Part shown: piece after piece, positions 1 to 64,000 of the stretch
Layout of the letters: every line of letters starts with the position of its first letter
How positions within the stretch are numbered: the first letter of the stretch is position 1
From: Alphaproteobacteria bacterium
Lineage (GTDB): Bacteria > Pseudomonadota > Alphaproteobacteria > SHVV01
Length of the DNA stretch: 64,000 nt
Direction of reading: 5' to 3'
Assembly: GCA_965224275.1 (NCBI GenBank)
Contig: CBDCYR010000002.1
Span: 192,902-256,901 of the forward strand
Notes under the pieces: model-generated
What the model saw: the letters and a program-made list of their open reading frames with translations, nothing else
Told to the model about the DNA's origin: nothing
Database searches by the model: none
Position numbers and translations under genes: made by a program

Positions 1-47
1 CGGCTTGTGCTGGCGTCGTTACATTCACGTTGCAATCAAGAGATTAG

Positions 48-1214
48 CTACTCGGCTGCGACCGCGTAGGCTTCGTCCGGTAGCTCTATATCGTAGAGCC
101 TGGCGCAGGTCAGCGCCGAAATATCGGCCTGCACCTTCGGCGGCAGCTCGCCGAGAATATCTTCCATAATCTCGTGGGTGCGCGGGAAGGTGTTGCGTAA
201 ATGCGGGAAATCCGAGCCCCAGATAATCTGATTCGCCCCCTCAACGTCCCAGGCACGCTCGACATAGGGATCATCGACGAAGGTATGCCACACCCGGGTC
301 GCCATGTATTCCTCGGCCGTGTGCTTGAGCGGCGCCAGGTTCATTACCCGGCCAAAGGCACCTTCGATCTGCTTGAGCCGGAACATGAAGAGCGGCAGCC
401 ACGATACTTCGTACTCGCCAAAGATCAGCTTGAGGTTGGGAAAACGGTCGAACAAACGCCCAAAAATGAACTCCTGGGTAACGATCGGACCGATGTCATC
501 GAAGATCTCGATCAGTTTGGCCGGCGCAAGATCGATCTCGTCGGCGGTGTGGTAGGTGAAGGGGTCGCGGACCTGACCGGTGATCGAGTGAAACGTGATC
601 GGCATGTCGAGATCCTGCGCAGCACCCCAAAAACTGTCGTAGCTGGGGTCGCGGTAGGGTTTGAATTGAGGCCGCAGCGCATTCTGCGGGATCGCCGTTC
701 GCAGGCCTTTCTTGGCGATGCGGTTGAGTTCGGCGGTCGCCCATTGGGGATCGTGCATGTCGATCATTGCCGCCCCGAGCAGGCGTTTGGGATCGTGGCT
801 GCAATATTCGGCGATCCAGTCGTTATAGACCTGGCAAACGTCCTGCAGGACGGTGACGTCCTCCATGCGCATATTAAGCAGCATGAAAGTCGAGTTAATG
901 ACCTCGGCAACGATACCGTCGTAATCCATCAGTTCGACGCGGATCGCCGGTTCGGTGTTGCAAAGTTTGACCTTGGCCTCCAGTTCGTCGCCCAGACCTT
1001 TTAGCTCACCCGTGGACTCCGCGGCGTCGGCCGGCTCCAGCAAGTCGACCTTGAGGTATTCGATACCCGTAAAGAAGTATTGGCCGGGTAAGCCCTTATA
1101 ACCCTCGACCACCTGCGGCAGCTTATCGCCGTGTTTGTCGGCCAGGACGTTGGTCCACAGGTCGAACGGCTCGATGATATGTGAGTCGCCGGAGATAATG
1201 TATTTGGTGCTCAT
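48..1214 (-). CDS. Amidohydrolase-2 family metal-dependent hydrolase (ACMSD-like TIM-barrel)
   Basis: 388-aa ORF. The N-terminal S-G-D-S-H-I-I-E-P and C-terminal W-G-S-D-F-P-H motifs are typical of PF04909 amidohydrolase_2. Uninterrupted frame, compact spacing to neighbours. Confidence 0.8.
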   Translation of the reverse strand: MSTKYIISGDSHIIEPFDLWTNVLADKHGDKLPQVVEGYKGLPGQYFFTGIEYLKVDLLEPADAAESTGELKGLGDELEAKVKLCNTEPAIRVELMDYDGIVAEVINSTFMLLNMRMEDVTVLQDVCQVYNDWIAEYCSHDPKRLLGAAMIDMHDPQWATAELNRIAKKGLRTAIPQNALRPQFKPYRDPSYDSFWGAAQDLDMPITFHSITGQVRDPFTYHTADEIDLAPAKLIEIFDDIGPIVTQEFIFGRLFDRFPNLKLIFGEYEVSWLPLFMFRLKQIEGAFGRVMNLAPLKHTAEEYMATRVWHTFVDDPYVERAWDVEGANQIIWGSDFPHLRNTFPRTHEIMEDILGELPPKVQADISALTCARLYDIELPDEAYAVAAE

Positions 1215-1328
1215 GATCGATCCTCTCTGAACCGGATGTGCAGAACGCCGGTTTTATCGACACTGTGCGCGCAAACGAATGGTAGGTGGCGCTTGGGCCG
1301 CACGCAAATTGTCCGTAGGATTGAGCCT

Positions 1329-1750
1329 TCAGGCCGGATCGATCAAAAGATCCCGGCGCGACCCCTGGGAGGAACTGTCGCAGTGAATCCAGTCGACCAA
1401 CGCGATCCGCTCGCCGCGGGTTACCGGGGTAACGCGATGGGTAAAGTAGGCAGGAAAAACCACCATGATGCCCTGCCGGCGTAGCACCTCGGGATCGTAC
1501 GCCGCGTTAAGGAATTCGAGGTCGCCACCGTCGTAATTATTACTCGGCGACAGCTGTACCGTGAAGCCAAGCTTGCGTGAACCGTTGCTCGTTGACTGAT
1601 ATCGACGTGCCAATCGTAACGATCGCCACCAGCTCGGTAACGCATGATCCACGGCATATCGTCGGGCACTATCGATGCGGCGACCGTGTTCACGAAACCG
1701 TGAACAACTAAAATTTGTTGGGGATGCCAGTTCGTACCGAAAGGCACCAA
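1329..1750 (-). pseudogene. PKHD-type hydroxylase (YbiX-like 2OG-Fe(II) oxygenase), frameshifted and N-terminally short
   Basis: Two overlapping minus-strand frames together reproduce the YbiX pattern. One frame gives '...DRYDWHVD', the other gives 'YDGGDLEF...VVFPAYFTHRVTPVTRGERIALVDWI' (compare YbiX 'YDGGELV...[25 protein letters not shown]'). The frame switch lies near nt ~1590-1600. Only ~50 aa precede the HxD motif versus ~100 in YbiX. Confidence 0.5.
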
Positions 1751-1761
1751 CGATCGAACGT

Positions 1762-2613
1762 CTATCTCGGGCGATCGCCCTTGATTTGCGTGCGATGCAT
1801 GATACGGCGTGCGCCAGCGTCAAATGCGTCGCGCCGATGCATGAGCGAGCGGTTGTCCCATAGCATCAGATCGCCGGCTTGCCAGACATGTTCGGTCGTG
1901 AATTGGGGCTGGGTACAGTGCGTCCAAAGTCTGTCGAGTAGCGCCTCACTTTCAGGCACCGAGAGCCCCTCGACATAGGCCCAGCTGCGGCGCCCAAGGT
2001 AGAGCGCTTTGGCGGCGGTCCCCGGATGAGTACGGACAATCGGGTGCTTGGTGCCGGGTTCGGCCGTCACATCGGTCGGCGGGCGCGCACCCTTTCGCAG
2101 TCCTCCGACGCTGGTCAGACTGGCGGAATGATTGACCCGGTGCCCGTCAATTGCATTGCTAAGGTCGTCCGGTAGGTTTGCATATGCCGCCGTCATATCG
2201 AGAAACCAGGTGTTGCCGCCTTGCGGTGGCACCTCCAACGCATAGAGCGCGCTTGCCATGGGCGGCGTCTCAATGAAGCTCATGTCGGTGTGCCACTCGG
2301 CCTCGCCGGCACCAAGGCTGCCGATCGGGCGTCCGCCCTCGACCACGTTCGAGATCACCCATACCTCGGGTGACGGACCAGTGCCGGTTTCCAGAATTTC
2401 CGAGGCCGGATTGGGCTCGAGTTTGCCAAAGCGGCGGCTGAAGCCCAGCAAAGCCAGATCGTCAAGTTGTTGCCCGCGAAACAAAAGCAGGCTGTGGTCG
2501 AGCCACGCGCGATGGATTTCCTGAAAGGTCGACGCCGTGATAGACGCCGAGAGATCGACGTTGCTTATCTCGGCGCCGGCGGCGCCGTCCAGGGGCTGGA
2601 TGTCGAGCGTCAT
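1762..2613 (-). CDS. TauD/TfdA-family Fe(II)/2-oxoglutarate-dependent dioxygenase
   Basis: 283 aa. It carries 'WHTD' (H-x-D facial-triad motif) and a C-terminal 'LWDNRSLMHRR' typical of the taurine dioxygenase family. Confidence 0.85.
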   Translation of the reverse strand: MTLDIQPLDGAAGAEISNVDLSASITASTFQEIHRAWLDHSLLLFRGQQLDDLALLGFSRRFGKLEPNPASEILETGTGPSPEVWVISNVVEGGRPIGSLGAGEAEWHTDMSFIETPPMASALYALEVPPQGGNTWFLDMTAAYANLPDDLSNAIDGHRVNHSASLTSVGGLRKGARPPTDVTAEPGTKHPIVRTHPGTAAKALYLGRRSWAYVEGLSVPESEALLDRLWTHCTQPQFTTEHVWQAGDLMLWDNRSLMHRRDAFDAGARRIMHRTQIKGDRPR

Positions 2614-2632
2614 GGCACGGTCGCCGGAGCCG

Positions 2633-3010
2633 TCAGTAACCTTCGTCGGCGTGTTTCATAACGACCAAGGTGCCCGCCGAGAGCGACCACAGCAGCCGGG
2701 CGATCTTCTCGTGCATGATTACGGTGCGTTTATTGCCGGTGTCTTGCATGTGGCGACGCAACGACTCGCGAACCTGCGCAACGCCGGTCACTTCAATGAC
2801 AATGTCGACGTCGCCGCCGGCCAACAGGTCGAGGAAGTTGTTGGTCGTACGAATGCCGTTTTTTTCGGCCAACTTGATGCCGGTCGAGTTGTCGTCGAGA
2901 TCGGCGACGCCGACGATATTAAGAAAATCCGCCTTGAGCAGCAGTTCGAGAAGGGACGTGCCGGTCTGCCCGCCGCCAACGATTGCAATGCTGAGGGTAT
3001 CTGTCGCCAT
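2633..3010 (-). CDS. Small NAD(P)-binding Rossmann-domain protein (homoserine-dehydrogenase-like NAD_binding_3 N-terminal fold)
   Basis: 125 aa starting 'SIAIVGGGQTG' (dinucleotide-binding GxGxxG) followed by 'DIVIEVTG'. It is a stand-alone short ORF sitting 20 bp upstream of the TauD gene. Function unassigned. Confidence 0.45.
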   Translation of the reverse strand: MATDTLSIAIVGGGQTGTSLLELLLKADFLNIVGVADLDDNSTGIKLAEKNGIRTTNNFLDLLAGGDVDIVIEVTGVAQVRESLRRHMQDTGNKRTVIMHEKIARLLWSLSAGTLVVMKHADEGY

Positions 3011-3115
3011 AGCTCGTCACCTCCCAATGAATACTGTCGCAAACCTCTCCGCCGTCAGCATATGGCGGGTTGCATGACCCTTGAAGTCCAAAAGCTCCGC
3101 GGTTTCGGGTGTCGA

Positions 3116-4597
3116 CTACAAGTTGCGTCCCGCACACAACCGGTAGGTATCGTGCCACGGATTTAGGCGCTCGAAAGCGGCGCTCGCCGCTAACACGTCG
3201 CTATCAGCAAGGCGGCGGCCGATGATCTGCATACCGACCGGCAGGCCGTCAATCAGACCGGCCGGGATCGACGCAGCCGGATGGCCGCTGAAGTTGATGA
3301 AGTAGGTCATGCACCAGCCGATTAGCGGGTCGATCGCTTCGCCGTTGATCTCGGTTGGGCCTTTGGTGTTGCCATCGTCCGCGTTTTCCACCGGCATGCA
3401 CGCGAGGGTTGGTGTAATCAGCAGATCGTAGTTGTTTAACACGCCCTGGATGGCATCGTTGACTTCGGTGCGGATTTCCTGGTCGCGGAAGAAATCAACC
3501 GCCGTCATCTTGTAGCCAACCTCCACCCACTCCCGATACTCGGGTGGAAGATCGTCGGGGTGATCCTTCCGTAGATCGATGCCTTCAGCCTTGAATCCTT
3601 CCAGCCCCATGACATTAAGCGGTGCAACTAGGCGGCACCACAAATCGCTCAACTCCGCCTGCGACCGATTGATGCCAACTTTAACCTGCTCCACGGTAAC
3701 GCCGGCATGTTCAAAAAGCTTCACAGCCGCGCCGACGGTTTCTGTGATTCGTGGGTCGACGGGATAGACGTCAAAGTCGGGGCTATAGGCAATCTTCCAG
3801 CCGCGGATCGAACGCTGCGTCGCACCGAGAAAGTCGACCTTGCTATCGACGCTGTAGGGATCGGCGGGATCGTGGCCAGCCAGCGCGGTCATCGCCAGCG
3901 CCGCGTCCTCGACCGTGCGGGTAATCGGGCCTTCGAACAGGAACGGCGCATTACCGGCGAACGCGTTAGGGCGAATGAGAAAAGGCGCGCGGCCCCAGGA
4001 TGGCTTGTAGCCATAGACGCCGCACCACGCTGCGGGGATACGAATCGACCCGCCGCCATCGGTTCCGTGAGCAATCGGCACCAGACCGTCGGCCACCGCG
4101 GCGGCGCTGCCACCGGACGAGCCACCGGGGTTTCTGGTCGCGTCGAACGGGTTGCAGGTCGGACCAAACAGGTAGTTGTCGCAGGTGCCTCGGAATCCCT
4201 CGATTGGGCTGTTGGTTTTGCCGACGAAAATCGCACCACCTCGCTCGAGGCGATCAACAAACGCACAGGAAAAATCGGCGACGTAGTCCTTGAGCGCGCG
4301 GATGCCGCCAAACGTATTCCGCCAGCCCGGCTTAAAACCGAATAGATCCTTAATCGCCGACGGTACGCCGTGCAGCGGGCCCAGCGGGTCCCCCGACATC
4401 AGCGCCCGTTCCGCACCTTTGGCGCGCACGCGTGCGTCGTCGTAACCGTCGATGACGAACGCGTTGAGACTTGGATTGCGGTCCTCGATACGCGCGATCG
4501 TGGCATCGATGACTTCGACGGGTGACAGGTCACGGCGCCGGACACGGGCAGCAAGCTCGGTGAGCGTCATATAAGCGAGTTCGTCTGCGAGGTTCAT
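3116..4597 (-). CDS. Amidase (amidase-signature family)
   Basis: 493 aa. The canonical AS-family signature 'GGSSGGSAAAVA' is present, with a Ser-cisSer-Lys context. Confidence 0.9.
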   Translation of the reverse strand: MNLADELAYMTLTELAARVRRRDLSPVEVIDATIARIEDRNPSLNAFVIDGYDDARVRAKGAERALMSGDPLGPLHGVPSAIKDLFGFKPGWRNTFGGIRALKDYVADFSCAFVDRLERGGAIFVGKTNSPIEGFRGTCDNYLFGPTCNPFDATRNPGGSSGGSAAAVADGLVPIAHGTDGGGSIRIPAAWCGVYGYKPSWGRAPFLIRPNAFAGNAPFLFEGPITRTVEDAALAMTALAGHDPADPYSVDSKVDFLGATQRSIRGWKIAYSPDFDVYPVDPRITETVGAAVKLFEHAGVTVEQVKVGINRSQAELSDLWCRLVAPLNVMGLEGFKAEGIDLRKDHPDDLPPEYREWVEVGYKMTAVDFFRDQEIRTEVNDAIQGVLNNYDLLITPTLACMPVENADDGNTKGPTEINGEAIDPLIGWCMTYFINFSGHPAASIPAGLIDGLPVGMQIIGRRLADSDVLAASAAFERLNPWHDTYRLCAGRNL

Positions 4598-4668
4598 GCG
4601 TTCGTGTCTCCCTGGCGGCAGCGCAACCGTCCTTGGCGTTTTTCGATAAGCACTCGAGTGTTCCGATC

Positions 4669-5064
4669 TCAGAGTGCCGTTGTCGTCAAATTAGCTCTCA
4701 GGTCGCGCATCGAGACGATGCCGACCACCTGACCATCATCAAGCACCAGGACATGACGCACGTGGTAGAACTGCATCATTTGCAAGGCCTGAAGCGGAGA
4801 ATCTTGCGGCGCGACGGTAATCGGATCGGGGGTCATGATGTCACCGAGCTTGGTTGACAGCGGCTCCCGCCCCTCGGCAACGACCTTGTTTGTTATGTCA
4901 CGCTCGGTAACGATTCCTGCCAACCCCCCGGATTCATCGGTTAGCACGACGGACGAAATATCGTGCTCCCGCATCAAACGCGCGGCCTCGATTGCGTTGT
5001 TGGTTGTCTGCAGCGACCGAATCGTCTGGTCGTTGACGACATCTGGAATGATCGTTGATTCCAC
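4669..5064 (-). CDS. CBS-domain pair protein
   Basis: 131 aa. Two CBS-like repeats ('V..V...D.......G..G..T..D') are visible. Confidence 0.85.
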   Translation of the reverse strand: MESTIIPDVVNDQTIRSLQTTNNAIEAARLMREHDISSVVLTDESGGLAGIVTERDITNKVVAEGREPLSTKLGDIMTPDPITVAPQDSPLQALQMMQFYHVRHVLVLDDGQVVGIVSMRDLRANLTTTAL

Positions 5065-5304
5065 CTTAGTCCCCCAAACCAGTCGCCCGTGATCTCGCGT
5101 TCAACAAACGCTGCTCGGTATCCTCGTGCGCAGATAATCGCGTCAAGCGCCCCGGAACGCCTTGTTGGCAAGCCGGGCGCCCTCAGCCATTGTTGAGAGC
5201 TTAGAGACGGCGCGACTGTAGTTGAACCGCGAATGATCTGCCACCGTGCGCCGGGAGGGTCCGCCCGAGTCGGTTGGCGCGGTCGGCGCGGAGAACTGCC
5301 TGCT

Positions 5305-6120
5305 CTAGCCGAACAGCGAGCGCACGACGCTGAGAAATTTCTCGGGTTGATCGAGCGAGGGCGTGTGGCCGCAATTGGCGAGCCGAATGAGATCGGCCTG
5401 TGGAATTGCGTTGGCCAGCGGAACCGCAGCTTGCGTGAAGGGAACCGGACGATCCTGGGCCCCATAGAGCAGCACGACCTGCTGCGTGATCCGCGCCAGT
5501 TCACTTTTGGTGAGCGTCGCCTGGTTCATATATCGCTGGGCGTCGCCTTTAAACATGCGCGTGAAATAGTCGCGATAGCCGGGAGTGTTGATCAGCTTGA
5601 AACGGTCGGCAACAAACTGCTCCGTGGCTTGGGGCGGCGACGTCGAAACAATCTTGTAAAGCTCGCGTAGCCCCTGTTCGCTATCCGGCATCGTCCACGC
5701 GAACGTGATCGCATCGTTCTTTTTGAAGCGCGCGCCCATGGCGCCGGTCGCGAGCACTTTGTCGATGCGGTTGTTGTTGGCGGCCAGCCGAAGCACGAGG
5801 TAGCCGGAGAGCGAGTGCCCGATCACGCCAACGGGTCCCCGGGGCGCCAGTCGATCCAGCGCCATCCGCGCCTGGCGCGACCACATGTCGAGATCGTAAT
5901 AGGGCTCGTGCGCTTTTACGCCCGAGCGGCCGAAGCCGATCAAGTCGGCGGCCAAGATGTGATAGCGCCGCGCCAGTGGGCCCAACACGCGGCTCCACAT
6001 CGCCGCCGTGCCAGCCCCGGGTCCGGTGCCGTGTAGCATTAGAATCGGCCGCCCGCTGCCGCCTTCGTAGCAGTGGACGGTGGTCCCTTCGAATTTGACG
6101 TCGTATTCGCGAATGGGCAT
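5305..6120 (-). CDS. Alpha/beta-fold hydrolase (meta-cleavage-product hydrolase-like)
   Basis: 271 aa. It has the HGTGPG oxyanion region, a 'GHSLSG' nucleophile elbow and a C-terminal His ('CGHTP'). Confidence 0.85.
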   Translation of the reverse strand: MPIREYDVKFEGTTVHCYEGGSGRPILMLHGTGPGAGTAAMWSRVLGPLARRYHILAADLIGFGRSGVKAHEPYYDLDMWSRQARMALDRLAPRGPVGVIGHSLSGYLVLRLAANNNRIDKVLATGAMGARFKKNDAITFAWTMPDSEQGLRELYKIVSTSPPQATEQFVADRFKLINTPGYRDYFTRMFKGDAQRYMNQATLTKSELARITQQVVLLYGAQDRPVPFTQAAVPLANAIPQADLIRLANCGHTPSLDQPEKFLSVVRSLFG

Positions 6121-6262
6121 GGCTGCTCGCTCTACCTGTCGGTGTCACGACCGACGATAGATCACCAAGCCTGTCGGGCAACAAGTTTGATACAGCTTCG
6201 CCCACCGCCGTACCATTGGCACGTGATAAGATCACAGAACACGGAACCAGGAAGGAGCGGTC

Positions 6263-7606
6263 ATGGCATCCGCAACTGACACACGTTACGACCTCGTTTT
6301 GCGCGGTGGCCGCGTTATCGACCCGGCACGCAAGCTTGATGATATTCGCGACGTGGCGATCCGCGACGGCAAGATCGCGGCCGTGAAGGCCGACATCGCA
6401 CCGACGCGAGCGCGCGAAACCGTCGACGTCTCGGGCAAGCTGGTATTCCCGGGCCTGATCGACCCGCACGCGCATGTTTATGAATATGTCACGGGGCCAT
6501 TCGGCATTAATGCCGAGGTCGCGGGCGTACGCTCCGGGGTGACGACACTGATTGATCAGGGAACAGCGAATGCATTCACCTTTGCCGGTTTTCGAAAATA
6601 TGTGGTCGAGCAAGCGAGCGCGCGGGTCTACGCGTTCCTATCGATCTACTCGGCCGGTGCGCTCTACGGCTACCTCAACACCCGGGTGGTCGCGCCCGAT
6701 ATGGTCGACCTCGACGTTGTCATCGAAACCATTCGCGCCAACCGCGACGTGATCAAGGGCGTCAAAGTTCAGGTCGAAGCCGGCACCTACTCACATTGGG
6801 GCCTGGAGACTTTCGAGCTCGCCCGCACGGCTGCGCGCAAGACCAAGGTGCCGATCTACGCCCATCTCGGCCATATCTTTCCGCTCAAGAAGGGTGAGAA
6901 GGTCGATCCTGCCGCCATCATCAGGGCCGCGCTGCCACGGCTGGCGGCGGGTGACATCATCGCCCATCCCTTCACCCAAGATCCTGGTTGCTTCCTTTCC
7001 GAGGACGGTATCGTTTATCCGGAGATCCGCGATGCCATTAAACGCGGTGTAAAGATCGACGTTGGCCGCGGCACCAACTTCAATTTCGAGACCGCGCGCA
7101 AAGTGCTGGGCCAGGGCATCCTGCCGGATACGCTAGGCATTGACCTGCACGGCTTCAATATCCGCCCGAGCTACCGCCTGAACACGCGCAAACGTCACGT
7201 CAAAGCCGGCCTCGCCAAAGCCCGTCCCACGGGTGCCCGCAAGACCGCCGCGTCGGAACCCGACAACGACATCGGGCATTCACTGGCCCACGCCATGACA
7301 TCGATGCTGGCGCTCGGCGTGCCGTTCGACCATCTGGCACGGATGGTGACGGTCAACCCGGCATGGATGATCGGCATGGACAAGGAACTGGGTGCGCTGC
7401 GGGTCGGTCGCGCAGCCGATGTATCGGTCTTCGATCTCGAAATCGGCCGTTGGACCCTACGCGATTTTGCCGGCAACGAGGTTGTCGCCGAGCAGCGCTT
7501 CGTGCCCGACTTTGTGCTTTGCGGCGGGGTCAGGCACGCGGCGGATATCCGCGTCCATACGCACTACGAGGAGCCGGTGTCGGCGCACCTGATCGCTGCC
7601 GAGTAA
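6263..7606 (+). CDS. Metal-dependent amidohydrolase (dihydroorotase/deacylase-like)
   Basis: 447 aa. The N-terminal 'GGRVIDP...FPGLIDPHAHVYE' metal-binding HxH motif and a later 'AHLGH' are typical of the amidohydrolase superfamily. Confidence 0.75.
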   Translation: MASATDTRYDLVLRGGRVIDPARKLDDIRDVAIRDGKIAAVKADIAPTRARETVDVSGKLVFPGLIDPHAHVYEYVTGPFGINAEVAGVRSGVTTLIDQGTANAFTFAGFRKYVVEQASARVYAFLSIYSAGALYGYLNTRVVAPDMVDLDVVIETIRANRDVIKGVKVQVEAGTYSHWGLETFELARTAARKTKVPIYAHLGHIFPLKKGEKVDPAAIIRAALPRLAAGDIIAHPFTQDPGCFLSEDGIVYPEIRDAIKRGVKIDVGRGTNFNFETARKVLGQGILPDTLGIDLHGFNIRPSYRLNTRKRHVKAGLAKARPTGARKTAASEPDNDIGHSLAHAMTSMLALGVPFDHLARMVTVNPAWMIGMDKELGALRVGRAADVSVFDLEIGRWTLRDFAGNEVVAEQRFVPDFVLCGGVRHAADIRVHTHYEEPVSAHLIAAE

Positions 7607-7617
7607 TAGCGAACCGC

Positions 7618-10600
7618 CTAAGATGCGAGCGCCTCCCGCACGGCTTCGGCAAGTTCGCGGCGTTGGAACGGCTTGTTGAGGAGCACCCGGTCTGAGCCCA
7701 TAAAACCATTGCGCTTGGCTGCGGCGGCTGGATAGCCCGACATGAAGATGATTTTGACGTCAGGATCAGTCGTCCGCGCTTCTTCGGCAAAGTCCGGCCC
7801 GCTCATGCCGCCGGGCAGGACAACATCGGAAAGCACCAGCGACACATCTCGCTCGGTTTTGAGAACCGCGCGGGCGGATGCCGCCTCCGGGACCGCAACG
7901 ACCCGATAACCCAAACCCTCGAGCACTTGAGAAGCCAAGATGCGGACGTCTTCGTCGTCTTCGATGATGAGAATCGTCTCGCCCTGGCCCATGGGTATCG
8001 AACCACCCACCTCCAGGGCGGCGTCGGTAGCAATGCTCTCGGCGCGTGGGAGGTAGATTTTGACGGTCGTGCCCTGGCCCTCTTCGCTGTAGATGCTGAC
8101 GTGGCCACCCGATTGTTTGGTGAATCCATAAACCATCGACAGCCCCAAGCCGCTCCCCTCGCCAACCTCTTTGGTGGTGAAGAACGGATCGAACGCATGT
8201 GCCCGCACGTCCTCGGACATGCCCGTCCCGCTGTCGCTCACCGCGACAACGGCGAAGTCCCCGGCAACCGCTTCAGGGTTTTCGGCGACATAGGCAGCAT
8301 CAAGGGTCACATTCATGCACTCGATCGTCAGCTTGCCACCATCGGGCATGGCATCGCGGGCATTGATTACGAGGTTGAGCAAGGCGTTCTCGACTTGCCC
8401 GGGATCGGCCGATGCCAACCAGACTCCATCCGTCACGCGGGTTTCAATCTCAACCGTGGCGCCGAGTGTGCGGGCTAGCATGTCAGACATACCGCCCGTT
8501 AGCTCGGCCAAATCGATGGTCTGAGGACGCAGGGGTTGTTGGCGTGAATAGGCCAACAACCGTTGCGTCAACTCCGATCCACGAGTCGCTGCTCGTCGGA
8601 TCGCTTCGAGCTTGGGCTCACTGCCATCGGAACCGACACTGAGGAGTTCGGCGTTGCCCATAATAACGGCGAGCAAATTGTTGAAGTCGTGGGCGACGCC
8701 GCCCGTTAACTGACCAACCGCTTCCATCTTCTGGGCTTGACGAAGTTGCTCCTCTGCGTTGTGCCGCGCGGTCACATCGCCGTTTATCGTTCCGACACCA
8801 ACTGTTCTGTTGGCGGCGTCGCGAACAGGAAACTTGGTGACATGTACCCAACGGACGCTGCCGTCGGCGAACGGAACTTCGAGCTCAGTCTCGTATGCAA
8901 AATCGTTCTCAAGCACTTTCGTATCCATCCCGACGACCCGCTCGGCGAGATCACTGGGAAATATGTCGTGCGACGTTTGACCGACTACCTCAGTGTTGGA
9001 GATTCCGTACCACTCCTTGAACATCGAGTTCGCTAGGAGGTATCGACCGTTGAGGTCCTTTAGGAATATTGCCGACGAAGAGTTTTCTATGATGCTCTTT
9101 AGTCGCTCCTCACTTTCCCGCAACGCGTCTTCAACTCGTTTGCGTTCTGTGATGTCGTGCGCTGCGACGAGGAGCCTCGGCTCGTCGCGAAAATCCATAT
9201 ACTCACCGGCGACAATCACATCGATGTCACGACCGTCTTTAGCGTGGAATTTTGCAGGGTAATTGCGAACCGACCCCTCTTTTACGAGCCGCGCGACAAA
9301 TCGGTCCCGCACGTCCTTTTCCGACCAAATACCGAGTTCCTCGGCCGAACGTGCCATCGCCTCCTTGTGGCTATAGCCGGTGGTCTCGATCCACGCCTTG
9401 TTGACATCGAAATGGGCGCCATCTCGCGGTCGCGAAATCGCCAGAAGAGCCGGACTCGACTGGAATACGCGGGCGAATAATACCTCACGTTCCCGCAACG
9501 CTTCTTCGGCGTATTTGCGTTTGGTGATGTCGCTCGTGATCCCAAGGCGCATGGGCCGGCCGTCGATTTCGATCTGTTCGGAAGAGTGGAGGCCGTGGAT
9601 GAGACGTCCGTCGCGGGCTCGAAACGTTACCTCATGGTTCTCCAGCAACCCCGTCGCCGAGTGTGCCGCAATGGCTTGGTCGCGATCGGCGGGATCCAGC
9701 CAGATTCCTAAATCCACCGCCTTTTTTCCGATCGCCTCGTCGGCGGTGTAGCCGAAGGTCTCGATCCATTTGTTGTTGACGTCGTGAAGCTTCCCATCGA
9801 GATCGGCGATCGCGATCGCCGCGGGGTTGGCAGCGAAGGACCGGTAGAAACGCTCGTTCGCTTCTCTCGTGGCGTCTTCAGCTTGTTTGCGCGCGGTGAT
9901 GTCGGTCCGCAGACCGACGAAACCGCCGTCGCTCGTGCGACTTTCACTGCACGACAACCAGCGGCCATCACGCAGGTGCTGCTCGTAGTGCTGGCCGGAC
10001 GCAAAGCTCGCGCGACGGTCGCGGACCCATTCGTCAACATCAGCGATAGGGGTGGCGTCCTGACCGCGTTCGGCGGCCGCACGCGCCACATCCTCCAGGC
10101 GCGCTCCGGGAACCAGGACATCGTCGATCCAGGGATAAAACTCACGATACCTCGCGTTGCACAGGACCAAGTGTTCGTCGGCGTCGTAGTATATGAACCC
10201 CTCGTCGATGCTCTCGATGGCATCGTTCAAACGCGCCTGGACCTCCCGCAAGGAATCATTGGCCGCCTGAAGATCGGCGGTGCGCGCGGCCACCATGTGT
10301 TCCAGGCGTTCATTACTCAGTTCGAGTGCCGCCTCACCTTCTTTGCGCTTGGTAATATCGGCGGTGACCACAAACGTGCCGCCGCTCGGTAGTTTGTAAT
10401 AATCGATGCGAACCCAACGACCGTCGACACGTTGGAATTCATTCGCCCTCGCACCATCGCCAAACAGCTTTACCCGCGCATCAACCCAGGCTTGTTTTCC
10501 TGAAGCCGGCCCGCCGTAGAGCCCCCGTTCGGCCTGAGCTTCAAACATTTGGCGGAACGAAATCCCCGGCTTGAGGATATCGATGATAAGCGTGAAGTAT

Positions 10601-10719
10601 TGGGCGTATTGTTGGTTGAATTGAACCAACCGGTCATCGGCATCGTAAATGGCCGCGCCATCTTCGATGCTCTCAATGACATCGGCCAACAATTGGCCTG
10701 AATCGTCAAAACCATCCAT
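7618..10719 (-). CDS. Multi-PAS hybrid sensor histidine kinase (PASx5-6, HisKA, HATPase_c, C-terminal REC)
   Basis: 1033 aa. It has repeated PAS/PAC modules, an H-box '[19 protein letters not shown]', a G-box '[12 protein letters not shown]' and a C-terminal receiver with 'LVLSDVVLPGG'. Confidence 0.9.
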   Translation of the reverse strand: MDGFDDSGQLLADVIESIEDGAAIYDADDRLVQFNQQYAQYFTLIIDILKPGISFRQMFEAQAERGLYGGPASGKQAWVDARVKLFGDGARANEFQRVDGRWVRIDYYKLPSGGTFVVTADITKRKEGEAALELSNERLEHMVAARTADLQAANDSLREVQARLNDAIESIDEGFIYYDADEHLVLCNARYREFYPWIDDVLVPGARLEDVARAAAERGQDATPIADVDEWVRDRRASFASGQHYEQHLRDGRWLSCSESRTSDGGFVGLRTDITARKQAEDATREANERFYRSFAANPAAIAIADLDGKLHDVNNKWIETFGYTADEAIGKKAVDLGIWLDPADRDQAIAAHSATGLLENHEVTFRARDGRLIHGLHSSEQIEIDGRPMRLGITSDITKRKYAEEALREREVLFARVFQSSPALLAISRPRDGAHFDVNKAWIETTGYSHKEAMARSAEELGIWSEKDVRDRFVARLVKEGSVRNYPAKFHAKDGRDIDVIVAGEYMDFRDEPRLLVAAHDITERKRVEDALRESEERLKSIIENSSSAIFLKDLNGRYLLANSMFKEWYGISNTEVVGQTSHDIFPSDLAERVVGMDTKVLENDFAYETELEVPFADGSVRWVHVTKFPVRDAANRTVGVGTINGDVTARHNAEEQLRQAQKMEAVGQLTGGVAHDFNNLLAVIMGNAELLSVGSDGSEPKLEAIRRAATRGSELTQRLLAYSRQQPLRPQTIDLAELTGGMSDMLARTLGATVEIETRVTDGVWLASADPGQVENALLNLVINARDAMPDGGKLTIECMNVTLDAAYVAENPEAVAGDFAVVAVSDSGTGMSEDVRAHAFDPFFTTKEVGEGSGLGLSMVYGFTKQSGGHVSIYSEEGQGTTVKIYLPRAESIATDAALEVGGSIPMGQGETILIIEDDEDVRILASQVLEGLGYRVVAVPEAASARAVLKTERDVSLVLSDVVLPGGMSGPDFAEEARTTDPDVKIIFMSGYPAAAAKRNGFMGSDRVLLNKPFQRRELAEAVREALAS

Positions 10720-11178
10720 CTGACACGCCCCGTTAGAAGTGCCGCTACGCCGGTCGTCACAATGCAGTTTGGCTCGTCGGAGCGGATTCTTTACCCAGTT
10801 GCCCGCGGCTACCGGCCAACTTCGCCAACGACACCGCGCAGCATAGGTTTGAAACGACGATTTGAAAACCAGGATATTTACGGAGGGCTCCGCCCAATGA
10901 AGGGGGTAATCCCTATGTTGATTCGCACCAAGTTTGGTTCAACTTCGTTGGCCGATTATTCATCATGACATTCAGCAGCCCAGTTAACCTAGCGCCAGAT
11001 TTTGGCACCAAGTGGCGCGCGATCGGCCCGGCGCTTGGCACCTTGGCGATGTATCGGCTGCGCCGCCACCCCGATAGCACGAAGCTCGCCGAGGGGGCCG
11101 GCGCTAATTCCTGCGAACGGAATGATCGCGATCGTTACCGACCGCCGCAAGAACTCACTAGCATAGCCACGTCTTAGC

Positions 11179-12264
11179 TTAGCCACGTCGCGATTTGGGA
11201 TTGGGCCTCATGGCGAGATCCAATTCGCCCATTGGTTTGCCGCCGGCTTCGGGGAGCCAGCTCCGCGCCTCACCCGCATAGTTGTCGCCGGGGTTTCCAA
11301 AGACGGTGGTTCGCCACATGATGCGGCCGTGCTGCGCGGCATCAAACCAGGTCGCCGTGTGAATTGTGTTGCGGTTGTCGTGACTCACCAGATCGCCTGC
11401 GTCCCAGTCATCGACATAGGTAAATCGTGGTTCGGTATAGTGCGCCATCAGTTCGGAAAGCAGGTGCCCGCCCGCACTGTCCGGCCCTGGTGGCATGCCG
11501 GCAAACGGGCCCAAGATCCAATCGAGTTGGGATTCGCCGCACAGGTATAGCGCCGGCTTGCCGGTAACCGGGTGGATACGCACCACCGGTTGACGCTGTG
11601 ACTCCTGGTGCGGCAACAGCGGTTTTGGCGTTTCTCCCGCGCGTACCGCCGCCTCGCCGCGGCCGGTCCACGGAATCGCATGGACCGCTTCGAGGCCGTC
11701 GAGGTGTTGCTTGAGCGCCGGCGATAGCGCGTCGTAGGCCGCTATGCCATCGGCATAGATCGTCTGACCCTGCCCTCTTGGGCACGGCGTCATTGCGTAG
11801 AACAGCGAGACGTCCGGTGGCGGCCGACGGAAGCTCTGATCGGTGTGCCAACCCAAGCGATGGGGGTATTGCACCGGCAGTCCACCATCTCGCGCCAACG
11901 GCGGATCCGGTCGCGCCGGCACCTCAAAGTTCATCGGCGACAGGTTCGAGACGACGAGGATCTCGGGGACGCTATCGTGGATAAGGCGTTCGGGCGTCAA
12001 CGTCGCGTGATAGTTCTCAACTTCGGCGCCGAATCCCCGGCTCAACTGGACGAGAAGCCTTGGATCTTGATTGATGGCGTCGAGGTGCTTCATCACCAGC
12101 ATGCCGCCCGTGGCGTAAAACGTATCGCGAAGAGGACCGGGGTTTACTTCAAGCTCTGCCACGATCGCCGACAATTCCCGGGCGCTATCGAATCGCAGCT
12201 CGGCGCCGAAATTCGAACCAGAAAGCGGCATGATCTCAAAGCAGATAGCTTCTACCCGCGTCAT
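11179..12264 (-). CDS. TauD/TfdA-family Fe(II)/2OG dioxygenase (second copy)
   Basis: 361 aa with 'WHTDQSF' and 'DNRNTIH' motifs. Confidence 0.85.
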   Translation of the reverse strand: MTRVEAICFEIMPLSGSNFGAELRFDSARELSAIVAELEVNPGPLRDTFYATGGMLVMKHLDAINQDPRLLVQLSRGFGAEVENYHATLTPERLIHDSVPEILVVSNLSPMNFEVPARPDPPLARDGGLPVQYPHRLGWHTDQSFRRPPPDVSLFYAMTPCPRGQGQTIYADGIAAYDALSPALKQHLDGLEAVHAIPWTGRGEAAVRAGETPKPLLPHQESQRQPVVRIHPVTGKPALYLCGESQLDWILGPFAGMPPGPDSAGGHLLSELMAHYTEPRFTYVDDWDAGDLVSHDNRNTIHTATWFDAAQHGRIMWRTTVFGNPGDNYAGEARSWLPEAGGKPMGELDLAMRPNPKSRRG

Positions 12265-12482
12265 TTTGCGAGATCCTCGATTTTGCCTAGCCCGATTTCA
12301 GTATGAACCCGGCGCTAGCGGATGACGAGAATTGGCAAGCGGCCACAGTTCTCTAAGCTGCCATTTTCGTCGTCGTGATGATCTCAGTAATTACAGTCGT
12401 TGCACCGAGCCGCAAGCCTCTGTAGGAAATACTCTATTAGAATAAAGGCGGCACGAAACAGGCGCGTTGGAGAGCGAACGAT

Positions 12483-13100
12483 ATGGCTGACGATGCTTTG
12501 ATCCTGGTTGTCGATGACGATGATGAACTACGCGATACGCTGATTGCGATGGTCGAGTCGATCCAGCTCGATGTCCGCGGCTATGCGTCGGGCAAGGTCT
12601 TCCTTGACGAATACGATTCGAGCCGGCCGGGCTGCCTGGTGCTCGATGTGCGCCTGCCCGAACTTAGTGGGACCGAGGTTTTGCGCGAATTGCGGGACCG
12701 CGGCAGCTCGATCCCGGTAATCATCACGACCGGCTACGCCGATGTGCCCGTCGCGGTCGAAGCCATGAAACGCGGCGCTGTCGATTTTCTGGTCAAGCCC
12801 TTCAGCAACCAGGTACTGCTTAGCCTCATTCAAAAATGCGTCCAGATCGACATCGACCAGCGCCATGACGATGCCGCCCGCAAAAGCTTCAATGAGCGGT
12901 TCGAAAGCCTGACCGCGCGCGAAAGCGATGTGATGCAATTGATGGTGAGCGGCAATGCCAATAAAACGATCGCCCACCAACTCAATATCAGCATCAAGAC
13001 TGTCGAAGCCCACCGCAGCAACGTTATGCAGAAAATGCAGATATCGAGCTTCGCCGAATTGGTGGAAAGCGCCACGCGTTACGGCGTTTTGGATTCGTAG
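12483..13100 (+). CDS. Two-component response regulator, REC + LuxR/FixJ-type HTH
   Basis: 205 aa. The receiver has 'LVVDDDDELRD...LVLDVRLP' and the C-terminal part has 'ESLTARESDVMQLMVSGNANKTIAHQLNISIKTVEAHR'. Confidence 0.9.
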   Translation: MADDALILVVDDDDELRDTLIAMVESIQLDVRGYASGKVFLDEYDSSRPGCLVLDVRLPELSGTEVLRELRDRGSSIPVIITTGYADVPVAVEAMKRGAVDFLVKPFSNQVLLSLIQKCVQIDIDQRHDDAARKSFNERFESLTARESDVMQLMVSGNANKTIAHQLNISIKTVEAHRSNVMQKMQISSFAELVESATRYGVLDS

Positions 13101-13337
13101 CACAGCGGCCGGGGTCCATTCGCGCAAAGGCAACCCTTGCCCCTATACTCCGTTGACCGTCCCAGTCGGCTAATCGTTTACCAGGGGGCGAACCCGCGTA
13201 TGCCCGAATAGGAAACGCGCCTCGAATATCGCTACACGTCCGACGATGTATGGCGATCTACGACATACGCGAACCATACGACATGACGGGCGCCGTCGAG
13301 TGGGCTCACTCGGCCGGCCGATGCGGCCAAGATTTCG

Positions 13338-14529
13338 ATGAATTTTGCACTGGGGCCCCGGCGGGTCGCGCTACCTCGCTCGCTGTTTGTGCTGTGGGGC
13401 GGGATCGTTGTCAGCCTGCTGCTGTGGCACGCGGTGTCAACGCAACTCGGCGGCCCGCTTGCGATCTATGCGGCGGTGCTCTCGAGCTTGCCGTTGGCGG
13501 GTGCCTTTCATTGGATCCTACGCCAGTCGATACGCGCATCATCCGATTTCGAAATCGCCGAAACCCGCAGCTCCCACATCGATTTCCAACGCATCGTCAA
13601 AGCGACGCACGAGGGCATCTGGGTTACCGATGCCGATAATAAGACATCCTACGTAAATCCCCGTCTGACGGAGATGCTCGGGTATCAACCTCACGAACTG
13701 ATCGGGCGAACCCCGGCCGACTTGGCGCCAGACGCCGCAACACGGACCCGAGTAGCGAATAACTTGGCCCGCCGTAAGCAGGGGATCACCGACCAATATG
13801 ACATGCAGTATGTGCGTTAGGACGGCAGCGTGTTTTGGGCAATGCTGGTGGTCAGCCCGATTCTAGATGCCAAGGGCCACTATTTGGGCGCCGTCGCAAT
13901 GGTCGCCGATATCTCGGCGCGCAAGCGCGTCGAAGAAGATCTTAGCAAAGCCAACGACAGATTCCTCAAAGCGTTCTACGCCGGTCCTTGTATGTCTTCG
14001 ATCGCCGACCTTGAGACTGGCGAACTGATCGACGTCAACGACGTGTGGCTCGATACCTTTGGTCTTCGACGCGAACAGGCCGTCGGCAAAACACGTGACC
14101 AATTGGGGATCGTGTTGGAGACCAGCGTGACAGACGCGTTCCGGAAAATCACCGACGGCGCGGCAGGCAGGTTGGAGTTCGAGAGTTCGTTCACCGCAAA
14201 AGACGGCCAAACGGTGCACACGTTGGCCACCACCGAGCACGTCGAACTCGACGGCCGCCAGGCGGCACTTACGGTCTCTAGTCGATATCTCGGCGCGCAA
14301 ACAGGCGGAGCAGGAACTGCGGGCCGCCAACGACCAGTTCTTGAGAACGTTCCGCGCGAGCCCAGGAATGGGGTCGATCGCGGATATCGAAACCGGAGAG
14401 CTGGTCGACGTCAATGACGTCTGGCTCGACGTTATGGGCGTCACGCGCGCGGAGGTGGTTGGCAAGACCCGCCAGGAATTGGGCCTGGGCACATCACAGG
14501 GTGCGCGCGACGTTCGCGATAGTCTTAGA
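13338..14529 (+). pseudogene. 5' portion of a giant multi-PAS sensor kinase gene, disrupted (in-frame TAG, frameshift, IS insertion)
   Basis: Two TM helices are followed by PAS modules. An in-frame TAG sits at 13818-13820 inside the PAS motif ('YVR*DGSVFW'). A frame switch near 14285 separates '...LTVSS' from 'VDISARKQAEQELRAAN'. The reading frame then runs directly into the IS5-family element at 14530. Confidence 0.7.
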
Positions 14530-15458
14530 GTCCGACTCGAAACTCTATGTTTGATAACAGTACCTTGCGAGCCGCCTTGTGAGGAGTCGGATGTTGGCGA
14601 CAAGAATCCATGCCTGTGCGGAGGCGATTGATTTCTCCCAATCCTTGGCCAGTCGACGGCATCGGTTGAGCCAGGCGAAGGTCCTCTCGACGACCCATCG
14701 TCTGGGCAGGAGCTCGAAGCCCTGGGCGGTGTCTGAGCGCTTGATGATCTCGAGCTTCCAGCGGCCGATGTCCTCAAGGGCGCCCTCGAGTTTCGGTCCC
14801 GCGTAGGCGGCGTCGGCGAAGAGGTGACGCAGCCGGGGGAAGCGATGACGGATCGATTTGAGGACCTCGGGCGCGCCGTCGCGGTCCTGGATATCGGCTG
14901 CGTGCACGATCAGGCCGACCAGCAGGCCGAGTGTATCGGTGACGATGTGACGCTTGCGGCCCTTGATCTTCTTGCCCGCGTCATAGCCCCGAACACCACC
15001 GCTTTCCGTGGTTTTCACGCTCTGGCTGTCGATCACCCCGGCGCTCGGGCCGGCCTCGCGTCCTTCCAGCTCCCGGGCCGCCATGACCAGGTGATGGTTG
15101 ATGCTCTCCAGCAGGCCGTTGGAGCGCCAGTCGTAGAAATAGCGCTGGACCGTGGAAGGCGGAGGGAAGTCGTTCGGCAACATCGCCCACTGGCAGCCCG
15201 TCGAGGCCATGTACATGACCGCATCCATGACATGGCGCAGGTCCGTCGTCCTCGGCCGGCCGATCTTCTTGCGCGGCGGCATGAGCGGCGCGATCAACGC
15301 CCACTCTCGATCCGTCAGGTCGCTTGCGTAGCGCCCGCCACGGCGCTCATAATTCGGGCGAGTGATTTCGGTCCACATGTTGTGCCTCCTCGTTTGCTTT
15401 GACACAACCGAGTAAGCCACAACCGACTGAAATCACTCAACTAGTTTCGGGTTGGCCT
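14530..15458 (-). mobile_element. IS5-family insertion sequence (~0.93 kb, single transposase ORF)
   Basis: Imperfect terminal inverted repeats are visible ('GTCCGACTCGAAACT' at the left; the reverse complement of the right end reads 'GGCCAACCCGAAACT'). The target sequence 'CTTAGA' is present on both sides (14524-14529 and 15459-15464). Removing the element restores an uninterrupted PAS-domain frame of the expected length. Confidence 0.75.
14545..15420 (-). CDS. IS5-family DDE transposase
   Basis: 291 aa with the '[15 protein letters not shown]' N-terminus and a DDE core characteristic of the IS5 family. Confidence 0.9.
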
Positions 15459-16400
15459 CTTAGAAGTGGAACCCGCGAAAATTTCGAGACCGCAATAAGA
15501 ACCAGACACGGTCAGTCGATCGACGTTGTGGCAAGCATGCAACGGCTTGATCTGGACGGCCGCGCGGTCGTGCTCTCGGTTTCAATCGATATCTCCGAGC
15601 GCAAAAAGATCGAGGCAGAACTTCGTAAGGCCAATGAGCGCTTCGTGAAAGCATTCAACGCGAGCCCCGGAATGTCGACGATCACCGACATTGCAACCGG
15701 CGAGATCATCGAAGCTAACGACATTTGGCTTAGCGTCCTTGGATTATCGCGCGCCGACGTGATCGGAAAATCCCGACGTGAACTCGGTCTCGAATTCACC
15801 TCTACCGGCATGGACGTACGCCACGAACTCGCGGTTCGAGAAACCGATAAGACCGAAGTTGAATCCACCATATGCTCTACCGACGACGTACAGATGACCG
15901 TCATCACGCGGTTGGAGCGGATCGAACTTGACGGGCGGGCTGTGGCGCTTTCGAACTCGGTGGACATCACCGAACGCAAGCGAACCGAAGACGAGCTTCG
16001 CACCGCAAACGACCGCTTTCTCAAAATCTTTTACGCCAGCCCAGCAATGGCTTCGATTACAGACCTCGAAACCCGGTGGATAGTCGACGTAAACGACGCT
16101 TGGCTGGACGTAACCGGGCTGGATCGAGAAACCGCGATCGGCAAGACAAGGCAGGAAATCGGCTTGGTATTATCGCGCGACTTTGATTTCTTTGACGACG
16201 CATCAGATAACGCGCAGCGGCGTTCGAACATCGAGACTGTCATACGCGCAGTTGATGGCACCGAGGTCTCGCTAATTTCCAACTCGGAGCGGATCGAGCT
16301 TGATCGGCGGTCGGCCGTGCTATCGGTGTCCATCGACATTACGGAACGGAAACGCGCTGAGAAATATCTGCTTGAAAACGAGCGACGGACTAGCGAGGGT
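15399..16400 (+). other. Tandem PAS/PAC sensor modules (~4-5 repeats) within the 3' remainder ORF
   Basis: Repeated 'ANDRF/ANERF...SP...TGE..D.NDxWL' units through roughly aa 1-330 of the 15399..18986 ORF. The end coordinate is approximate. Confidence 0.55.
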
Positions 16401-18986
16401 CAACGCATGGCCCATCTAGGGACTTGGGAACGAAACCTGGACGATGGGCAAATCGTCTGGTCCGACGAAATTTGGCGAATTCTGGACCTTGATCCAGGAT
16501 CAATTGAACCCACGCCAGAGTTTTTCTTCGACGTGGTTCACCCCGACGATCTTGCTGGTCTCATAAACATGATCGAGGCCGCCTATGAACAACCTCGCGC
16601 AAGCGAGTACCGAATCATCCGGCCAAACGGCGAAATCCGTTACATCGATTCACGGCGAGAAGTCCACACCGACGAAACTGGACGACCGCAAACGATGATC
16701 GGAACGTTGCTCGATGTCACCGATCGCAAGGTCGCTGAGAACGCGCTGGCATCGTCACTGCGCGAAAAGGAAACCCTGCTGCGCGAAGTGCACCACCGCG
16801 TAAAGAACAACCTTCAGATTATCGCCAGCCTTTTGCGCTTCCAGTCCAAAAAGGCGCGTAACCCCGATGACGTGGCGGTGTTTCGCGAGGGGCAGGACCG
16901 TTTGAAGTCAATGATCCTTGTGCACGAGAAGCTCTACGGCTCCGCCGATCTATCGAATATCGATTTTGGCGATTATGTGCGAACGCTCGTCGAGCAATTG
17001 TTTCAGTCATACGACGAGCAAGCCGACAAGGTGTTGGTTTCGGTCGACGCTGACCATGTCATGCTGCCGATCGAAATCGCATTGCCCTGCGGCATGATTA
17101 TCAGCGAGCTCTTAACGAATGTTTTCAAGTATGCGTTCCCCGAAGCCAAAGCGGGTACCGCCACGGTTAGCATCAAGCACCGCGAAGAGCGGATTTTTGT
17201 AGCGGTAACTGATACCGGAATCGGGATGCCAGCGGAGATTGATATCGATGATCCCAACACCTTTGGACTGCAGCTCGTGCGCAACCTCGCCGAGCAGATC
17301 GGTGGAACGCTCGGCCTCGTTGCTGAGAGCGGGACCGCGGTAACCATTGGATTTCCCAGTCGAAAACAACACCGAGTGAAGCGCGCTATGGAGCAAGCAA
17401 GAATCTTCGTCGTTGAAGACGAGGCGTTGATCGCGATGGCGATCAAGGATCAGTTGGAGCAGTTTGGTTATGCCGTGTGTGGCACTGCCGCGCGCGGTGA
17501 ATCGGCTTTGGGGCTGATTGCCGACCGCGAACCCGATCTCGTGCTGATGGATATCAACCTCGCCTGCAAAATGAACGGAATCGAAGTCGCCGAGAAACTC
17601 CACCAATCAGGGGACGTACCGGTGGTTTTCCTAACCGCCTATTCCGATTCCGAACTCCTGGCGCGGGCCGCGATCACCGAACCGTTCGGCTATCTGATCA
17701 AACCATTCGAAGAGCGTGAGCTGCACGTCACGATCGAAATGGCGCTTTACAAGCACAGCATGGAGCAGAAGCTCCTGCAATCTCAGCGCATGGAGGCAGT
17801 CGGTCAGCTCACTGGCGGGGTCGCGCACGATTTCAATAATCTGCTCGCGGTTATTCTCGGTAATCTCGATCTGGTCTTGATGGACGATGCGATACCGGCC
17901 AAGAGCCGGAATTTGATCGACCGAGCGATTGGCGCGGTTGATCGCGGCGCCGATCTAACCCAGCGACTACTGGCTTTTGCCCGCAAGCAAGTCCTGGACC
18001 CGCAACATACCGATGTAAACACCGTGATCGAAAACACGGCGACGATTCTGGAGCGGGCGCTGGATCAGTCGATCGATCTCCAACTCGAACTGCAGGGCGA
18101 TCTACCGAATTGCCTCATCGATCAAGGTCAACTTGAGAACGCGATCATCAATCTCGCGATCAATGCCCGCGACGCGATGCCACTTGGTGGACGTTTAACG
18201 ATCGCAACCTCCCAAGATGATCTTTCCGAGCAAGATGCGTCGCTCGATGACGGTCTTGCCGCAGGCAAGTATGTCGTTGTTCGGGTCATCGATACGGGCG
18301 AGGGCATGTCTGACGACGTCATCGCGCACGTCTTTGAGCCGTTTTTTACCACCAAGGGAATCGGCCAGGGGACCGGGCTTGGGCTCAGCATGGTCTACGG
18401 CTTTGCCAAGCAGTCCGGCGGCAGCGTCCGAATTAGCAGCGGGATCGATATGGGAACGACGATCGAACTGATATTGCCCGAAGGGATTGGCGAACGGCAA
18501 AAGAGTGCGGAGGTCACGACGCCGAGTGACGAACCCGGCGTGCCACCCTCGCCCGCCGGCGAGCACACCCTTCACGTGTCGCAGCCGCCCATTCTCCGCG
18601 GCGACGGGCAGCGCCTACTGGTGGTCGAGGACAATCCAATTCTGCGGGAGTTTCTGTCGGAAGTGTTGTCGAGAAAACTCGGCTACCTGCCGGTTGTATT
18701 CGCCGACGGCGAGCCGGCCTTAGCCGAGCTCGAACGCGATCCCACCATCGCATTGCTGCTCACCGATATCGTGCTACCGACAGGAATGGACGGCCTGGAG
18801 ATCGCGCGCCGCGCGCGTGCGCTTCGCCCCGACTTACAGGTACTGCTGATGTCGGGTTTCACCGACTCGACAATGGTCCCGGAGGATCTCGCCGACGCCG
18901 GTGCCACCCTGCTGGGAAAGCCCTTTCGCACGCGAGTGCTGGCAGAAGCAATAGCCAAGGCGATCCGACCAAATTACCTGCACTGA
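15399..18986 (+). CDS. 3' remainder of the IS-disrupted sensor gene
   Basis: 1195-aa open frame whose ATG (15399) lies inside the right end of the IS5 element. Host sequence resumes at 15459. Confidence 0.6.
16700..17360 (+). other. HisKA_2-type kinase core (first kinase core of the dual-core ORF)
   Basis: '[11 protein letters not shown]' H-box near aa ~435-560 of the 15399..18986 ORF. Coordinates are approximate. Confidence 0.55.
17384..17760 (+). other. First receiver (REC) domain of the dual-core ORF
   Basis: 'RIFVVEDE...LVLMDINL' motif starting around 17384. The end coordinate is approximate. Confidence 0.55.
17760..18480 (+). other. Classical HisKA + HATPase_c kinase core (second kinase core of the dual-core ORF)
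   Basis: '[19 protein letters not shown]' H-box at ~17820 and '[18 protein letters not shown]' G-box at ~18366. Start and end are approximate. Confidence 0.55.
18600..18986 (+). other. C-terminal receiver (REC) domain of the dual-core ORF
   Basis: '[12 protein letters not shown]...LLLTDIVLP' motif. The start coordinate is approximate. Confidence 0.55.
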
Positions 18987-19280
18987 GCCTAGCCTGTAAC
19001 TTACACAGGGTTCGCCGAAACGGTGCTGAAAACCGGAACCCGGGAAAACCCCGTCGCCAACGCGCGCACCCAGCCCTCCGCCACTTAAGCCGCCAGGATA
19101 CCCGAGCGAGTGGCCGGGGATACCCTTTCCCCGCGCAGGGATCACATCAATTTTCCCCTCATAAACAATCGGTTAACTATATCCACGGATGGCGCAAGCA
19201 ACCGGCTTGCAGCATCCCAACAACAGCGGCTCCAAAGCCCAAGTGGTCGCAGTCGGTTTGCTAATCGACGAGGAAAATCC

Positions 19281-19709
19281 ATGTTTGACGTAAACGGCCA
19301 CAGCTTCAGCGACCACCTTGACGCCGCCGGCGAAACCCACGTCACCAGCAAAAACGTTCTGCTCGTTGAAGACAACGAGATGAACCGCGACATGCTCGGG
19401 CGGCGGTTGACCAAGCGGGGCTATCGGATGAGCTACGCGACGGACGGCTGGGATGCCATTCGCACCGCAACAAAACAACAACCAGACCTGATCCTAATGG
19501 ATCTCAGTCTGCCCGAGCTGGATGGTTGGGAAGCAACCCGCCGCCTCAAGGCGCAACGCTTGACGACCGGCATTCCGATTATCGCGTTGACCGCTAATGC
19601 GATGACAGAAGATCGCGACCAGTCAATCGCAGCCGGCTGCGAAGGGTTTGAGACCAAGCCGATCAACTTCGCCAATCTGCTTGGCAAAATCGCCCAATTG
19701 CTGAGCTAG
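19281..19709 (+). CDS. Single-domain CheY-like response regulator
   Basis: An ATG at 19281 is preceded by 'AGGAAAA'. The receiver motifs are 'VLLVEDNEMNRD', 'LILMDLSLPELDG' and 'ALTANAM'. The supplied ORF starts earlier at 19110, but that N-terminus has no protein-like features. Confidence 0.85.
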   Translation: MFDVNGHSFSDHLDAAGETHVTSKNVLLVEDNEMNRDMLGRRLTKRGYRMSYATDGWDAIRTATKQQPDLILMDLSLPELDGWEATRRLKAQRLTTGIPIIALTANAMTEDRDQSIAAGCEGFETKPINFANLLGKIAQLLS

Positions 19710-19711
19710 AA

Positions 19712-20807
19712 ATGGACCCGCAAGACCCAGCAATTCTCGTTGTCGACGACAACGAGAACAACCGGGAGCTTCTCGTTCGCCGGTTGGCCAAAGAGGGTTA
19801 TCCCAACGTCGTCCTCGCAGAAGACGGAAACATCGCGTTGGAGCGCCTGGTGGAGCAACCGTTCGCCCTCGTCCTGCTCGATATCATGATGCCGAACCTC
19901 AGCGGCTATGAAGTCCTCGAGGAAAATGAAGGCTGATCCGGGCTTGCGCGACATCCCGGTCTTGATCATCTCCGCGGTGCAGGAATCAGAGAGCGTCGTG
20001 CAGTGCATCGAACTTGGGGCCGACGATTACCTCACCAAGCCGTTCGATGCCGCAATTCTGCGCGCCCGGGTCGGCGCCTGCCTCGAAAAACGGCGGCTCC
20101 GGGCTCAGGAGGCGCACTACACAAACTCGTTGGAGGCGGAGAAACAGCGTTCGGACATGTTGCTGCACGCGATCCTGCCACACGGCGCCGTCCACGAACT
20201 CAGAGCATCGAACGAGATCAAACCGCGCCGTTACGACAATATTGCGATCCTTTTTTGCGACATCGTCGGCTTTACCAGCTATTGCGACGCCCACTCCGCA
20301 GAACAGGTGGTCGGCGAACTTCAGTCCCTGATGGTTGGCTTCGAAGAGGTGATCGAGGCCAATGGCATGGAGAAGATCAAGACCATCGGCGATGCCGTTT
20401 TCGCCACCGCGGGCTTGTTGCGCCATATCGAGGATCCGGTATTGGCGGCGGCGCAATGCGGACTCGACATGATCGAGGCTGCGGGCCGTCATGACACCGG
20501 CTGGGAGGTACGGGTCGGTATCCATTACGGCTCAGCCGTGGCCGGGATCGTCGGCCGCAGTCAGTTCCTGTTCGACCTGTGGGGTGACGCGGTGAACATC
20601 GCCGCGCGGATCACCGATCAGGCCGCACCTGGTTCGGTATTTCTCAGCGGTACAGCCTGGCTTCATCTCCACAATCGATGGCGCGGCAAGAGTCATGGGC
20701 TCGTTGAGCTCAAAGGAAAAGGCAAAGTAGAACTCGTCGAGTGCCTGGGCCCTTCCCGAGTTCAGCGCGGTGCCAGCGCGACGCCTGGCGAGGTGGCACA
20801 TGCGTAG
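19712..20807 (+). pseudogene. Response regulator with class-III adenylate/guanylate cyclase output domain, frameshifted inside REC
   Basis: The REC N-half ('ILVVDDNENNRE...LLDIMMPNLSGYEVLE') ends at a stop at 19934-19936. The REC C-half plus the cyclase domain ('DPGLRDIPVLIIS...KTIGDAVFA...WGDAVNIAARI') continue in another frame from ~19908. An extra G in 'ctcgagGaaaatg' (~19920) causes the shift. This could be a real pseudogene or an assembly indel. Confidence 0.6.
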
Positions 20808-23800
20808 TTTGTCGCGCCAATTCTGGATCTCAGGCGCTGTCGCCTTGGTGATTATCGCCATAAGCCTCACCGCACTGCACCGATCTTACATACGCCATGA
20901 ACTGGTGGACGCCGCGAAGGCGACGGCGACATTGCTAGGCCACACAATGGTCAACGCAACCGGCAGTCGCCTCAGCCTCTACATTGCGGCTGCCGCAGGA
21001 CTCGATAATGAGGCACTCGCCCAGAACGCGACGAAACGCGACCTCGCATCGGTTATCGCCGAATCCACTCGCGCCCTTCCTATCGTTGCCGTCGAGCTGC
21101 ACGACTCTCGGGGACGCACGATTTTTTCAACTGAATCGAACCGAATCGGTCGTCTCAACAAATCTGCCGGCGGAATCGTATCGGCGATCAATGGTGGCAA
21201 GACTATCGCCCGCCAACATCGTGCCGAGATCGCCTCTTTACCGGGCAAAGAAGCAACTGTGGATGTCGTCGACGCCTACGTACCGATCGTTGAAAACGGA
21301 ACCACGATCGGCGCGCTCCACCTTTTCACCGATGCCTCACCAATTGCCACCCAGGTATGGCGCAGCAACGGCGCCTTTTTCCTCACCATTAGCCTCGTCC
21401 TGGGCGCCATTTACCTCGTTCTATTCGTTGTCAATCGCAACTCTCGGATAATCCTGCGGCACTCACAGGAAGGCCTGCGCCACCGTTTTGACAAGCAAAA
21501 CGATGAACTCAACCGCACCCAGGAACGCTTTGAGCGGGTGTTCCGTCATAGCCCTGCGCTGCTAACGATCGCAGACGTTGACGACGGCACCATCTACGAC
21601 GCCAACGATAGTTGGCTCACCACCCTTGGTTTCGTACGCGACGAAGCGATCGGGCGCACGACCTGGGATCTCAACATATGGGTCTGTCCCGAGCACCGGG
21701 CCGAAATCCTAAGATCGCTCGAGGAAAACGCCGTCGTCACCGAATTTCGCACCCAATTTAGGACCAAGTCAGGGGGAATCCTGGAGGTGTTGGTATCCGC
21801 CGAAGTTGTGGCGTTCGACGGGCGCCGGGTGATGATGGGCACGGCGACCGATATCACCGAGCAGCAGCGCGTGGAAAGCAGGCTGCGCTACGCGAATGCG
21901 AGGTTGAACGACAAGGTCGAAGCACTCTATCGCTCAGAAGCACTGTTAGCGGAGAAGTCCAATATCCTGCAGGCGGTGCTGGAAAACGTCGAGCAGGGCA
22001 TCACCGCGTTTGACAAAGATTTCCGATTGGCGGCGTGGAATGAACGCGCTCGCGAGCTCCTCGATCTCGGTACCCTCGATCAGTGGCCGGACGTCCGCGC
22101 CGAGGATTTGTTTCGCCACATCGCCAGCCGCGGTGAATACGGCGATGGCGATGTCGAGCAGGTGGTCCGCGAACGTCTGAGGATGGCAGAAAGCCGTGAA
22201 CCCCGTCGTTACGAGAGAACCCGCCCCGACGGCAGAGTTCTCCAGGTTGCGAGCGATCCGTTACCGGGCGGTGGATTTGCGACCGCGTTCACCGACGTCA
22301 CCTTGCAGCGCAAAACCGAGGAGGTCCTGCGCGATCGCGTGTCCGAACACACAATGGAACTCGAAGCTGAAATCGAGGAGCGCAAACGTGTCCAGCAGGC
22401 GCTGATCTGGGCTAACGACCGGTTTCACAAAGCGTTCTATGCCAGCCCCAGCATGATCGCGATCATGGGCAGTGACGACGGCGTCTATCACGAGGTGAAC
22501 GAGGAGTGGGCCACAACAATGGGCTACGCCCGCGAGGAGGCGATCGGCAAATCAGCGTGGGAACTTGGCATCTGGGCGAACGCCGACGAGCGCAAGCGAG
22601 CGGTCCAACTTCTCAATGAACTCGGCTCCCTGCGCAACTTCGAAACTCAATTCCGCTGCAAGGACGGCTCGATAATCGACGGCGAGTTTTCGGCAGAGTT
22701 GGTCGAACTCGACGGCAAGCAAGCGATTCTCGGGGTTGCCAACGACATCACGGAACGCAAGCGCGCTGAAATTGAGCTGCAAAGCGCCAATGACCGCTTC
22801 ACCAAGGCATTTCGCGCAAATCCCCACATGACTGCGATTATCGGCCGCGAGGACGGCGTCCTGCACAACGTCAACGACAGTTGGACCCGCAATATGGGCT
22901 TCACCGCGGACGAAGCCATTGGCGCGTCGGTGTTTAGCCTCGATATTTGGGTCGACCCGCAGGAGCGCAGCCGCGCGCTCTCAAACATCACCGAACAGGG
23001 TTCTGTTCACGACTTTGAAACGCGTTTTCGTACCAAGTCGGGCGACATCATCGACGTTATTTACGCCGCCGAGCCCGTAGAAATCGACGGTCGCGACGTG
23101 CTGCTCGCGGTATCGACGGACATTACCGCACGCAAACGAGCGGAGGAGGAGGCCCGCAAGGCGAACGAGCGATTCTCCAAAGCCTTCCACTCCAGCCCGA
23201 ACCTCGTCGCCATGATGTCGGCCAAGGACGGCACGTTCCATGATGTCAATGACTACTGGTTGAGCAAACTCGGTTACGTCCGTTCCGAGGTTATTGGGAA
23301 GAGGGCTGGTGATCTCGGTATCTGGGCCGAAGCGGAAGACCTCGAGCAGGCGAACGAGGTCATGCGCACGAGCGGCCACATACGCGACCTCGAAGCGCGC
23401 TTCCGAGCCAAAGATGGAACCATCATTCATGGCCTCCACGGGGCCGAGAAGATCGAGATCGATGGCCAGACGATGTACCTGCAATCGACTGCGGACATCA
23501 CCGCCAGGAAAGCTGCCGAGAATGAGGTGCTCCTGGCAAATGAACGTTTCTATAAGGCGTTTGCAGCGAGCCCCAGCCTCTACGCCATCGTCGGATTCAA
23601 CGACGCCGTCCTGCGCGAGGTCAACGTGCAATGGACGGAGATTCTTGGTTTTACGCGCGAAGAAACGGTCGGGCGGTCGATCTGGGATTTTGATATCTGG
23701 ATCGACCCGAAGGCCCACGAACGCATCGTCGAATTGGTCAAGCTGAACGGCAACGTTCGCGATTTCGAGACCAGGTTCCGAACCAAGAACGAGGAGGTCA

Positions 23801-25101
23801 TCGACGTTCTCTATTCCGCCCAGCGCACCGAACTTGGCGGCGAGGATGTCCTGCTGGCAAGCGCAACCGATATCACCGGGCTTAAACGCGCCGATGCGGA
23901 GCTTCGTCATGCCAACGAGCGTCTATTCCAGGTTTTTCAATCGCTGCCTCAGGCGGCTGCGGTGAGCACGGTCGACGATGGCGCCCTGCGCTACGTTAAC
24001 GCCAAATGGCTCGAGACATTTGGCTTCTCCAGCGAGGAAGCGCTGGGCAAGACGACCGACGAGCTCGGTTTGTGGGTCGACGAAAAGTCCCGGGCACAGG
24101 CCTTCGAAACAGTCGTTAATCAGGGAAGTTTGCGTGACTTCGAAACCGTCATGCGGACCAGCGGCGGTCGAGAAATCGATGCTCTCCTTGCCATCGAAAG
24201 TCTTGAGATCGGCGGCGAGGATGTCGTTTTGGCCATCACCAGCGACATCACCGCGCGCAAGAGTGCCGAACGCGAGCTCCTGGCGGCAAAGGATGATCTC
24301 GAGCGCCGCGTTGAAGAACGGACCCACGAGCTGATCGAGGCCAAAGAAGCGGCTGAGACTGCCAACGTCGCGAAATCGCAGTTCGTCTCAAACATGAGCC
24401 ACGAGCTGCGCACACCCCTCAACGCGATCATTGGCTATAGCGAAATGTTGGGCGAGGAAGCTGTCGAGCGCTCATTGACGACATTCTCTTCCGATCTCGA
24501 ACGAATTAACTCCGCCGGCAATCATCTGCTTCATCTGATCGACGAGGTACTCGATCTCTCAAAGATCGAGGCTGGCAAATTCGATCTCGAACTCACCGCA
24601 TTCGACGTTTCAAAACTCGTTCGCGATTCCGCAGCCACCGTTGAAGCACTGGCGAAAAAGAATGGCAACGTTCTGCGGATCGAAAATTTCGAAGACGTGG
24701 GTCCGGTCGTTGGCGATGGAACCAAGGTCAAACAAATTCTCATGAATCTGTTGAGCAACGCCGCAAAGTTTACGACCAACGGTGAGATCATCTTGCAAGT
24801 CAGGCGAAGCTCCAACAGATCCCCAAATTTGATTTTCTCCGTTACCGATACCGGCATCGGCATCGCATCCGACAAGCTCGCGCAAATATTTAATCCGTTC
24901 AGCCAGGCCGACGGATCCACCACCCGGAAGTTTGGCGGGACCGGCCTTGGGTTGGCGATAACCCGTCGTTTCTGCCGGATGATGGGTGGCGACGTGGAAG
25001 TGAAAAGTGAAATTGGGCGCGGCACAACATTTACGGTCACCCTACCGCTTCTCAATGCGTGCGAACGCGAACGCGATGCTCAGCCGGTTTTCGCGGCCTA
25101 G
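20800..25101 (+). CDS. Giant membrane-anchored multi-PAS (~9 PAS/PAC modules) sensor histidine kinase, no receiver
   Basis: An N-terminal TM plus periplasmic-like segment with a second TM is followed by nine sequential ~125-aa PAS units. Each unit opens with a near-identical 'ANERF/ANDRF-(x)KAF-x-SP' motif. Then come HisKA ('SHELRTPLNAIIGYSEML') and HATPase_c ('GTGLGLAITRRFCRMMGG'). The ATG at 20800 overlaps the upstream stop (ATGCGTAG); an alternative GTG lies at 20770. Confidence 0.9.
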   Translation: MRSLSRQFWISGAVALVIIAISLTALHRSYIRHELVDAAKATATLLGHTMVNATGSRLSLYIAAAAGLDNEALAQNATKRDLASVIAESTRALPIVAVELHDSRGRTIFSTESNRIGRLNKSAGGIVSAINGGKTIARQHRAEIASLPGKEATVDVVDAYVPIVENGTTIGALHLFTDASPIATQVWRSNGAFFLTISLVLGAIYLVLFVVNRNSRIILRHSQEGLRHRFDKQNDELNRTQERFERVFRHSPALLTIADVDDGTIYDANDSWLTTLGFVRDEAIGRTTWDLNIWVCPEHRAEILRSLEENAVVTEFRTQFRTKSGGILEVLVSAEVVAFDGRRVMMGTATDITEQQRVESRLRYANARLNDKVEALYRSEALLAEKSNILQAVLENVEQGITAFDKDFRLAAWNERARELLDLGTLDQWPDVRAEDLFRHIASRGEYGDGDVEQVVRERLRMAESREPRRYERTRPDGRVLQVASDPLPGGGFATAFTDVTLQRKTEEVLRDRVSEHTMELEAEIEERKRVQQALIWANDRFHKAFYASPSMIAIMGSDDGVYHEVNEEWATTMGYAREEAIGKSAWELGIWANADERKRAVQLLNELGSLRNFETQFRCKDGSIIDGEFSAELVELDGKQAILGVANDITERKRAEIELQSANDRFTKAFRANPHMTAIIGREDGVLHNVNDSWTRNMGFTADEAIGASVFSLDIWVDPQERSRALSNITEQGSVHDFETRFRTKSGDIIDVIYAAEPVEIDGRDVLLAVSTDITARKRAEEEARKANERFSKAFHSSPNLVAMMSAKDGTFHDVNDYWLSKLGYVRSEVIGKRAGDLGIWAEAEDLEQANEVMRTSGHIRDLEARFRAKDGTIIHGLHGAEKIEIDGQTMYLQSTADITARKAAENEVLLANERFYKAFAASPSLYAIVGFNDAVLREVNVQWTEILGFTREETVGRSIWDFDIWIDPKAHERIVELVKLNGNVRDFETRFRTKNEEVIDVLYSAQRTELGGEDVLLASATDITGLKRADAELRHANERLFQVFQSLPQAAAVSTVDDGALRYVNAKWLETFGFSSEEALGKTTDELGLWVDEKSRAQAFETVVNQGSLRDFETVMRTSGGREIDALLAIESLEIGGEDVVLAITSDITARKSAERELLAAKDDLERRVEERTHELIEAKEAAETANVAKSQFVSNMSHELRTPLNAIIGYSEMLGEEAVERSLTTFSSDLERINSAGNHLLHLIDEVLDLSKIEAGKFDLELTAFDVSKLVRDSAATVEALAKKNGNVLRIENFEDVGPVVGDGTKVKQILMNLLSNAAKFTTNGEIILQVRRSSNRSPNLIFSVTDTGIGIASDKLAQIFNPFSQADGSTTRKFGGTGLGLAITRRFCRMMGGDVEVKSEIGRGTTFTVTLPLLNACERERDAQPVFAA

Positions 25102-25140
25102 ACGTTGACGCTAAGTGCGCCACGAACAAAGGAGAGAGAT

Positions 25141-25611
25141 ATGCCGAGAAAACTATTGATGCTGGGACTGATGCTGGTATCGCTCAGCGGCTTACCGGCG
25201 TTTGCCGAAAACGACCGCACAATCCTGACGATACACGGCCCCAACGGCCAACTCGGGTACACCCGAACGACGCTTGCCTTACAGGGCATGGTTGAAATCA
25301 AAACAACAACGCCATGGACCGAAGGAGAAGTCACCTTCCGCGGTGTCCTGGCGCATGATGTTTTCAAAACCGCCAAAATAGACTCCGGCGCCGTTCACGC
25401 GATCGCCCTCAACGATTACAAAGTTGAGATCCCGGTCGCCGATTTCGAAAAATACGGTGTGTTGTTGGCGATGGAGATGAACGGATCCGAGTTGACCGTT
25501 CGGGAGAAGGGTCCGATCTGGATCATCTACCCGGATTCGACCAGCGATCACACCAGCGCGACCTTGCGTAGCCGCATGGTTTGGCAGCTCAAGGAACTTC
25601 GGGCGCTCTAA
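25141..25611 (+). CDS. Small periplasmic protein with sulfite-oxidase/YedY-like (Moco-domain) fold, no cysteine
   Basis: The signal peptide 'MPRKLLMLGLMLVSLSGLPAFA' is followed by 'FRGVLAHDVF...ALNDYKVEIP...VLLAMEMNGSELTVREKGPIWIIYP'. This closely mirrors the SUOX Moco-domain signature '[24 protein letters not shown]'. The mature protein has no Cys at all. The gene ends 5 bp before the next sensor kinase. Confidence 0.6.
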   Translation: MPRKLLMLGLMLVSLSGLPAFAENDRTILTIHGPNGQLGYTRTTLALQGMVEIKTTTPWTEGEVTFRGVLAHDVFKTAKIDSGAVHAIALNDYKVEIPVADFEKYGVLLAMEMNGSELTVREKGPIWIIYPDSTSDHTSATLRSRMVWQLKELRAL

Positions 25612-25615
25612 CGAG

Positions 25616-27793
25616 ATGCGAAACATCCGTTCCTATGCGATTACAACGCTCGTGCTGGTGGTTCTGAGCGCGACTCTGATCTTCAGCTTGTACCGCTTGG
25701 GTGATGGATACCGCTCGGTCGAAAGCGGTCTGAGGACGGGGTCGTGGATGGCATCGCAAGCGGAGTTCGAACATCTCCGTTTGCTACGTGCGATCGATCT
25801 TTTCTACGCGGCCGACATTGATCAGGCGGAACTGCTATTGCGTCGCGATCTGTTTTGGAGTCGCGTCCCTCTGCTAACCAACGGGGCCGAAGCCGAGCAT
25901 CTGCGGAAAATCAAGGATGTGTACGAACTCGCGGCCGATCTCGAACGCGCGCTCGAAAAATCGATTCCACTATTTCAAGGTTTCAGTCCCGGTGACGAGG
26001 TCACTTATCGGGAAGCGAGAGAACTTTTCGAGCCACTAGCCCCGCGCTTGCACGAACTCCATCTCGAAACCTCCGGGCGCGGTTTTTCGCAAGCCATCGT
26101 CGATCGCGTGCTGGACTTGTATCGGTGGCTGCTTATCGGCTTGATTTGTGCAACCGCCGCCACCGTCGTGGTGGTTGCGATTGTCGTTTCGCAACTCCGG
26201 CGCGCGCGGGCTGCCAAGGATCAAATCCAAGCGACAACGCAGGAACTAACCGAAACGTCGTCACGACTTGACGACCTCGTCACCAACCTTCCGGCAGCGG
26301 TTGTGCTTGCCGATGCCGCGGGCGTCTACCGACACGCTAATCCCGTGTACTGCCAATGGGCCGGTTTGACCCTAAACGAAGTCGTCGGCAAAACCGCCGG
26401 CGATATCTTCCCGGCAGAGGTTGCCAGTCGGCTTGAGGATCTAAATCGCAAAGTCATTGAGGAGCGTCAGGCCATTCAAGAAGAGGTCGAGATTCCTATT
26501 AAAGGCGAGCCGAAAATCCGCTCGTTGTTGAAGTTTCCGATCTTCGATGCCGACCGCAACATTGTCGGCGTTGGCTCGGTGAGCACCGATCTCACCGCAC
26601 AACGCGAAGCCGAGCGCCGCCTGGAGCGGGCCCATCGCATGGAAACCGTGGGACAACTCTCCGGCGGCATGGCTCACGATTTCAACAATCTATTAATGGT
26701 GATTCGCGGCAACCTCGATCTTCTGCGGGAAGAACTCGGCGCCAACCCCACCGCCGCTACGAAAATCGATCGTGCGCTCAGAGGCGTCGATCGCGGCACT
26801 CAAATTATCCAGAGACTGCTGGCATTCGCACGCCAACAATATCTGTCGCCGATCCCGGTCCGCATCGACACGCTGTTCGAGCAAACCAAGGCGCTGCTCG
26901 AACGAACCCTGCGTGAGAATATTCAACTTGAGATCGACATTGCGCCCAAACTGCCATCGGTGCTTGTCGATCCCGTCCAATTCGAGTCGGCGTTGATCAA
27001 TCTGGCTCTAAACGCGCAAGACGCGATGGAAGACGGCGGATTACTGAGATTTACAGCGCGCAAAAGCGATACGACCGGGGATAAAACGCCGGCCCAGATT
27101 TCGGTTTCGGTTTCCGATAGCGGGACCGGCATCCGACCCGAGTTGTTGGACCGTGTGATCGAGCCTTTCTACACAACCAAACTTGTTGGTAAAGGCTCCG
27201 GGCTCGGTCTCAGCATGGTGTATGGGTTTGCCAAGCAGACCGGCGGCGAGATGAAAATAGACAGCGCCCTCGGGGAAGGAACAACCGTGACAATCTCGCT
27301 CCCAGCAACCCTCCAAACCAGCGTCACCGATGCCGACGATGGCGACGTTATTCAAGGCTCGGCCACGATTCTGGTGGTCGAAGATGAGCCGGACGTACGT
27401 TCGGTCGCCGAGGGATTGTTAGGCGAACTCGGTTACAATGTTATCTGTGCCGAACATGGTTCGGATGCGCTTAAAGTTCTCGAATCCAGCGTACGTCTAG
27501 ATCTGCTGTTCACCGATATGGTGCTGCCGGGCAATGTGAGCGGCCGCACCTTGGTCGAAATTACCCGCGTATTGCGGCCGGAAACCAAGGTGTTGGCGAC
27601 GTCAGGCTATGCCCAGGAAATGATTGAACGCGAGGGCGCCTTACCGATCGGGGTCACGTTGCTCGCCAAACCCTATTCCCTAAAGGCGCTCTCGATCGCC
27701 ATCGAACAAACACTGTCGTCGCAAACACCCCACCTTCCGGGCATTCCAGTACCCCGGGTTGGCGAAGAACGATGCATGGCGGCTCAGTCATGA
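25616..27793 (+). CDS. Membrane hybrid sensor histidine kinase (TM-periplasmic helical domain-TM, PAS, HisKA, HATPase_c, REC)
   Basis: 725 aa. Two TM segments flank a ~150-aa periplasmic region. The kinase has H-box '[19 protein letters not shown]', G-box '[12 protein letters not shown]' and a C-terminal REC 'ILVVEDEPDV...LLFTDMVLPG'. Confidence 0.9.
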   Translation: MRNIRSYAITTLVLVVLSATLIFSLYRLGDGYRSVESGLRTGSWMASQAEFEHLRLLRAIDLFYAADIDQAELLLRRDLFWSRVPLLTNGAEAEHLRKIKDVYELAADLERALEKSIPLFQGFSPGDEVTYREARELFEPLAPRLHELHLETSGRGFSQAIVDRVLDLYRWLLIGLICATAATVVVVAIVVSQLRRARAAKDQIQATTQELTETSSRLDDLVTNLPAAVVLADAAGVYRHANPVYCQWAGLTLNEVVGKTAGDIFPAEVASRLEDLNRKVIEERQAIQEEVEIPIKGEPKIRSLLKFPIFDADRNIVGVGSVSTDLTAQREAERRLERAHRMETVGQLSGGMAHDFNNLLMVIRGNLDLLREELGANPTAATKIDRALRGVDRGTQIIQRLLAFARQQYLSPIPVRIDTLFEQTKALLERTLRENIQLEIDIAPKLPSVLVDPVQFESALINLALNAQDAMEDGGLLRFTARKSDTTGDKTPAQISVSVSDSGTGIRPELLDRVIEPFYTTKLVGKGSGLGLSMVYGFAKQTGGEMKIDSALGEGTTVTISLPATLQTSVTDADDGDVIQGSATILVVEDEPDVRSVAEGLLGELGYNVICAEHGSDALKVLESSVRLDLLFTDMVLPGNVSGRTLVEITRVLRPETKVLATSGYAQEMIEREGALPIGVTLLAKPYSLKALSIAIEQTLSSQTPHLPGIPVPRVGEERCMAAQS

Positions 27794-27894
27794 GTCCAGT
27801 GATCTAGTCGAAGCGCACGCCACCAACCCCTCGTCGGGGTTCAATCCTTTCCTTATCTCCTGGCGTCGATTCGCCACCAATCCAGACTCGCGAT

Positions 27895-29561
27895 ATGGAT
27901 AATCACCCATTACGTAAAGCCGCCAATGACGAGGCCGGACGTCTCGACACATCGGCCGTGATCGATAGCTCAGGTGGAATGACCAACGTGGCGATCAGCG
28001 ATAAGGCCAAAGTGCTCGAGCAATTGCTCGAAACAACCCAGGAAGGTTTCTGGTTTATCGACACCGATACCAGGACCATCGACGTCAACCCCGCCATGTG
28101 CAGGATCCTCGGCCCGCCGCGGGAGGAAATCCTCGGGCGGACGATTTTTGAGTTCGTCGATGATGCCAATACCGAAATCTTTCACCAACAGATCGCGGCC
28201 CGCAGACAAGGTCAGCACGGCAGTTACGAGATCGCGCTACGGCGATCCGACGGCACCAACATTCCCTGCGTGAACAATGCAACGGCGGTGTTTGACGATA
28301 ATGGCGAGCGCATTGCCTCGATCGGATTGTGGACCGACATCACCGAAATAAAGGAGAGTCAAAACCGTCTGGTCGCGGCCAAAGAAGAAGCCGAGAGCGC
28401 CAATCGCGCCAAATCTGAGTTTCTCTCTAGTATGAGCCACGAACTGAGGACGCCATTGCACGCGGTGCTCGGATTCGCCGAGCTCCTGGCATCGGATGCC
28501 GACCATCCCTTGAACCAGGTGCAACTTGGTCGCCTGCAACGCATCTTGAACAGCGGCGACCATCTCCTCAGTCTTATCGAGGGCGTCCTCGACCTCGCAC
28601 AAATCGAGCGCGGTGATGTCACGCTTTCAATTACCAGAGTGACCCCGCCGGAGGCTCTTGTCCGCTGCGTCGACATCGGCAGGGCGATGGCGCAAAAACG
28701 CGGTCTCGAGTTGCATGTTCTCGACTGCGACGACGAAGTGCCCGCGATCCTCGCCGATGCGACCCGACTGCAGCAGATCCTGCTTAATCTGTTTTCCAAC
28801 GCGGTCAAATACAATCGCGACGGCGGCACGGTAACGCTGCAATGCCAGCCCACGTCGGATGGAATGTTACGATTCGCGGTCACCGATACCGGGATTGGGA
28901 TTGCCAGCGACAAGCACGCCGAGCTGTTTGAGCCGTTTCGCCGATTGGGCATGGAAAGCGGCGCGATCGAGGGCGCCGGTATCGGCCTCACGATTACCCG
29001 CGACCTGGTCGAACTCATGAACGGACGTTTGTCGTTTGAAAGCGAACTCGGTGTCGGCAGCACGTTCTATGTTGATCTACCGTTGGCCCCCGATGACGCG
29101 ACGGGGTCGCGACCCGACCGGGCGCCGACCTCCGCGCCGGTCCCTATCGCCGCAACCACCAGTGCGGTGGTGCCAAACCACAGCCTCGTTCTTTATATCG
29201 AGGACAACCCCGATATTCTTCAACTGGTGGAAGATTACATCGCACCGCGATCGGAACTTGAACTTATCTCGGCCCACAACGCCGAGTTGGGTATGGTGTG
29301 ATCAAAAAGGAGCAGCCCGATCTCGTGCTTGTAGACATCAATCTCCCCGGCATGGACGGAATGGAATTCCAGCGCCGTTTGAAAGCCGACCAGAGCACAC
29401 GTGATATTCCGGTAATCGCGGTTACCGGCGCGGCGATGCAGCATGATCTTGACAACGCCGATGACGCCGGATTCTTCGGCTACCTGACCAAACCTTTCAA
29501 GCTCGCCGAAGTGGTTCTCATCATCCAACAAGCGCTCGCCACCCGCCAGACATCTGCCTAG
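27895..29561 (+). pseudogene. PAS sensor histidine kinase with C-terminal receiver, frameshift in the middle of REC
   Basis: PAS, HisKA ('MSHELRTPLHAVLGFAELL') and HATPase_c are followed by the REC N-half ('LVLYIEDNPDILQLVED'), which ends at the TGA at 29299-29301. The REC C-half ('QPDLVLVDINLPGMDGMEF...LTKPF') is in a different frame from 29298. The shift is adjacent to an A5 run. Possible real pseudogene or assembly indel. Confidence 0.65.
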
Positions 29562-29662
29562 CTCGGCCACCAACCGACGTCAACACGCAACCATCGATGG
29601 GCGGCCGTCAGCTTGCGAACGCGCGATATGGTAAGTTCATCCAACAAACCGAGGAGCTCGCC

Positions 29663-30097
29663 ATGAGTCAAAGCGACTGGGCCAAAGACCACATCCGCCG
29701 CTATCAGGAAACCAACGGCGAAGACGGTCATCTATGGGCCGGCCCCAATGGCAATCAGAGCTTGCCTTGCCTGTTGCTGACCACCACCGGATCCAAATCA
29801 GGTGAGGCCCGTTTGACGCCCTTGATCTACGGTGAGGATGACGGCCGCTACGTCATAATTGCGTCGCGCGGCGGCGCCCCCGAACACCCCTCCTGGTATA
29901 CCAATCTGTTTGCAGACCCGGCGGTAAACCTCCAGATCCTTGCCGATAAGTTCGCCGCCACGGCCCGCATTGCGACCGGCGACGAGCGCGCCAGGCTGTG
30001 GCAATTGATGGCGAAGATCTATCCGCCCTATGACGACTATCAAGACAAGGCCAAAGGTATCCGTGAGATACCGCTGGTCGTTCTCGATCGGGCGTAA
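29663..30097 (+). CDS. Nitroreductase-family deazaflavin (F420H2)-dependent oxidoreductase (DUF385/PF04075-like)
   Basis: Characteristic 'RRYQETNGEDGH...PCLLLTTTG SKSG...TPLIY...YVIIASRGGAPEHPSWYTNL...ERARLW...YPPYDDYQ...REIPLVVL'. The ATG at 29663 is preceded by GAGGAG. Confidence 0.75.
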   Translation: MSQSDWAKDHIRRYQETNGEDGHLWAGPNGNQSLPCLLLTTTGSKSGEARLTPLIYGEDDGRYVIIASRGGAPEHPSWYTNLFADPAVNLQILADKFAATARIATGDERARLWQLMAKIYPPYDDYQDKAKGIREIPLVVLDRA

Positions 30098-30158
30098 GCA
30101 GATCTCCCCACGAAGGGCGCGCCGCCAGCGGCGCGGCCTAGGAAACCCGAACCAGAAG

Positions 30159-30869
30159 TCACCTCTTATAGCCGCGCTCGGCGATCCAATTAGCCAAATC
30201 GGTTTCTCCATACATCAGCGCCAGCATCGACTCGGGCAGAACATCGCGATACTTGCCCACCCTGCGGTCGCCGAGATGCCGGTCGTGCAAGTGGTATACC
30301 GGATCCCGAGAGGTGAGATCGCCGAGCGCTTCTCGTTCTTGCCGGTACCATGCCGAAATTCGTTCAAAGCTAAACTCTTCGAAGACCTCGTTATCGTAGT
30401 GATGATCGAGACCAAGGTAGTCCGCCACCTTCGAGATCGCGATTGGTTCAGCACCATTGATTTCGGTCTCGAAGCGCAGTTCGCCAACGCTCCAACCCTG
30501 CTTTGCCTTCGCTGCCAAAAACCGATCCTTGAGGATGCTTGTCCGGACAAATGATATGAGGAACCGCGGGTCTTCATAATGCCGGGTGCCGCGCTGTATA
30601 TCGGATGCAACGATGTCTCTGATGTCCCGATAGGCGAACAAAAACCGATCGCTGGGGCGGTCGAACCGGCGCCACCACTCCTCGACAGCATGCGCAGACG
30701 GCTGACGCAGATAGTCGTCCATCAGGCTCGATCGAATGACCTCTTGCCGCAATCCATGTTTTTGTAACAGCGCCTTGGCGACATTGAAGACAAACGTTCC
30801 GCCGCTGCGCCACAGCGAACTGGCGACAACTCTGCTGAACTCAGCTTGATTTGGTGCGGGCTCGGTCAT
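30159..30869 (-). CDS. Sulfotransferase-like P-loop protein (tentative)
   Basis: 236 aa. 'WRSGGTFVFN' resembles the 5'-PSB/P-loop of Stf0-type sulfotransferases. The assignment is weak. Confidence 0.45.
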   Translation of the reverse strand: MTEPAPNQAEFSRVVASSLWRSGGTFVFNVAKALLQKHGLRQEVIRSSLMDDYLRQPSAHAVEEWWRRFDRPSDRFLFAYRDIRDIVASDIQRGTRHYEDPRFLISFVRTSILKDRFLAAKAKQGWSVGELRFETEINGAEPIAISKVADYLGLDHHYDNEVFEEFSFERISAWYRQEREALGDLTSRDPVYHLHDRHLGDRRVGKYRDVLPESMLALMYGETDLANWIAERGYKR

Positions 30870-30905
30870 TGGGTGCCCTACAATTCTCCGGCCATGCCGT
30901 CGCGT

Positions 30906-31829
30906 TCAGGCGTAATGGATGATGGCGCTGAGTGTGAGAAGTGACGCCAACGTCGATATCAGGATCGTTCGCGCTATTGCGGCGACCGGCACATCGTATT
31001 GGACCGCCAGCACAAACGGCATCATCCCGGCGGGTCCGGCGGCGACCAGCATCGCTGGATCGGCCCACTCTGGGCTAACGTGGAACGTCGCCGCAATCAA
31101 CAGCCACGCTACGGCCGGCATCGCGATCAATTTAAGGCCCGACATGGCAATCGGCAGGAGTGCGTGAACCTCGTCTTTCTGGGAGATTAGGATAACGCCT
31201 AGCGCGAACAGGGCGCAGGGCGCGGCTGTTTCGCCGAGAAATCGCAGAAAAAAGTCCACCCCACCGGCGAGGTCAACCGCGGCGAGGTTGGCGACAACAC
31301 CCGCAGCGATGCCAATGATTTGCGGGTTCCTGGCGACCAGGAGGAAATGCCGCCGAACCGACACGCCCTTTGCCTGGCCGCTGGTGGCATCAAGGATCAA
31401 AACCGTTCCGGCAAGCACCACAATCGAGTCGATCGTGATGATCGCGACGATTGGCAACGCCGCCACATCGCCGAACAATTGACGCGCCATCGGCAGAACC
31501 AGGAAGACGTGGTTGACGTACGCCGCCGACATCCCCAGGAGCAAGCTTTCGACGCGCGGCCGCCGAAATCCGAAGCGCGCGATAGCGAAGCCAACAGCGT
31601 ATGCCGCGATCTCGGCGATCAAATAGGCCAGGAGCAATTCCCATTCAAACCAATCGACGGGCGCGGCGCTGATCAGCCGGAACAGCAGCGCAGGAAGCGC
31701 GATGTAGAAAACAAAGCGGTTGAGGGCTGTCGCCGCTGTGGTATCGAATAGTTTGGTCCAGCCGGCCGCGAACCCGATCGCGACGATCGCGAACACCGGC
31801 AAAACGTGATTGAGAAAGGTGCTCAGCAC
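30906..31829 (-). CDS. AEC-family (auxin efflux carrier / malate permease-like) transporter
   Basis: 307 aa, ~10 TM. The N-terminal 'LPVFAIVAIGFAAGW' and overall topology are typical of PF03547. Confidence 0.8.
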   Translation of the reverse strand: MLSTFLNHVLPVFAIVAIGFAAGWTKLFDTTAATALNRFVFYIALPALLFRLISAAPVDWFEWELLLAYLIAEIAAYAVGFAIARFGFRRPRVESLLLGMSAAYVNHVFLVLPMARQLFGDVAALPIVAIITIDSIVVLAGTVLILDATSGQAKGVSVRRHFLLVARNPQIIGIAAGVVANLAAVDLAGGVDFFLRFLGETAAPCALFALGVILISQKDEVHALLPIAMSGLKLIAMPAVAWLLIAATFHVSPEWADPAMLVAAGPAGMMPFVLAVQYDVPVAAIARTILISTLASLLTLSAIIHYA

Positions 31830-32171
31830 AGATCTGGCCTGTGGTAACGGAGGGTGGGAGACGCCCGACTATAAGTCAGACGCGCGTTTGCCACGAACGC
31901 CAAGCGCGGGGCCAGGCATCCTCCGACACGGGCTTCAATCGATGGTCAGGAGCGCCACTTGACGCTGCTTGATGCCGGTTGGGCGCCGCCAGACATTTGG
32001 AACGCGCGCCGTTTGCAAGCGGCGGCTTCGGCGAGATACCAAGGCCATCGAGTCATGTCTGGCGCCGAGGCCGCGGCTGGCCCACAATTGAATTCGTTGC
32101 GTTTGCCTTGCCGCCCTTCACGCCTCCCAACCTGCCAGCCAACCTATAGTTGAAGCCATCGTCGTACCGCC

Positions 32172-33404
32172 ATGTCCACCGTTCTGACCGCCGGCCGTCG
32201 CGAACTCAAGGTGCTGGGGCTGATCGGCAGCGGCCATATGCTCAGCCACGTACAGTTCCTGCTGCTGCCACCGCTGTTTCCGTTGCTCAAAGACGAATTC
32301 GGGGTTAGCTATGCCGCGCTCGGTGTGGTGGCGGCCGCGTTCTCGTTGGCCGCAAGTCTGGGCCAGGTGCCGATGGGCTTCCTGGTCGACCGCATTGGCG
32401 GGCGCAACCTCCTAGTGGCGGGATTGCTGCTGCAGGGTTGCGCCGCGTTTGCTATGGCATTCGCCGATTCGTACTGGATGCTGGTGGCACTGTCCGGCGT
32501 CTCCGGACTCGCCGCGACCGTCTTTCATCCAGCCGACTTCGCGATCCTTTCGGCCTCTATCCCACACCACCGACTGGGCCGCGCCTTCAGCATGCACAGC
32601 TTGTGCGGCAACCTCGGTGGAGCCATCACACCGCCCGTCGTGATCGCGCTGACGGTCTTGTGGGACTGGCGCAGCGCGGTGGCTGCGGCCGGCGTGCTGT
32701 CGGTCCTGGTCGCCATGCTAATCGCGTGGCAGCGTGGCGCCCTGGTCGAGGAACGCGTCGAAAACGATGGCGGCGATAACCAGCACGACAACGTCGGTCA
32801 AGGCATAGCCTTGCTACTATCGGCACCGATCCTGATGGCGTTTCTGTTCTTCTTATTGAGCAGTATTGGTGTCAGCGCGATCCAAACCTTGGTGGTCGCG
32901 GCCGTCGCCTCGACGCACGACACGACGCTGGCGGCGGCCAGCAGCGTCTTAACAGGATTCCTGATCGGCGCCGCCGCCGGCATTTTCGTTGCCGGCTTTC
33001 TACTCGATCGCAACAAGCGACCGGGGTCGATTGCCACGGTCGCGTTTCTATGTGCGGCTGGGCTCATGGTGCTGGCGGGCTCGGCATCAATGCCGATCGC
33101 GATGCTCACCTTGCTGCTCACTCTGACCGGCGTTTGCACCGGCATCGTGCAGCCAACCCGCGACCTGATGGTGCGCCAGATCACCCCGACCGGCGCCACC
33201 GGCAAGGTGTTCGGTTTCCTCTCAACCGCGTTCTCGGTCGGCGGTGTGGTGACCCCGGTGATCTTCGGTTGGATCCTCGACAATGCCGGCGCGCGCTGGA
33301 TGTTCTGGCTAATTGCCGCCTTTATGTTGGCCGCGATCTTGACCGTGGTTCGGTTGGGACGGTCGCGCCCGGTGTCCACGACCGACGGTGGGGTCGACCC
33401 CTAG
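32172..33404 (+). CDS. MFS transporter (12 TM)
   Basis: 410 aa, hydrophobic throughout, with an MFS-type loop motif between TM2 and TM3 ('GFLVDRIGGRN'). Confidence 0.85.
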   Translation: MSTVLTAGRRELKVLGLIGSGHMLSHVQFLLLPPLFPLLKDEFGVSYAALGVVAAAFSLAASLGQVPMGFLVDRIGGRNLLVAGLLLQGCAAFAMAFADSYWMLVALSGVSGLAATVFHPADFAILSASIPHHRLGRAFSMHSLCGNLGGAITPPVVIALTVLWDWRSAVAAAGVLSVLVAMLIAWQRGALVEERVENDGGDNQHDNVGQGIALLLSAPILMAFLFFLLSSIGVSAIQTLVVAAVASTHDTTLAAASSVLTGFLIGAAAGIFVAGFLLDRNKRPGSIATVAFLCAAGLMVLAGSASMPIAMLTLLLTLTGVCTGIVQPTRDLMVRQITPTGATGKVFGFLSTAFSVGGVVTPVIFGWILDNAGARWMFWLIAAFMLAAILTVVRLGRSRPVSTTDGGVDP

Positions 33405-33411
33405 CCGGCTA

Positions 33412-33903
33412 CTAATATCGACGTCCATCCTTATGGGTAAACGTCCATTTGCCATCAGCGACGAGTACCGCCTCGATATCGTCGTTTGGGTAGCTCGCCC
33501 CGTCGCCACTGGTGCGGTCGCCGATCTCAAGGAAGGTCACGTCCTGATCGCTGCGGTTGACCAATTGATGGGCGGTGCCTTGGGCTTGAAACCCGGCGCA
33601 CATTCCCGGACCCAGCAAGGTTTCTTCGGTTTCCGTGACCAGTGTCGGACTGCCCTCCAAAATAAAGACGAACTCCTCCTGTTTGCTGTGCCGGTGCAGC
33701 AGCGCGGATTCACCGCCTGGACCCAATTTCGTCAAATTTACCCCGAAATTTCTGAGGCCAAAGACATCGCCCAATTGGCGCTTTTCCCGCCCCGCCATGC
33801 GGCTTGAAAACGGTTCCGGATAACTTGATAGCTTGGTACGTGGTGGAACCGCCTCGGCACTGACCGCAATCGGTGCGCGCGTCTTTCTGTCGCTCATCAA
33901 CAA
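33412..33903 (-). CDS. Cupin-domain protein
   Basis: 163 aa with the cupin motifs 'G..S...H.H...EEFVFILEG' and 'GPGMCAGF..G..H'. Confidence 0.8.
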   Translation of the reverse strand: MLMSDRKTRAPIAVSAEAVPPRTKLSSYPEPFSSRMAGREKRQLGDVFGLRNFGVNLTKLGPGGESALLHRHSKQEEFVFILEGSPTLVTETEETLLGPGMCAGFQAQGTAHQLVNRSDQDVTFLEIGDRTSGDGASYPNDDIEAVLVADGKWTFTHKDGRRY

Positions 33904-34512
33904 TGCCTTTCGTCATATCTGCGGGGTAACACGAAGCGGTATGCCTGTCCCGGGCAACGGGACGCGACGGAGAATGTCGGAAAGGTCTCGCCGAGGCGGG
34001 TCCGATCAGCAAACGCCCGGCCGATCCGATTAGCGCGGCGTGCTTGTCTTCTCTATGACCTCGAGGACCCTCTGCCACACCGCAGCAATTCCGGGCTTTT
34101 CTTCGTCGGTATATTTCATCACCCGCACCTTGGCCTGGATTGCCGCATCGTCGCCGAAGGTGTGGATCAGCATGCGGGCACGGGTCTGAATATCTTGATC
34201 CGAATAGGTTACCGCCCCTACCACCTCACAAGCCCTTCGAAATTTTCATACGCACATCGATCGCAAAAGCAGTCAATTTCGCCGGCTCGATCGGCCGGCG
34301 CCCAATCAATACCCGGCCAACACCTCCACCACTTAACGCCACTTCAATCGGAAACGATACCCCGTAATTTCACGTATTTGAGTGGGGTATTGGTGCGACG
34401 TTTGTCAATCCGGTCCGGTTGCAGGGCCGCGTGATAATCTGCCCCAGTGCCGTGTTGATCGTAGAAACTCAGTTCCGCGCGAGCGGCTAAAACTTCACGA
34501 GGATCGAGGACG

Positions 34513-34980
34513 GTGATGGTTTTGCAGGATCGATCAGACATAACCCAATTGATGTACCGCTACGCCGACGCGATGGATCGGCGTGATGTCGGCGCCGTGC
34601 TGCGCTGTTTTACCGATGACGCGGAGACGTCGTGGCATGATGGTGTTGTTAAGACCGCCGGTGCCGACGAACTCAGACGCTTTCTCGAAAACGCGTTTAG
34701 CGACGATGTTCTGGGCGGTCCGGCCAAGCCGTCGAGCCATCTGATGGCCAACGTTATGATCGACCTCGACGGTGATCGTGCCCGCGTCGAGACCACTGCT
34801 TTGGCCTGCGTCACCAACCGTCCCGACCTGGTTACGGTGCGCGGCATCCACTACAGCGACGTTTGCGAGCGTCGCACCGGTGGCTGGCGGATTCGCAGCC
34901 GCAATCATCGCGCCGATTGGGAGTTCTCAACCCCCGGCCAAACCGCCGGACCGATCGCTGCCCCCGGGAGGACCTCGTAA
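34513..34980 (+). CDS. SnoaL-like / NTF2-fold protein
   Basis: 155 aa with 'ITQLMYRYADAMDRRDVGAVLRCFTDDA', typical of the SnoaL_4/NTF2-like fold. Confidence 0.7.
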   Translation: MMVLQDRSDITQLMYRYADAMDRRDVGAVLRCFTDDAETSWHDGVVKTAGADELRRFLENAFSDDVLGGPAKPSSHLMANVMIDLDGDRARVETTALACVTNRPDLVTVRGIHYSDVCERRTGGWRIRSRNHRADWEFSTPGQTAGPIAAPGRTS

Positions 34981-35094
34981 TCCGTCGGGATGCCGCCTCC
35001 GCGAACGGGAGCGGGAACGGGCGTCGAGCTATCGAGGAATGGAATGGGAAGGGGGGCAGGCCCAGCCTGCCCCCCGGCCGATAGAATACGTCGC

Positions 35095-35739
35095 TTAGTC
35101 TGCTGCGAAGCAATACAGCAGCCCGGCGCCGCCGGTGCTGACTAGGTTTTCCTGACTGCAGCCTCGAGACGGATGCGCAGCGATCCACGAAATATTGCCG
35201 CCGCCGTGCCGGTCGTGATGGCCGACCATCGCGCTGCCTTCGCCGGACTTGGTCCAGTTGCCGCACGTGTGATCACCCTTTTCCCAAGGAAAAAAGGCGG
35301 TACCGTCGTTCTTCGATCCGGTCAAAACGTCATGCCGGTTTGGCTTGTCGCCACGCCCGTTCACGAGATTGCCGCTCTCGTCCAACGCCGTGCGCCGAAC
35401 GATATTCGGATTGATGTGAAGTTGATCAAAGTCGACCGCGATCAACTCACCAGTGACGTTGTACCAGGGGCCGCTTCCGATGCGGTCGCGGGCAGAGGTG
35501 GCGCGCCCTTTTTCGACCTGGGTGCTGAGATAGGCCCGCCAGGTGCGCCCCGTCGAACCCGCGGCCGTGGCCAACTTGGAGCAATGGGCGTCGGCGCCGT
35601 CAAGGCCGCCCAGGTTTGCGCCCTGGCCCATGCCAACACTCGTAACGAAGAACCCCATCGGCTGTTTGTCTGCCGCCAGGAGCGGTGCGCTCGATAGCGC
35701 TAGTATTGCAGCTGTCGCCAGCATCTTGGTGATGTTCAC
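35095..35739 (-). CDS. Secreted hypothetical protein
   Basis: 214 aa with a signal peptide ('MLATAAILALSSAPLLAADKQ') and Cys/His/Gly-rich motifs ('GHHDRHGGGNISW'). No confident family assignment. Confidence 0.5.
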   Translation of the reverse strand: MNITKMLATAAILALSSAPLLAADKQPMGFFVTSVGMGQGANLGGLDGADAHCSKLATAAGSTGRTWRAYLSTQVEKGRATSARDRIGSGPWYNVTGELIAVDFDQLHINPNIVRRTALDESGNLVNGRGDKPNRHDVLTGSKNDGTAFFPWEKGDHTCGNWTKSGEGSAMVGHHDRHGGGNISWIAAHPSRGCSQENLVSTGGAGLLYCFAAD

Positions 35740-36056
35740 GTGTACCTCCTCATTATTTACGGGAACGGCCGTTCGGCAATTAGGAACGACCGCTCTACCC
35801 TGCCAACAGGGCGGCGCTCCCCATCATAAACACCGCAATTGCAAAATCATTCCTGGCCCGGTTCAAATATCCGCGATGGATCATGGGCGCTGCGCCTTCC
35901 GATCGGAAACGCGCGCTGCCGTGGCGTGGGTTCGCAAGGAGACCCCTTGCTTGCCCCACACCCCGGCTTTCGCGCACCATCTAACGAGATCCCGCGGCCG
36001 CAGCGTTTGGCGGCGCCGTAGCCTTTTAATTTATTGGTTGGTGCGCGCGAGCTTCG

Positions 36057-36812
36057 ATGCCAAAGAAACCCAATAAGACCACCGCACGCCCCGCGAAAGC
36101 GTCGAACAATGGACCGGCGGCGGCCGCACCGCGCCAGCGGGTAGCACGCGGCACGGGTGAACAACGCATCGTTGACGCAGCGATCGATTTTTTTGCCGAG
36201 CAGGGCTTTCGCGCCTCAACCCGCGATCTCGCCAAGCGGTTGGGCGTGACCCAAGCGCTGCTGTACCGCTATTTCAAAAGCAAACAAGACCTGATCGACC
36301 GCGTGTTTGCCGAGGTGTTCGTAGATCAATGGAATAGTGACGACAGCACGAAACTACTTGCTACCGACGAACCGCTGCGCGTGAGACTAGCGACGTTTTA
36401 TCAGGCGATCGCCGGCCGTTTCTCAACCCAGCGCATCCGCTTGTTCATCCGCGCCGGGCTTGATGATCAGAAGTTGGCGGCACGTTACACCCTGCCGCTC
36501 AACGAACGCATCTTGACGCCAATAATTGCTGCCCTTCGGCTCGAGGCCGGGTTGCCGCCGCCTGCGAAACGCAAGATTTTGCGCGCCGAGCGCGAACTGG
36601 CGTTGACCCTGCACGGCGCCATCGCCCATCTCGGCATTCGCCGGCACATCTATGACTCGCCCTTGCCCGACGATCTCGATGACCACGTCGCCTTCTACGT
36701 CACCAGCTTCCTGGAAGGCGCGATTCCTACCATCAAACGTCTCCACGCCAAGCCCCCGCGCGGGACGCTCGGAGCTCGGCTTACCGTCGGCGGGAAGTCA
36801 AAGATCGAATAG
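36057..36812 (+). CDS. TetR-family transcriptional regulator
   Basis: HTH 'RIVDAAIDFFAEQGFRASTRDLAKRLGVTQALLYRYFKSKQDL'. The real start may be downstream of the listed ATG. Confidence 0.85.
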   Translation: MPKKPNKTTARPAKASNNGPAAAAPRQRVARGTGEQRIVDAAIDFFAEQGFRASTRDLAKRLGVTQALLYRYFKSKQDLIDRVFAEVFVDQWNSDDSTKLLATDEPLRVRLATFYQAIAGRFSTQRIRLFIRAGLDDQKLAARYTLPLNERILTPIIAALRLEAGLPPPAKRKILRAERELALTLHGAIAHLGIRRHIYDSPLPDDLDDHVAFYVTSFLEGAIPTIKRLHAKPPRGTLGARLTVGGKSKIE

Positions 36813-36849
36813 GCAAATGCGCCCGAGACTCCTACAAAATGCGTGTGGA

Positions 36850-37380
36850 CTACTTGTTGATCGCGCCGAGGAACGTCGCGAAGGTAAACGTGTAGTCATC
36901 AAACTCGGCGTTTTCCTTGTGGCAGGCGAAGCAATTGTCGAATTTGACGAACGCCTCGGTGCGCAACACACCCTTGGCATTGAACCAGGAATATTCCCAC
37001 TCGCCATTACGTTTAGCGGCTGGATATTCCGCTCCCCAGCCCGGTTGTTTTTCCTGGACGAAGATATTGGTGATTTCCGAGGTCGGGATGAAACGGCCGC
37101 GCGCATCCGTGACCGGATTGCCGGCCGCGTCGAGCTTGGCCTTATGGTCCTCCATAATGAGGACAGTGCCGTGCGGCGCTGGTTGATTGGCCTTGGCCTT
37201 GGCTAGGCTTTCGGGGTTCACATACATGAACCGCACGGTTTTGCGTTTGGGCTTATCGACGGTTGTGTAACGCACGAAATGAGTTTGATATCCTTCCGGA
37301 AAAGCCACTTTTTCAGCCCCGGCGTGCGCTGTGCCCATGGCAAACAAGCCCAGCACCATAATTGCAATGATCTTACGCAT
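36850..37380 (-). CDS. Cytochrome P460-like periplasmic haem protein (tentative)
   Basis: Start at the internal ATG (RC of 37378-37380), giving a signal peptide 'MRKIIAIMVLGLFAMGTAHA'. A CxxCH haem motif ('NCFACH') sits near the C-terminus, as in the P460 family. The listed 265-aa ORF has an Arg-rich junk N-extension. Confidence 0.6.
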   Translation of the reverse strand: MRKIIAIMVLGLFAMGTAHAGAEKVAFPEGYQTHFVRYTTVDKPKRKTVRFMYVNPESLAKAKANQPAPHGTVLIMEDHKAKLDAAGNPVTDARGRFIPTSEITNIFVQEKQPGWGAEYPAAKRNGEWEYSWFNAKGVLRTEAFVKFDNCFACHKENAEFDDYTFTFATFLGAINK

Positions 37381-37520
37381 TTCCCCTCCCTCTCTTCGAG
37401 AACCGCACCCACTCCGATGCAACCGGGATTGGAGACCTGCACAACGTAAGTTGTCAAGTGACAACACACGGGAGGACGGGGCCGTCGACAGCCACGCTTG
37501 ATTGAAGGACGATAGAGACG

Positions 37521-38179
37521 ATGAAAGATACGCCGACCAAACTCGAACCCGGTGAACTCGCAATCGATGGTCGCGTGTTCGACCTCTACGACGAGTATTG
37601 CCACGGCGAGATCGACCGCCGCACATTCCTGGGCCGCGCCGGCGCACTCACGATCGGCGGCGCGGCGGCGCTGGCGATGGCCGAGAGCCTGCTGCCGCGT
37701 TACGCCCGGGCGCACACGATCTCGTTTACCGATCGACGCATTCGGGCGCGCTACGTTGATTACGCATCAGACGGCGGTAGCGGCGGTGCGATGCGCGGTT
37801 ATCTCGTTCAACCCGCTGGCGACGGCCCGTTCCCGTCGGTCGTGGTCATTCACGAGAACCGTGGCCTCAATCTCTACATCGAAGACGTCGCGCGCCGCTT
37901 GTCGGTCGACGGCTTTCTGGCGTTGGCGCGGCAACGGTGGTCGCAAAGATCCGCGCGTCGCTACTGGTGCATTACGCCGAGAACGACGATCGCATCAACG
38001 GCATGCGCCCGGCTTTCGAAACCGCGCTCAAAGCCAACAATGCCAGCTACGAGATGCACACCTATCCCAGCACCCGGCACGGGTTTCACAACTACTCGAC
38101 GCCGCGCTACGACCAGGTCGCCGCCGATCTGGCCTGGCAACGTACAATCGCGTTTTTCAAGCAGCATCTCGCCGGTTAA
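37521..38179 (+). pseudogene. Dienelactone-hydrolase-family protein with Tat signal, internal deletion/frameshift
   Basis: The N-part ('RRTFLGRAGALTIGGAAALA...PFPSVVVIHENRGLN...VDGFLALA') and the C-part ('LLVHYAENDDRI...HTYPSTRHGFHN') lie in different frames. They are separated by too little sequence to hold the ~70-aa nucleophile segment. Confidence 0.55.
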
Positions 38180-38221
38180 GACCGCCGATCAAACCCGACG
38201 CGAGCGCAACCCAGACTGGCG

Positions 38222-38866
38222 ATGAGCGTGAGCAAAACCGCCCTATTGATCACTTACCGAACCAAACTGGGGCAACGCGACGCGCTGCATCGCGCCTTCG
38301 ACGCGCACGTCAGAGAACACGTCGCGGCAAACCCCAAAGTCGAACGCTTTGTTAAATGCAACGACGACGCCGACCCCAACACGGTCCATCTTTTTGAACT
38401 CTATAGCGACCGCGCCGCACTCGACGCGGTTGGTGGCGCGACCTGGCTCGCCGATTACAACGCGGCACTGGAGCCCGTTCTCGCTGGCCCGCCTGAGCTC
38501 GCGTTCACGAGTTCGATCTGGTCCAAAGAAACCGATCCTGCCGCGATCGACCAAACGAGCGAGCCGCCGCCGATGGGTCTGTTTGTTAAGTACAGAACAA
38601 CCGATGGAGGACGAGAGGCAATCCATGCGGCATGGGAAGAGCGGGTAAAGTGGTATATTGAGTCTGCGGATGGGATTCGGTTCTTTTATATGTCGATCGG
38701 TGAAGAGTCGGATCTTCTCTGTCTGTTCGTGCTCTTCCAGGATCGCTCGCTGCTCGACGTTTCAAGCGCGACTGACTGGTTCCAGGCCTATCGTGATCTG
38801 ATCGAGCCGAACATCACCCAACGCACGGTCTACCGCAGCACGCCGGTTTGGATCAAAGGCGCCTAG
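38222..38866 (+). CDS. Tandem ABM (antibiotic-biosynthesis-monooxygenase-like) domain protein
   Basis: Two repeats: 'LLITYRTKLGQRDALHRAF' and 'LFVKYRTTDGGREAIHAAW'. Confidence 0.6.
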   Translation: MSVSKTALLITYRTKLGQRDALHRAFDAHVREHVAANPKVERFVKCNDDADPNTVHLFELYSDRAALDAVGGATWLADYNAALEPVLAGPPELAFTSSIWSKETDPAAIDQTSEPPPMGLFVKYRTTDGGREAIHAAWEERVKWYIESADGIRFFYMSIGEESDLLCLFVLFQDRSLLDVSSATDWFQAYRDLIEPNITQRTVYRSTPVWIKGA

Positions 38867-39716
38867 CTCATCACACTGACTGGCACGGACCATCGCGATC
38901 GGCTGACGTCACCGCGCGCCTCGCGATACCCTGACCCGCCGCCGTGCCCACATGAGCGCGACGCTCGCGCCCACCGCCAACGTGCCCGCGAGCAAGTTGA
39001 CCAGGATGTCGAATGGGTCGAAGACTCGGCTGGGCAGAAACGACTGGATGCACTCGTCGAGCACTCCCAGCGCCCCTGTCGCCAGGATGGCGAGCAAGGG
39101 CGGCACCCGGACCGGACGACCGCGCCTAGGCGTACGACTAGGCGATACGACGATTATGACACGCAGACCAAGCCCAGTTCCCGTCGGGATCGACAGACCG
39201 CAAGGTCGTGTGTTTCTCCCGCTCACGTTAAAGAAAACGAAGCCAATCTTTCATAATCGTCGTATCGCGCGATTATTGCACCGATGGCTAACGAAGTTGC
39301 GCTTGGCATGAGCGCGAAGCGATGGCCTAAGGCCGCCTTTCTCCTCAGGGCGAATGGCTGTTTTTGGCTAATCCCGGTCCTTGGGGTCGGCGAAAACCAC
39401 GTCGGTTGTCGGGGGTAAACCGAACCCTTCCCGAAGTCCACGATCAACGACGCTGGCCCCTGCCAGACAGAGGCACGACGCGCACAATCGCCCGGCACGA
39501 AAGAATCGCAAGGTTGCCATCGTCATCGAAGGCGGGCATTTTTGGTGGCGGGGAAGCACGATTACGAGACTTCCGCTGGACTGAGGGGAAGGCCGGCACG
39601 CCCGAAGCCGAGATTGAACGCCAAAACGGTAGCGGCTCGCTCAAGCGCGAGGTAATCGGCGTTCTCGTTCGACCAACGCCATGGAGCCAGGCCGAATCTG
39701 CGCATGACGAACCCGA

Positions 39717-40697
39717 ATGAGCGCTTGCCAATCGCGAAGATGGCCAAGCAAAAATCGAAACGACGCCGTTTCGGCCGACGAGAACGAAATGGCCGCTGAT
39801 CCAGGAAAATCGGCGACTGGTGGCGCCAAGGAGGACGTTGCGGAGAAGGATAGCGACGACTCGAAGAAGAAGAAAAAGAAGAAACCAGGCTTTCTCACAA
39901 GGTTGCTGACCGAACCCGCTCCCACCGCCGCCGATGGTAAAGACAGTGGGGACTCGGACGAGCAATCACCGAGCTCGCCTGGCGCAGATGCTGCCGAGGA
40001 TGACCTCGCCGCGCAGCAAGGCGACGATGCGAAAGACGAGGCGGAAGCAAAACCCAAGAAAAAGAAGCTGGGCTTCCTCGCCAGGCTGCTGACTGAACCG
40101 ATTGCGGCTTCTGATGATGCCAACGACGCGGCTACAAGCGATCAACCCCGTGGTGCGCCCGCCCAGGGCGCCGCACCCGCCGCGACAAATAAAAAGCGCT
40201 CGGATCGTTCGGACGACAAAGAAAAACAGCTGACCACGGAGGCGTTCGAGGCAAAGCTTGAGGAACTGATCAATCAACACGGCAAGGTGCTGGCTGGTAA
40301 TGTCCAATTCGTCGACCTTTCGGATACGAAGAGCAAATTTCCCGACCGCTCCGTAGCGTTGATGGAAACCCTGCACGCCGTGGCAGAGCAGGTCATCCGA
40401 AGCCATCTGACGTACGGGGACATTTACGCCAGGCTCAAAGACTCCCATCTCATTATTTTCAGCGACCTTGACCCGGCCGAGGCGCAGCGGCGATGCGTTC
40501 AGATCACCACTGAAATCTCGGCAACGCTGGTAACACAGGGCGTCGATACGTCAGGCATTGTGGCAAAATCGATCGTGGGTGAAGTCAAAGGGCGGGCGGA
40601 GCTTGAGGAACTCAGCCTCGAGGACGCACCACCCGAACCCACCGGTGAGACCGATGCCGTGGAGCCGAAGCCGACTCAAGCTAACATCCGCACGTGA
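39717..40697 (+). CDS. Acidic low-complexity protein with duplicated Lys-tract/'GFL(T/A)RLLTEP' motif and a C-terminal globular domain
   Basis: 326-aa frame. 'KKKKKKKPGFLTRLLTEPAPTAADGKDSGDSD' and 'KPKKKKLGFLARLLTEPIAASDDANDAATSD' are embedded in a D/E/A-rich N-half. A non-repetitive ~150-aa C-terminal domain follows. An alternative start is at 39789 ('MAADPG'). Confidence 0.55.
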   Translation: MSACQSRRWPSKNRNDAVSADENEMAADPGKSATGGAKEDVAEKDSDDSKKKKKKKPGFLTRLLTEPAPTAADGKDSGDSDEQSPSSPGADAAEDDLAAQQGDDAKDEAEAKPKKKKLGFLARLLTEPIAASDDANDAATSDQPRGAPAQGAAPAATNKKRSDRSDDKEKQLTTEAFEAKLEELINQHGKVLAGNVQFVDLSDTKSKFPDRSVALMETLHAVAEQVIRSHLTYGDIYARLKDSHLIIFSDLDPAEAQRRCVQITTEISATLVTQGVDTSGIVAKSIVGEVKGRAELEELSLEDAPPEPTGETDAVEPKPTQANIRT

Positions 40698-40935
40698 CCC
40701 GGCAGCTGCGGTAGCCCGAGATCCCGCGTTTATCGGCCCGTGCGATCTTGCGATGCGCTAGGCGTCGCTCGCCTGCGCGGGGTCGAGTTCCGTACCGGTC
40801 AGGTTGGCGTCGTCGAGATTGGCTCGTTTCAGCGTGGCGCCGCTCAAAATTGGCGTTGCTTAGGTCGGAGGTGAAGAAGTCGGTCTCGGTGAAATCGGCC
40901 TCGCTCCGGTCGCAGCGGGTTTCCCCTACCCCTTA

Positions 40936-41670
40936 TTGGGTACCCCTAATGCACCGGTGACAGGACCCCAACTTAAGCGGCACACTATCGGCCATCCGAA
41001 CGGGGTTGAAATGAACCAGTTGTTGAGCTCGATGGCGCGCTTGGCAATGATTGCGCTTGTGGGGGCGACATTTGCATTGGCATCCACGCAGGCCAATGCG
41101 CAAGCCTTTGCGTTCGCGTTCGACAATCTCTTGACCGATACCGACTTCTTGGATGGCGACGAAGTAACGTTTCAACCGGTCGACGGGCTCACCATCGGCA
41201 ACGTAACTTTCGGGTTCACCATCGGCGGTTTTTCGAGTAACAGCGCCGACTATAATTCCGGCGGTCCAGGTGTCCAGACGTTTACCGATGACCCGTTGAT
41301 GATCGAGGGCGACGCGCAGGGCATCCTGCAGTTGGACTTTTTTGCTCCGACCAGCCAGCTGGAGTTTGGTTTTGCGTTAAGCATCGTCAATCCAACGCCG
41401 CAGCTTGGCGCGACCGTGACCCTGTTTGACGCCCAGTTAGCGCAAATTGGATCACCGCTCGAGGTTCTGGCGACATCTCTGGTTTTCTTTAATGAGGGGT
41501 TGTTCACCTACCTCGACGCCAACAATCAGGTTGGTCGCGCGATCATCGATTTCAACGAGGACGCGGCTGATAGCTTCAACATTATCCCGGTTCCGGCGGC
41601 CATGCCGCTGCTGCTCTCTGGCCTCGTGGGGCTTGGCCTGATCGGCTGGCGGAAGCGCAAAGCGGCATAG
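40936..41670 (+). CDS. Secreted VPLPA-CTERM sorting-domain protein
   Basis: Signal peptide, probably from M at 41011 ('MNQLLSSMARLAMIALVGATFALASTQANA'). The C-terminus 'IIPVPAAMPLLLSGLVGLGLIGWRKRK' matches the VPLPA-CTERM architecture (TIGR03370-like): motif, TM helix, basic tail. Confidence 0.7.
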   Translation: MGTPNAPVTGPQLKRHTIGHPNGVEMNQLLSSMARLAMIALVGATFALASTQANAQAFAFAFDNLLTDTDFLDGDEVTFQPVDGLTIGNVTFGFTIGGFSSNSADYNSGGPGVQTFTDDPLMIEGDAQGILQLDFFAPTSQLEFGFALSIVNPTPQLGATVTLFDAQLAQIGSPLEVLATSLVFFNEGLFTYLDANNQVGRAIIDFNEDAADSFNIIPVPAAMPLLLSGLVGLGLIGWRKRKAA

Positions 41671-41696
41671 CAACGGATCGCATAGAACGAATGAAG

Positions 41697-41722
41697 AGCG
41701 ACCTTCAGGTCGCTTTTTCTTT
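41697..41722 (+). terminator. Rho-independent terminator after the VPLPA-CTERM gene
   Basis: 'AGCGACC-ttca-GGTCGCT' hairpin followed by TTTTCTTT. Confidence 0.55.
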
Positions 41723-42143
41723 GCCTGCCGAATGTCGCCCTTTGGCTTACGAATACCCCTTTTGGGTTACGCCCAACTAACGTGCAAACCTGGGTGTACT
41801 CCAGACTCTCTGTTAAAAAATGTCGGTTTAGGCGGCTGCCCTAATATAGAGCCGTTTTGTTCGGGCGACTGGTAGGGCAGTTCGTGACCCAAACGCAACA
41901 TGGCTGGATGGACGATGGCACCGCGGTCTCAACCGCACCGATGTCGAGGCCGTTACGCGTCCATGCCCCCGCCAGGAACAGATTCGCGAAGCCGGATTCG
42001 CCAGCCCGAAGACGAAAATGCGTGTTGCCCAGACCGATAATACGTAGCGGTTCGAGGGATCGTCGTCGATGCACCAATAATGTGCAACCAGACGCCGTTG
42101 CCTGGAACGCCGCTTGGGCCCACATATCTTGGTCTCAGGCGAG

Positions 42144-42767
42144 TTAGGAGTCGAAAACGCGACGAACGTGGTGGCTGAGTTCTTCGAGACGATACGGCTT
42201 TGAGATGAAGTTGACGTTTTCAGGATTGATGCCAAGTTTGTCGAACGTGGCATCGCTGTAGCCAGATGTGAACATCACCTTTAGCCCCACATGTTTTGCG
42301 GCAGCGATTTCGGCAAGGTCGGGCCCACTTATCCCGGCGGGCATAACGACATCGGTGAACAGCAGGTCGAAGTCTTCACTCTTCTCCAAGATGGCGACGG
42401 CTTCGGCACCGTCGGCTGCGGCGACGACCGTGTAGCCAAGGCCCGTTAGCAGATCGACCGATAACTCGCGAACGTCTGCGTCATCTTCGACAATGAGAAT
42501 CCGTTCACCTTCTCCCGATGCCTCCGAAAGTTTTTCGGTAGGCTGTTCAGCCGTCACTTCATCGCTAACCACGGGCAGATACACCTCGAACTTGGTTCCC
42601 TGGTCGCGATTGCTTCGGACGTTAAGAAAACCGCTTGATTGCGAAACGAACCCGTAAACCTGGCTGAGACCGAGCCCGGTTCCTTTGCCGACTTCCTTGG
42701 TCGTATAGAACGGATCGAAAATCCGGCTTAGGTCGTTCTCGGAGATCCCGGTTCCGGTATCTTCGAT
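42144..42767 (-). pseudogene. 3' fragment of a hybrid histidine kinase (HATPase_c tail + REC), separated by an IS1595-family insertion
   Basis: Host-derived sequence begins 'SIEDTGTGISENDLSRIFDPFYTTK...GTGLGLSQVYGF' and continues with REC 'ILIVEDDADV...LLFTDVVMPAG'. The upstream part of the listed ORF reads through the IS terminal repeat. Confidence 0.8.
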
Positions 42768-43806
42768 ACTGGGTATCCACTTCGCTCTCGTATCCCCTAC
42801 ATTTGGTTTCCGAGGCTGCGATGACCGCCGACTAGGCCCTTGTAGGGGACCGGCTCGTGCTGCACCGCCTGCTGGAGCAGTCGGAAGAAAAGCAGGCCAC
42901 GAGCCTGCGAACGGCGGCGATTGAATCGGAAAGTGAACTCGTCGAGATAGTAGTCGAGATGGTCGGCATCGATGGCACCATGGTGGATGCCCAGCCACCA
43001 GCGATCAAGCAGAGCGGCCACGCGATGCACTCGTGGCATGACGATGTGGGCCGGGTCGCCACTGGCGGAAATGGATCTCGGCTGGTGGTCATAGCCTTGG
43101 TTCGCCAGACCACTGTAGGCTGACCAGCCATCGGTTCGGACGGTCGCGCCAGGCGCCACGGTTGTTTGGACAAACGGGATCAGGCTCCTCGCAGCCACAT
43201 CCTCGACGCGGCTCATTCGGATCCGGCCAGTGCCCCGCCCTCGGACTTCCGCCGCAATCGCGACGATCGACTTGGTCTTCGTCTGTCGCCCCACGACGCC
43301 GGTTTCCCGGCCGCCCACATAGGTTTCGTCCACCTCGACCGCGCCGCCCAGGAGATCACGCCCCGGCCTCACCATGGCGCGCCGCAACTTGTGCAGCCAA
43401 GCCCAGGCGGTCTGATAACTGCCCAGGCCAAGAATGCGTTGCAGGCCGAGCGCACTGACCCCGTGCTTCTGGTTGGTCACGTACCACATCGCCTGGAACC
43501 AAAGGCGCAATGGCTTTCGAGTGCCCTCGAAGATCGTCCCCGCCGTCACCGATGTTTGACGCTGACACCGGTTGCATCGCAACTGACCCCGCGCCGTCGG
43601 CCAGGCGTCGGTTCCGCAGCAAGACGGGCATCGAAAACCTTCCGGCCAGCGAACACGCCCAAGAAACTCCGCACACGCCGTCTCCGACACGAACCACGCG
43701 TCGAATTCAGTCAGGGTGCGCGGGTAGTCGACCCCGCCTTCGGGATGGGATGCCGGGTTCGCCATCCCAACATATTGACATCACGAGAGCGAAGTGGATA
43801 CCCTAT
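42768..43806 (-). mobile_element. IS1595-family insertion sequence (1039 bp)
   Basis: Perfect 20-bp terminal inverted repeats 'GGGTATCCACTTCGCTCTCG' (42771-42790) and their reverse complement (43784-43803). An 8-bp target duplication 'TCTTCGAT' lies at 42760-42767 and 43807-43814. A single transposase ORF lies inside. Confidence 0.8.
42797..43765 (-). CDS. IS1595-family transposase (N-terminal zinc ribbon + DDE)
   Basis: 322 aa with 'CPSCCGTD...CNRCQRQ' and 'VEVDETYVGG'. Confidence 0.85.
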   Translation of the reverse strand: MANPASHPEGGVDYPRTLTEFDAWFVSETACAEFLGRVRWPEGFRCPSCCGTDAWPTARGQLRCNRCQRQTSVTAGTIFEGTRKPLRLWFQAMWYVTNQKHGVSALGLQRILGLGSYQTAWAWLHKLRRAMVRPGRDLLGGAVEVDETYVGGRETGVVGRQTKTKSIVAIAAEVRGRGTGRIRMSRVEDVAARSLIPFVQTTVAPGATVRTDGWSAYSGLANQGYDHQPRSISASGDPAHIVMPRVHRVAALLDRWWLGIHHGAIDADHLDYYLDEFTFRFNRRRSQARGLLFFRLLQQAVQHEPVPYKGLVGGHRSLGNQM

Positions 43807-44885
43807 TCTTCGATTTCCAACTTCACGAACTCGCCACGGGGTGGTTCGGCACCGAAGACCTTGGTGCTTCCATCTAGTTTGACCAGTCGGGTCGCGATGG
43901 TGAGACGGCCGCCATTCGGCATGGCGTCACGCGCGTTGACTGCGAGGTTGAGCAAGGCCGTCTCCAGGCCGCCAATATCGAGACGAGTTATGCATGGCTC
44001 ATCGGCAAAGCAAGCCTCGAATTCGATGTTCTCGCGCAGAGCTCTTTGCAGAATGTCCTGGGTCCGGGAGATCACCGTGTAGAGATTGACCACCTCGGAC
44101 TCTAGCGGTTTGCGCCGTGAAAATGCGAGAAGGCCGTTGGCCAATTCGGATCCACGCAACGTGGCTTTGACCGCCGTCTGCAATCTCTTGGCGACTTTGT
44201 CGCTCGCATCCTCGGCCAACAGTTCGAGATTGCCGAGGACGACGCCCAAAATATTGTTGATGTCGTGGGCAATGCCGCCAGTGAGCTTACCAAGGGCCTC
44301 CATCTTCTGGGCCTGGAGGAGATTCTCCTCCAACTCGGTTTGCACGGTGATGTCCTGAACGATCCCCTCGAGCCGGAGTGGTTGGTTGGACTCGTCACGG
44401 ATGATCCTCGCCTGCGAGTGAAGCACGCGCACCTGGCCGTCCTCAGCCTTGATGCGGAAGATCATATCGGCGGCGGGCTTCCCGGTTGCTAGTGCGTCAT
44501 CGATCGGGCGCGTCGCGGCTTGTCGTTCCTTCTCGTCAATCCGCCCCAGCAATACGTCGAGGGGGACCGAATCGGTTACCTCCGCAGATCCGAACAACAG
44601 AGAGGTTTGATTGAAGCAGCGAATGTCGTTCGAATCCGCGTCACGTTCCCATATGCCGAGCTTGGCAAGGTTTTGCGCCTCCGCGAGGCGAGCTTCGCTT
44701 GAGGCAAGTTCGTTGGTGCGCTCGCGCACCCGATCTTCGAGCGCATTACGCGACTCCTCGAGTGCTGCCTGCGTTTCCCGTCTTATCTCATTCTCGTGTT
44801 TCAGTTGGTCGTTGAGACGGATCAACGCCTCGCTGCGCGCTTGCAATTCTCCTGCTACGCGAAACGTTCGGCCGACAAAGAGATA
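43807..44885 (-). pseudogene. Central fragment of the same hybrid histidine kinase (TM remnant, coiled coil, PAS, HisKA, start of HATPase_c)
   Basis: '[31 protein letters not shown]' H-box and 'NLAVNARDAMPNGGRLTIA' N-box. The fragment ends 'VKLEIE' at the IS junction. Joining it to the 42767 fragment gives '...VKLEIEDTGTGIS...', a canonical HATPase_c. The listed ORF's first residues 'VNLIIA' are encoded by the terminal repeat of the second IS. Confidence 0.8.
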
Positions 44886-44946
44886 CGCGATTATTAAGTT
44901 GACATAAGAGGCGACACTCCCCATATGTTGGAAATAGGAGATCGCC

Positions 44947-45801
44947 ATGACCACGTTCTATCAATTCCAAAAGCAGTTTCCCGATGACGAAGCGTGCCTG
45001 CATCACTTGCTGGTGACGCGCTACGGTGGGACCGAGCTGGATTGCCCGAAGTGTGGCGCGTTCGGCAAGTTCTATCGCATGACGAAAGAGCGCGGCTACG
45101 TTTGCCAGCATTGCGGGCATCACCTGCACCCGACCGCCGGCACATTCATGCATCGGACGCGCCTGCCACTTCACAAATGGTTCTACGCGATGTTTCTGTT
45201 TTCGACTTCTCGTCATGGCGTGCCCGCGAAGGAACTGGAGCGGCATCTGGACATTTCCTATCCGACGGCTTGGCGCATGGCGCATGAGATTCGTAAGCAC
45301 ATGGCCGATACGGACGGGGAATGGCCACTGGACGGCGATATTGAAGCCGACGAAACCTATGTCGGCGGGCGCACAACTGGCGGGAAGCGCGGGCGCGGTG
45401 CTCCGAACAAGACCGTCGTATTCGGGATGCTGGAGCGTGGCGGCGACGTGATGGCAAACGTTATCCCGAATGTCCGTAAGCGCACCTTGCTTCCGATCGT
45501 TGCCGAGAATGTCGAGCAGGGCAGTACAATCCACACCGACGAACTTAGGTCCTACCGTGGCTTGGACCGGGCTGGCTTCAAGCATCGGACCGTGAACCAC
45601 AGCGCGGGTGAATATGTGAACCGGGGAAGCCACGTCAACTCGATTGAGGGCTTTTGGGCTCGTCTGAAGCTGTCGATCCGTGGGACGCACGTTCACGTTT
45701 CGGCGAAACACCTTCAGAAGTACGTGAAGGAGTTTGAGTATCGCTACAACCGCCGGAAGCGGCCCGAGACGATGTTCGGCGATCTGGTGGCCCGCTTCTG
45801 A
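44947..45801 (+). CDS. IS1595-family transposase (second, distinct copy)
   Basis: 284 aa with 'CPKCGAFGKF...CQHCGHH' zinc ribbon and 'IEADETYVGG'. Confidence 0.85.
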   Translation: MTTFYQFQKQFPDDEACLHHLLVTRYGGTELDCPKCGAFGKFYRMTKERGYVCQHCGHHLHPTAGTFMHRTRLPLHKWFYAMFLFSTSRHGVPAKELERHLDISYPTAWRMAHEIRKHMADTDGEWPLDGDIEADETYVGGRTTGGKRGRGAPNKTVVFGMLERGGDVMANVIPNVRKRTLLPIVAENVEQGSTIHTDELRSYRGLDRAGFKHRTVNHSAGEYVNRGSHVNSIEGFWARLKLSIRGTHVHVSAKHLQKYVKEFEYRYNRRKRPETMFGDLVARF

Positions 45802-45857
45802 GAGCACGGCGAAGAAGCGCGTCAAAGCGACGCCAAGCGATCACAGGCGGGTAGGTG

Positions 45858-46592
45858 TCATCCTTCATCCGGGTATTCCTTCTCCAACCTATAGAGCGCC
45901 CGTATCACCTCATCTGGGTCTTCGAGTTTCTCGGCCTCTCCGTAGAAATCCCACCACCAATCTTCGTCTTGATCACCGTTGAGTAGGCGATCCTTTTTCA
46001 GGGAGTAGGCAGCAAAGACCTCGCTTTCCGCTGTCTTGTGTGACGCGCTCCTAAAATCCCCATAAAGGTCGTCGACATCTATCTCCGTTGATGCCCTCAT
46101 GATGAGGCGGACTACGCGCCGCCCATTGCCAGGGTTAAGTTTTACGGCTTCTATATCATCGGGGACGCTTGCGGTTGGCTGTATCGAAGGCGGCGGTGTC
46201 GATGTTGTGCCGAAGTTGGGGCGTGCCCACATAAAGCCCCATTCCTCGTTCGACATTACCGCCCTTGCTCTTTTGATATCTCCTTGTTCCGCAGCGGAAA
46301 CAATAGGCGCAAGAAAAGCCCGCCATACATTCGGCCCCATCTTCTTCTCTGGATGAGGGATGTCAAGACGCCCAAGAATAGAGGATGCTCCTTCAATGGC
46401 TATCAAATGAATGTGCCTGTCGTATTTGGCGTCTGTGTAGTCAAAGTGTTGCCGTAGCGCCCGAGCATCGGCCCACAGCCCCACGAAGCTGAAAGGGCGG
46501 TACTTCCGCACACACTTCGGCATCATGCGCACCACGAAGGAGACCAATGGTGCAACCACGCCCGAGAGGCTGATCGGCACTTCAACAACCAT
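45858..46592 (-). CDS. Passenger ORF of the transporter-IS, unknown function
   Basis: 244 aa, with a possible later start at 'MMPKC'. Local GC is ~50-52% versus ~62% outside. It lies wholly within the inverted repeats. No recognisable catalytic or binding motif. C-terminal Trp cluster 'DQDEDWWWDFYGEAEKLEDPDE'. Confidence 0.6.
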   Translation of the reverse strand: MVVEVPISLSGVVAPLVSFVVRMMPKCVRKYRPFSFVGLWADARALRQHFDYTDAKYDRHIHLIAIEGASSILGRLDIPHPEKKMGPNVWRAFLAPIVSAAEQGDIKRARAVMSNEEWGFMWARPNFGTTSTPPPSIQPTASVPDDIEAVKLNPGNGRRVVRLIMRASTEIDVDDLYGDFRSASHKTAESEVFAAYSLKKDRLLNGDQDEDWWWDFYGEAEKLEDPDEVIRALYRLEKEYPDEG

Positions 46593-46639
46593 GCCAGCAG
46601 CGTATTGGTCGCATGGCTTATGTCAACTTGATAATCGCG

Positions 46640-47505
46640 AAGAGATATGAAAGGCCCGCGACCACCAGTAAAAGCAGAACAATCAATGGCGCGGTCGAAC
46701 GCAGAAAGTCCTGACCGGGAAGCATCGGCCGCCAAGTCAGTGTCGTGAGCTTGGTTCCACTGATGCCGTCGAGGCGGAGTGACGCGGTGGCGTCGGTTTG
46801 AGGGCTGTGGAAGCGAAGCCCGTTAAGCCCGTAGTTTGCCGCGAGCTTGGCGAGGAAGTCCGCGTCAACGCGTTTGAGCATGATCACAACAGCACGGTTG
46901 TCGATAGTTTGCTCAGCCTCGTCGTATGAAATGACACTCGCCGAGGCCAGGTGAACCGTTCCATCGAGCAGGAGAAACCCGGTCTTGGGCGTCGGTTGTC
47001 CCTTACCGTCGGACAGCCGTGCTTGCGACAGAAGCGCCTCCAAGCCGCGGCCAAATTTTCTCAGGTCAAAATCTAGCGCGTCTGTGCCATCGACCGACGC
47101 ATAGATAAGTTCGTTGTTGCCGGAAAGGACAACGCTCGTCGCAATGCCGAAATTGTCCGATAGATACGCGCCGAAATTGTGGGACGCCCACGATAGGTCG
47201 GGCTCGATGATGAGGTTCTGGATCGATTCGTCCCACCAGGTGTAGTCCAGGGTCAGCAGGCCCTGGTCGACTTCCATCTTCCGCAAGATCGATGTTGCGA
47301 GATTAACCGACGACGAAATCGCAATCTCATCTTGCTTCTTGGCAGCGACGAATAAGGTGAAGCCAATGGTCACAACCGTTATCAAGACCAGAAGGCCGAC
47401 CGGAATCAGCAGATTTCTTCGCGATTTCTCGACAAGATCTTTTGGTGAGACCAAGCCGCGGAGCGCGGTTAGAAATCCGTCGTTCACTGCTTCGCTGGCT
47501 GCCAT
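46640..47505 (-). pseudogene. N-terminal sensor fragment of the same hybrid kinase (TM - ~250-aa periplasmic domain, possibly CHASE4-like - TM)
   Basis: 'LLIPVGLLVLITVVTIGFTLFV' TM1 is followed by a periplasmic domain, then a second TM 'APLIVLLLLVVAGLSYLF'. This TM is cut by the transporter-IS. The tail 'AIIKLT*' is encoded by the IS terminal repeat. Joining it to the 44877 fragment restores '...GLSYLF|VGRTFRVAGELQ...'. Confidence 0.7.
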
Positions 47506-47884
47506 TTTATCCTACCTCTGGGCGAACGAATTCACATGCTAGTGGCGACTTTCTCTCGCACTCAGACCAAACTCGCAGTGACCGCAGTCACTGCCGCGCA
47601 TATTGGCCCGCATACATTGCCATCGGCGGACGCAGCCCAGCAATCAGGGTTAACGGCGGAATAGAACAGTGAATCCCCGACGCCATTGCTGCCTGTGATT
47701 CGGGTACACCCTTGTATCCTGGCCAGCAGGAAGGAATTCCGCCAAGTTTATACTCCTGCCGTATTCGGTATGAGGCCTGAATTATTTTTGGAACGTCCTT
47801 ATTTGATGCTGTGGACGGCTCTCCATCGTGGATGCAGCGTAGTGCTGCAACGAATGAAGGAGGAGATCTATGGAGCGGATCTAG

Positions 47885-48728
47885 ATGGTTGGGCTGGATA
47901 TCGCCAAGTCGGTGTTTCAAGTCCACGGCATTGGCGTTGAGGGCGAAGTTGTTGTTCGGCGGCGCCTGAGGCGTTCGCAGGTACTCCGTTTCTTCGAGAA
48001 GTTGGAACCGTGTCGCATCGGAATTGAAGCGTGCGCGACTGCTCACCACTGGGCGCGGGAGCTCGGTGCGATCGGGCACGACGTGAGACTGATACCGCCG
48101 AGCTATGTAAAACCCTACGTCAAGCGTCAGAAGAACGATGCGGCGGATGCGGAAGCGATCTGCGAGGCGGTAGGTCGGCCGAGCATGCGTTTTGTTCCAG
48201 TAAAGACAGTGGAGCAACAGAGCGCCATGGGTGCTGCATCGAACGCGCGTGCTGCTGATGCGCCAACGTCTCCGCTTATCGAATGCGATCCGAGGGCACT
48301 TGGCAGAGTACGGCGTCATCGCGCCGAAAGGGCGGAACGGCTTCCAGAAGCTGATTGAGTTGATCGCCGACGAGACCGATGAACGCGTGCCGCAGGTCGC
48401 TCGTATATGCCTTCGGATGCTGGTTGCGCAGTTCCAGGTCGTCAACACGCAGGCGTTGGAGACGGAACGCCGGATCAAGGCGGATGCGCGATCTACCGAG
48501 TGTGGTCGCCGACTGATGGAGGTTCCGGGTGTGGGTCCCATTCTTGCGAGCGCGCTCGTTGCGACCGTACCGGACCCTCATGTTTTTCGATCTGGAAGGA
48601 ACCTGTCGGCTTGGATCGGGCTGGTGCCGAGGCAGAACTCGAGCGCGCGCCGCACAGCCCGGCGCTCGTCCTCGCTCAGCCCGTGCAGAATCGGCAGCTC
48701 GAAAATCGCATCGGCTTGTGCTGATTGA
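47885..48728 (+). pseudogene. IS110-family transposase, frameshifted and 3'-degraded
   Basis: The N-terminal DEDD-type domain ('VGLDIAKSVFQVHG...RIGIEACATAHHWAREL...VKRQKNDAADAEAI') is separate from the C-terminal domain ('LHRTRVLLMRQRLRLSNAIRGHLAEYG...PGVGPILASALVA...WIGLVPRQ'). A frame switch near 48225 splits them. The conserved C-terminal end is missing. Confidence 0.7.
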
Positions 48729-48853
48729 CGGACGGACATCGGCGTGAATCTGTGACCACAGAGAACAAACTGCCGATCCTGAAGCAAACCCGCGTCTGGT
48801 GAAAGGCCTCCAGAGAGGAGGTCTGTGTTTGGCGGTCCGGGAAACCCGTTGAT

Positions 48854-49729
48854 CTATGCCGACGGCGGTAGCGCCAACCATTTCAGCGCCGTCACCGTCC
48901 AGGGGTCATCGGGATCGGCTTGCGCTTCATTGGCAGCGAAGTGATCGAGCCCGGGCCAGACGTATTGTTCAACCACGCCGGACTCCTGCTTCAGCGCCGC
49001 CACCAGCTTGCCCGACGACTCCTGCGCCAGCGCCAGGTCCTCGCCGCCCCATGCCACCAGGAACGGCGTCGTGTTGTCGGCGGTGAACAGAATTGGGCTG
49101 CAATCGGCAGCCTCGCCGTCGCTGCCAAAGCGGCCTTCATAGGATCGTTCGAGGACACTGCCGGGCGCGGCGTTTTCGCGCCGTACGTCGTAGGTGCCGC
49201 CGTTGGGGAAACACCCTTTGACCACGTCGGCCGGCATGCCGCGCAGGGTTGATAGATCGCGACGCAGGGCCAACATCGCGCAGAGGTTGGCGCCGGCTGA
49301 ATGGCCCGCGACGAAGATCCGGTTGGGGCTGCCGCCATAGTCGGCAACCCGGTCGTAGACCAGTTTCAGGGCGTCGAAGCAATCGTCGACCACCCGCGGC
49401 TGGGTCACGTTCGGCACCAGACGGTAGGAGAACGACACGAAGATGGCGGGAAGATCGAGAAACGGCGGTGCGATGAACCCCATCCATTCCTTGAAACCGT
49501 TGCGGAAAGCGCCACCGTGGATGTAGCACAGCACCGGCAGATCGCCGGCGCCGGTATCGTGCGGCAGGTAGAAGTCGACCTTTTGCCAATAGTCTTCGCC
49601 ATAGGGCACGTCCATCACTGTGGGATAACGCGCCGCAACCGCTTTCGAACCGGCCAGGATGCGGGTGGAGTAATCTTCGGCACCGGGCAGGAACATCGGC
49701 GGCATCTCAGGCATATCGTCGAACGACAT
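48854..49729 (-). CDS. Alpha/beta hydrolase fold-3 esterase/lipase (arylesterase/formamidase-like)
   Basis: 291 aa with 'HGGAF' oxyanion and 'GHSAGA' nucleophile motifs. Confidence 0.85.
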   Translation of the reverse strand: MSFDDMPEMPPMFLPGAEDYSTRILAGSKAVAARYPTVMDVPYGEDYWQKVDFYLPHDTGAGDLPVLCYIHGGAFRNGFKEWMGFIAPPFLDLPAIFVSFSYRLVPNVTQPRVVDDCFDALKLVYDRVADYGGSPNRIFVAGHSAGANLCAMLALRRDLSTLRGMPADVVKGCFPNGGTYDVRRENAAPGSVLERSYEGRFGSDGEAADCSPILFTADNTTPFLVAWGGEDLALAQESSGKLVAALKQESGVVEQYVWPGLDHFAANEAQADPDDPWTVTALKWLALPPSA

Positions 49730-49732
49730 CGC

Positions 49733-50614
49733 TTAAGCGCGTGCCGCGGTCTGAACCAGGTGCACCGAGCGTTGCGGGAACGGAATGCTGATCCCGTCCT
49801 GGTCGAAGCGTTCCTTGATCGCCTTGATCAGCGCGCACCGGGTCGACCAATAGTCGGCTCTGTTCGACCACGCGTGGATGATCAGGTTGACCGAGCTATC
49901 GGCCAGTTCGCCGACGACGATCGTCGGTTGCGGGTCATGCAACGCGTTGGGTTCAGCCTCGATCACCGCGCCCGCCGCAGCAATGGCACTGTCGATATCG
50001 TCCTCGTAAGCAATGCCGACAACCAGTTCGATCCGCCGCGTCGGGTGGACGCTGTAGTTCTTGACCGCGGCGCCCCATAGCTGGCCGTTGGGCGCGGTGA
50101 TCTGGACGTTGTCGGGGGTCGTCAATTCGGTGATGAACAGATTGATCGCACTGACCGTTCCCGCGAGCCCGGCAGCCTCGACATAATCGCCGATCTTGAA
50201 GGGCCGGAAGATAAGCAGCATGACGCCGGCGGCGACATTGCTCAGCGTTCCCTGCAGGGCCAGGCCGATCGCTAGACCAGCCGCACCAAGCACCGCCAGC
50301 AAACTAGCGGTTTCCACGCCGAACTGGTCGAGCACGGCGACGATGGTGACCGCAATGACGACGTAGCGCGCCAAACTGCCAAAGAAGCTCGTCAAGGTCG
50401 GATCGAAGCGCGGCACCCGTCCGAGTGCGCGATGCACCAACGCCTTGACCCGACCGGCAATGATCCAGCCGATGATTAGGGTAACCAGCGCACCCACCAC
50501 ATCGAGCCCATAGGTGGTGAGGATCGTTACCACTTGCCCCCACAGCTCGACGCCGCGACTGACCGAAATATCCATGTTCTCCTCCCAGGCGTAACCGTAC
50601 GAGTGCCGATGCAC
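49733..50614 (-). CDS. MscS-family mechanosensitive channel
   Basis: 293 aa: three TM helices, then the conserved beta-domain 'FRPFKIGDYVEAAGLAGTVSAINLFITELTTPDNVQITAPNGQL'. Confidence 0.85.
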   Translation of the reverse strand: MHRHSYGYAWEENMDISVSRGVELWGQVVTILTTYGLDVVGALVTLIIGWIIAGRVKALVHRALGRVPRFDPTLTSFFGSLARYVVIAVTIVAVLDQFGVETASLLAVLGAAGLAIGLALQGTLSNVAAGVMLLIFRPFKIGDYVEAAGLAGTVSAINLFITELTTPDNVQITAPNGQLWGAAVKNYSVHPTRRIELVVGIAYEDDIDSAIAAAGAVIEAEPNALHDPQPTIVVGELADSSVNLIIHAWSNRADYWSTRCALIKAIKERFDQDGISIPFPQRSVHLVQTAARA

Positions 50615-50759
50615 CCGATTATGGCTGCGAAATTGAACATAGGTGTGGGGTGGGGTCTACTCGTTTCGACCCTGATCGGCGCGATTTGTGTGAACCCGCG
50701 AGCGAACAAAGAAAAAGCGGCCCGAAGACCGCTTTTAACGACTACAAACTCTTGAATTG

Positions 50760-51484
50760 TTAGACGACTTTACGCCTCCGCCTGGCGATAAATCCGAGGC
50801 CCGCGAGGCCGCTCGCCAGCAGGAGTGCGGCCGGCGGTAGCGGTACGACAACATCCGGTGGCCAGGAATCGAGCGTGCAACTGTCGCTGCCACAGTCCGC
50901 GACATGGAGCGCGACCCGCGAATTTTGTCTGCTAAGCAGGGCGGCAACCAGCGCGCCCTCGGTGGTCCCTGATACGGTACTGAATACCACGGTCCAGGAT
51001 TCGCCCGTGCCCATTCCGTTGTTGTTCACATTCTTGCGGTCGTAGGCAAACAGATTGCCAGCCCAACCTGGTCCGGGCGGGCTTACACCGGGAGGACTTC
51101 CGGGACTTGGGGTGGTGTCTGGCACGAGATTGACGCCGCCGGTACCGTTGGTCGTGCTGATCTGGCTGTTGAGGAAAACATTCAGGCCGCTCTCAAAATA
51201 GATTTCCGCGACTTCGGGTCCTGACGTGGGATCGCTGGGGTCGGCGGCCGGTGCGAACGAGCTATTGGTGAATACAAATGTCGCGTTGCCCCCGGTACCC
51301 GCACGGTCACGTCGAGCAAGAGATTAAGACCCGGGAAAATATCGCCTTGAGGCGCACCGTCATCGGGCGTGTAGAGAGGGTTATCGGCAGCCACGACCTG
51401 AAGAAGTATCGGTGCTGCCTTCGCGGTCGACGCTGGTAGGGCAATGCAACAAGCCAAAACCGCGAGACCGACGAATTTAGCCAT
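50760..51484 (-). pseudogene. Second VPLPA-CTERM secreted protein, frameshifted at a G5 run
   Basis: The signal peptide 'MAKFVGLAVLACCIALPASTAKA' (ORF 51182..51532) and the C-terminal 'VVPLPPAALLLASGLAGLGFIARRRRK' (ORF 50760..51125) are in different frames. The switch maps to 'ccccc' at 51292-51296. Confidence 0.6.
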
Positions 51485-51829
51485 CTCTCTTGGTAGGGCA
51501 CTCAATAGACGTAGCCTAGCTTCAGCGACCATCTTTCATCTCCGCTCCGAGACAACCCAAGTTTCTTATTCCCTGCACAGCGACACAAAGCGCTGTCGCC
51601 ATTGCGTGCAATCTCTTCTTACCCGCTCTCCTTCGACATTCGTCAAAACATGCCTCGTTACAATCAACGGTTGATTGTCTGCTGATTTATTCTATCAATC
51701 TCTTGATATTCCACGATAATATTAGGGTCAATCGATGTCTGTGCCGACGGTGCAAAGGGGGTAAAAATTCGATCCGGGTCGAATCACCGAGCCCTTCGAA
51801 TCGGACAAACGTGTAAAGGGGCGTTATGT

Positions 51830-53176
51830 GTCGATAACAAACTGAGTTGACCGCTTTATGTACCATATGAATTGACCGCTTCTGTTGTGGTGGTTTGGCT
51901 CGGTCGCGTCGAAACGGGTCACGCGGCCTGGAGCCTGTCGTCGTCGATGGTTTCGCCGTCGGCGCGGTAGCGCGCCAGACACCTGGGTCCGTGGAAGACG
52001 GCCAGGTGGCCGTCGGGATATTCGTGCACCCGGACCTGCGCCTTGACGTAGTGGTGGCGGTGGCGATCGGCCGGGATCTGCAGCGTGCGGTTCTTGTAGC
52101 GCACGGTGTTGTCGCCCGCGACGACGCGGTCCTCCTGGGCGCAGAGGATGTCCTCGAGCGTGCCGGCAAAAGCCACGAAGGCCGAGCCGGTGTCCGCGGC
52201 CGGGCGGGCGAAGCGGGCGTTGTGCGCCGGCCAGAAGAGCTCCTCGAGAAAGCGATTGGCCTCGGCCATGGTGGCGATCCCGGCGAGGCGCAGCTCCTGG
52301 GGCAGGCGCTTCTGCAAGGTCCCGAACATGCGCTCCGAGCGGCCCCGGGCCTGCGGCGAATAGGCCGCGATCAACTCGATGCCGAGCTGCGCCAAGGCCC
52401 GGCCGACCTGGGTCGGGTTGTCCTTGTCCACACCGCCGCCTGCCTCGGGCGTGTGCCAGTAGTGCGAGGCCCGATCGGCGTAGAGCGAGCAGAACAGCCC
52501 GTTTTCGGCGATCACCTCGCCGAGCCCGCGGAACGTGCTCATCGTGCCCTCCTCGGCAACGAAGAAGCCCGAATAGACCTCCGATGTCGCATCGTCCATG
52601 GTCACGATCAGATCCCACCACTGGCCCGCAACCCACTCGTGGCTCGAGCCGTCCTGGTGCAGCATCATCCCCACCACCGGTCGGCGCGGCCGCTTCCGGC
52701 GGTGCGCCCCGCGCCTGGGCGCCGGCTTGATCTTGCCGTGCGCCTGCAAGCTCAGGCGAAGCCAGTTGTAGCTCAGCCCGAAGCCATGCTCGCAGACCAG
52801 CTTCTCGTGGAAGTGCTTGGCCGTGAAGTCCGGGTAGCGCGTCTCGAACAGCTCCAGCACCCGCATCACCTCGTCCACCGGCGCGCGGCGCGCCGAGACC
52901 CGCCCAAGGCGACGGTCGTACAAACCCTCGGCACCCTCGGCCTCATAGCGCTCCCGCCAGCGCCGGAACGTCCGCTCCGACATGCCCAGGATCTCCGAGG
53001 CCTCGGCCTGGCTCAAATCACCCCGATAACAACGTCCGTAGACATCCTCGAACTTCATCAATCTCAGTCCCTGCAACTGCTCCGTCCGGCGCATCCGATT
53101 CCTCCAGATTTGGAGGAAATCTAAAACCGGACAGATCATCTGTTACATAGACCGGTCATATCGTGTGTTAGCGACA
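51830..53176 (-). mobile_element. ISNCY (IS1202-group-like) insertion sequence with long 17-bp target duplication
   Basis: Imperfect ~40-bp terminal inverted repeats ('TGTCGATAACAAACTGAGTTGACCGCTTTATGTACC' versus the reverse complement of 53140-53176). A direct repeat 'GTAAAGGGGCGTTATGT' lies at 51813-51829 and 53177-53193. IS1202-group elements are known for unusually long target duplications. Confidence 0.65.
51919..53139 (-). CDS. ISNCY/IS1202-like transposase (HTH + rve integrase-core)
   Basis: 406-aa frame with an N-terminal HTH ('SQAEASEILGMSERTFRRWRERYEAEG') and DDE integrase-core-like middle. The real start is probably downstream of the listed Met. Confidence 0.75.
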   Translation of the reverse strand: MICPVLDFLQIWRNRMRRTEQLQGLRLMKFEDVYGRCYRGDLSQAEASEILGMSERTFRRWRERYEAEGAEGLYDRRLGRVSARRAPVDEVMRVLELFETRYPDFTAKHFHEKLVCEHGFGLSYNWLRLSLQAHGKIKPAPRRGAHRRKRPRRPVVGMMLHQDGSSHEWVAGQWWDLIVTMDDATSEVYSGFFVAEEGTMSTFRGLGEVIAENGLFCSLYADRASHYWHTPEAGGGVDKDNPTQVGRALAQLGIELIAAYSPQARGRSERMFGTLQKRLPQELRLAGIATMAEANRFLEELFWPAHNARFARPAADTGSAFVAFAGTLEDILCAQEDRVVAGDNTVRYKNRTLQIPADRHRHHYVKAQVRVHEYPDGHLAVFHGPRCLARYRADGETIDDDRLQAA

Positions 53177-53193
53177 GTAAAGGGGCGTTATGT

Positions 53194-54782
53194 CGACCAA
53201 AATCGAAATAGTCTGTATGATACCTTGAATCCAATATTCCGCGTTCCTTACCCGGGATCATGTTTCTGCCGCGCAATCATTCTTACATCGGATCGTGTCC
53301 CGCGGAGTGGTGTAAGAGCGTTGCGCTCTACGCTGCTCCCGGCGGGTAGGGCCGGGACGTTCAGGCTGCCACGGTGGGCAGCGTGATGGGGACATCATCG
53401 CTCAGCGGAGCGATGGATTCCAGCGTCATGTATCTCCTTGAGACGGCCCACTCGTCGTTCTGCTCGAGAAGGATGGCGCCGACGAGCCGTGTGATGGCGG
53501 CTTCGTTGGGAAAGATACCGACGACGTTGGTGCGACGCTTGACCTCGGCATGGAGCCGTTCGATCGGGTTTGTGGAGTGCAATTTCTGGCGGTGCTCCCT
53601 GGGGAAGCTCATGTAGGCGAGGACGTCGTGCTCGGCTTCGTCCATGAGAACTGCCAGCTTGGGCACCTTGAGCCTGAGCTGGTCGGCGACCTGGCGCCAC
53701 TGGACCTTCGCGCTGTCGGCGTCCTCCTGGGCGAAGGCGGTGGCGACGAAGGCGGAGACGACGCGCCGGCCCTGGCGGCCGGCATGGGCCAGCAGGTTGC
53801 GGGCGAAGTGCACGCGGCAGCGCTGCCATGTGGCGCCGAGGATCCGGGTCGCGGCGGCCTTCAGGCCCTTGTGGTCGTCGGAGATCACCAGCTTCACGCC
53901 GCGCAGCCCGCGCCGGGCCAGCGAGCGCAGGAACTCGGTCCAGAAGGCCTCGGCCTCAGACGCGCCGATCGCCATGCCCAGGACCTCGCGGCGGCCCTGG
54001 TCGTTGACGGCCACAGCCACGGTCACCGCGACCGAGACGATGCGCCCGGCCTCGCGCACCTTTACATAGGTTGCGTCGAGCCACAGATAGGGCCAGTCGC
54101 CCTCCAGCGATCGATCGAGGAAGCCGTTGACCTTATCGTCGATCTCGCCGCACAGCCTGGAGACCTGGCTCTTGGAGACGCCCGACATGCCCATGGCCTG
54201 CACCAGGTCGTCGACCGAGCGGGTCGACACGCCCTGGATGTAGGCCTCCTGGATCACCGCAGCCAGCGCCTTCTCGGCCATCCGCCGCGGCTCCAGGAAG
54301 CCCGGGAAGTAGCTCCCCTTCCTCAGCTTCGGGATCTTCAGCTCGACCGTGCCGGCCCGCGTCTCCCAGGACCGGTCGCGGTAGCCGTTGCGGTGGGTGA
54401 TACGATCCGCCGAGCGCTCGCCGTGAGCGGCGCCGGTCAGGCCCTCGACCTCCAGTGCCATCAGCCGCTCGGCCGTGAAGCCGATCATCTCGCGAAGCAG
54501 ATCGGCATCGGAGCTCTTCTCCAAAAGCGCGCGCAGGGTCATCATGTCCTGGGTCATCGTGGTTCTCCTTCGGGTCAGGTTGGTTTGCACTAGCCCAACC
54601 CTAAACCGGAACCGCGATGGCCTCCGCTGTGGATAGCCGGCTTGCCTACGCCAGACTCTCGGCGGTCGCTACGGCAAGCCGCCTACCCACAGCTAACAGA
54701 GGCTCCAACAACTCCTACACCACGTCCTGGGACACGACCTTACATCGTTGATACCTCTCCCACGTCGAGAGGTTGTGGCCGC
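53194..54782 (-). mobile_element. IS256-family element (boundaries approximate)
   Basis: It contains an intact IS256-family transposase. The exact inverted repeats and target duplication could not be resolved by eye. Confidence 0.5.
53361..54590 (-). CDS. IS256-family (Mutator-like) transposase
   Basis: 409 aa with the characteristic '[13 protein letters not shown]' DDE region and a C-terminal '[41 protein letters not shown]'. Confidence 0.9.
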
Positions 54783-54878
54783 GTATCGGTACAATTCCGG
54801 TCCCGGCGGCGTTGCCGCTACTGCTCACTTGTCTGATCGGCCTGGGGCTGATCGGTCGCGGTCGGAAATCCGCCTAAC
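54783..54878 (+). pseudogene. Orphan 3' remnant of a VPLPA-CTERM gene
   Basis: It translates to 'IGTIPVPAALPLLLTCLIGLGLIGRGRKSA*'. This is almost identical to the tail of the 40936..41670 protein ('IIPVPAAMPLLLSGLVGLGLIGWRKRKAA'). No upstream body is present; IS256 abuts it. Confidence 0.55.
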
Positions 54879-55084
54879 TGTCGCAGAGCTAAGGGCGGCT
54901 TTGGCTGCCCTTTTTGACTGACACCCGGCGATGATCCGAGTAACGCACCATTTTGGCACCGCCAAACTCTGCTCGCTTGCACACCACTAACCCGTTCGCT
55001 ACAAAATTGGGACGGTCCGGCCACGCCACGCCGGTCGAGGCTGTTTCCCTCACGAGCGGAGAGTAGTTTGAGCACCAATCCAAA

Positions 55085-56833
55085 TTGTCGCGTGCGCACC
55101 CGGCAGAACCACCCACCCCTTCGCTTGCATCGTTTCCCGCGATGACCGCGCCGGTTTTCGACCCACCCGGGCCCGGGTCTTGGGTGCTCGATGATGTGCA
55201 TTTCGCACGGCCGGCGTCGCGCTATCTGGTCAGCGTGTTCCCGTTGGCGATGCCGGTCGGATTCCGCGCCGGTACAAAGCATTATGGTCTGTTGCTCGAC
55301 TACATCGAGATCGCCTTTGTCGGCAATTTCTTCTATTCGCAGCCACGCCCGATTGGCGCACCGCCGGGCGCCAAGGGGCCGCCACCCAAGCTGATCTTCC
55401 AGATACTCACCCGCCTCCACCCCGAGATGCGCCGGCGCGTCAAACGCAGCGCCGAGGTGTTCGAAAAAAAGGCCTGGCGTGAAGATCTGGCATGGTGGAA
55501 CAACGAGCTCAAACCGCAATCGCTCGAGCATGCGCGGGGGCTGCAGGCAGTCGACCTCGACGGGCTCGCCGCCGACGCGCTGCTCGCCCATCTCAACGAC
55601 TGCCGCGAGTTCGTGCTTTTCGCGGTCACCAACCACCATCGGCTCAATCCCTGCAACATGGTGCCTCTGGGGGATTTTCTCAGTCATGCCCAGGCCTGGA
55701 CCGGCCTCGCCACAGGCGAACTCCTGCAACTCATGCAGGGCGCGTCACCCTATTCTGGCGGCGCTGTGTCCGAACTCGAGGCGCTGGCTGCAGCGTTGCG
55801 CGAAGACGCCGAAGCCTTGGCGGTGCTGCGGTCCGACCGTGATGCGCTCGACATCCTCGATCACCTGCGCAGCCACAACCGCGCGGTCGGCAATGCGGCC
55901 CGCGCCTACATCGATCTGATCGGCTATCGCATTATGTCGGGTTACGACGTCGCCGATCTCTACACGTTGGAAGCGCCGGGCTCGTTGATCGAGGTCATGC
56001 GTACCGCCGTCGATGCCGATCCCGAGGCGCCCACCGCCGCTGCCGATGTGAGCGCCAAACTCGCCGCGGTGCGCGATGCCGTGCCCGAGCGGCACCACGC
56101 CGAGTTCGACGAACTCTATGACGAAGCCCGCGCCACCTACCATTTACGCGACGAGAAGATCATGTGCGGCGATGCGCTCGCTACCGGGCTCACCCGGCGC
56201 GCGCTGCAAGCGATCGGGCGCCTGCTTGCTGAGGCCGGCAAACTCGACGACCCCACTCACATCTTCGATGCCACCCACGAGGAGATCGTCGGCTTGCTCG
56301 CAACCGGTGACGGTCCGCCGGCCGCTGAATTCGCCGAACGCACGCAACAACGGGCCGCGGCTGAGATCGCCGGCGCCCCGCCTTTGCTCGGTCCGCCGCC
56401 GGCTCCACCGCCGCCGGCCGATTGGTTCCCGGCCAAGGCGCGGCGCATGCAACAGGGCATGGACGCCGTGCTGACGCACATGTTTCGCCACGACGACCGC
56501 CCGCCCGAGGGCAAAATGCTGCACGGCCTCAGTGCCAGCCCCGGCAGTTACGAGGGCATCGCCAGGGTGGTGACGGGGCCGGACGATTTCCAGCGGGTCG
56601 AGCCCGGCAATGTGCTGGTCGCGAAGACCACGGCGCCGGCCTACAACGTGCTGCTGCCGATGCTCGGCGCGGTGGTTACCGCGCGCGGCGGCGTGCTATC
56701 GCACGCGGCCGTGGTAGCACGCGAATACGGCCTGCCCGCCGTGGTTGGCTGCGGCGAAGCGATGACCGAAATCGCCGATGGCGCGCGGGTTCGCGTCGAT
56801 GGTGATGCGGGAGCGGTTTGGATCGAGGCTTAG
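55085..56833 (+). CDS. Protein with ~440-aa N-terminal domain of unknown function + C-terminal PEP-utilising-enzyme mobile (phosphohistidine swivel) domain
   Basis: 582 aa. The C-terminus 'VLVAKTTAPAYNVLLPMLGAVVTARGGVLSHAAVVAREYGLPAVVG' is the PF00391 swivel domain with the phospho-His ('LSHAA'). The start may be the internal Met at 55142. Confidence 0.7.
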   Translation: MSRAHPAEPPTPSLASFPAMTAPVFDPPGPGSWVLDDVHFARPASRYLVSVFPLAMPVGFRAGTKHYGLLLDYIEIAFVGNFFYSQPRPIGAPPGAKGPPPKLIFQILTRLHPEMRRRVKRSAEVFEKKAWREDLAWWNNELKPQSLEHARGLQAVDLDGLAADALLAHLNDCREFVLFAVTNHHRLNPCNMVPLGDFLSHAQAWTGLATGELLQLMQGASPYSGGAVSELEALAAALREDAEALAVLRSDRDALDILDHLRSHNRAVGNAARAYIDLIGYRIMSGYDVADLYTLEAPGSLIEVMRTAVDADPEAPTAAADVSAKLAAVRDAVPERHHAEFDELYDEARATYHLRDEKIMCGDALATGLTRRALQAIGRLLAEAGKLDDPTHIFDATHEEIVGLLATGDGPPAAEFAERTQQRAAAEIAGAPPLLGPPPAPPPPADWFPAKARRMQQGMDAVLTHMFRHDDRPPEGKMLHGLSASPGSYEGIARVVTGPDDFQRVEPGNVLVAKTTAPAYNVLLPMLGAVVTARGGVLSHAAVVAREYGLPAVVGCGEAMTEIADGARVRVDGDAGAVWIEA

Positions 56834-57678
56834 CGATCCGCCCGCAAATCCTGCCTCTGGACGAGGCGACCGATACCGGCGCTTGCGGCGGCAAGGCGGT
56901 GCAGCTCGGCGCCGCGCTACGCGCCGGACTGCCGGTACCACCCGGCCTGGTGGTCACCGCCGCGGCGGCCGCGCGCATCGCGGCTGGCGATCCCGAGCCA
57001 ATCGCGGCACTTAAGGAAGCCTACCAGGCAAGTTTCGACGGCCCGATCGCGGTGCGTTCGTCTGCGACCGATGAGGATTCGGTGGATGCCAGCTTTGCCG
57101 GCCAACACGAAACCCTGCTCAATGTGAGAGGCTTCGAAAGCGTGCACGATGCCGTCGTCGCCGTATGGCAATCGGCGCACAGCGAAGCGGCTCTGGCTTA
57201 TCGCCGCCAACTCGGTGTGGACGGCGAGCCCAGCTGCGCGGTGGTACTGCAAACCCTGGTCGAGCCCGATTGCGCTGGCGTGCTGTTCACCATCGATCCG
57301 ATGTCGGGTGAAGACGTACGGGTTGTTGAAGCGGCCTGGGGATTCGGCGAAGCCGTCGTGTCGGGCCTGGTCACCCCCGATCACGTATGTATGGACCGCG
57401 CCGGCACCGTAGTGTCCAGCCAGGCCGGTGCCAAGGAGCACGCGCTGCGTCGGGCCACCGATAGCGGCCTCGAAGAACACGAGATAGAACCGGCGCTGGT
57501 CGGCCAGCTTTGCCTCGACCCCACGCAGTTGCGGCGGCTTAACGATCTTGCCGGTACGGTTGAGACGCTGTTTGGCCACGGCCAGGACATCGAATGGGCG
57601 TTTGCCGGCGACACCTTATTCCTGCTGCAAACCCGACCGATCACGACCGCCTCCACCGCCCCAAGGGCCGAGACTTGA
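56818..57678 (+). CDS. PEP/pyruvate-binding (PPDK_N, ATP-grasp-type nucleotide-binding) domain protein
   Basis: 286 aa with 'GGKAVQLGAALRAGLPVPPGLVVT...IAVRSSATDEDS...SFAGQHETLLNV' typical of PF01326. It overlaps the upstream gene by 16 nt. Confidence 0.75.
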   Translation: MDRGLAIRPQILPLDEATDTGACGGKAVQLGAALRAGLPVPPGLVVTAAAAARIAAGDPEPIAALKEAYQASFDGPIAVRSSATDEDSVDASFAGQHETLLNVRGFESVHDAVVAVWQSAHSEAALAYRRQLGVDGEPSCAVVLQTLVEPDCAGVLFTIDPMSGEDVRVVEAAWGFGEAVVSGLVTPDHVCMDRAGTVVSSQAGAKEHALRRATDSGLEEHEIEPALVGQLCLDPTQLRRLNDLAGTVETLFGHGQDIEWAFAGDTLFLLQTRPITTASTAPRAET

Positions 57679-57688
57679 GGCGGCGGAC

Positions 57689-59131
57689 ATGACCGAAACC
57701 GTCGCCGGAGAATCGCCGAACGGACCAAAGAAACGGCCGGTCGAGCCCATCGGCCAGCGCAGCCTGATGCGGCTGTTCATCTCGGCCACGCTGGCGTCGA
57801 GCCTATTGCCGCTGAATTCGACGATGATTGCGGTGGCATTGCCCGAGATCGGGCTCGAGTTTGACGCCAAACCGGCCGACCTCACCCAGGCCCTGGTCGT
57901 GGTCTATCTACTGGCTGGGATCGTCGCCCAGAGTCCGGCCGGAAAGTTCGGCGACATATGGGGCCACACCCGCATGCTGGCGCTGGGCCGGTGGTTGTTC
58001 GCCGGCGCCGCGGTGCTCGGCGTTGTGTCACCCTACCTGTTTGGCCTGTCGGTCTCGCGGATCTTGATGGCGGTCGGCGGCGCCCTGATGATCCCGGCGA
58101 CGATGGCGCTGCTCCGCATTCATATAAATGTCGAGCGGCGCTCGCGTTTGTTCGGCTACTTCGGCGCGGCAATGGCCAGCTCCGCCGCGCTCGGGCCGCT
58201 GATCGGTGGCGTCCTAACCGAACATTTCGGCTGGGCATCGGTGTTCCTGGCCAACATACCGATCCTGGCGCTATCGATTGTGCTGCAACCACGCGGGCTC
58301 GCTGATACCGCAGCCAAGGGCGAGGGCCGAGCTGGCGACACCAAGGCGAACTTGCGCCACTTTGATTGGCTCGGAAGCGTGCTGTTGGGGGTCGGGCTGG
58401 TGGCGTTGGTCACCGTGGCCCGAACACCGGGCAGCGCCGCACTCATCCTGGGTGCGCTCGGCGTGGTGTCGATCGGCTGGTTCATCATCTGGGAGCTGCG
58501 GGTACCGGTGCCGGTGGTCGATCTCATGCTGTTTCGCCGGCTGACCTTTACCGCCGGCGCAATCATGATCGCGCTGCAGAATGTGGCGATGTATGCGACG
58601 TTATTTCAGATGCCGTTCTATCTGGCGGTTTTGATCGATGCCGGCCCCTCCGAAATCGGCATTGTGCTGTGGGCGATGAGCGGCGGCATGGTGCTGTTTG
58701 CGCCGGTCGGTGGCATGTTATCCGAACGCCTCGGGGTGCGGCGCACAGTGGCGGGCGGCGCGGCGATCTCGATCATCGGCATCGCCCTGCTGGTCGCCAC
58801 CTTCGGCACGCCCTCACTGGTGATCGTCACCAGCTGCGTCTTGGTGTTCGGCTGCGGCTTCGGGCTATCACATGGCCCGATCCAGGCCGCGGCACTGTCG
58901 GCCATTCCACCCCAGCACAGCGGCATGGCCTCGGGCGTGATTGCAACCTTGCGCTATATCGGCGGCGTCATTGGCATCGCCGCGCTCGGCCTGCTGCTGG
59001 CGAGCGATCCGGGCGGCGCCGATCTCACCATCCACCGCGACGCCTTCATGCTCTATGTCGGCAGTCTGATATTGACACTCTTCTTGGCACTTGCGATGCC
59101 GCGCTTCCTGCGCGACGTCGAGGCGAAATAG
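57689..59131 (+). CDS. MFS drug/metabolite exporter (14-TM EmrB/QacA-like)
   Basis: Hydrophobic 14-TM pattern, 'LPEIG...' motif A region, start 11 nt after the preceding stop. The listed frame begins earlier (57548), but that N-terminus is Arg/Pro-rich. Confidence 0.8.
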   Translation: MTETVAGESPNGPKKRPVEPIGQRSLMRLFISATLASSLLPLNSTMIAVALPEIGLEFDAKPADLTQALVVVYLLAGIVAQSPAGKFGDIWGHTRMLALGRWLFAGAAVLGVVSPYLFGLSVSRILMAVGGALMIPATMALLRIHINVERRSRLFGYFGAAMASSAALGPLIGGVLTEHFGWASVFLANIPILALSIVLQPRGLADTAAKGEGRAGDTKANLRHFDWLGSVLLGVGLVALVTVARTPGSAALILGALGVVSIGWFIIWELRVPVPVVDLMLFRRLTFTAGAIMIALQNVAMYATLFQMPFYLAVLIDAGPSEIGIVLWAMSGGMVLFAPVGGMLSERLGVRRTVAGGAAISIIGIALLVATFGTPSLVIVTSCVLVFGCGFGLSHGPIQAAALSAIPPQHSGMASGVIATLRYIGGVIGIAALGLLLASDPGGADLTIHRDAFMLYVGSLILTLFLALAMPRFLRDVEAK

Positions 59132-59160
59132 CGCTTCCCGGTCGGGGACGCCGCGGCTTG

Positions 59161-60639
59161 CTTAGCAGCCCGTTGACGAAGTCTTCCCTGGACGAAGTCG
59201 GCATGGTCTGATTCTCTGGTGTCCTGGCCTGAAGGGGGGTTCGCTGATGGCGATGGGACAGCAGAAGGATCGTCAGGGGGACTTGATGGTGAGCTGGTCG
59301 GAGATGCCGCGCTCGCCAGGTCATGTATTTTACGACCGCCTGCAGTTGGTACTGATCGAGGGCGGCTTCGACGGCTTCGCCGAGGCGGTCTGCCAGCCCT
59401 ATTACGCGGCCAGGATGGGGGCGCCTTCGGTGCCACCCGGGCGCTACTTCCGTATGCACCTGGCGGGCTACTTCGAGGGTATCGACTCTGAGCGTGGGCT
59501 GGAGTGGCGCTGCTCGGATTCCCTGTCGCTACGGGAGTTCCTGCTGTTGGAGATGCGGGAACGGGTGCCGGACCATTCCTGGCTGTCACGGACCCGCGCG
59601 CGCCTGCCCCATGAAGTCCACACGGCGGTGTTTGACTGGGTCCTGGCGCTGATCGCCGAGGCGGGTCTGGTGAAGGGCGAGCGCATCGGGGTGGATGCCT
59701 CGACCATGGAGGCCAACGCGGCGCTGCGCAACATCGTGCGGAGGGACACGGGCGAGGGTTACCGGGGGATGCTGGAGCGCTTGGCCCAGGAGAGCGGTAT
59801 CGAGACACCCACGGCTGAGGACCTGGCGCGTCTGGACCGCAAGCGCAAGGGCAAGAAGCTCTCGAACCAGGACTGGGTTTCCAGGAGCGACCCCGAGGCC
59901 AAGATCGCCAAGATGAAGGACGGCACCACGCACCTGGCCTACAAGCCCGAGCACGCGGTGGATCTGGACACCGGCGCGGTGGTGGCGGCGGAGCTGCACC
60001 CGGCCGACGAGGGCGATACGACAACGCTTCCCAAGACCCTGGCGGCGGCCGAGGCAAACCTCGAGGCGGTGGATGTGGCGCCGACGGCCGAAGATCCGGC
60101 CGAATGTGTGACCGATAAGGGCTACCACTCACGGTTGGTCTTGAAGGCGCTCGACGACGGCCCCTGGAAGAGCCGGATCTCCGAGCCCAAGCAGAAGGGT
60201 TTTGCGCGCTGGCACGGAGATGATGCGGCTCGCCGGGCGGTCACCAACAACCGGACCCGGCTGTTATCGGGGGTGGCCAGGGAAGCCTTCAAGCTGCGCG
60301 CCGAGATCGTCGAGCGCTCCTTTGCCCACAACCTCGATCGCGGCGGTATGCGCCGGACCTGGCTTCGGGGCCGCGAGAACGTGCACAAGCGATACCTGCT
60401 TCACGTCGCCGGCCACAACCTATCGTTGCTGATGCGCCAACTCATCGGCGCCGGCACCCCGAAGGAGGCCGTGGCGGGCGGAATTGGCGCCTTGTTCGTG
60501 CTTGTTACGCCCGCTGGAGCCGTCCTGGTCGTTCAGATCGTCCTCATCGTCTCGGAGGATGGCGAAACCGCCTTCGCCGCGATATGCTTCGCCGTGGCGT
60601 GAAACCCGGTCAATGACGCCTTTTTCAACGGGCTGTTAG
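59161..60639 (+). mobile_element. IS1182/IS5-like insertion sequence (1479 bp)
   Basis: The terminal inverted repeats are 'CTTAGCAGCCCGTTGA' (59161-59176) and, at the other end (60625-60639), the reverse complement of 'CTAACAGCCCGTTGA'. It encloses a 451-aa transposase. Confidence 0.6.
59247..60602 (+). CDS. IS1182/IS5-superfamily transposase (DUF772 N-terminal + DDE)
   Basis: 451 aa: 'SRTRARLPHEVHTAVFDWVL...ERIGVDASTMEANAALRNIV...' plus a C-terminal DDE_Tnp_1-like region. Confidence 0.75.
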   Translation: MAMGQQKDRQGDLMVSWSEMPRSPGHVFYDRLQLVLIEGGFDGFAEAVCQPYYAARMGAPSVPPGRYFRMHLAGYFEGIDSERGLEWRCSDSLSLREFLLLEMRERVPDHSWLSRTRARLPHEVHTAVFDWVLALIAEAGLVKGERIGVDASTMEANAALRNIVRRDTGEGYRGMLERLAQESGIETPTAEDLARLDRKRKGKKLSNQDWVSRSDPEAKIAKMKDGTTHLAYKPEHAVDLDTGAVVAAELHPADEGDTTTLPKTLAAAEANLEAVDVAPTAEDPAECVTDKGYHSRLVLKALDDGPWKSRISEPKQKGFARWHGDDAARRAVTNNRTRLLSGVAREAFKLRAEIVERSFAHNLDRGGMRRTWLRGRENVHKRYLLHVAGHNLSLLMRQLIGAGTPKEAVAGGIGALFVLVTPAGAVLVVQIVLIVSEDGETAFAAICFAVA

Positions 60640-61172
60640 GCGCGCTTCACCCAGCATTCGATCTGCCACTCGACGGCGCCGGCGGCATCGCGTTTATCAT
60701 AATTGACGCGCGACTTCTTGAGCTTGGCGCGAGCGACTTTCGCCAGGCCATCGCGCAGGTCGGCTGGCAGTTCGTCGATGTCGAGATTGAGGCGGACCGG
60801 CGTGAGAGGTTTACGCGATGCCGTGGTCGACTTCTTGGCAGCGGACTTCTTCTTCGACGGACCCTTGTCGTTCCCCCAAATCGCATCCCAGCCGCTGCGA
60901 TATTCCGGCGTCTTAACATTGGAGAAATAGCCGTAGTGGACTTCCTTGGAGCCGCCAATGGATTCGCGCGCCGATTTTTCAGCGCTGCCACTGCCACTGT
61001 CGGATTTGCTCTTATCCGATGTGCTCTTGTCGGATTTGCTTGTGTCAGATGTGCTCTTGTCAGATGCATCGGACGCGGTTTTGGACTCGGACGTACTCTT
61101 ATCCGATTTGCTTTTGGCCGCGCTGCCGCTATCGGCTTTGGCTGATTTGGGCTTCGTTTTGGTATCGCTCAT
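60636..61172 (-). CDS. Lys/Ser/Asp-rich low-complexity protein with a conserved C-terminal segment
   Basis: Start chosen at the internal ATG (RC of 61170-61172): 'MSDTKTKPKSAKADSGSAAKSKSDKSTSESKTASDASDKSTSDTSKSDKSTSDKSKSD...' followed by '...LPADLRDGLAKVARAKLKKSRVNYDKRDAAGAVEWQIECWVKRA'. The stop codon (60636-60638) falls inside the IS terminal repeat. Confidence 0.5.
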   Translation of the reverse strand: MSDTKTKPKSAKADSGSAAKSKSDKSTSESKTASDASDKSTSDTSKSDKSTSDKSKSDSGSGSAEKSARESIGGSKEVHYGYFSNVKTPEYRSGWDAIWGNDKGPSKKKSAAKKSTTASRKPLTPVRLNLDIDELPADLRDGLAKVARAKLKKSRVNYDKRDAAGAVEWQIECWVKRA

Positions 61173-61458
61173 CGTGCTTTTCGGGTTGCCGTGGGGACCG
61201 GGGTCTGCGCCGACGGGATACACAAAGGTGCCGGGGAATTCAAGAAGCTTGTTGGGCCTCAAGGAATAAGAAGCGGAAATAACAAGTGGGATTGAGAGGT
61301 GGGTCAGGTGCTGGGGAGGGGGAACGGTAGGCGCTTCAAAAACGACCGCGGGCGGGAGATATGCCGGCCCCTTCCAATATGTGGGGCGCCTATTAAACCT
61401 GCTAGCAAGTGTCGTTAGAGATCGTAGACGACCCCGTAACCCGCGCCTCGGGCGTTTG

Positions 61459-62451
61459 TTAGGGGTCGGAAGTCCGCGAGCGCGGACGGGCCAGCGCCAG
61501 ACCGGTAAGTGCCAGCACCAGCGCGGCCCAGGCCCAGGCTGAAGGAACCTCGCCAAAGATCACCATGCCCCAAAACACGCCGGCCAACGTGACGACGTAG
61601 GAAATCTGGCTGGCGAAAACCGCACCGGCATGACGGATCAAATACAGCAGGGATGCGTAGGCCATGAGGTGCAGCAGCGAGACGGCCAGCAGCGCGATCT
61701 CGTGCGGCGCAGCGCTGCGGAAGAAGGCGATGGGAATGCCGGCGACCAGGATTGGCGGGGTGATCATGATGAGGGTGGCCAGGCTCATACCGAGCAGAAG
61801 AGTCAGCGGGCTGTCTTCCACCGGCATCGCCGTTGCGGCGTAGACATCTTCGCCGGCGTAGGACAGCGCGACCACCACAAACACCGTGATCCAGGCCGCG
61901 ATCGCCGGGTCGGGCAGCGCGGTTTCGGGTACCACCAGCACCGCGATCGCCAGCAACCCGAGCAGGACGCCGGAAAGCCGCACCGGATCCCACCCTTCCA
62001 TGCGTATGGCGAGCGCGATCCCGAAGGTCATCAACGGCGACAACGAGAACACGATGGCGATGATCCCGGCCGGTACATGCGGCGCGGCCCAGTAAGACAT
62101 GGCGTTGGGAAACGTGGTGCCGAGCAGGCCAGCGATGAAATAGAACACGAGGTGGCGCCGCGAGAGTGGCAGCGGCGCACGCACCAGCACCAGCCGTGCC
62201 AACAATACCACCGTGAGGATCACGACCTGCCAGAATAGCAGGGTTAGCGGATGATCGCCGCCGGTGGTCGCGAGCTTGGTAAAGCTAATTGCCGCACCCC
62301 AGCCGAGGCCGGCCAACACCAACAAAGCCAGCAGGCGCACGCGATCACGAACGGCGCGAATCCCGGCCTCGGATGCGGGGTTGATGCGGGTCGGGTGAGG
62401 GGGAGGCGTGCGGTCCGGAGCTGGCCATCTGCGTCGTGTCTGCCGCCACAT
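61459..62451 (-). CDS. EamA/DMT-family transporter (10 TM)
   Basis: Repeated 5-TM halves with Gly/Leu/Ala-rich helices. The start is uncertain; the listed frame begins at 62544. Confidence 0.7.
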   Translation of the reverse strand: MWRQTRRRWPAPDRTPPPHPTRINPASEAGIRAVRDRVRLLALLVLAGLGWGAAISFTKLATTGGDHPLTLLFWQVVILTVVLLARLVLVRAPLPLSRRHLVFYFIAGLLGTTFPNAMSYWAAPHVPAGIIAIVFSLSPLMTFGIALAIRMEGWDPVRLSGVLLGLLAIAVLVVPETALPDPAIAAWITVFVVVALSYAGEDVYAATAMPVEDSPLTLLLGMSLATLIMITPPILVAGIPIAFFRSAAPHEIALLAVSLLHLMAYASLLYLIRHAGAVFASQISYVVTLAGVFWGMVIFGEVPSAWAWAALVLALTGLALARPRSRTSDP

Positions 62452-62658
62452 CGGGCAGCGGGTCGTAGGCGGCCCTGAAGCGAGTGCCAGTCGCCGACCT
62501 GCAGAGGAGCGCAGCCGACCCACCTTGTCAACGGACTTGAGCACCGTCGTCGACGCTCACCCGAACGCTATTTGGGATCAAGCGGAGTTGAGATCGACGC
62601 TAATAGTCCGAGAATAGCCCGAGAATGATCATGACCCGCCATCGACGATGGCCGGCGT

Positions 62659-62715
62659 TTAGTTGCCATAGTCGTCACCGCCGCCGCCGCCAAAATCGTT
62701 GCTTGCCTGGCTCAT
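62659..62715 (-). other. Tiny ORF 'MSQASNDFGGGGGDDYGN' with strong Shine-Dalgarno, ~115 nt upstream of the DMT transporter frame
   Basis: 'ACAGGAGACATCCCA-ATG'. It is preceded by a terminator, so it may have its own promoter. Confidence 0.2.
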
Positions 62716-62730
62716 TGGGATGTCTCCTGT

Positions 62731-62760
62731 GGACAAAAAAAGAGCGGCCGCGAGGCCGCT
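62731..62760 (-). terminator. Rho-independent terminator (minus strand)
   Basis: The reverse complement reads 'AGCGGCC-tcgc-GGCCGCT' followed by 'CTTTTTTT'. Confidence 0.5.
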
Positions 62761-62933
62761 TTGTGAGCGCACAGGGACCGCGCGCAATTGAAAATTTCCG
62801 CCCGCTGACGGGGCAAGTGTGGGGTTTACGTCATTTCACAACATTTACAACAAAGGCACGCGGCGCAACGCGCGGTTAGGCCCAATCCACGCATCGAAAC
62901 GGTGGGATCTGCGCGTTGACGAGCGACGCGATG

Positions 62934-63188
62934 TTAGCGCGAATTCTTGCTGCTGCCAATGGTGCCCAGACTGTGCGCGGTGACTATCTCGCCCAGCATC
63001 CGGTCCGCCTTATCGGCGTAGCGCCGGTCGCGCACCAGGCGAAACAGAGCCATCAGCAGACGCGCTTTCTCCTCGGGTTCGAAAACCAATCCGCGCTCGG
63101 AAAAATAGCCTTCGGCCGCACTAACCACATCGGCGAAAAGCAGTTCTTCTTCGCTCCAATTGAATCCATCATCTGCGCTTAGTGTCAT
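62934..63188 (-). CDS. Hypothetical small acidic protein
   Basis: ~84 aa from 'MTLSADDGFNWSEEELLFADV...'. It is protein-like, unlike the overlapping plus-strand frame. No family assignment. Confidence 0.35.
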   Translation of the reverse strand: MTLSADDGFNWSEEELLFADVVSAAEGYFSERGLVFEPEEKARLLMALFRLVRDRRYADKADRMLGEIVTAHSLGTIGSSKNSR

Positions 63189-63427
63189 GCGGTTTCCATC
63201 CCTATCGGCACCGCGCACCGGTCATCCGATCACCGCGATGCCAGACCCATCCGGCCTTATGTTCTCGAGCGCACGAGCAATGGCGCGCGGCGAACACACA
63301 GCAGACCCACTAAACGAACTGGAAACAACCTATGGTTGCATATCTGTCATTTTCTGTCAAAGTTGACACACCCACACCCAAACGGAGCCGCGCTTCCGAC
63401 ATCGAAGGGGATAGACGTCTACCCCCT

Positions 63428-63645
63428 AATGGTTACCACCCGTTCGGGTGCAGCACCATTCGGTATACTCCCTAGTAGCGAAAGCTTTCACCGCCGCAAC
63501 CGCGTAGCATGGGTCGTCTAATTTCCCCTGGGAGGGTGGAAATCCGGTGCCAACAAGCGGTGCCGGCGCAAGTTTTCCCAGCACACCCGCGCCGTTGAAC
63601 TCGCCTGAGCTGGCGAATGCAACGAGGCGGTACATACTACCCAAC
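63428..63645 (+). ncRNA. Candidate cobalamin (B12) riboswitch aptamer
   Basis: The core reads '...TGGGAGG-GTGGAAATCC-GGTGCC...CCCGCGCCGTTGAAC'. 'GGTGGAAATCC' fits the conserved GGUG-n-AA-n-UCC element, and a 'CCCGC...' segment follows. A strong terminator lies downstream. No obvious regulated ORF is visible inside the window. Confidence 0.4.
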
Positions 63646-63650
63646 AGCAG

Positions 63651-63690
63651 TTACCTCTGGGGCGGTCTTCGGACCGCCCTTTTTATTTGC
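63651..63690 (+). terminator. Rho-independent terminator (expression-platform-like)
   Basis: 'GGGCGGTC-ttcg-GACCGCCC' hairpin followed by 'TTTTTATTT'. Confidence 0.6.
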
Positions 63691-64000
63691 CGCTGGTTTC
63701 CGATGCGTTTGTCGTTGACCGTGGGTTCGCACGAGGTATGCGTTTACGTATCGCATCCAACCTTGGCGTCGCCGCAGTTGCGTTTGGGCCGTGACGACCC
63801 GCCTCAGGCGGCGTCCCCACTCGCTTCCCCACCCGCGTCCCCACTTTTGGCAATTCGCGCCAACATCGCATCGATCTCGCGCCGCATGACCGCGGCATCA
63901 TCGTCCTGCCAGGCCAGCCGTTGACAGGGACCGGCCCAGGGATATTGCTCTCCGACGTCGAGTCCGATTCGAACTCGCCACCAATCGGCATTGGTGCATG

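Follow-up and report, generated by a model that had tools for sequence, protein, structure and literature searches.

Hybrid histidine kinases with alternating transmitter and receiver domains form a catalogued group. The census of these phosphorelays counted 262 TRTR loci in 1405 replicons, every gene geometry included, and found two transmitters in 51 of 4650 hybrid kinases; its authors proposed that the second transmitter serves as a phosphotransfer step (Williams and Whitworth 2010, PMC3018481). A characterized transmitter-receiver-transmitter kinase is TodS from Pseudomonas putida, for which a His1-Asp1-His2-Asp2 relay is described as demonstrated (PMC4321377) and which is referred to in the census as a T-R-T protein ending with its second transmitter (PMC3018481).

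The locus 13338..18986, on the forward strand of the window (the whole 64,000-nucleotide stretch of alphaproteobacterial DNA that was analyzed), corresponds after reconstruction to one former gene of 1570 codons. The reconstructed product comprises two TM helices, six PAS domains, HisKA_2/HATPase, REC, HisKA/HATPase_c and REC. The locus is very probably a pseudogene whose inactivation is recent and which once encoded a 1570-aa TRTR hybrid histidine kinase, anchored in the membrane and carrying multiple PAS domains. It shares with the census phosphorelays the alternation of transmitters and receivers, but it is inactivated and it combines HisKA_2 and HisKA cores, which are not separated in the census. 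Compared by domain layout and not by sequence, it resembles the TodS/TmoS type in having PAS sensors and two autokinase modules with a receiver between them in one polypeptide, and in having a NarL/FixJ-type regulator encoded next door. In TodS, which is soluble, both cores are classical HisKA and a second PAS domain lies between the receiver and the second kinase. Here, in contrast, there are two TM helices, the first core is HisKA_2, and no PAS domain fits between receiver 1 and the second core because the receiver ends at residue 779 of the 1195-codon ORF and the HisKA domain starts at residue 802. Unlike TodS, the protein does not end with its second transmitter, since a second receiver is fused at the C-terminus. 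The two-kinase layout is not novel but known though uncommon. The initial annotation called it an unusual fusion, which overstates the case: TRTR loci are catalogued, TodS is characterized, and other proteins with the same domain order were found.

Domain content of the reconstructed kinase

Automatic gene calls cut the locus into products of 160, 195 and 1149 aa, the first of which, from the 5' fragment, has identical records on five contigs. For annotation, the interval is better labeled as a single TRTR hybrid kinase gene that has been disrupted, together with an IS5-family element, than as three or four separate PAS or kinase genes (Table 1). Beyond annotation its importance is small.

Table 1. 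Positions of the kinase gene segments, the insertion sequence and the adjacent regulator and receiver genes in the window.
Feature	Position	Strand	Details
FixJ/NarL-type response regulator (REC + GerE)	12483..13100	+	237 bp upstream, same strand
Kinase 5' fragment	13338..13820	+	two predicted TM helices and N-terminal half of PAS1; stop is TAG 13818-13820
Same-frame continuation	13821..14279	+	C-terminal half of PAS1, then PAS2; frame shifted by extra T at 14279
PAS3 N-terminal part	14281..14527	+	frame +1 relative to start; reaches IS site; left TTA is 14525-14527
IS5-family insertion sequence	14528..15459	-	932 bp; TTA duplication 14525-27 and 15460-62; CTTAG target
IS transposase	14545..15378	-	277 aa; ATG start after GAGGAGG
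IS- and TSD-derived codons	15399..15462	+	open the 1195-codon ORF; start TTG, without Shine-Dalgarno
3' remainder, sensor part	15463..16784	+	PAS3 tail, PAS4, PAS5 (tandem ~125-aa repeat units), PAS6 (PAS_3 type)
First transmitter	16785..17300	+	HisKA_2 (H-box EVHHRVKNN 16785-16811) and ATP-binding domain (N-box 17106-17138, DTGIGMP 17211-17231)
Receiver 1	17403..17735	+	acidic pair VEDE; acceptor Asp in LVLMD 17538-17561; T in FLTAY; K in YLIKPF
Second transmitter	17802..18482	+	HisKA (H-box VAHDFNNLL 17820-17846) and HATPase_c; N, G1, F and G2 boxes all present
Receiver 2 and natural stop codon	18615..18986	+	LLVVEDN; Asp in LLLTD 18753-18779; S in LLMSGF; K in LLGKPF
Single-domain receiver gene	19281..19709	+	immediately downstream

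In the 1195-codon ORF, the first core scores as HisKA_2 (PF07568; residues 463-538, 95.8 bits against a Pfam cut-off of 22.3) followed by HATPase_c_2 (residues 543-634, 33.8 bits against 27.4). HATPase_c also matches it, in two stretches, and the N-box and DxGxG motif are present. Its closest solved structure is EL346 (PDB 4r39/4r3a; E about 1e-19 over residues 12-214 of the dual-core segment). Like the HWE/HisKA_2 kinases, such as EL346 of Erythrobacter litoralis and PhyK, it has the H-box, and it matches the PhyK model at 110 bits, although this is far under the equivalog cut-off of 750; unlike EL346 and PhyK, it forms part of a far larger protein that also contains another kinase. The second core consists of HisKA (residues 802-864, 34.4 bits against 26.9) and HATPase_c (residues 908-1028, 109.6 bits), with the DHp-CA structure of CckA (PDB 5idj) as closest solved structure (E=4e-45). 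Together with receiver 2 it resembles CckA-like hybrid kinases, matching PRK13557 and CckA models and carrying the AHDFNNLL H-box and an FEPFFTTK motif. Nevertheless, it is not a CckA ortholog because the CckA models reach 329.6 bits (Brucella) and 279.9 bits (Caulobacter) against an NCBIfam equivalog cut-off of 1000.

Receiver 1 occupies residues 669-779 (Pfam REC), and receiver 2 matches Response_reg in two stretches. Both cores and both receivers exceed their Pfam thresholds with motifs intact. The prediction of a single giant sensor gene encoding two complete kinase/receiver modules, with a HisKA_2-type core in the first and HisKA, HATPase_c and REC in the second, thus agrees with the domain order and with the domain search. 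The sensor part needs correction: it had been given four to five PAS domains in the 3' remainder, whose truncated product was nonetheless called sensor-less. The remainder in fact begins, on the kinase side, with the final ~42 aa of repeat unit 2 (PAS3), followed by three complete PAS domains, and it is not sensor-less because these remain.

Lesions in the window and in sister assemblies

The in-frame TAG at 13818, already reported in the initial annotation and confirmed by direct reading of the sequence, lies inside PAS1. The ORFs on its two sides are halves of one PAS domain, matching PAS model positions 2-54 of 113 before the stop and PAS_4 positions 83-110 of 110 after it. All five assemblies of the population carry it (the window, L001, L002, L093 and L094). 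An AAG-to-TAG nonsense change in PAS1 was probably the first lesion, and it would be older than the divergence of the five strains or assemblies sampled. No allele without the TAG has been recorded: the only match above 55% identity among 5.8 billion clusters was the P0001 cluster, and the 54-nt context of the TAG, with N at the mutated base, had no match in JGI metagenome contigs. No suppressor tRNA was found in the window, and TAG serves as an ordinary stop nearby (19707-19709).

PAS3 is interrupted by the insertion sequence. The element shows the features of the IS5 family: imperfect terminal inverted repeats (GAGTCCGACTCGAAACT / GAGGCCAACCCGAAACT), a short target duplication and identical copies at unrelated sites. 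Its transposase scores 265.6 bits with the IS5 family transposase model NF033580 (cut-off 110) and contains DDE_Tnp_1 (135.5 bits) and DUF4096; 209 indexed blocks of the sequence collection contain the identical protein. Twelve further copies of the element are 97-100% identical (10 of the 12 at 100%), and TTA or TAA is duplicated at all 13 copies. It is a high-copy element that also interrupts other genes in these assemblies, e.g. AP_endonuc_2 in L086. The genome, of about 10 Mb, is rich in IS elements. No named entry for this IS copy was found in the collections searched. It aligns end to end with ISRm4-3 (IS5 family, Sinorhizobium meliloti; 932 bp versus 934 bp), which likewise has a single transposase ORF with DUF4096 and DDE_Tnp_1, but with a nucleotide identity of 72.6% the two look like different members of one group.

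The insertion is present only in the window, the site being empty in the four sister assemblies, where the translated junction is exactly the predicted reconstruction. Excising the IS and one TTA restores the frame and a repeat unit of 123 aa, next to units of 125, 125 and 124 aa. The insertion, first placed at 14530..15458, is refined to 14528..15459, and the proposal that its excision restores the PAS-domain length stands. After the nonsense change, the element would have moved into a CTTAG site in PAS3 in this strain, in the orientation opposite to the gene, with duplication of TTA. As expected of a pseudogene, the disruption is reproducible and affects a conserved domain: the TAG in PAS1 in 5/5 assemblies, and the IS in PAS3 with an empty site elsewhere.

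The third proposed lesion, a frameshift at ~14285, corresponds to a single additional T at 14279 (the window reads GTCTCTAGTC, and L001, L002, L093 and L094 read GTCTCAGTC), so that it is present in the sequence but private to one assembly. This 1-bp insertion may be a genuine mutation or an artefact of assembly. An error in assembly or polishing, which would reduce the gene to a double hit (TAG and IS), is a tenable though not favored explanation. The extra T lies 11 nt from another private change, at 14290, which makes 14284-14300 identical to the paralogous repeat boundary 13908-13924, as expected if reads of one PAS repeat had polished another, and sister assemblies of the same project type hold noisy duplicated stretches. 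On the other hand, the site is not a homopolymer, and a dead gene is expected to gather such changes. The "triple hit" of the initial annotation thus stands for the TAG and the IS, whereas its third component depends on a single-base insertion seen in one assembly. An IS-excision footprint was ruled out as the origin of the extra T, since it would measure 3 bp.

Further changes distinguish the sister assemblies. In L001 and L002, one T is lost from the T6 run 18337-18342, leaving T5 and shifting the frame in the second ATP-binding domain. Between the window and L001, five of the ten differences and both indels fall in the kinase gene, which makes up 20% of the aligned 23 kb (P=0.036); this concentration fits relaxed constraint, although it involves only 10 variants, and assembly problems in a gene with internal repeats may exaggerate it. 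Single-base indels, including those at 14279 and 18342, are not secure because L094 and L093 contain duplicated stretches with the noise that is typical of long-read artefacts. The insertion in L094 measures 266 bp and belongs to a stretch of ~311 nt that occurs twice, the noisy copy having 92.9% identity and 13 gap openings. The resulting interruption (435- and 979-aa products) was considered as a third independent lesion and rejected as an uncorrected long-read artefact. The kinase gene is an ordinary decaying gene and not a new system, and the population is a small tidy case of pseudogene decay in which a shared nonsense mutation was followed by different secondary lesions by strain.

Such a history supposes that the TAG abolished function. 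It could instead be tolerated through reinitiation at GTG 13830, yielding a soluble 1406-aa kinase without membrane anchor, functional in the population and killed only by the IS here or by the T deletion in L001/L002. Reinitiation is plausible because AGGA stands 7 nt upstream of this GTG, which lies 9 nt past the TAG stop and is the start chosen by gene callers in the sister assemblies. Moreover, the 1406-codon ORF is unbroken in L093, and the TAG is kept in all five assemblies, yet the kinase gene lacks degenerative substitutions. However, the product would begin partway through a PAS fold, further disrupting changes are present in two or more lineages, and the strains differ by only about 0.05%, so that an open ORF says little about selection. 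A functional reinitiated kinase is judged unlikely.

Start of the 3' remainder

In the recently inactivated pseudogene favored here, the 3.5-kb remainder is still open with every catalytic motif intact, which points to recent inactivation and not to continued use. The initial annotation proposed the reverse, namely that the IS provides the start codon, and possibly a promoter, for a soluble dual-core kinase of about 1150-1195 aa, truncated at the N-terminus, which this strain would continue to make. The 1195-codon ORF is indeed open across the IS/gene junction, its catalytic motifs are all intact, and the automatic gene call on the source contig starts at ATG 15537 (P0373, 1149 aa). The start was nevertheless misplaced: the ORF does not open at an IS-internal ATG but at TTG 15399, the only start-type codon in the IS-derived part, and the first in-frame ATG, 15537, lies outside the IS, 75 nt past its end. 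The 20 nt upstream of the TTG are pyrimidine-rich (GTTGTGCCTCCTCGTTTGCT), being the complement of the transposase's own GAGGAGG. No Shine-Dalgarno sequence precedes TTG 15399, GTG 15528 or ATG 15537, and a scan for the sigma-70-type consensus found no sigma-70-like promoter on either strand of 13100-15700. Because the transposase lies on the opposite strand, the remainder is not driven by the transposase promoter. After recent inactivation an intact ORF is in any case expected, and ten of the twelve other IS copies are 100% identical to that of the window. Continued production of the truncated kinase is thus very improbable.

The long 3' ORF, together with the 1406-codon ORF of L093, might reflect continued use of a truncated product. 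A bolder version supposes that the insertion, or read-through from the old promoter, yields from a non-canonical start a soluble truncated TRTR kinase with three PAS domains, both cores and no anchor, which would rewire the neighboring six-kinase signaling cluster. This would amount to neofunctionalization by IS insertion rather than gene death, and it is more doubtful still.

Origin of the fusion and presumed phosphorelay

Both cores also occur in one polypeptide in P0121, P0122 and P0242, which are only 37-45% identical. That two normally separate genes were joined here by a lost stop codon is largely refuted by these proteins and barely credible: stand-alone REC-HisKA-HATPase-REC proteins of about 516 aa are common, and their residue 1 aligns with an internal Met just past the first ATP-binding domain, a possible trace of an old fusion, but HisKA_2-HATPase-REC hybrids are common as well, the fusion is shared by all five assemblies, and the same order in distant proteins makes any fusion old and not a local accident. 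Among the matches listed for GTDB species representatives, the best to the reconstructed protein match its C-terminal module at no more than 39-48% identity; in the 80 loci no single ORF contains the two cores, and a HisKA_2 kinase lies close by in L035 alone.

For the intact protein, we infer the phosphotransfer route from domain order only, with TodS as precedent. Signals sensed by the PAS domains would control autophosphorylation of the HisKA_2 core, from which the phosphoryl group would pass to the Asp of receiver 1. Receiver 1 would then either transfer it to the His of the CckA-like second core, in a His1-Asp1-His2-Asp2 relay as in TodS, or switch that core on allosterically. The second core would phosphorylate receiver 2, with output to the neighboring receivers, of which the upstream FixJ/NarL-type protein is a candidate partner regulator and the downstream single-domain receiver a candidate phosphorelay partner. 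The reconstructed 1570-aa protein may serve as a HisKA_2-first variant for work on TodS-like internal phosphorelays. The kinase gene belongs to a 22-kb accessory signaling cluster with six kinase genes in all.

Lesions of the kinase gene and its intact form

The plus-strand kinase gene at 13338..18986 is very likely a commonplace pseudogene that lost its function recently; the complex sensor kinase it encoded belongs to a known kind. It carries a nonsense mutation common to the sampled assemblies and an IS5-family insertion specific to this strain. Listing the ORFs and reading the sequence directly resolved the locus into four successive same-strand pieces. The first runs as far as TAG 13818-20 (YVR*DGSVFW). 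Because a Pfam PAS match covers the N-terminal half of the domain upstream of this codon and another covers a C-terminal end directly downstream, the TAG is a cut within a domain and not a gene boundary. Its obvious single-step ancestor would be AAG (Lys), judging from the PAS consensus and the FTAKDGQ of the next repeat. A +1 frame shift follows at 14279, where one extra base splits the motif LTVS-VDISARK that ends every PAS repeat unit of the protein.

The insertion sequence (IS) is 932 bp long, with GAGTCCGACTCGAAACT at one end and GAGGCCAACCCGAAACT, in reverse complement, at the other, and is flanked by TTA on either side (14525-27 and 15460-62). Its transposase (277 aa) is read from the minus strand, where GAGGAGG precedes the true start, ATG 15378; it scores 265.6 bits against NCBIfam NF033580 (IS5 family, cut-off 110). 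Over its full length the element aligns with the 934-bp ISRm4-3-type elements of Sinorhizobium meliloti (72.6%). An identical transposase occurs in 209 indexed blocks of the public collection, often with several copies on one contig. Twelve further full-length copies were found in ten loci (L083-L092), ten at 100% identity, one at 99.9% and one at 97%. All are surrounded by a TTA or TAA duplication, mostly in a CTWAG target, and the insertion sites are CTTAG/CTAAG-like. Copies stand back to back in L088 and L090; others lie within genes, such as the AP_endonuc_2 gene split in L086. The IS is a high-copy element in the sampled population, and the near-identity of its copies suggests a recent spread.

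Changing TAG to AAG, dropping one base at 14279 and removing the IS with one TTA yields an ORF of 1570 codons, whose four tandem PAS repeat units measure 125, 123, 125 and 124 aa. The IS lies in the 123-aa unit; excision restores the expected PAS-domain length, as the initial annotation had proposed. The protein database holds one close relative (P0001, 98% identity), encoded on a 10.02-Mb metagenome contig. Its locus L001 and a second sister locus, L002, are 99.9% identical in DNA to the window, lack the IS and the extra T at 14279, and show the empty site: their translations at the IS junction and at ...LTVSVDITARK... match the reconstruction exactly.

Features of the kinase locus, its product and its surroundings (nucleotide positions in the window; residues numbered in the 1195-codon ORF, Pfam search)
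Feature	Position	Strand	Basis or score
Piece 1	13338..13820	+	ORF listing and direct reading
Piece 2	13830..14417	+	ORF listing and direct reading
Piece 3	14341..14631	+	ORF listing and direct reading
IS5-family element	14528..15459
Transposase ORF, between pieces 3 and 4	14545..15420	-	ORF listing and direct reading
Piece 4 (1195-codon ORF)	15399..18986	+	ORF listing and direct reading
HisKA_2	residues 463-538		95.8 bits (cut-off 22.3)
HATPase_c_2	residues 543-634		33.8 bits (cut-off 27.4)
Receiver 1	residues 669-779		above threshold
HisKA	residues 802-864		34.4 bits (cut-off 26.9)
HATPase_c	residues 908-1028		above threshold
Receiver 2	residues about 1073-1186		second Response_reg stretch
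FixJ/NarL-type regulator, upstream (candidate partner)	12483..13100
Single-domain receiver, downstream (candidate partner)	19281..19709
Receiver-cyclase gene, frameshifted (candidate partner)	19712..20807
74-aa cyclase-gene ORF	19712..19936
299-aa cyclase-gene ORF	19908..20807
725-aa PAS hybrid kinase	25616..27793
383-aa CckA-like kinase ORF	43803..44954	-
ISNCY family transposase	51919..53139	-
IS256 family transposase	53361..54590	-
IS1182/IS5-like gene	59247..60602	+

Two more sister loci, L093 and L094, were found via the 90% cluster of P0001 and exact look-ups and entered a five-way alignment. TAG 13818 is common to all five assemblies and is the sole lesion of the L093 gene, with products of 160 and 1406 aa. 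In L001 and L002 the T6 run at 18342 is one T short, a loss that frameshifts FEPFFTTKG of the second ATP-binding domain. Found in the window alone are the IS, the T inserted at 14279 and two substitutions, at 14290 and 18974. A 266-bp insertion in L094, a noisy second copy of a stretch beside it (13 gap openings at 92.9% identity), was read as an assembly artefact and rejected as a genuine lesion. Duplicated stretches also occur at L094 5400..6000 and L093 4880..5110, and in the upstream response-regulator region of L093 one segment is duplicated and some sequence is unaligned. Such stretches look like uncorrected long-read assembly artefacts and impose caution on single-base indels in these assemblies, which are not secure; the TAG and IS lesions are robust. 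Of the triple hit initially described, the TAG and the IS hence stand, and the third lesion, seen at 14279 in the window only, may or may not be real. The observation itself was largely correct, its coordinates needing refinement, notably for the IS.

Two PAS repeat boundaries, 13908..13924 and 14284..14300, share the 17-nt sequence GATATCTCGGCGCGCAA. This identity is confined to the window, where the private T at 14290 creates it; the private extra T at 14279 lies 11 nt away. Mis-polishing or intragenic conversion could be the source of this change. Five of the ten differences between the window and L001, and both indels, fall in the kinase gene, against its 20% share of the alignment (P=0.036); the excess is suggestive of relaxed constraint, on small numbers.

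The claimed start inside the IS

The initial interpretation was partly supported: the giant disrupted two-core gene was retained, but there is no IS-internal ATG and the remainder is not sensor-less. The 1195-codon ORF, printed as 'M...', really opens with TTG 15399, in a frame opened by the stop TGA 15363. The 20 nt upstream, GTTGTGCCTCCTCGTTTGCT, are the complement of the transposase ribosome-binding site, and the plus strand has no such site. Three other start-type codons are in frame: GTG 15528, ATG 15537 (the first ATG) and GTG 15570. Each is located beyond the IS, and a purine-rich motif is absent before all three. A search of both strands of 13100-15700 for a sigma-70-like promoter found none. 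Automatic annotation of the source contig put the gene start at ATG 15537 (P0373, 1149 aa). Nothing in the sequence supports a rescue of the remainder by initiation inside the IS. PAS4, PAS5 and PAS6 are retained in this remainder.

The two-core layout

The domain search confirmed the first core as HisKA_2 with HATPase_c_2, and the phospho-acceptor and nucleotide-binding motifs of both cores and receivers are all present. EL346 (4r39/4r3a), a HisKA_2 kinase, is the closest match of the first core, and CckA DHp-CA (5idj) that of the second; the protein scores far below both the CckA and PhyK equivalog cut-offs.

The fusion of two modules, first described as unusual, is uncommon and not new. The database protein P0121 has the same domain order in one polypeptide (PAS-HisKA_2-...-REC-HisKA-HATPase-REC), with 45% identity over the REC-HisKA-HATPase-REC block and 43% over HisKA_2. 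The cores are likewise ordered in P0122 (HisKA_2-HATPase-REC-PAS-HisKA-HATPase, 42-43%) and P0242 (HAMP-PAS-HisKA_2-HATPase-REC-PAS-PAS-HisKA-HATPase-REC, 37%), and P0252, P0279, P0241 and P0360 are further two-transmitter variants. Both cores were found in one ORF in none of 80 GTDB loci, among the matches listed. In Williams & Whitworth (PMC3018481), two transmitters are counted in 51 of 4650 hybrid kinases, and 262 transmitter-receiver-transmitter-receiver (TRTR) loci represent every gene geometry, such relays being judged nearly as common as TRPR. The TodS relay, as described in PMC4321377, runs His1-Asp1-His2-Asp2 via two autokinase domains.

Single-core CckA-like hybrids made up most of the matches when 1.84 billion representatives were searched exhaustively; the matches also included stand-alone REC-HisKA-HATPase-REC proteins, about 516 aa long. 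An internal Met (within 17388..17423) aligns with residue 1 of the latter (e.g. P0247, P0330), which hints that it may be a relic start codon of a gene fused long ago to an upstream HisKA_2 kinase gene.

Proposed working of the intact kinase and its neighbourhood

Two TM helices, with hardly any loop in the periplasm, would anchor the intact kinase in the membrane, and six cytoplasmic PAS domains would serve as its sensors. The HisKA_2 His would probably donate its phosphate to the Asp of receiver 1; receiver 1 could then transfer it to the second-core His, TodS-like, or gate autophosphorylation of the second core, receiver 2 being the putative final internal step. The receiver-adenylate/guanylate cyclase gene downstream is split in two ORFs, apparently by one extra G near 19921, without which CTCGAGGAAAATGAAG reads LEKMKADPG. 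The split is also called in L001, L093 and L094; in L002, where the contig ends, its upstream 74-aa ORF is called too.

The gene belongs to an accessory cluster of six kinase genes in about 22 kb, and IS256, ISNCY and IS1182-like transposases also occur in the window. The loss of one kinase is unremarkable because of this kinase redundancy and IS load. The transposase genes form an IS-rich cluster at 51919..60602. L001 (23021 onward) departs from the window at ~27787, 7 nt short of the stop codon of the PAS hybrid kinase gene (725 aa); past this point it carries a DDE_3 (IS630-type) transposase gene absent from the window, a second IS polymorphism between near-identical strains. The best NCBIfam matches of the 383-aa CckA-like ORF stop within the kinase region (e.g. 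PRK13557 143-329/540), and this ORF may be another truncated kinase gene.

Follow-up and report, generated by a model that had tools for sequence, protein, structure and literature searches.

The window, as we call the whole 64-kb stretch of DNA that was analysed, carries on its minus strand, from position 47505 down to 42144, three fragments of a gene for a hybrid sensor histidine kinase and, between them, two insertion sequences of the IS1595 family, named here IS-A and IS-B. Fragment 1 (46640..47505, minus strand) encodes residues 1-289 of the restored protein, with TM1, the CHASE4 domain and most of TM2; fragment 2 (43807..44885, minus strand) encodes residues 287-646, comprising the end of TM2, a coiled coil, PAS_3, HisKA, which carries His493, and the first half of HATPase_c; and fragment 3 (42144..42767, minus strand) encodes residues 644-850, with the G1 box DTGTG, the remainder of HATPase_c and the REC domain. 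The chimeric ends AIIKLT-stop, VNLIIA and RAKWIP, listed in an earlier note on this DNA, were all present at the IS-host junctions: the ORF at 46618-47505 closes with the IS-B-encoded tail AIIKLT-stop, the ORF at 43803-44954 starts within IS-B (VNLIIA head) and takes its stop codon from IS-A, and the ORF at 42144-42998 starts within IS-A (RAKWIP).

In silico deletion of each IS together with one copy of its target site duplication (TSD) yielded a single continuous ORF of 850 aa on the minus strand with the full domain set, as had been claimed, in the order TM, CHASE4, TM, coiled coil, PAS, HisKA, HATPase_c and REC. The Pfam domains CHASE4 (PF05228, residues 82-233), PAS_3, HisKA, HATPase_c (590-709) and Response_reg (733-844) all scored above their cut-offs and spanned nearly complete profiles. 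The sensor domain, previously called CHASE-like, could be refined to CHASE4 (64.7 bits vs a cut-off of 26.2), and hydropathy of the restored ORF placed two TM segments on either side of it, at about 29-57 and 265-296. The catalytic motifs comprised His493 in the H-box, the N box at 599-604, the G1 box DTGTG at 646-650, the G2 box GLGLS at 674-678 and the REC aspartate D782. Both junctions read as earlier described: IS-B interrupts GLSYLF/VGRTF between residues 289 and 290, at the end of TM2, and IS-A interrupts KLEIE/DTGTG between residues 645 and 646, just ahead of the G1 box. An intact homologue, P0001, aligned with the restored protein over 812 residues at 67% identity, colinear and free of gaps across both junctions, in agreement with the proposal that one gene had been split in three. 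P0001 was the sole close relative; the next matches were confined to the cytoplasmic half and did not exceed 47% identity, and a scan of genome contigs with the restored kinase, dominated by conserved kinase-core peptides, found no close orthologues (best match, 47% identity). The restored protein has the domains and catalytic motifs of CHASE4 hybrid sensor histidine kinases, from which the copy described here differs in being a pseudogene.

The smaller element, IS-A (42768..43806), is a 1039-bp member of the IS1595 family whose terminal inverted repeats, ACTGGGTATCCACTTCGCTCTCGT (42768-42791) and ATAGGGTATCCACTTCGCTCTCGT (43783-43806), match at 22 of 24 positions. It is flanked by the 8-bp TSD TCTTCGAT, the left (42760..42767) and right (43807..43814) copies of which abut the inverted repeats exactly. 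Its one ORF (42797..43765, minus strand) encodes a transposase of 322 aa that joins a Zn ribbon at its N-terminus to a DDE_Tnp_IS1595 domain, the latter (PF12762 / NF033547) scoring 113 bits in Pfam and 193.5 bits in NCBIfam against cut-offs of 27 and 75 bits, respectively. Other copies of IS-A were 1039 bp long and 99.5-99.9% identical, with an 8-bp TSD in 8 of 10, and the exact transposase was found on about 260 contigs; IS-A is highly amplified. The transposase was 56% identical to ISCsp2-family transposases, copies from Sphingobium herbicidovorans among them, and identical IS1595 elements of the ISSod11 subgroup have been described in S. herbicidovorans MH (PMC5737581). With members of this subgroup, such as ISCsp2, IS-A shares a single ORF for a Zn ribbon and DDE_Tnp_IS1595 protein, a size of about 1.04 kb, terminal inverted repeats and an 8-bp TSD, but it differs in that nothing among the plasmids of the collection comes closer than 56-61% identity, and relative to these it appears to be a distinct, unnamed element. 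It would accordingly be described as an ISSod11-like IS1595 element, an assignment resting partly on what we take to be the end consensus of the subgroup, nnnGcnTATC, as compared with ACTGGGTATC in IS-A.

The larger element, IS-B (44886..46639), measures 1754 bp and is bounded by 23-nt inverted repeats (44886-44908, CGCGATTATTAAGTTGACATAAG, and 46617-46639) that differ by one mismatch (22/23 nt). Its TSD, AAGAGATA, is likewise 8 bp long and abuts the inverted repeats exactly on the left (44878..44885) and on the right (46640..46647), so that the sizes and duplications given in the earlier note for both elements were confirmed. A transposase of 284 aa, again with a Zn ribbon and a DDE_Tnp_IS1595 domain, is encoded on the plus strand (44947..45801); its DDE domain scored 160 bits in Pfam and 234 bits with the NCBIfam model transpos_IS1595, and the Zn ribbons (PF12760) of the two transposases, at 39.5 and 36.9 bits, exceeded the cut-off of 25.4. 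Each inverted-repeat sequence occurred in the window only at its own two sites, with 0 expected by chance. A composite transposon of IS-A and IS-B was considered and rejected in view of the 33% identity between their transposases, the lack of any relation between their inverted repeats and the separate TSD of each element, which upholds the earlier claim of two independent insertions.

Transporter IS (tIS) of the IS1595 family are the subject of Siguier, Gagnevin & Chandler 2009, as cited in PMC3129680. Like these, IS-B holds a transposase gene and a non-transposase gene within one pair of inverted repeats and is flanked by an 8-bp TSD. An element of the same type in L002 (1745 bp, TSD AACCACTA) had matching inverted repeats and architecture, which were also found in L004; the window, L002 and L004 or L005 all had the passenger enclosed by the inverted repeats, in elements only about 81% identical at the DNA level, and both the inverted repeats and the 56-nt spacing were conserved. 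To judge from its organization, IS-B would be a true passenger-carrying transporter IS, with a passenger conserved in diverged copies. A DNA search of IS-B against plasmids gave weak matches at the level of the transposase only. A convergent hypothetical gene also adjoins the transposase in the closest relatives on plasmids, from Sulfitobacter (52%) and Geminicoccaceae (48%), but the passenger of IS-B is unrelated to theirs. The ends of IS-B (CGCGATTAT...) and its 1.75-kb size presumably fit the 'ISNwi1+' group.

The passenger gene (45858..46592, minus strand) is convergent with the transposase gene, has the same orientation as the kinase gene and encodes an all-helical protein of 244 aa with two domains. 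It is conserved and under purifying selection (dN/dS about 0.2), having stayed intact among elements whose transposases now share 87% identity. Its protein sequence changes at three to four times the rate of the transposase. The passenger had no match in Pfam, NCBIfam or PADLOC, a Foldseek search of PDB and BFVD with its AlphaFold model (pLDDT 74.6) gave nothing at E<=0.001, and 0 relatives of the family were found in JGI metagenomes; a rare and unannotated passenger family distinguishes IS-B from other tIS. The C-terminal domain, of about 100 aa, corresponds to an unannotated family with 111 representative clusters, of which 10 members compared with Pfam gave no significant match and one sub-threshold match. 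In other genomes only some proteins with this domain (P0127, P0134) carry it fused to a weak TIR-like N-terminus (PF10137 faint, PDC-S35 at 1.6e-5), and the domain adjoins a NucS-like nuclease in regions rich in integrases and resolvases. As for membership of a known anti-phage defence system, the passenger matched no PADLOC model and itself had neither a TIR domain nor another effector domain. That it is a functional module and more than passive cargo, aiding the element or the host in defence, anti-defence or addiction or as a transposition accessory factor, we regard as unlikely. The protein might just as well serve the IS in an accessory or regulatory role as have no part in transposition. 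This family, lacking annotation and structural matches, is the only part of the locus with potential beyond the ordinary.

Three other assemblies (L007, L008 and L009) were 99.95% identical to the window, in the case of L007 and L008 over 19 kb. IS-B occupied the identical site in all four assemblies of the lineage, and IS-A was missing from the other three. The comparison with an empty site suggested in the earlier note could be made for the 1039-bp IS: L007 and L008 carried a single copy of ATCGAAGA at the exact site, and fragments 2 and 3 formed one uninterrupted ORF, with a product of 577 aa predicted by the gene caller. In L009, the end of an IS21 element abuts window position 43887 (residue 619), 26 codons from the IS-A site; the contig ends in IS sequence, and the right-hand IS21 junction was unassembled. 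An allele without IS-B was not found, and a codon-degenerate junction pattern for the empty IS-B site gave 0 matches in JGI metagenomes. Since IS-B was present in all four assemblies and IS-A and IS21 were lineage-specific, IS-B inserted first and was followed by independent second hits in two lineages. These observations also bear on whether the arrangement could reflect misassembled IS copies, or three truly separate genes with ISs between them. IS repeats do confuse assemblers, as the end of the L009 contig illustrates, but the TSDs are perfect, IS-B sits at the same site in four independent assemblies, the junctions fall within a TM helix and within HATPase_c instead of between domains, and fragments 2 and 3 are uninterrupted in L007 and L008; an artefact or natural split is effectively refuted and has next to no probability.

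The window holds seven IS elements or remnants, and about five IS presence/absence differences per 54 kb were counted between strains about 0.05% apart, two of these polymorphic events touching other kinase genes. The host is an uncultured, probably alphaproteobacterial organism with an IS-dense genome of about 10 Mb. Neutral accumulation of ISs in a dead gene is, with good confidence, the likeliest explanation of the locus, the order of decay being readable from the related strains. The original gene encoded a membrane-bound hybrid sensor kinase of 850 aa with a periplasmic CHASE4 domain. IS-B entered at the cytoplasmic end of TM2, duplicating AAGAGATA and cutting the sensor off from a cytoplasmic PAS-kinase-REC reading frame of 577 aa; IS-A then entered just before the G1 ATP-binding box, duplicating TCTTCGAT, in the lineage of the window only, and in a sister lineage (L009) the IS21 element lies 26 codons upstream in its place. 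The second hits would be neutral insertions tolerated in an inactivated gene, in a lineage where IS transposition is very frequent, and we infer that they were probably not adaptive.

One observation runs against the neutral explanation: no more than 80 bp separate IS-A from IS21, both of them in one domain of a remnant of 1.7 kb, a clustering with a joint probability of about 1% by a rough estimate under naive uniform insertion, which would be unremarkable only if most of the genome tolerates no insertions. The second hits might instead have been selected as knock-outs, if the sensor-less soluble PAS-HisKA-HATPase-REC frame left by IS-B was deregulated and harmful and loss of its ATP-binding domain was favoured. 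This frame of 577 aa has an in-frame ATG at 44924, within the end of IS-B, is called as a product in L007 and L008, and was destroyed by IS-A here and by IS21 in L009, both insertions falling independently in HATPase_c (residues 645 and 619, respectively); as passenger and kinase lie on the same strand, read-through from the native or the passenger promoter is geometrically possible. No Shine-Dalgarno-like sequence was evident before the ATG at 44924, however, the promoter scan found no outward promoter, and ISs move often enough in this lineage to account for insertions by chance. L007 and L008, a 10-Mb, 21x contig included, retain the 577-aa frame, which therefore is not strongly counter-selected. 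We consider selected knock-out quite improbable.

A functional rewiring of the fragments, in which IS-internal or IS-end promoters would drive a stand-alone REC fragment or an orphan CHASE4 membrane protein with signalling roles, is very improbable, and the earlier note's suggestion of a REC-containing fragment expressed from IS-internal promoters found no support. Chimeric ORFs are found at all junctions, the IS-A transposase gene is co-oriented with the downstream fragment, and both inverted repeats of IS-B hold a perfect TTGACA hexamer, but these hexamers face inward, and a promoter scan over 5.9 kb found 1 site, against 2.4 expected from shuffled sequence, and none directed outward from an IS end (counts in the promoter and terminator scans were at or below the shuffled expectation). 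Translation of the fragment 3 ORF would have to begin at a GTG that lies 230 nt inside IS-A and in a reading frame that overlaps the transposase gene, the stretch from the IS-A junction to REC contains no ATG, and half a HATPase_c cannot fold as a kinase. A terminator-like hairpin (42908-42892, minus strand) also lies ahead of the exit from IS-A, although such sites were no commoner than expected by chance.

IS expansion accompanied by IS-driven pseudogenisation is known from Shigella, Bordetella pertussis and Yersinia pestis. The neutral decay favoured here resembles it in the many near-identical IS copies, the genes interrupted with intact TSDs, the strain-variable insertion sites and the nested and clustered ISs, and differs in that the organism is no host-restricted pathogen but an environmental bacterium, uncultured and very large in genome size; the evidence here comes from metagenome assemblies only. 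For annotation, the three ORFs with their chimeric ends represent one pseudogene and two IS elements, not three signalling proteins. The locus provides a clean, dated case of stepwise decay, with one shared insertion followed by lineage-specific second hits at about 0.05% divergence, and what it records is the ordinary decay of a gene where active insertion sequences crowd the genome, in a large-genome environmental bacterium where IS transposition is currently very active.

The region of the broken hybrid sensor kinase gene contained five substantial ORFs, namely three kinase fragments on the minus strand and two IS1595-type transposase genes, and a sixth ORF of 244 aa adjoined one of the latter. 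An inverted-repeat search paired 42771-42791 with 43783-43803 (21 nt, perfect) for the smaller element, IS-A, and 44886-44908 with 46617-46639 (23 nt, one mismatch) for the larger, IS-B; neither repeat sequence occurred elsewhere in the window, where none was expected by chance. Junction reading, confirmed by script, placed IS-A at 42768-43806 (1039 bp), flanked on both sides by the target-site duplication (TSD) TCTTCGAT, and IS-B at 44886-46639 (1754 bp), flanked by AAGAGATA. The earlier note had proposed that one kinase gene was cut into three pieces by two independent IS1595-family insertions with 8-bp TSDs, and this was borne out: in silico excision of each IS with one TSD copy gave a single 850-aa ORF from 47505 to 42144 on the minus strand, and the two transposases were 33% identical. 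The IS-derived chimeric ends that it had listed (AIIKLT followed by a stop, VNLIIA and RAKWIP) were all found in the ORFs.

Five Pfam domains, all above gathering thresholds and near full profile length, were detected in the restored kinase: CHASE4 (residues 82-233), PAS_3 (404-462), HisKA (484-544), HATPase_c (590-709) and Response_reg (733-844), together with two transmembrane segments predicted by hydropathy (29-57 and 265-296). The junctions read as claimed, with IS-B between residues 289/290 (GLSYLF/VGRTF), at the cytoplasmic end of TM2, and IS-A between residues 645/646 (KLEIE/DTGTG), within HATPase_c and directly ahead of the G1 ATP-binding box. The closest relative, and the sole close one among 5.8 billion proteins, was P0001 (842 aa), which has an identical domain set and aligned without gaps over 812 residues (67% identity, BLASTP) across both junctions, upholding the predicted colinearity with a homologue; the remaining matches had only the cytoplasmic half in common. 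P0001 stops early within REC (L001 10401-10640, at ...GLKVPCLSG), about 38 residues short, followed by unrelated sequence with DDE_3 transposases close by; this copy may likewise be damaged, and its shortened end has no effect on the colinearity test.

Exact look-up of the N-terminal kinase fragment, including its IS-encoded tail, retrieved three sister assemblies (L007, L008 and L009), which matched the window at 99.94-99.96% identity over 37571-56868 (BLAST). IS-B was at the identical site in all three and IS-A in none. The empty IS-A site anticipated in other strains was present in L007 and L008, where the flanks join with an 8-bp overlap (...GAAATCGAAGATACC..., one TSD copy) and the middle and C-terminal fragments form one 577-aa ORF. 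In L009 the kinase sequence runs to window position 43887 (residue 619) and there meets an IS21 element, coding for IstA and IstB, at its repeated-motif end. No IS-B-free allele of the kinase gene was found. Since IS-B occurs in all three sisters, IS-A in none and IS21 in L009, this distribution indicates that IS-B was the first and common insertion, and that the window lineage and the L009 lineage were later hit independently, by IS-A and IS21 respectively.

The surrounding DNA, in which the closest named relative of a housekeeping-type enzyme was in a MAG labelled Alphaproteobacteria (78% identity), held at least seven ISs or remnants. Besides IS-A and IS-B, these included an IS5-like element (14530-15457, 928 bp; transposase 14545-15420), a frameshifted IS110-like remnant (47885-48728), a 1330-bp element (~51847-53176), an IS256-family element (53361-54590) and an IS5/DUF772-type element (59247-60602). 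Comparison with the sister contigs, one of them of 10.0 Mb, revealed five IS presence/absence differences over ~54 kb at ~0.05% nucleotide divergence. Three were window-specific (the IS5-like element, IS-A and the 1330-bp element); the others were an IS630-like element, found only in the 10-Mb contig, and the IS21 of L009. The IS5-like element sits within a second hybrid kinase gene, and its site was empty in two sister contigs (L099 and L100), where an intact 1234-aa PAS/HisKA_2 hybrid kinase was called; this second gene is therefore split by an IS only in the window's strain. A third sister contig, L098, had a different 792-bp sequence at that site.

The 1330-bp IS (window 51830-53176), absent from L007, L008 and L009, directly adjoins the IS256-family element. 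On either side of the 1330-bp IS is a direct repeat of unusual length (17 bp), GTAAAGGGGCGTTATGT, of which L007 has a single copy. The transposase candidate of this IS (406 aa, 51919-53139, minus strand) matched only HTH and IS481-leucine-zipper models. The 1165-bp IS630-like (DDE_3) element (L095 14047-15211; window 27784-27786) lies between two kinase genes, was absent from the window and two further sister contigs (L096 and L097), and the downstream kinase was called 28 aa shorter in L095. In the IS110-family remnant, common to all sister contigs, the transposase is broken into overlapping DEDD_Tnp_IS110 (157 aa) and Transposase_20 (165 aa) frames. The remnant sits ~380 bp upstream of where the kinase begins, and the kinase's native promoter may have been changed or displaced by it. 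An unusually dense signalling-gene cluster at 7618-29301 encodes at least five large PAS-containing (hybrid) histidine kinases, several stand-alone receiver proteins, a LuxR-type response regulator and a REC-adenylate/guanylate cyclase.

The stepwise destruction of one gene by independent transpositions is secure. The second insertions into its remnant would most simply have been tolerated as neutral, because the gene was already dead and IS activity was high. As two independent second insertions in the 1.7-kb remnant are unlikely under a naive uniform model (~1% jointly, a rough estimate), a minority alternative was retained, in which IS-B left behind a harmful 577-aa kinase without a sensor, which was selected against; that frame, however, is still intact in the 10-Mb, 21x-coverage population. 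Expression of the kinase fragments from IS promoters, also proposed in the earlier note, gained no support from a consensus promoter scan, which returned one site against 2.4 expected and none facing outward, and no ATG occurs between the IS-A junction and REC.

The IS1595 zinc ribbon and DDE domain are present in both transposases, and both score above the cut-off of the NCBIfam IS1595 model. The IS-A transposase was 56% identical to ISCsp2-family transposases, with Sphingobium herbicidovorans among the matches, and 61% to a Methylocella copy; ISSod11-subgroup IS1595 elements have been described in S. herbicidovorans (PMC5737581). The exact IS-A transposase was found on ~260 contigs. Ten sampled copies (L101-L110) were 99.5-99.9% identical and 1039 bp long in the nine measured (the repeat search misfired in one), with 8-bp TSDs at eight of the ten. 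Targets were AT-rich 8-mers in a ~57% GC genome with a loose likeness to TTCNNGAA, several resembling it (e.g. TTCTTGAA, TTCCTCAA, TTCCGTAT and the window's own ATCGAAGA). Many of these copies were nested among other ISs.

IS-B is a passenger-carrying IS. Related copies in L002 (4954-6698, 1745 bp, TSD AACCACTA) and in L004 or L005 (~1710 bp) kept the 23-nt inverted repeats and the 284-aa transposase, with a homologous passenger gene convergent to it at the same 56-nt spacing. IS1595 is the family in which such "transporter ISs" were first defined, according to Siguier et al. 2009 as cited in PMC3129680; beside the nearest plasmid-borne relatives of the IS-B transposase there is likewise a hypothetical gene in convergent orientation, though one unrelated to the IS-B passenger. 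The copy at L004 4885-6593 / L005 4885-6597 lacked a TSD, its transposase was truncated in L005, and its right flank differed between these otherwise syntenic contigs, consistent with IS-mediated deletion or rearrangement. A perfect TTGACA hexamer points inward in both IS-B repeats (44899-44904 and 46622-46627), possibly serving as -35 boxes for the convergent transposase and passenger genes; a convincing -10 box was not apparent, and neither hexamer was called by the consensus scan.

The 244-aa passenger product had no match in Pfam, NCBIfam or PADLOC, and a word-indexed search found only 14 homologues. Between IS-B-type elements the transposases were 87-88% identical and the passengers 66% and 48%, with dN/dS of 0.07-0.18 and 0.18-0.24, respectively, which argues that the passenger is a real gene under purifying selection, evolving faster than the transposase. 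Synonymous divergence from the L002 copy was 0.40 in the transposase gene vs 0.95 in the passenger gene, suggesting that recombination, or a swap of cargo among related elements, gave the two halves different histories. The AlphaFold model was all-helical with two domains (pLDDT 74.6, C-domain >90) and had no Foldseek match in PDB or BFVD. Among 1.84 billion representatives, a profile search recovered 111 proteins, most of which had only the ~100-aa C-terminal domain (window 45858-46160, EAVRLNPGNGRRVVRLIMRAST...) in common, behind varying N-termini; the domain has no Pfam model, and ten of its proteins had no significant Pfam match, one being sub-threshold. A few, e.g. P0127 and P0134, had a weak TIR-like N-terminus and were located outside IS1595 elements, adjoining integrase, resolvase or nuclease genes, which is a lead on the passenger and not evidence of function. 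P0127 starts 5 nt past a NucS_C-like gene; the domain was also observed in P0126 and on contigs L090 and L091.

The biology is ordinary, namely IS-mediated pseudogenisation by new IS1595-family members; what is added is a well-resolved insertion history and, as a small side lead, an unannotated passenger family.

Follow-up and report, generated by a model that had tools for sequence, protein, structure and literature searches.

The 64-kb stretch of DNA analysed here, which we refer to as the window, carries at positions 44886-46639 a complete, 1754-bp insertion sequence (IS) of the IS1595 family bounded by terminal inverted repeats (IRs). The left repeat (IRL; 44886..44908, + strand, CGCGATTATTAAGTTGACATAAG) and the right repeat (IRR; 46617..46639, - strand, reverse complement CGCGATTATCAAGTTGACATAAG) are 23 bp long and identical at 22 positions; the IR pattern occurs at two sites only in the window and gave 0 matches in 100 shuffles. 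The element is flanked by an 8-bp target site duplication, AAGAGATA, at 44878..44885 and 46640..46647. Between the repeats lie two convergent genes, one encoding a 284-residue transposase (44947..45801, + strand) and the other a 244-residue passenger, or cargo, protein (45858..46592, - strand, stop codon included). Their stop codons are separated by a 56-bp spacer (45802..45857) in which no intrinsic terminator was detected, the sole terminator-like match falling inside the cargo ORF. Repeats, duplication and both reading frames had been proposed in a preliminary description of this DNA, and all were confirmed. A 345-aa antisense ORF (44788-45825) was set aside, being presumed to be an artefact opposite the transposase gene of the sort commonly seen in high-GC DNA. 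A second IS1595 element, 1039 bp long, apparently recent and devoid of a second gene, lies 2 kb away.

The insertion sits precisely within a gene for a CHASE4-PAS-HisKA hybrid kinase, which it splits in two. The part encoding the N-terminal CHASE4 sensor, assigned through a Pfam match on the identical gene in another assembly (L013), occupies 46618..47505 on the - strand, and its frame enters IRR and terminates there. The PAS-HisKA part, downstream of the insertion, spans 43803..44954 on the same strand, with a mechanical ORF start inside IRL. When the element and one copy of the duplication are deleted in silico, the kinase frame runs continuously over the junction (...LSYLF-VGRTF..., the hyphen marking the junction) and the ORF is whole again.

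The transposase and family membership

The transposase combines an N-terminal CxxC...CxxC zinc ribbon with a DDE domain, and profile searches bear out the IS1595-type assignment made in the preliminary description, with every match above its cut-off: PF12762 (6.9e-47, 159.7 bits; cut-off 27) and PF12760 (3.6e-09, 36.9 bits; cut-off 25.4) in Pfam, and NF033547 (1.4e-69, 234 bits; cut-off 75) in NCBIfam. Candidate catalytic residues, assigned by inspection of the sequence and alignments rather than by structure, are D135 (EADETY), D198 (HTDE) and E234 (NSIEGFW), with K241 seven residues beyond E234. Both aspartates are conserved in two alignments, and E234 and K241 in one of them. The element thus displays the features of the family, namely a zinc ribbon with an IS1595/ISXO2-type DDE domain, IRs with an 8-bp duplication, and a D, D, E triad with lysine at +7. 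A single transposase of the DDE/zinc-ribbon type acts on the 23-bp repeats, mobilising the 1754-bp unit in full and leaving 8-bp duplications behind.

The ends of the element resemble those of the ISNwi1 subgroup of ISfinder, which makes it a candidate member of that subgroup, a group further characterised by direct similarity to ISNwi1. The IR tip, CGCGATTAT, is similar to the end typical of that group, 'ggnnatTAT', and two relatives (L017 and L019) begin with GGGGATTAT. The arrangement E234-x4-R239-x-K241 likewise fits the group signature, DDEK with an arginine four residues past the glutamate. With its 1754 bp, the element is close to the lower limit of the 1750-4750 bp listed in ISfinder for passenger-carrying members. 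Transporter ISs of the IS1595 family, with an ISNwi1-type subgroup, are reportedly treated by Siguier, Gagnevin & Chandler in 2009 (Res Microbiol 160:232); in the literature that we searched, ISNwi1 returned unrelated mentions only. The element itself is of a known kind, an IS1595 transporter IS, with a passenger gene between the IRs of an otherwise IS-like unit. The transporter IS concept is restricted to the IS1595 and IS66 families (bioRxiv 10.1101/2021.05.26.445724; PMC3129680).

Recurrence of the element at other loci

In four other sequence variants of the element the passenger occupies this same position, in unchanged orientation. Three of these variants possess 8-bp duplications of their own, AACCACTA in L001, TACCATAT in L007 and TTTTGTTT in L008, the latter two variants having been found by a single-protein query of genome contigs. 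IRs therefore delimit the same unit of transposase and cargo at four separate targets, each with a duplication of its own, which excludes a single insertion as the origin of all copies and answers the question, raised in the preliminary description, of whether the same unit recurs with the same cargo. Taken together, it is almost certain that this is a transporter IS with a real cargo that is mobile as a unit.

Relatives of the cargo also ride with other members of the family, a point that the same description had suggested checking: they are found in a second IS1595 lineage (L006 and L017), the transposase of which is only 35% identical to that of the window. Nine of the 13 genomic contexts examined, with this second lineage represented among them, place the gene directly downstream of an IS1595-type end. 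Broader searches were less productive, with blastn of the element against PLSDB plasmids returning weak transposase matches only, tblastn of the cargo against plasmids and an exact-IR scan of JGI metagenomes giving no match, and pattern scans for the C-terminal domain of the passenger finding no relatives in JGI metagenomes or IMG/VR. Two candidate irregularities were rejected. An apparent truncation of the cargo in sister assemblies (132-aa calls in L014 and L015) reflects the start choice of the gene caller, the DNA being full length with 1-2 SNPs, and three-frame translations revealed no transposase fragment at the end of L020.

Composition and selection of the passenger gene

The passenger has 14 homologues in a 90%-identity clustered collection and 136 representative clusters in a 50%-identity library. 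Diverged pairs have a dN/dS of 0.16-0.24 in this gene, and the most similar pair one of 0.45, compared with 0.04-0.17 for the transposase among the element variants, and purifying selection on the cargo persists among variants that are saturated at synonymous sites. Protein identity among the variants is 51-86% for the cargo and 76-93% for the transposase, and the cargo protein diverges 2-5 times faster. Between the window and L007, dS is 0.15 for the cargo and 0.76 for the transposase, a discordance between the histories of the two halves. We conclude that selection maintains the passenger as a true part of this IS lineage; it is not debris.

The low GC content ascribed to the passenger in the preliminary description held in kind if not in degree. 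Its GC is 54.0%, rather than 50-52%, in a window of 59.9%, rather than 62%, with 5-kb flanks at 58.7-59.4%; this places it within the lowest 2% of 735-bp windows. At third codon positions the passenger has 58.8% GC versus 72.3% for the transposase.

A two-module passenger protein

AlphaFold models of the passenger show two all-alpha modules. The N module (aa 1-125; 46218..46592, - strand) is a basic four-helix bundle of pI 9.7, preceded by a conserved hydrophobic N terminus with the pattern M-x-x-E-x-P-I-S-L-S-G. A disordered linker rich in proline, serine and threonine (aa 126-142) connects this bundle with the C module (aa 143-244; 45861..46166, - strand), an acidic helical-repeat domain of pI 4.4 modelled with a pLDDT >90, which contains a tryptophan cluster and the conserved motif N-P-G-x-G...R-L-I...F...V-x-A-A. 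Neither sequence landmark singled out beforehand fully survived comparison with the family: the histidine of 'RALRQH' is not invariant, and the C-terminal tryptophan cluster is partly conserved, with W212 and W213 present in only ~40% of C-domain sequences.

The earlier impression that no motif could be assigned to a known family proved accurate: the protein matched nothing in Pfam, NCBIfam, PADLOC and PHROGs, none of which includes a model for the family. Family profiles against PDB sequences gave noise only (E > 0.5), Foldseek against the viral structures of BFVD gave nothing at E <= 0.001, and the fold matches of the model are generic helical ones. Likeness to TPR, HAT and PPR repeats is structural only (Z <= 7.5), the protein of the window having no Pfam match to these repeat profiles at E <= 1. 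An HPt domain was also considered for the N module; HPt domains carry a conserved phospho-accepting histidine on the second helix of a four-helix bundle, whereas the N domain has no invariant histidine, and a functional HPt was rejected. The N-terminal hydrophobic stretch was likewise rejected as a conserved membrane helix: only the copy in the window, at 1.93, passes the hydropathy threshold, most N-domain homologues checked scoring < 1.6. The family has no invariant catalytic residue or motif. Judged from the models, the passenger appears to lack an enzymatic fold and most likely acts by binding a partner, because of its fold and composition of basic bundle, disordered linker and acidic repeat domain. 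The expectation of a selectable, resistance-type cargo was thus overstated, since the protein looks non-enzymatic.

Putative promoters within the terminal repeats

Immediately upstream of the passenger we identified a putative promoter (46593..46626, - strand) with its -35 box, TTGACA (46626-46621), inside IRR, followed by a 16-nt spacer and a -10-like TACGCT (46604-46599). Only 6 nt (46598-46593) separate the latter from the passenger ATG at 46592, which leaves no room for a Shine-Dalgarno sequence and suggests that the mRNA would be leaderless. A generic sigma-70 promoter scan did not call this promoter, the -10 matching at 3 of 6 positions. The distance from TTGACA to ATG is 28-29 nt in 8 element contexts with differing intervening sequence, and 31 nt in L020. 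At the opposite end, IRL contains an inward-facing TTGACA (44899-44904), the likely -35 box of a putative transposase promoter, with CATATG (44922-44927) and TATGTT (44924-44929) as -10 candidates and AGGAG (44936-44940) as ribosome-binding site. This layout is conserved in L001, L003, L007 and L008, the last with TTGAAA-17 nt-TATAAT.

From the conserved geometry, both genes would be transcribed inward from -35 boxes inside the terminal repeats, the transposase with a Shine-Dalgarno leader and the passenger leaderless, its ATG 6 nt past the -10. Transposase bound to the ends may repress both genes, and convergent transcription could let each gene dampen the other. IS elements with a transposase promoter in a terminal repeat, autoregulated by end binding, are established, as with InsA of IS1. 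The element described here resembles them in having an inward-pointing -35 box inside the IR, here at both ends, but differs in that a second, putatively leaderless gene is driven from the opposite end, and regulation by its transposase is a conjecture from this arrangement. What appears to be new is the two-module cargo together with the conserved, predicted leaderless promoter embedded in the repeat.

Module shuffling, neighbourhoods and alternative cargo

Sorted by module, the 168 collected sequences comprise 17 with both N and C, 31 with N only, 103 with C only and 17 with neither. Of the C-only proteins, 79 are extended N-terminally by at least 40 aa, and in 62 of these the extension contains a hydrophobic 19-mer, a predicted membrane anchor. 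Fusions of a TIR-like domain to C form 2 representative clusters. One of these fusions, P0007, matches PF10137 above the gathering threshold (25.9 vs 24.7 bits) as well as the PADLOC models PDC-S35 and TIR effector; PF10137 is confined to the distant C-domain relatives P0007 and P0014, and the protein of the window has no Pfam or PADLOC match to a TIR-like domain.

Neighbourhood evidence comes from the 13 genomic contexts mentioned above. A gene for a NucS-type nuclease lies 4 nt upstream of the TIR-C gene, with a resolvase also present; other relatives neighbour an integrase, a resolvase and an SNase, a TrwC relaxase, an AAA_15/AAA_21 ATPase, or an MmeI-type restriction-modification gene 92 nt upstream, and the N-only homologue in L020 is flanked by PIN and Fic genes. 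Type II toxin-antitoxin systems pair a toxin of recognisable fold with an adjacent antitoxin gene, whereas the cargo gene stands alone and matches no toxin family; TA-like genes are seen in relatives only (Cas2/VapD-like in L019, PIN and Fic in L020).

Two annotated plasmid-borne IS1595 transporter ISs provide a further comparison, L018 (Sulfitobacter sp. W027, NZ_CP083567) and L019 (Geminicoccaceae SCSIO 64248, CP122394), with transposases 52% and 48% identical, respectively, to that of the window. As in the window, their IRs contain CTTGAC and the passengers are convergent with the transposase, reading inward from the far IR. The passengers themselves are unrelated to ours and match neither the N nor the C profile: L018 carries a membrane-anchored coiled-coil protein, and L019 a Cas2/VapD-like protein with a 198-aa partner.

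Discussion

We tentatively propose that the passenger is a binding-type conflict module, serving defence, anti-defence or addiction and so helping either the host or the element. In this scheme the C domain could act as a shared recognition or regulatory module and the N domain as a lineage-specific output, because elsewhere the C domain is joined to membrane anchors or to a TIR-like effector domain. The conflict and mobile-element neighbourhoods of the relatives, the shuffling of modules and the presence of other cargo in the same slot all favour this proposal. Against it, the cargo matches no defence family described in PADLOC and is a single gene without a recognisable effector, the pairing of a membrane anchor with a soluble domain is highly generic, and the TIR-like fusions are few. 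The link to IS1595 ends in two lineages with transposases 35% identical would fit a role in transposition equally well. The best account of the locus as a whole, a transporter IS with a selected cargo, promoters in its IRs and a conflict-type function, is accordingly one that we favour without much confidence.

On the main rival reading, which we consider unlikely, the passenger assists in transposition. Acting as a regulator, inhibitor or adaptor, and bound to the transposase, to the element ends or to a host factor, it would tune transposition or target choice in the way that second genes do in several other IS families. The position and orientation of the passenger are constant in every variant of the lineage, C-domain proteins occupy the same slot in the second, 35% identical lineage, an IS1595-type end is directly upstream in most contexts examined, and expression is apparently wired to the very IR that the transposase must bind; the predicted non-enzymatic fold and basic N domain would also be compatible with DNA or protein binding. 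However, most IS1595 elements, such as the 1039-bp one in the window, do without a second gene, this slot holds unrelated cargo in the nearest relatives with annotation, and outside ISs the C domain is found mostly on membrane-anchored proteins and sometimes joined to a TIR-like domain. The 2-5 times faster divergence of the cargo protein speaks against such a factor too, and the disparity in dS between cargo and transposase (window versus L007) argues against tight co-adaptation.

It is also possible, if improbable, that the passenger is neutral or host-beneficial freight, such as a signalling adaptor or a chaperone-like protein, that was captured by chance and kept between the IRs. This would accord with the lack of a defence or transposition family match in Pfam, NCBIfam and PADLOC, and transporter IS passengers have been described as unrelated to transposition (PMC3129680; bioRxiv 10.1101/2021.05.26.445724). 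Against it, the N domain has no invariant histidine and hence is no functional HPt, purifying selection and the conserved promoter wiring imply that the gene matters to the element, and family members have been seen nearly always at IS ends or among mobile and defence genes. Two further possibilities raised in the preliminary description, a spurious 244-aa ORF or the decayed remnant of another transposase, are suggested by the depressed GC and GC3 of the ORF and the absence of a Pfam or NCBIfam family match, but are contradicted so strongly by the 136 homologue clusters, a dN/dS well under 1, the confident model, the conserved start context and the complete lack of similarity to any transposase (Pfam, NCBIfam) that we dismiss them.

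Transporter ISs are the smallest known vehicles for genes other than those of transposition, and their passengers are mostly unannotated. One such passenger has now been shown to be a real, selected two-module family. It comprises ~136 clusters when grouped at 50% identity, is linked to IS1595 ends in two lineages that diverged deeply, and has an apparent leaderless promoter inside the terminal repeat. Should the proposed conflict function hold, ISs would be added to plasmids, phages and integrative elements as vehicles of defence or addiction functions, and defence-system discovery would gain a new domain. Should the passenger instead regulate transposition, it would be, to our knowledge, the first protein with an accessory role in transposition to be described in the IS1595 family. 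Under either reading the practical yield is a testable gene rather than a new principle.

In a more speculative extension of the conflict proposal, which we think unlikely to hold in full, the N and C modules would constitute an undescribed IS-borne conflict family, IS1595 elements would carry a swappable cassette of IR, leaderless promoter and cargo, and the acidic C domain would serve as a sensor or partner-binding module of a new kind, working with membrane, TIR-like and four-helix outputs in single-gene defence or addiction, with expression switched by the transposase at the IS end.

The modular make-up of the family can also be compared with that of the effectors of CBASS- and Pycsar-type defence, in which TIR or transmembrane modules are combined with a sensor. 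Unlike these, the C domain is an all-alpha repeat and not a SAVED or cNMP-binding fold, no cyclase or other signal-generating gene lies next to it, and the protein of the window lacks both a TIR domain and any convincing membrane helix. Like them, the family keeps a constant partner domain behind exchangeable N-terminal modules, which here are the N domain, a TIR-like domain of the CAP12/Pycsar type, or a stretch of one to two membrane helices as predicted from sequence.

Results

The evidence firmly supports an intact IS1595-family transporter IS at positions 44886-46639. Its 23-nt terminal inverted repeats (IRs; 44886-44908, CGCGATTATTAAGTTGACATAAG, and 46617-46639) agree at 22/23 positions and form the longest inverted repeat of the region; with 3 mismatches allowed, the pattern is found at these two sites only in the 64-kb window, with 0 expected from 100 dinucleotide shuffles. 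The octamer AAGAGATA abuts both ends as a target duplication (44878-44885 and 46640-46647), and in-silico loss of the 1754-bp element with one octamer leaves an open minus-strand frame (...LLVVAGLSYLF/VGRTFRVAGELQ...), so the insertion is precise. The product of the plus-strand gene at 44947-45801 is a 284-aa transposase that combines a zinc ribbon with a DDE domain of the IS1595/ISXO2 type and exceeds the curated cut-offs of three models, PF12760, PF12762 and NCBIfam NF033547 (1.4e-69 for NF033547). By inspection and from alignments, D135, D198 and E234 are candidate catalytic residues, with K241 seven residues past E234. The IRs and 8-bp duplication also agree with the IS1595 family, and the element may belong to the ISNwi1 subgroup of the ISfinder table (passenger-carrying members of 1750-4750 bp), judging by its IR tip CGCGATTAT and its E-x4-R-x-K motif. 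A 345-aa minus-strand ORF (44788-45825) runs antisense to the entire transposase gene and is a putative antisense-ORF artefact of GC-rich coding DNA.

The convergent passenger, or cargo, gene (45858-46592, minus strand) encodes 244 aa. The preliminary description had the coordinates and sequences of the IR pair and octamer right, and its call of an IS1595-type zinc-ribbon/DDE transposase is borne out by the three models. Its low-GC passenger is indeed low, within the lowest 2% of 735-bp windows, but the size of the difference was overstated, as GC content is 54.0% in the ORF, 59.9% in the window and 58.7-59.4% in the 5-kb flanks; GC3 is 58.8% in the passenger versus 72.3% in the transposase gene. 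The 64-kb window holds no further copy of the IR, nor of either domain of the cargo. The copy here is a single insertion that three further metagenome assemblies (L013-L015) share at the identical position, differing by 1-2 SNPs. When the element is compared together with 60 bp to either side, G to C at 46181 is all that sets it apart from L013 and L015; this exchange turns Q into E in the disordered linker of the cargo (SIQPT to SIEPT). In L014 there is one more SNP, at 45528 within the transposase.

Among 5.8 billion clustered proteins, 14 cargo homologues were retrieved, and a 9-sequence HMMER profile run on 1.84 billion representatives gave 136 clusters, 61 of them at E <= 1e-10; the family was absent from scans of JGI, IMG/VR and PLSDB, its source being almost only ENA long-read assemblies. 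Genomic look-ups revealed four further variants with the same layout of transposase, convergent cargo gene and same-type IRs. Their cargos are 86% identical to ours in the Alphaproteobacteria MAG OZ253470 (L007; target duplication TACCATAT), 69% in a metagenome assembly (L001; AACCACTA), 54% in metagenome assemblies with rearranged flanks and no target duplication (L003/L004), and 53% in the Rhodospirillaceae MAG OZ253551 (L008; TTTTGTTT), in which the IR has diverged to CG[TC][AT]A[CT]TATAACCTTGA.ACATCAA. The expectation that element and cargo recur together thus held for four variants, three with their own target duplications, and the four different duplications, ours included, firmly support at least four independent transpositions of the whole unit.

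In codon-level comparison of these variants, dN/dS is 0.16-0.24 for diverged cargo pairs and 0.45 for the closest pair, and 0.04-0.17 for the transposase. The cargo is therefore under purifying selection, yet its protein changes faster than the transposase (51-86% versus 76-93% identity between variants). A spurious ORF or a transposase remnant is excluded by the homologues, this selection and a confident structural model, and the passenger is conserved beyond its locus. Between the window and L007, dS is 0.15 for the cargo and 0.76 for the transposase, whereas for the window and L001 the cargo has the higher value (0.95, versus 0.40 for the transposase); this discordant history points to recombination swapping halves between related elements.

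The cargo has no match in Pfam, NCBIfam, PADLOC, PHROGs or PDB sequences. AlphaFold2, run with the family alignment, yields an all-helical model of mean pLDDT 75, in which a helical bundle (aa 33-120, pLDDT 80-90) is joined by a disordered Pro/Ser/Thr-rich linker (aa 122-139) to a confident helical-repeat domain (aa 143-240, pLDDT above 90 at aa 150-200). The domains differ in charge, with a pI of 9.7 for the N domain (basic) and of 4.4, at a net charge of -12, for the C domain (acidic). Invariant positions in the family are mainly hydrophobic, with D77, R91 and R110 in addition, and the top-conserved positions of the C domain are N153-P154-G155-x-G157, R162-L163-I164, F180 and V192-x-A194-A195. 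No His is invariant across the family, which rules out a functional HPt domain. That the cargo is a selected, two-module helical protein of non-enzymatic character is firmly supported; since nothing points to catalysis, it most likely acts by binding.

The two modules also occur apart. When separate N and C HMMs were applied to the 168 collected sequences (cluster members and transposases included), 17 carried both, 31 N only, 103 C only and 17 neither. One or two hydrophobic 19-mers, putative membrane anchors, precede the C domain in 62 of the 79 C-only representatives with at least 40 preceding residues. A TIR-like domain replaces the anchor in a few C-only proteins, of which P0007 scores above the gathering threshold of PF10137 (CAP12/Pycsar effector TIR; 25.9 versus 24.7 bits) and weakly matches PADLOC PDC-S35 and TIR effector models. 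In N-only proteins, a linker of similar type ('FGAPSPPPP') leads into C-terminal regions of other kinds, among them one that scores as a tRNA_anti-like OB fold.

An IS1595-type end lies directly upstream of the gene in 9 of 13 distinct contexts examined (the window, L007, L001, L003/L004, L008, L006, L017, L002 and L020). L006 and L017 represent a second IS1595 lineage, in which the IRs measure 31-37 nt, the transposase has 324-325 aa and just 35% identity to ours, and one or two small ORFs are added; L006 bears the N+C protein and L017 another N-terminus fused to the C domain. Within L006 2299-3166 and L017 2855-3274, one extra, conserved ORF of 139-147 aa (32% identity between loci, E 2e-17) ends in W-Q-I-S-x-K-x-L-x-x-F-F-F-G and found no family match; L006 has a third small ORF. 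L002 retains an IRR-like (right IR) end and has lost the transposase. At L020 (1650-2773), a 139-aa N-only homologue behind an IRR-like IS1595-type end stops just past the usual Pro/Gly/Ser-rich linker. It is flanked by a PIN toxin module on its upstream side and, some 55-70 nt downstream, by the start of a Fic-domain gene, whose product may be another partner for the N domain or may once have been fused to it. The remaining four contexts are mobile or defence neighbourhoods. A TIR-C gene starts 4 nt after a NucS_C-type nuclease gene in a locus with a resolvase (L009 4283-5864, L010 1112-2693), a two-gene unit that looks like a candidate defence operon; other relatives neighbour integrase, resolvase and SNase genes, a TrwC relaxase, or an MmeI-type restriction-modification gene 92 nt upstream.

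The nearest annotated transposases, on Sulfitobacter (52% identical) and Geminicoccaceae (48%) plasmids, likewise belong to transporter ISs with convergent cargo, but that cargo is unrelated to ours, being a membrane-anchored coiled-coil protein in the former and a Cas2/VapD-like protein with a partner in the latter. The Geminicoccaceae element (CP122394; L019 2417-4943, 2.5 kb, IR tip GGGGATTATCCCCTTGAC) encodes a 107-aa Cas2/VapD-like protein (PF09827 23.5 bits, below the cut-off of 23.8) and a 198-aa hypothetical protein, which may be a toxin-antitoxin-like pair on an IS.

Both IRs contain an inward-pointing TTGACA. Downstream of it on the transposase side come a -10-like hexamer and, 6 nt ahead of the ATG, AGGAG; L008 has a perfect TTGAAA-17 nt-TATAAT there. 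On the cargo side, the five variants of our lineage share TTGACA-16 nt-TA[CG]GCT-6 nt-ATG, a layout kept in L008 despite an entirely different spacer sequence, and L006 and L017 show TTGA[CA]A-17 nt-CACGAT-6 nt-ATG. From the putative -35 box to the ATG, eight contexts measure 28-29 nt and L020 31 nt. The start codon follows the putative -10 box by just 5-6 nt, too closely for a ribosome-binding site, so the cargo mRNA should be leaderless. A generic promoter scan did not call these putative sites, owing to their weak -10 boxes. The transposase has to bind the very repeat that contains the -35 box, so that its presence at the ends may repress both genes, and transcriptional interference would be possible between the convergent genes, between which no terminator was detected.

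Discussion

Transporter ISs, IS-like elements with passenger genes, have so far been described in the IS1595 and IS66 families only (bioRxiv 10.1101/2021.05.26.445724; PMC3129680), and passenger-bearing IS1595 elements are already a described class. New here are a protein family without a profile model, comprising about 136 clusters at 50% identity, together with its modular relatives, the fact that it recurs in two IS1595 lineages, and a conserved IR-embedded promoter geometry that is predicted to be leaderless; all of this makes the cargo a reasonable experimental target.

We tentatively propose, at somewhat short of even odds, that the cargo is a conflict-type binding module serving defence, anti-defence or addiction, given its swaps with TIR-like and membrane modules, its neighbourhoods, its faster protein evolution and the toxin-like cargo of sister elements. 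A regulator or adaptor of transposition is unlikely, even though the slot and the IR wiring stay strikingly constant across two lineages with transposases of only 35% identity. We also doubt that the cargo is unrelated freight, to which the want of a match to defence or transposition families and the HPt-like fold of the N domain would lend themselves.

The host gene (42144-47505, minus strand) encodes a hybrid sensor kinase with CHASE4, PAS_3, HisKA, HATPase_c and receiver domains (Pfam, annotated on the identical genes of L013-L015), a locus that seems to tolerate or attract insertions. It holds a second, 1039-bp IS1595-family element without a passenger (42768-43806), with perfect ~21-nt IRs (GGGTATCCACTTCGCTCTCGT), the target duplication TCTTCGAT (42760-42767 and 43807-43814) and a 322-aa transposase (42797-43765, minus strand; PF12762 at 1.4e-32) only 34% identical to that of the transporter IS. 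This element looks like a recent insertion, since L013 and L014 lack it at a locus that is identical in other respects. In L015, an IS21-type element (rve/Mu-transposase and IstB) lies in the kinase-gene region.

Follow-up and report, generated by a model that had tools for sequence, protein, structure and literature searches.

Three adjacent genes of the window (the whole 64,000-nt stretch of DNA analysed), here called g1, g2 and g3, encode the two subunits of a putative ATP-dependent small-molecule dikinase of the Rph/PpsAB/HpeHI type and a transporter of the DHA2 type. We suggest, with moderate confidence, that g3 would be a dedicated efflux pump serving the same hydroxylated compound that g1–g2 would phosphorylate. 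Conservation of the trio in several bacterial phyla, together with natural fusions of its parts, points to an undescribed kinase-plus-transporter machine.

Organization of the Operon

The three ORFs were recovered where the sequence-only reading had placed them, as was the 16-nt overlap between g1 (end, 56833) and g2 (start, 56818) (Table 1). The listed g1 ORF (55085–56833, 582 aa) begins with TTG. The true start is almost certainly the ATG at 55142, because 100% identical database proteins are 563 aa long and DNA homology to an 83%-identical relative (L001) starts at 55136. The ribosome-binding site of g2 is GGGAG, and the ATG of g3 lies 10 nt past the g2 stop codon with GAGG upstream. Based on the overlap, the 10-nt spacer and the ribosome-binding sites, g1–g2–g3 form one translationally coupled operon. 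In the non-coding stretch before g1 (54591–55141), one terminator-like hairpin (54887–54906) was found; searches of the same region gave no sigma-70-like promoter, no Rfam riboswitch match and no motif common to other MFS-type loci.

Table 1. Coordinates of the operon, its domains and the adjoining elements in the window.
Feature	Coordinates	Strand	Evidence and remarks
g1, substrate-binding and phospho-His swivel subunit	55142..56833	+	563 aa; AlphaFold, Foldseek, identical database proteins
g1 residues 1–445, mainly helical Rph-type (rifampin-binding-domain-like) substrate domain	55142..56476	+	Foldseek, family profile
g1 R336-D337-E338 motif	56147..56155	+	alignment with Rph catalytic Arg666-Glu667 (second phosphotransfer)
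g1 residues ~455–563, PEP-utilizers swivel domain	56504..56830	+	PF00391, E 6.6e-23; PDB alignments
g2, ATP-grasp nucleotide-binding subunit	56818..57678	+	286 aa; TTG start; PPDK_N
g3, 14-TM DHA2-type MFS transporter	57689..59131	+	480 aa; ATG start; MFS_1
Non-coding stretch from IS256-family transposase gene to g1	54591..55141	+	first ~100 nt may be IS; remainder leader
IS256-family transposase gene (context only)	53361..54590	-	Transposase_mut, E 9.5e-123
IS5/IS1182-type element (context only)	59160..60641	+	transposase 59247–60602; DUF772 and DDE_Tnp_1

Domain Architecture of the Three Proteins

In g1, Pfam annotation placed the PEP-utilizers domain at residues 506–576 of the 582-aa ORF. 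The catalytic motif reads TARGGVLSH, the His521 codon (56702–56704) having been checked, and T513, G516, G517 and H521 of the pattern T513-x2-G-G-x3-H521 were invariant in 36 sequences. The ~445 residues before the swivel matched nothing in the Pfam copy used and gave no PDB sequence match. In the structural comparison with the RPH domain and PpsA that the sequence-only reading had suggested, the AlphaFold model of g1 (pLDDT 92.3, pTM 0.91) had RPH-Lm as its only full-length Foldseek match (5fbt/5fbu, E 3.5e-17, TM 0.61–0.65), whereas PEP synthase and PPDK structures matched in the swivel domain only. Moreover, positions 197–391 of the g1 family profile align to RPH-Lm 510–720 (E 0.004), and newer Pfam releases name this type of substrate domain Rph_4th. 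The N-terminal part, previously taken for an unknown ~440-aa domain and a novel substrate domain, has the Rph rifampin-binding-domain fold, with a sequence far from every characterised member. Used as a lone query, it retrieved 365 clusters (50% identity; E ≤ 1e-30); identity across phyla is 40–50%, and 24 positions of residues 1–445 are invariant. In the R-D-E motif, D337 is invariant, and R336 and E338 are each kept in 35/36 family members from both clades described below; the corresponding R666/E667 of Rph have a role in catalysis (PMC4844700).

The Pfam domain PPDK_N was detected in g2 with an E-value of 9.5e-65. Chain 9goj_A (E 1.2e-39), which we take to be HpeI, and the Rph ATP-grasp (E 2.4e-38) were matched about equally. 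K26, R80 and T99 of g2 are conserved ATP-site residues and the counterparts of Rph K22, R117 and T136; about 50–70 residues of the ATP-grasp N-lobe are absent. Two single-chain proteins (P0247 and P0255) are g1–g2 fusions that keep the gene order, substrate domain–swivel–ATP-grasp.

The g3 product contains MFS_1 (Pfam, E 1.3e-42), and its best NCBIfam match was DHA2/EmrB TIGR00711 (E 6.9e-43; 147 bits, below the cut-off of 230). Averaged hydropathy and the AlphaFold model (pLDDT 86) agree on 14 TM helices. The closest structures were EmrB, NorC, EfpA, an Rv1410 homologue and QacA (TM 0.69–0.77; ~20–22% identity). GPxxGG, the core of antiporter motif C, lies in TM5 and is kept in 19/20 orthologues; a regular expression for the full motif C had no match. 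Since the top NCBIfam and structural matches (EmrB, NorC, EfpA, QacA) are all exporters, and since the motif C core is conserved, g3 is probably an exporter as well.

Conservation of the Gene Linkage and Fusions

Among the 39 genome loci that have g1 at full length, g2 is the next gene in nearly all. A sister clade has a cyclic-nucleotide-binding (cNMP-binding) module in place of the MFS protein, either fused to the g2 C-terminus or encoded by the following gene. Outside this clade, the gene directly after g2 is the MFS gene in 13 of the 15 tree sequences with full-length g1 (the window and 12 loci), the exceptions being L004, on a truncated contig, and L016. The same was seen in L086 and L087, while more distant loci (L040, L048, L052 and L063) have the order g2–g1–MFS. 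The identities of g1 and of the MFS protein co-vary (r 0.95–0.97).

In locus L085, g2 and the MFS gene are fused, and the product is collinear with g2 (48%) and g3 (41%) of the window. All of its best 120 matches (120/120) carry PPDK_N and MFS_1 in one chain of 587–781 aa. The fused ORF is continuous, and linker lengths vary. At least 120 protein clusters have this fusion, from Thermoanaerobaculia wherever the source gives a name, and a g1 homologue lies directly upstream of the fused gene in L085, L088 and L089. The distribution of the triplet therefore bears out the predicted link to an exporter; that homologues are never so linked, an outcome the sequence-only reading had allowed for, is contradicted.

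No recurrent flanking gene family was found beside the operon (at most 2/34), so the cassette appears to be a self-contained unit. Near the operon, no conserved catabolic gene (e.g., for a carboxylase, phosphatase or P450) and no conserved regulator or riboswitch were found.

Flanking IS Elements

As had been noted from the sequence, IS256 and IS1182/IS5-like transposases flank the operon; however, they differ among relatives and have no bearing on its mobility. The IS5/IS1182-type element, bounded by 27-nt inverted repeats (59160–59186 and 60615–60641), is inserted 29 nt past the g3 stop codon. Two close relatives (L083 and L084) lack both this element and a second upstream IS, and in them g3 adjoins a 208-aa gene followed by EamA. 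They share the upstream IS256-family transposase gene, which is absent from L001. A mobile resistance composite transposon, which transposases on either side might suggest, is extremely unlikely: the elements belong to different families, L001 carries other IS elements, the GC3 of the cassette equals that of the neighbouring genes, and 72,556 plasmids gave 0 matches. Furthermore, homology with L001 extends over the upstream MscS region, and the cassette therefore occupies the same chromosomal locus. Rather than forming a transposon with the cassette as cargo, the IS elements are insertions specific to the strain.

Proposed Function

Based on the characterised relatives (PMC12167813, PMC4844700), we suggest the following mechanism. 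The g2 subunit would bind ATP, and His521 of g1 would attack the beta-phosphate; the gamma-phosphate would be released as Pi, and AMP would leave. The swivel domain would then return to the helical substrate domain of g1, where the R336/E338 pair would aid phosphate transfer onto a hydroxyl of the small molecule (net: X-OH + ATP + H2O -> X-O-P + AMP + Pi). Phosphorylation may occur at the cytoplasmic face of g3. A large sister lineage has g2 and the pump joined in one covalent chain; the unfused proteins of the window would form a comparable complex. Acting as a proton antiporter, g3 would export the compound or its phosphorylated product, and the outcome would be a self-contained detoxification or secretion module. 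A xenobiotic kinase with exporter, as envisaged by the sequence-only reading, may be one such module.

Several observations speak against expulsion. The usual substrates of DHA2 pumps are cationic or lipophilic, whereas a phospho-product is anionic. The tethered subunit is the ATP-binding, not the substrate-binding one, and the low TIGR00711 score and unmatched full motif C may weaken the assignment of g3. The strong cross-phylum conservation of the substrate domain and the great abundance of the fused form in one class both suggest that the substrate is a single, common one and that the role resembles housekeeping. Moreover, the characterised two-component relatives PpsAB, CreHI and HpeHI, all of which begin phenolic catabolism, are catabolic "trap" kinases, not detoxifiers; for HpeHI, with its sub-micromolar KM values, trapping by phosphorylation was proposed (PMC12167813). 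It is possible, if rather unlikely, that g3 likewise takes up a scarce hydroxylated nutrient (e.g., a phenolic one), with phosphorylation by the dikinase at the inner mouth preventing leakage and feeding unlinked catabolic enzymes by an ATP-driven, PTS-like group translocation. The covalent tether is what such a design predicts, and the family is wide and stable in soil phyla. However, the nearest sequence and structure matches of the DHA2-like g3 are all exporters, g3 keeps the antiporter GPxxGG core, no conserved catabolic genes adjoin the operon, and g1 falls outside the PpsA/HpeH sequence family.

The cNMP-binding module of the sister clade fits a physiological kinase under regulation better than a xenobiotic defence. 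Whatever is joined to g2, by fusion or as the following gene, could be the input or sensor of a kinase whose substrate is an endogenous metabolite, with the MFS protein mainly a transceptor or an outlet for a secreted phospho-metabolite. PpsAB likewise has a third, stimulatory CBS-domain subunit, and the catalytic and many substrate-domain residues are common to the MFS-type and cNMP-type clades. We nevertheless consider this improbable: the clades differ without exception at position 166 (His166 vs. Met166), and their substrates may therefore differ too; to our knowledge MFS sensors without transport are rare. A split rifamycin phosphotransferase giving resistance and efflux is very unlikely, although JGI names several homologues "rifampicin phosphotransferase", Rph is the sole full-length structural match of g1 and the catalytic Arg/Glu is conserved. 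Identity of g1 to RPH-Lm is only 17–18%, scores lie far under the NCBIfam rph equivalog cut-off (g1, swivel only, 94.8 bits against 999; g2, 190.5 bits), the actinobacterial loci have no common upstream palindrome, and a cNMP module would regulate the sister clade. Distant Rph clades also keep the Arg-Glu pair with a different substrate (PMC4844700). Finally, a pseudogenised PEP synthase (ppsA) beside an unrelated pump, which the sequence-only reading had weighed against its proposal and which the automatic annotation of homologues as "pyruvate, water dikinase" recalls, has a negligible probability. This idea is contradicted by the absence of the PEP/pyruvate-binding TIM barrel from g1 and g2 (Pfam), the swivel-only match to PEP synthase structures, intact ORFs, a split kept across phyla in hundreds of clusters, and the Leu in place of the regulatory Thr.

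Comparison with Known Systems

The two-component dikinases PpsAB, CreHI and HpeHI form a published subfamily (Dexter et al. 2025, PMC12167813). The likeness to phenylphosphate synthase pointed out in the sequence-only reading is confirmed: HpeHI (Rhodococcus), CreHI (Corynebacterium) and PpsAB(C) (phenylphosphate synthase, Thauera) likewise consist of two polypeptides, the H/A subunit with an Rph-type substrate domain and a C-terminal swivel His, as in g1, and the I/B subunit with the ATP-grasp, as in g2, encoded in the same order. The T/S-x2-GG-x3-H motif is common to all, in g1 with Ser before His as in PpsA and CreH, and the ATP -> AMP + Pi dikinase chemistry is presumably shared. However, g1 scored 126 bits on PRK08296.1-5 (cut-off 578; true members ~776), and only its residues 316–559 align with PpsA-type proteins by BLASTP, the first ~315 being not alignable. 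The subunits are also smaller (563 + 286 aa vs. ~610–640 + 350–390 aa), and in place of catabolic neighbours the conserved partner is an MFS protein, for which the sister clade has a cNMP-binding module.

RPH-Lm (PDB 5FBT, 5HV1) has the same three modules and swivel mechanism, and its catalytic Arg-Glu and ATP-site Lys/Arg/Thr are kept in g1–g2. Rph is one chain (ATP-grasp–substrate domain–swivel), whereas the window enzyme is split, with the substrate/swivel gene first; the earlier description as a permuted Rph holds, g1 matching RPH-Lm over its full length and g2 the Rph ATP-grasp. PEP synthase and PPDK have a homologous ATP-grasp and phospho-His swivel and the same dikinase logic, but g1–g2 lack the PEP/pyruvate TIM barrel and have another substrate domain and a C-terminal His domain. 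The regulatory Thr of PEP synthase (PMC12167813) is Leu in g1, two positions before His521.

The likeness to PTS group translocation is functional only: a phospho-His relay ends, at a membrane transporter, on a small molecule, and Enzyme I shares the PEP-utilizers swivel fold with g1. The PTS differs in its donor (PEP vs. ATP) and transporter (EIIC vs. MFS); g3 probably works outward, and HPr and EIIA/B do not accompany g1–g3. With the DHA2 antiporters EmrB, QacA, NorC, EfpA and the Rv1410 homologue, g3 shares 14 helices, the TM5 GPxxGG core and a motif-A-like loop; unlike them, it is linked genetically, and in relatives covalently, to a kinase subunit, a coupling of which no description was found in the literature searched. 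The split two-gene arrangement is already known, and g1–g2 represent a different, uncurated subfamily; the new element is the MFS partner of the split dikinase.

Organization of the Cassette

The three co-oriented ORFs described in the sequence-only reading were all present at their positions (table), and the two-component layout was found, with the ATP-grasp subunit (g2) and the substrate-binding/phospho-His swivel subunit (g1) encoded by separate, adjacent, co-oriented genes. Pfam recognized in g1 only a C-terminal PEP-utilizers swivel domain (E 6.6e-23). Since database proteins 100% identical to g1 are 563 aa long and DNA homology of this region to an 83%-identical relative (L001) starts at 55136, the ATG at 55142 was taken as its start. 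The start of g2 is a TTG within the final 16 nt of g1, with a GGGAG site ahead, and the ATG of the MFS pump gene (g3) lies 10 nt past the g2 stop and is preceded by GAGG. Based on this overlap, spacing and these sites, g1-g2-g3 looks like a translationally coupled operon.

A promoter scan upstream of g1 revealed no sigma-70-like site. Against Rfam, the stretch 5′ of window g1 gave no credible match, and none of ten MFS-type loci had a match that reached the gathering score; the upstream regions of the window and the MFS-type loci contained no known riboswitch and no shared motif. Some 240 nt 5′ of g1, the non-coding leader contains a terminator-like hairpin followed by a T-run, which could be a terminator left behind by an upstream gene since displaced, or a structural element of the leader. 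The PADLOC defence models did not match the g1, g2 or g3 proteins.

Features of the cassette and its surroundings in the window, and of related genes in other genomes (L-numbered loci)
Feature	Location	Strand	Remarks
PAS-domain kinase	7618-10719	-	
PAS-domain kinase	15399-18986		
PAS-domain kinase	20770-25101		
PAS-domain kinase	25616-27793		
PAS-domain kinase	27895-29301		
121-aa ORF	50760-51125	-	
Second upstream transposase-like ORF	51919-53139	-	406 aa; HTH-type Pfam matches only
IS256-family transposase	53361-54590	-	5′ of cassette
Terminator-like hairpin	54887-54906	+	
g1	55142-56833	+	563 aa; upstream TTG at 55085 is the listed ORF start
g2	56818-57678	+	PPDK_N, E 9.5e-65 (Pfam)
g3	57689-59131	+	ATG start; MFS_1, E 1.3e-42 (Pfam)
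IS5/IS1182-type transposase	59247-60602	+	27-nt inverted repeats 59160-59186 and 60615-60641
208-aa protein	60636-61262	-	
Fused PPDK_N-MFS gene	L085:5686-7797		
Fused PPDK_N-MFS gene	L088:4001-5953		
Fused PPDK_N-MFS gene	L089:2162-4333		
g2 with C-terminal PF00027	L012:7605-8909		
g2 with C-terminal PF00027	L019:7605-8864		
g2 with C-terminal PF00027	L024:6161-7429		
g2 with C-terminal PF00027	L035:7629-8882		
g2 with C-terminal PF00027	L037:3078-4373		
g2 with C-terminal PF00027	L015:1793-3091		
Separate cNMP-binding gene	L006:8470-8883		
Separate cNMP-binding gene	L008:8433-8906		
Separate cNMP-binding gene	L010:8357-8845		
Separate cNMP-binding gene	L011:5350-5763		
Separate cNMP-binding gene	L031:8436-8879		

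Predicted Folds and Catalytic Residues

The N-terminal domain of g1 had been regarded as unknown, and by sequence no PDB entry is related to residues 1-470. The AlphaFold model of g1, built from 22 homologues (pLDDT 92.3, pTM 0.91), replaces this view with a predicted Rph-type substrate domain, as its only whole-length Foldseek match was RPH-Lm, the Listeria rifampin phosphotransferase (5fbt, 5fbu; E 3.5e-17, TM 0.61-0.65, identity 17-18%). The matches of PEP synthase, PPDK, pyruvate kinase and Enzyme I were confined to the swivel domain. The g2 protein matched the Rph ATP-grasp domain and chain 9goj_A, which we take to be probably HpeI, near-equally (E ~1e-38 to 1e-39). It retains the ATP-site residues K26, R80 and T99, equivalent to K22, R117 and T136 of Rph, and is devoid of about 50-70 residues of the ATP-grasp N-lobe. 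Given the Rph-type fold of the g1 model and the ATP-grasp match of g2, the pair is predicted to be an Rph divided over two genes, the one for the substrate and swivel domains coming first.

The g1 family profile aligned weakly and collinearly with RPH-Lm residues 510-720, and in this alignment the Rph catalytic Arg666-Glu667 stood opposite R336-D337-E338 of g1. D337 is invariant in the g1 family, and R336 and E338 are each kept in 35 of 36 sequences. Arg666-Glu667 are the Rph residues of the second phosphotransfer and are also kept in non-rifampin clades (PMC4844700); hence R336/E338 are no pointer to a rifamycin substrate. The swivel motif T513-x2-GG-x3-H521 has T513, G516, G517 and H521 invariant in the 36 sequences, the catalytic His motif of two-component dikinases being T/S-x2-G-G-x3-H near the C-terminus (PMC12167813). 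Conservation of this kind shows g1 and g2 to be a putative split Rph-type dikinase in which every catalytic motif is preserved. By analogy, the pair would act as a dikinase on a small-molecule hydroxyl.

A broken ppsA gene was considered for the pair and rejected, since Pfam found no PEP/pyruvate-binding TIM-barrel domain in g1 or g2, PEP synthase matches the swivel only, and g1 carries Leu519 at the place of the regulatory Thr, which in PEP synthase lies two residues before the catalytic His (PMC12167813).

Averaged hydropathy of g3 revealed 14 segments, and its AlphaFold model contained 14 long helices (pLDDT 86, pTM 0.85). The top structural matches were the 14-TMS exporters EmrB, NorC, EfpA, an Rv1410 homologue and QacA (TM 0.69-0.77). 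The best NCBIfam match was DHA2/EmrB TIGR00711 (E 6.9e-43), with 147.1 bits, below the cut-off of 230.2. GPxxGG, which we take to be the core of antiporter motif C, was found in TM5 of 19 of the 20 g3 orthologues, among which the full pattern G-x8-G-x3-GP-x2-GG had no match.

Family Size, Linkage to the MFS Gene and the cNMP Sister Clade

A search of 1.84 billion representatives with the substrate domain alone yielded 365 clusters (50% identity) at E ≤ 1e-30, a number that rose to 1,638 at E ≤ 1e-3; the majority of the matches are about 560 aa long. Two database proteins (P0247 and P0255) are single chains that carry the substrate domain, swivel and ATP-grasp, i.e., the operon order in fused form. 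Another relative, the very long P0233 (1514 aa), combines, in this order, ATP-grasp, an Rph-type substrate domain, swivel, an EF-hand pair and two DSPc domains, so that kinase and dual-specificity phosphatase modules occur within one chain. The subfamily is widely distributed among soil phyla, including Actinomycetota, Myxococcota and Acidobacteriota. It has no curated NCBIfam model, and the only labels given to its members are 'PEP-utilizing enzyme', 'pyruvate, water dikinase' or 'MFS transporter'.

The genome scan gave 39 loci with full-length g1 relatives (39-47% identity), and g2 directly followed g1 in nearly all of them. On the neighbour-joining tree, the g1 family was divided into two parts, a clade with a cyclic-nucleotide-binding module (cNMP clade) and the rest. 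Outside the cNMP clade, a g3 orthologue (42-49% identity) was located directly 3′ of g2 in 13 of 15 sequences, the exceptions being L004, a truncated contig, and L016. These MFS-linked lineages include Sorangium, Myxococcota, Nocardioides, Geodermatophilus, Pseudonocardia and Terriglobia. Even distant loci with the g2-g1 order (27-31% identity) had a g3 homologue next (34-39% identity), the identities of g1 and MFS dropped together (r 0.95-0.97), and four additional database contexts all contained the MFS gene (4/4). Thus, the trio g1-g2-MFS is shown by these comparisons to be deeply conserved. Among 11 MFS-type loci, blastp clustering and a Pfam scan revealed no other recurrent neighbours, no family being represented more than twice among the 34 flanking proteins. 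In the context of P0016 (JGI 3300072015), the MFS gene comes directly after the g1 homologue and no ATP-grasp gene was called between them; the gene of the ATP-grasp subunit may lie elsewhere or may have escaped calling.

The cNMP clade is monophyletic, and MFS is absent throughout. Its members carry PF00027 (E 1e-13 to 1e-18) either at the C-terminus of g2 or in a small gene directly 3′ of g2, which suggests a cAMP/cGMP-regulated Rph-like dikinase. Residue 166 of g1 (55637-55639) is His in 13/13 MFS-linked and Met in 13/13 cNMP-fused proteins; located beside the invariant His165, it may help to determine specificity.

Fusion of the ATP-Grasp Subunit to the Pump

The g1 homologue of L085 is followed by a single uninterrupted reading frame of 703 aa, collinear with window g2 (48%) and then window g3 (41%). 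Its ATP-grasp part ends in '...SRPITT', and the first MFS helix begins about 13 residues further on. A database search with this protein resulted in 978 matches at E ≤ 1e-20, and the best 120 of them (P0274-P0393) contained PPDK_N together with MFS_1 in 120/120 cases. These are at least 120 fusions, since each represents a distinct 90%-identity cluster (56-100% identity, 587-781 aa). Where the source names a host, it is Thermoanaerobaculia, and the proteins are labelled 'MFS transporter' or 'EmrB/QacA'. The linker from 'RPIT' to 'PLNST' varies from 21 to 44 residues, as expected for old, genuine fusions. A g1 homologue stands directly 5′ of the fused gene in three loci (L085, L088 and L089), with a 4-nt overlap in L088 and L089. 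The gene structures thus show a covalent fusion of the predicted ATP-grasp subunit with the pump in a large related lineage. No description of a kinase-MFS fusion or of the window subfamily was found in the literature searched.

IS Elements and Surroundings

The IS256 and IS1182/IS5-like elements that the sequence-only reading placed on either side of the cassette proved to be there, as Pfam identified both transposases. Perfect 17-nt direct repeats, GTAAAGGGGCGTTATGT, lie on both sides of the second upstream ORF (51919-53139), at 51813-51829 and 53177-53193. In L083 and L084, two assemblies with a g1 from the 90%-identity cluster of window g1, the upstream IS256-type element is kept, the 51813-53193 element and the downstream IS5-type element are absent, and a 208-aa gene and then EamA lie directly 3′ of g3. 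What the 83% relative has in common with the window is limited to the MscS/hydrolase region and the cassette exactly (55136-59153), with other IS between. The GC3 of the cassette (0.73-0.82) is the same as in the chromosomal genes next to it, and a plasmid search with the 4.6-kb cassette gave no match. Judged from these comparisons, the IS are independent insertions in an IS-prone region, with no transposon around the cassette; an IS-borne composite transposon was ruled out by the same IS turnover, GC3 and plasmid results.

Several other features were seen nearby. The 121-aa ORF ends in ...VPLPPAALLLASGLAGLGFIARRRRKVV, which by eye is PEP-CTERM/VPLPA-CTERM-like, and had no NCBIfam match. The 208-aa protein downstream of the cassette, its length being that called in related assemblies, is rich in Lys/Ser/Asp repeats of the KSDKSTSD type and has no family match. 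Five large PAS-domain sensor/hybrid histidine kinases lie within 7618-29301, with best matches to CckA-like PRK13557-type models. The abundance of such PAS/CckA-like kinases gives no more than a hint of a proteobacterial host.

Proposed Function of the Cassette

We tentatively suggest, at clearly less than an even chance, that the cassette is the unfused form of a transporter-coupled dikinase, in which the His-swivel kinase forms a physical complex with the 14-TMS MFS pump and phosphorylation of one substrate is mechanistically coupled to its membrane passage. Such coupling could take two forms, 'phosphorylate and expel' or an ATP-driven analogue of PTS group translocation. Judging from characterised relatives, the g1 + g2 dikinase would catalyse X-OH + ATP + H2O -> X-O-P + AMP + Pi via phospho-His521; the kinase would work at the pump, and g3 would export. 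In the transporter-coupled reading, a cyclic-nucleotide sensor would have taken the place of the pump in the sister branch.

The chances of 'phosphorylate and expel', architecture included, appear evenly balanced to us; it is favoured because the relatives of g3, by sequence and by structure, are all exporters and because no catabolic genes are linked. Aromatic catabolic genes (carboxylase, P450, phosphatase, etc.) did not recur in the 11 MFS-type loci and were not found in the window. These same observations weigh on the main rival, import and trap, where the substrate would be taken up and retained. Characterised relatives are catabolic and the fusion looks like group translocation, both of which speak for import, and we consider it a serious though rather unlikely explanation. 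A regulatory input to the system, which the cNMP sister clade would fit, seems improbable to us.

The MFS pairing and the fusions predict a direct kinase-transporter machine. With an antibiotic or toxin as substrate, such a machine would amount to a novel resistance mechanism concealed behind drug-pump annotations, and with a nutrient as substrate it would be a novel kind of group translocation. Cultured hosts for direct testing are Sorangium cellulosum, Nocardioides astragali and Geodermatophilus sabuli.

Comparison with Known Dikinases

Rph-like dikinases are a large, mostly unexplored enzyme group, and the characterised ones serve in antibiotic inactivation or at the start of lignin-type phenolic breakdown. 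The split dikinase design is already known; the obligate coupling to an MFS pump, the natural fusions and the cNMP branch were without description in the literature searched, as was any such kinase-transporter machine for MFS pumps. Rph is a single chain of ATP-grasp, RIF-binding domain and swivel, whereas the window enzyme is encoded by split genes. On the NCBIfam rph models NF041857/NF000283, g1 and g2 scored 94.8 and 190.5 bits, the cut-off being 999, and the equivalog match within g1 covered the swivel domain only. An Rph orthologue, or a rifamycin-specific reading, was rejected on the split genes and these scores far below the cut-off. The residue alignment of g1 with RPH-Lm is too weak for the rifampin-contact residues to be mapped on it. 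A de novo search of the upstream regions, carried out with the rifamycin RAE of Actinobacteria in mind, revealed no shared k-mer or palindrome.

In a published study, Dexter et al. (J Biol Chem 2025, PMC12167813) place HpeHI, CreHI and PpsAB together in one subfamily of Rph-like dikinases built from two components. The window pair shares their split of labour and gene order and yet falls outside the PpsA/CreH/HpeH sequence family (PRK08296 models), in which membership means a score above the curated cut-offs and members are about 45% identical to each other. On PRK08296.1-5 (NCBIfam), g1 scored 126 bits against a cut-off of 578, while genuine PpsA/HpeH-type proteins (L074, L078 and L058) reached 775-784 bits. 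BLASTP aligned only residues 316-559 of g1 with a PpsA/HpeH-type protein, and with the fused relative L039 g1 aligned end to end at 32% identity.
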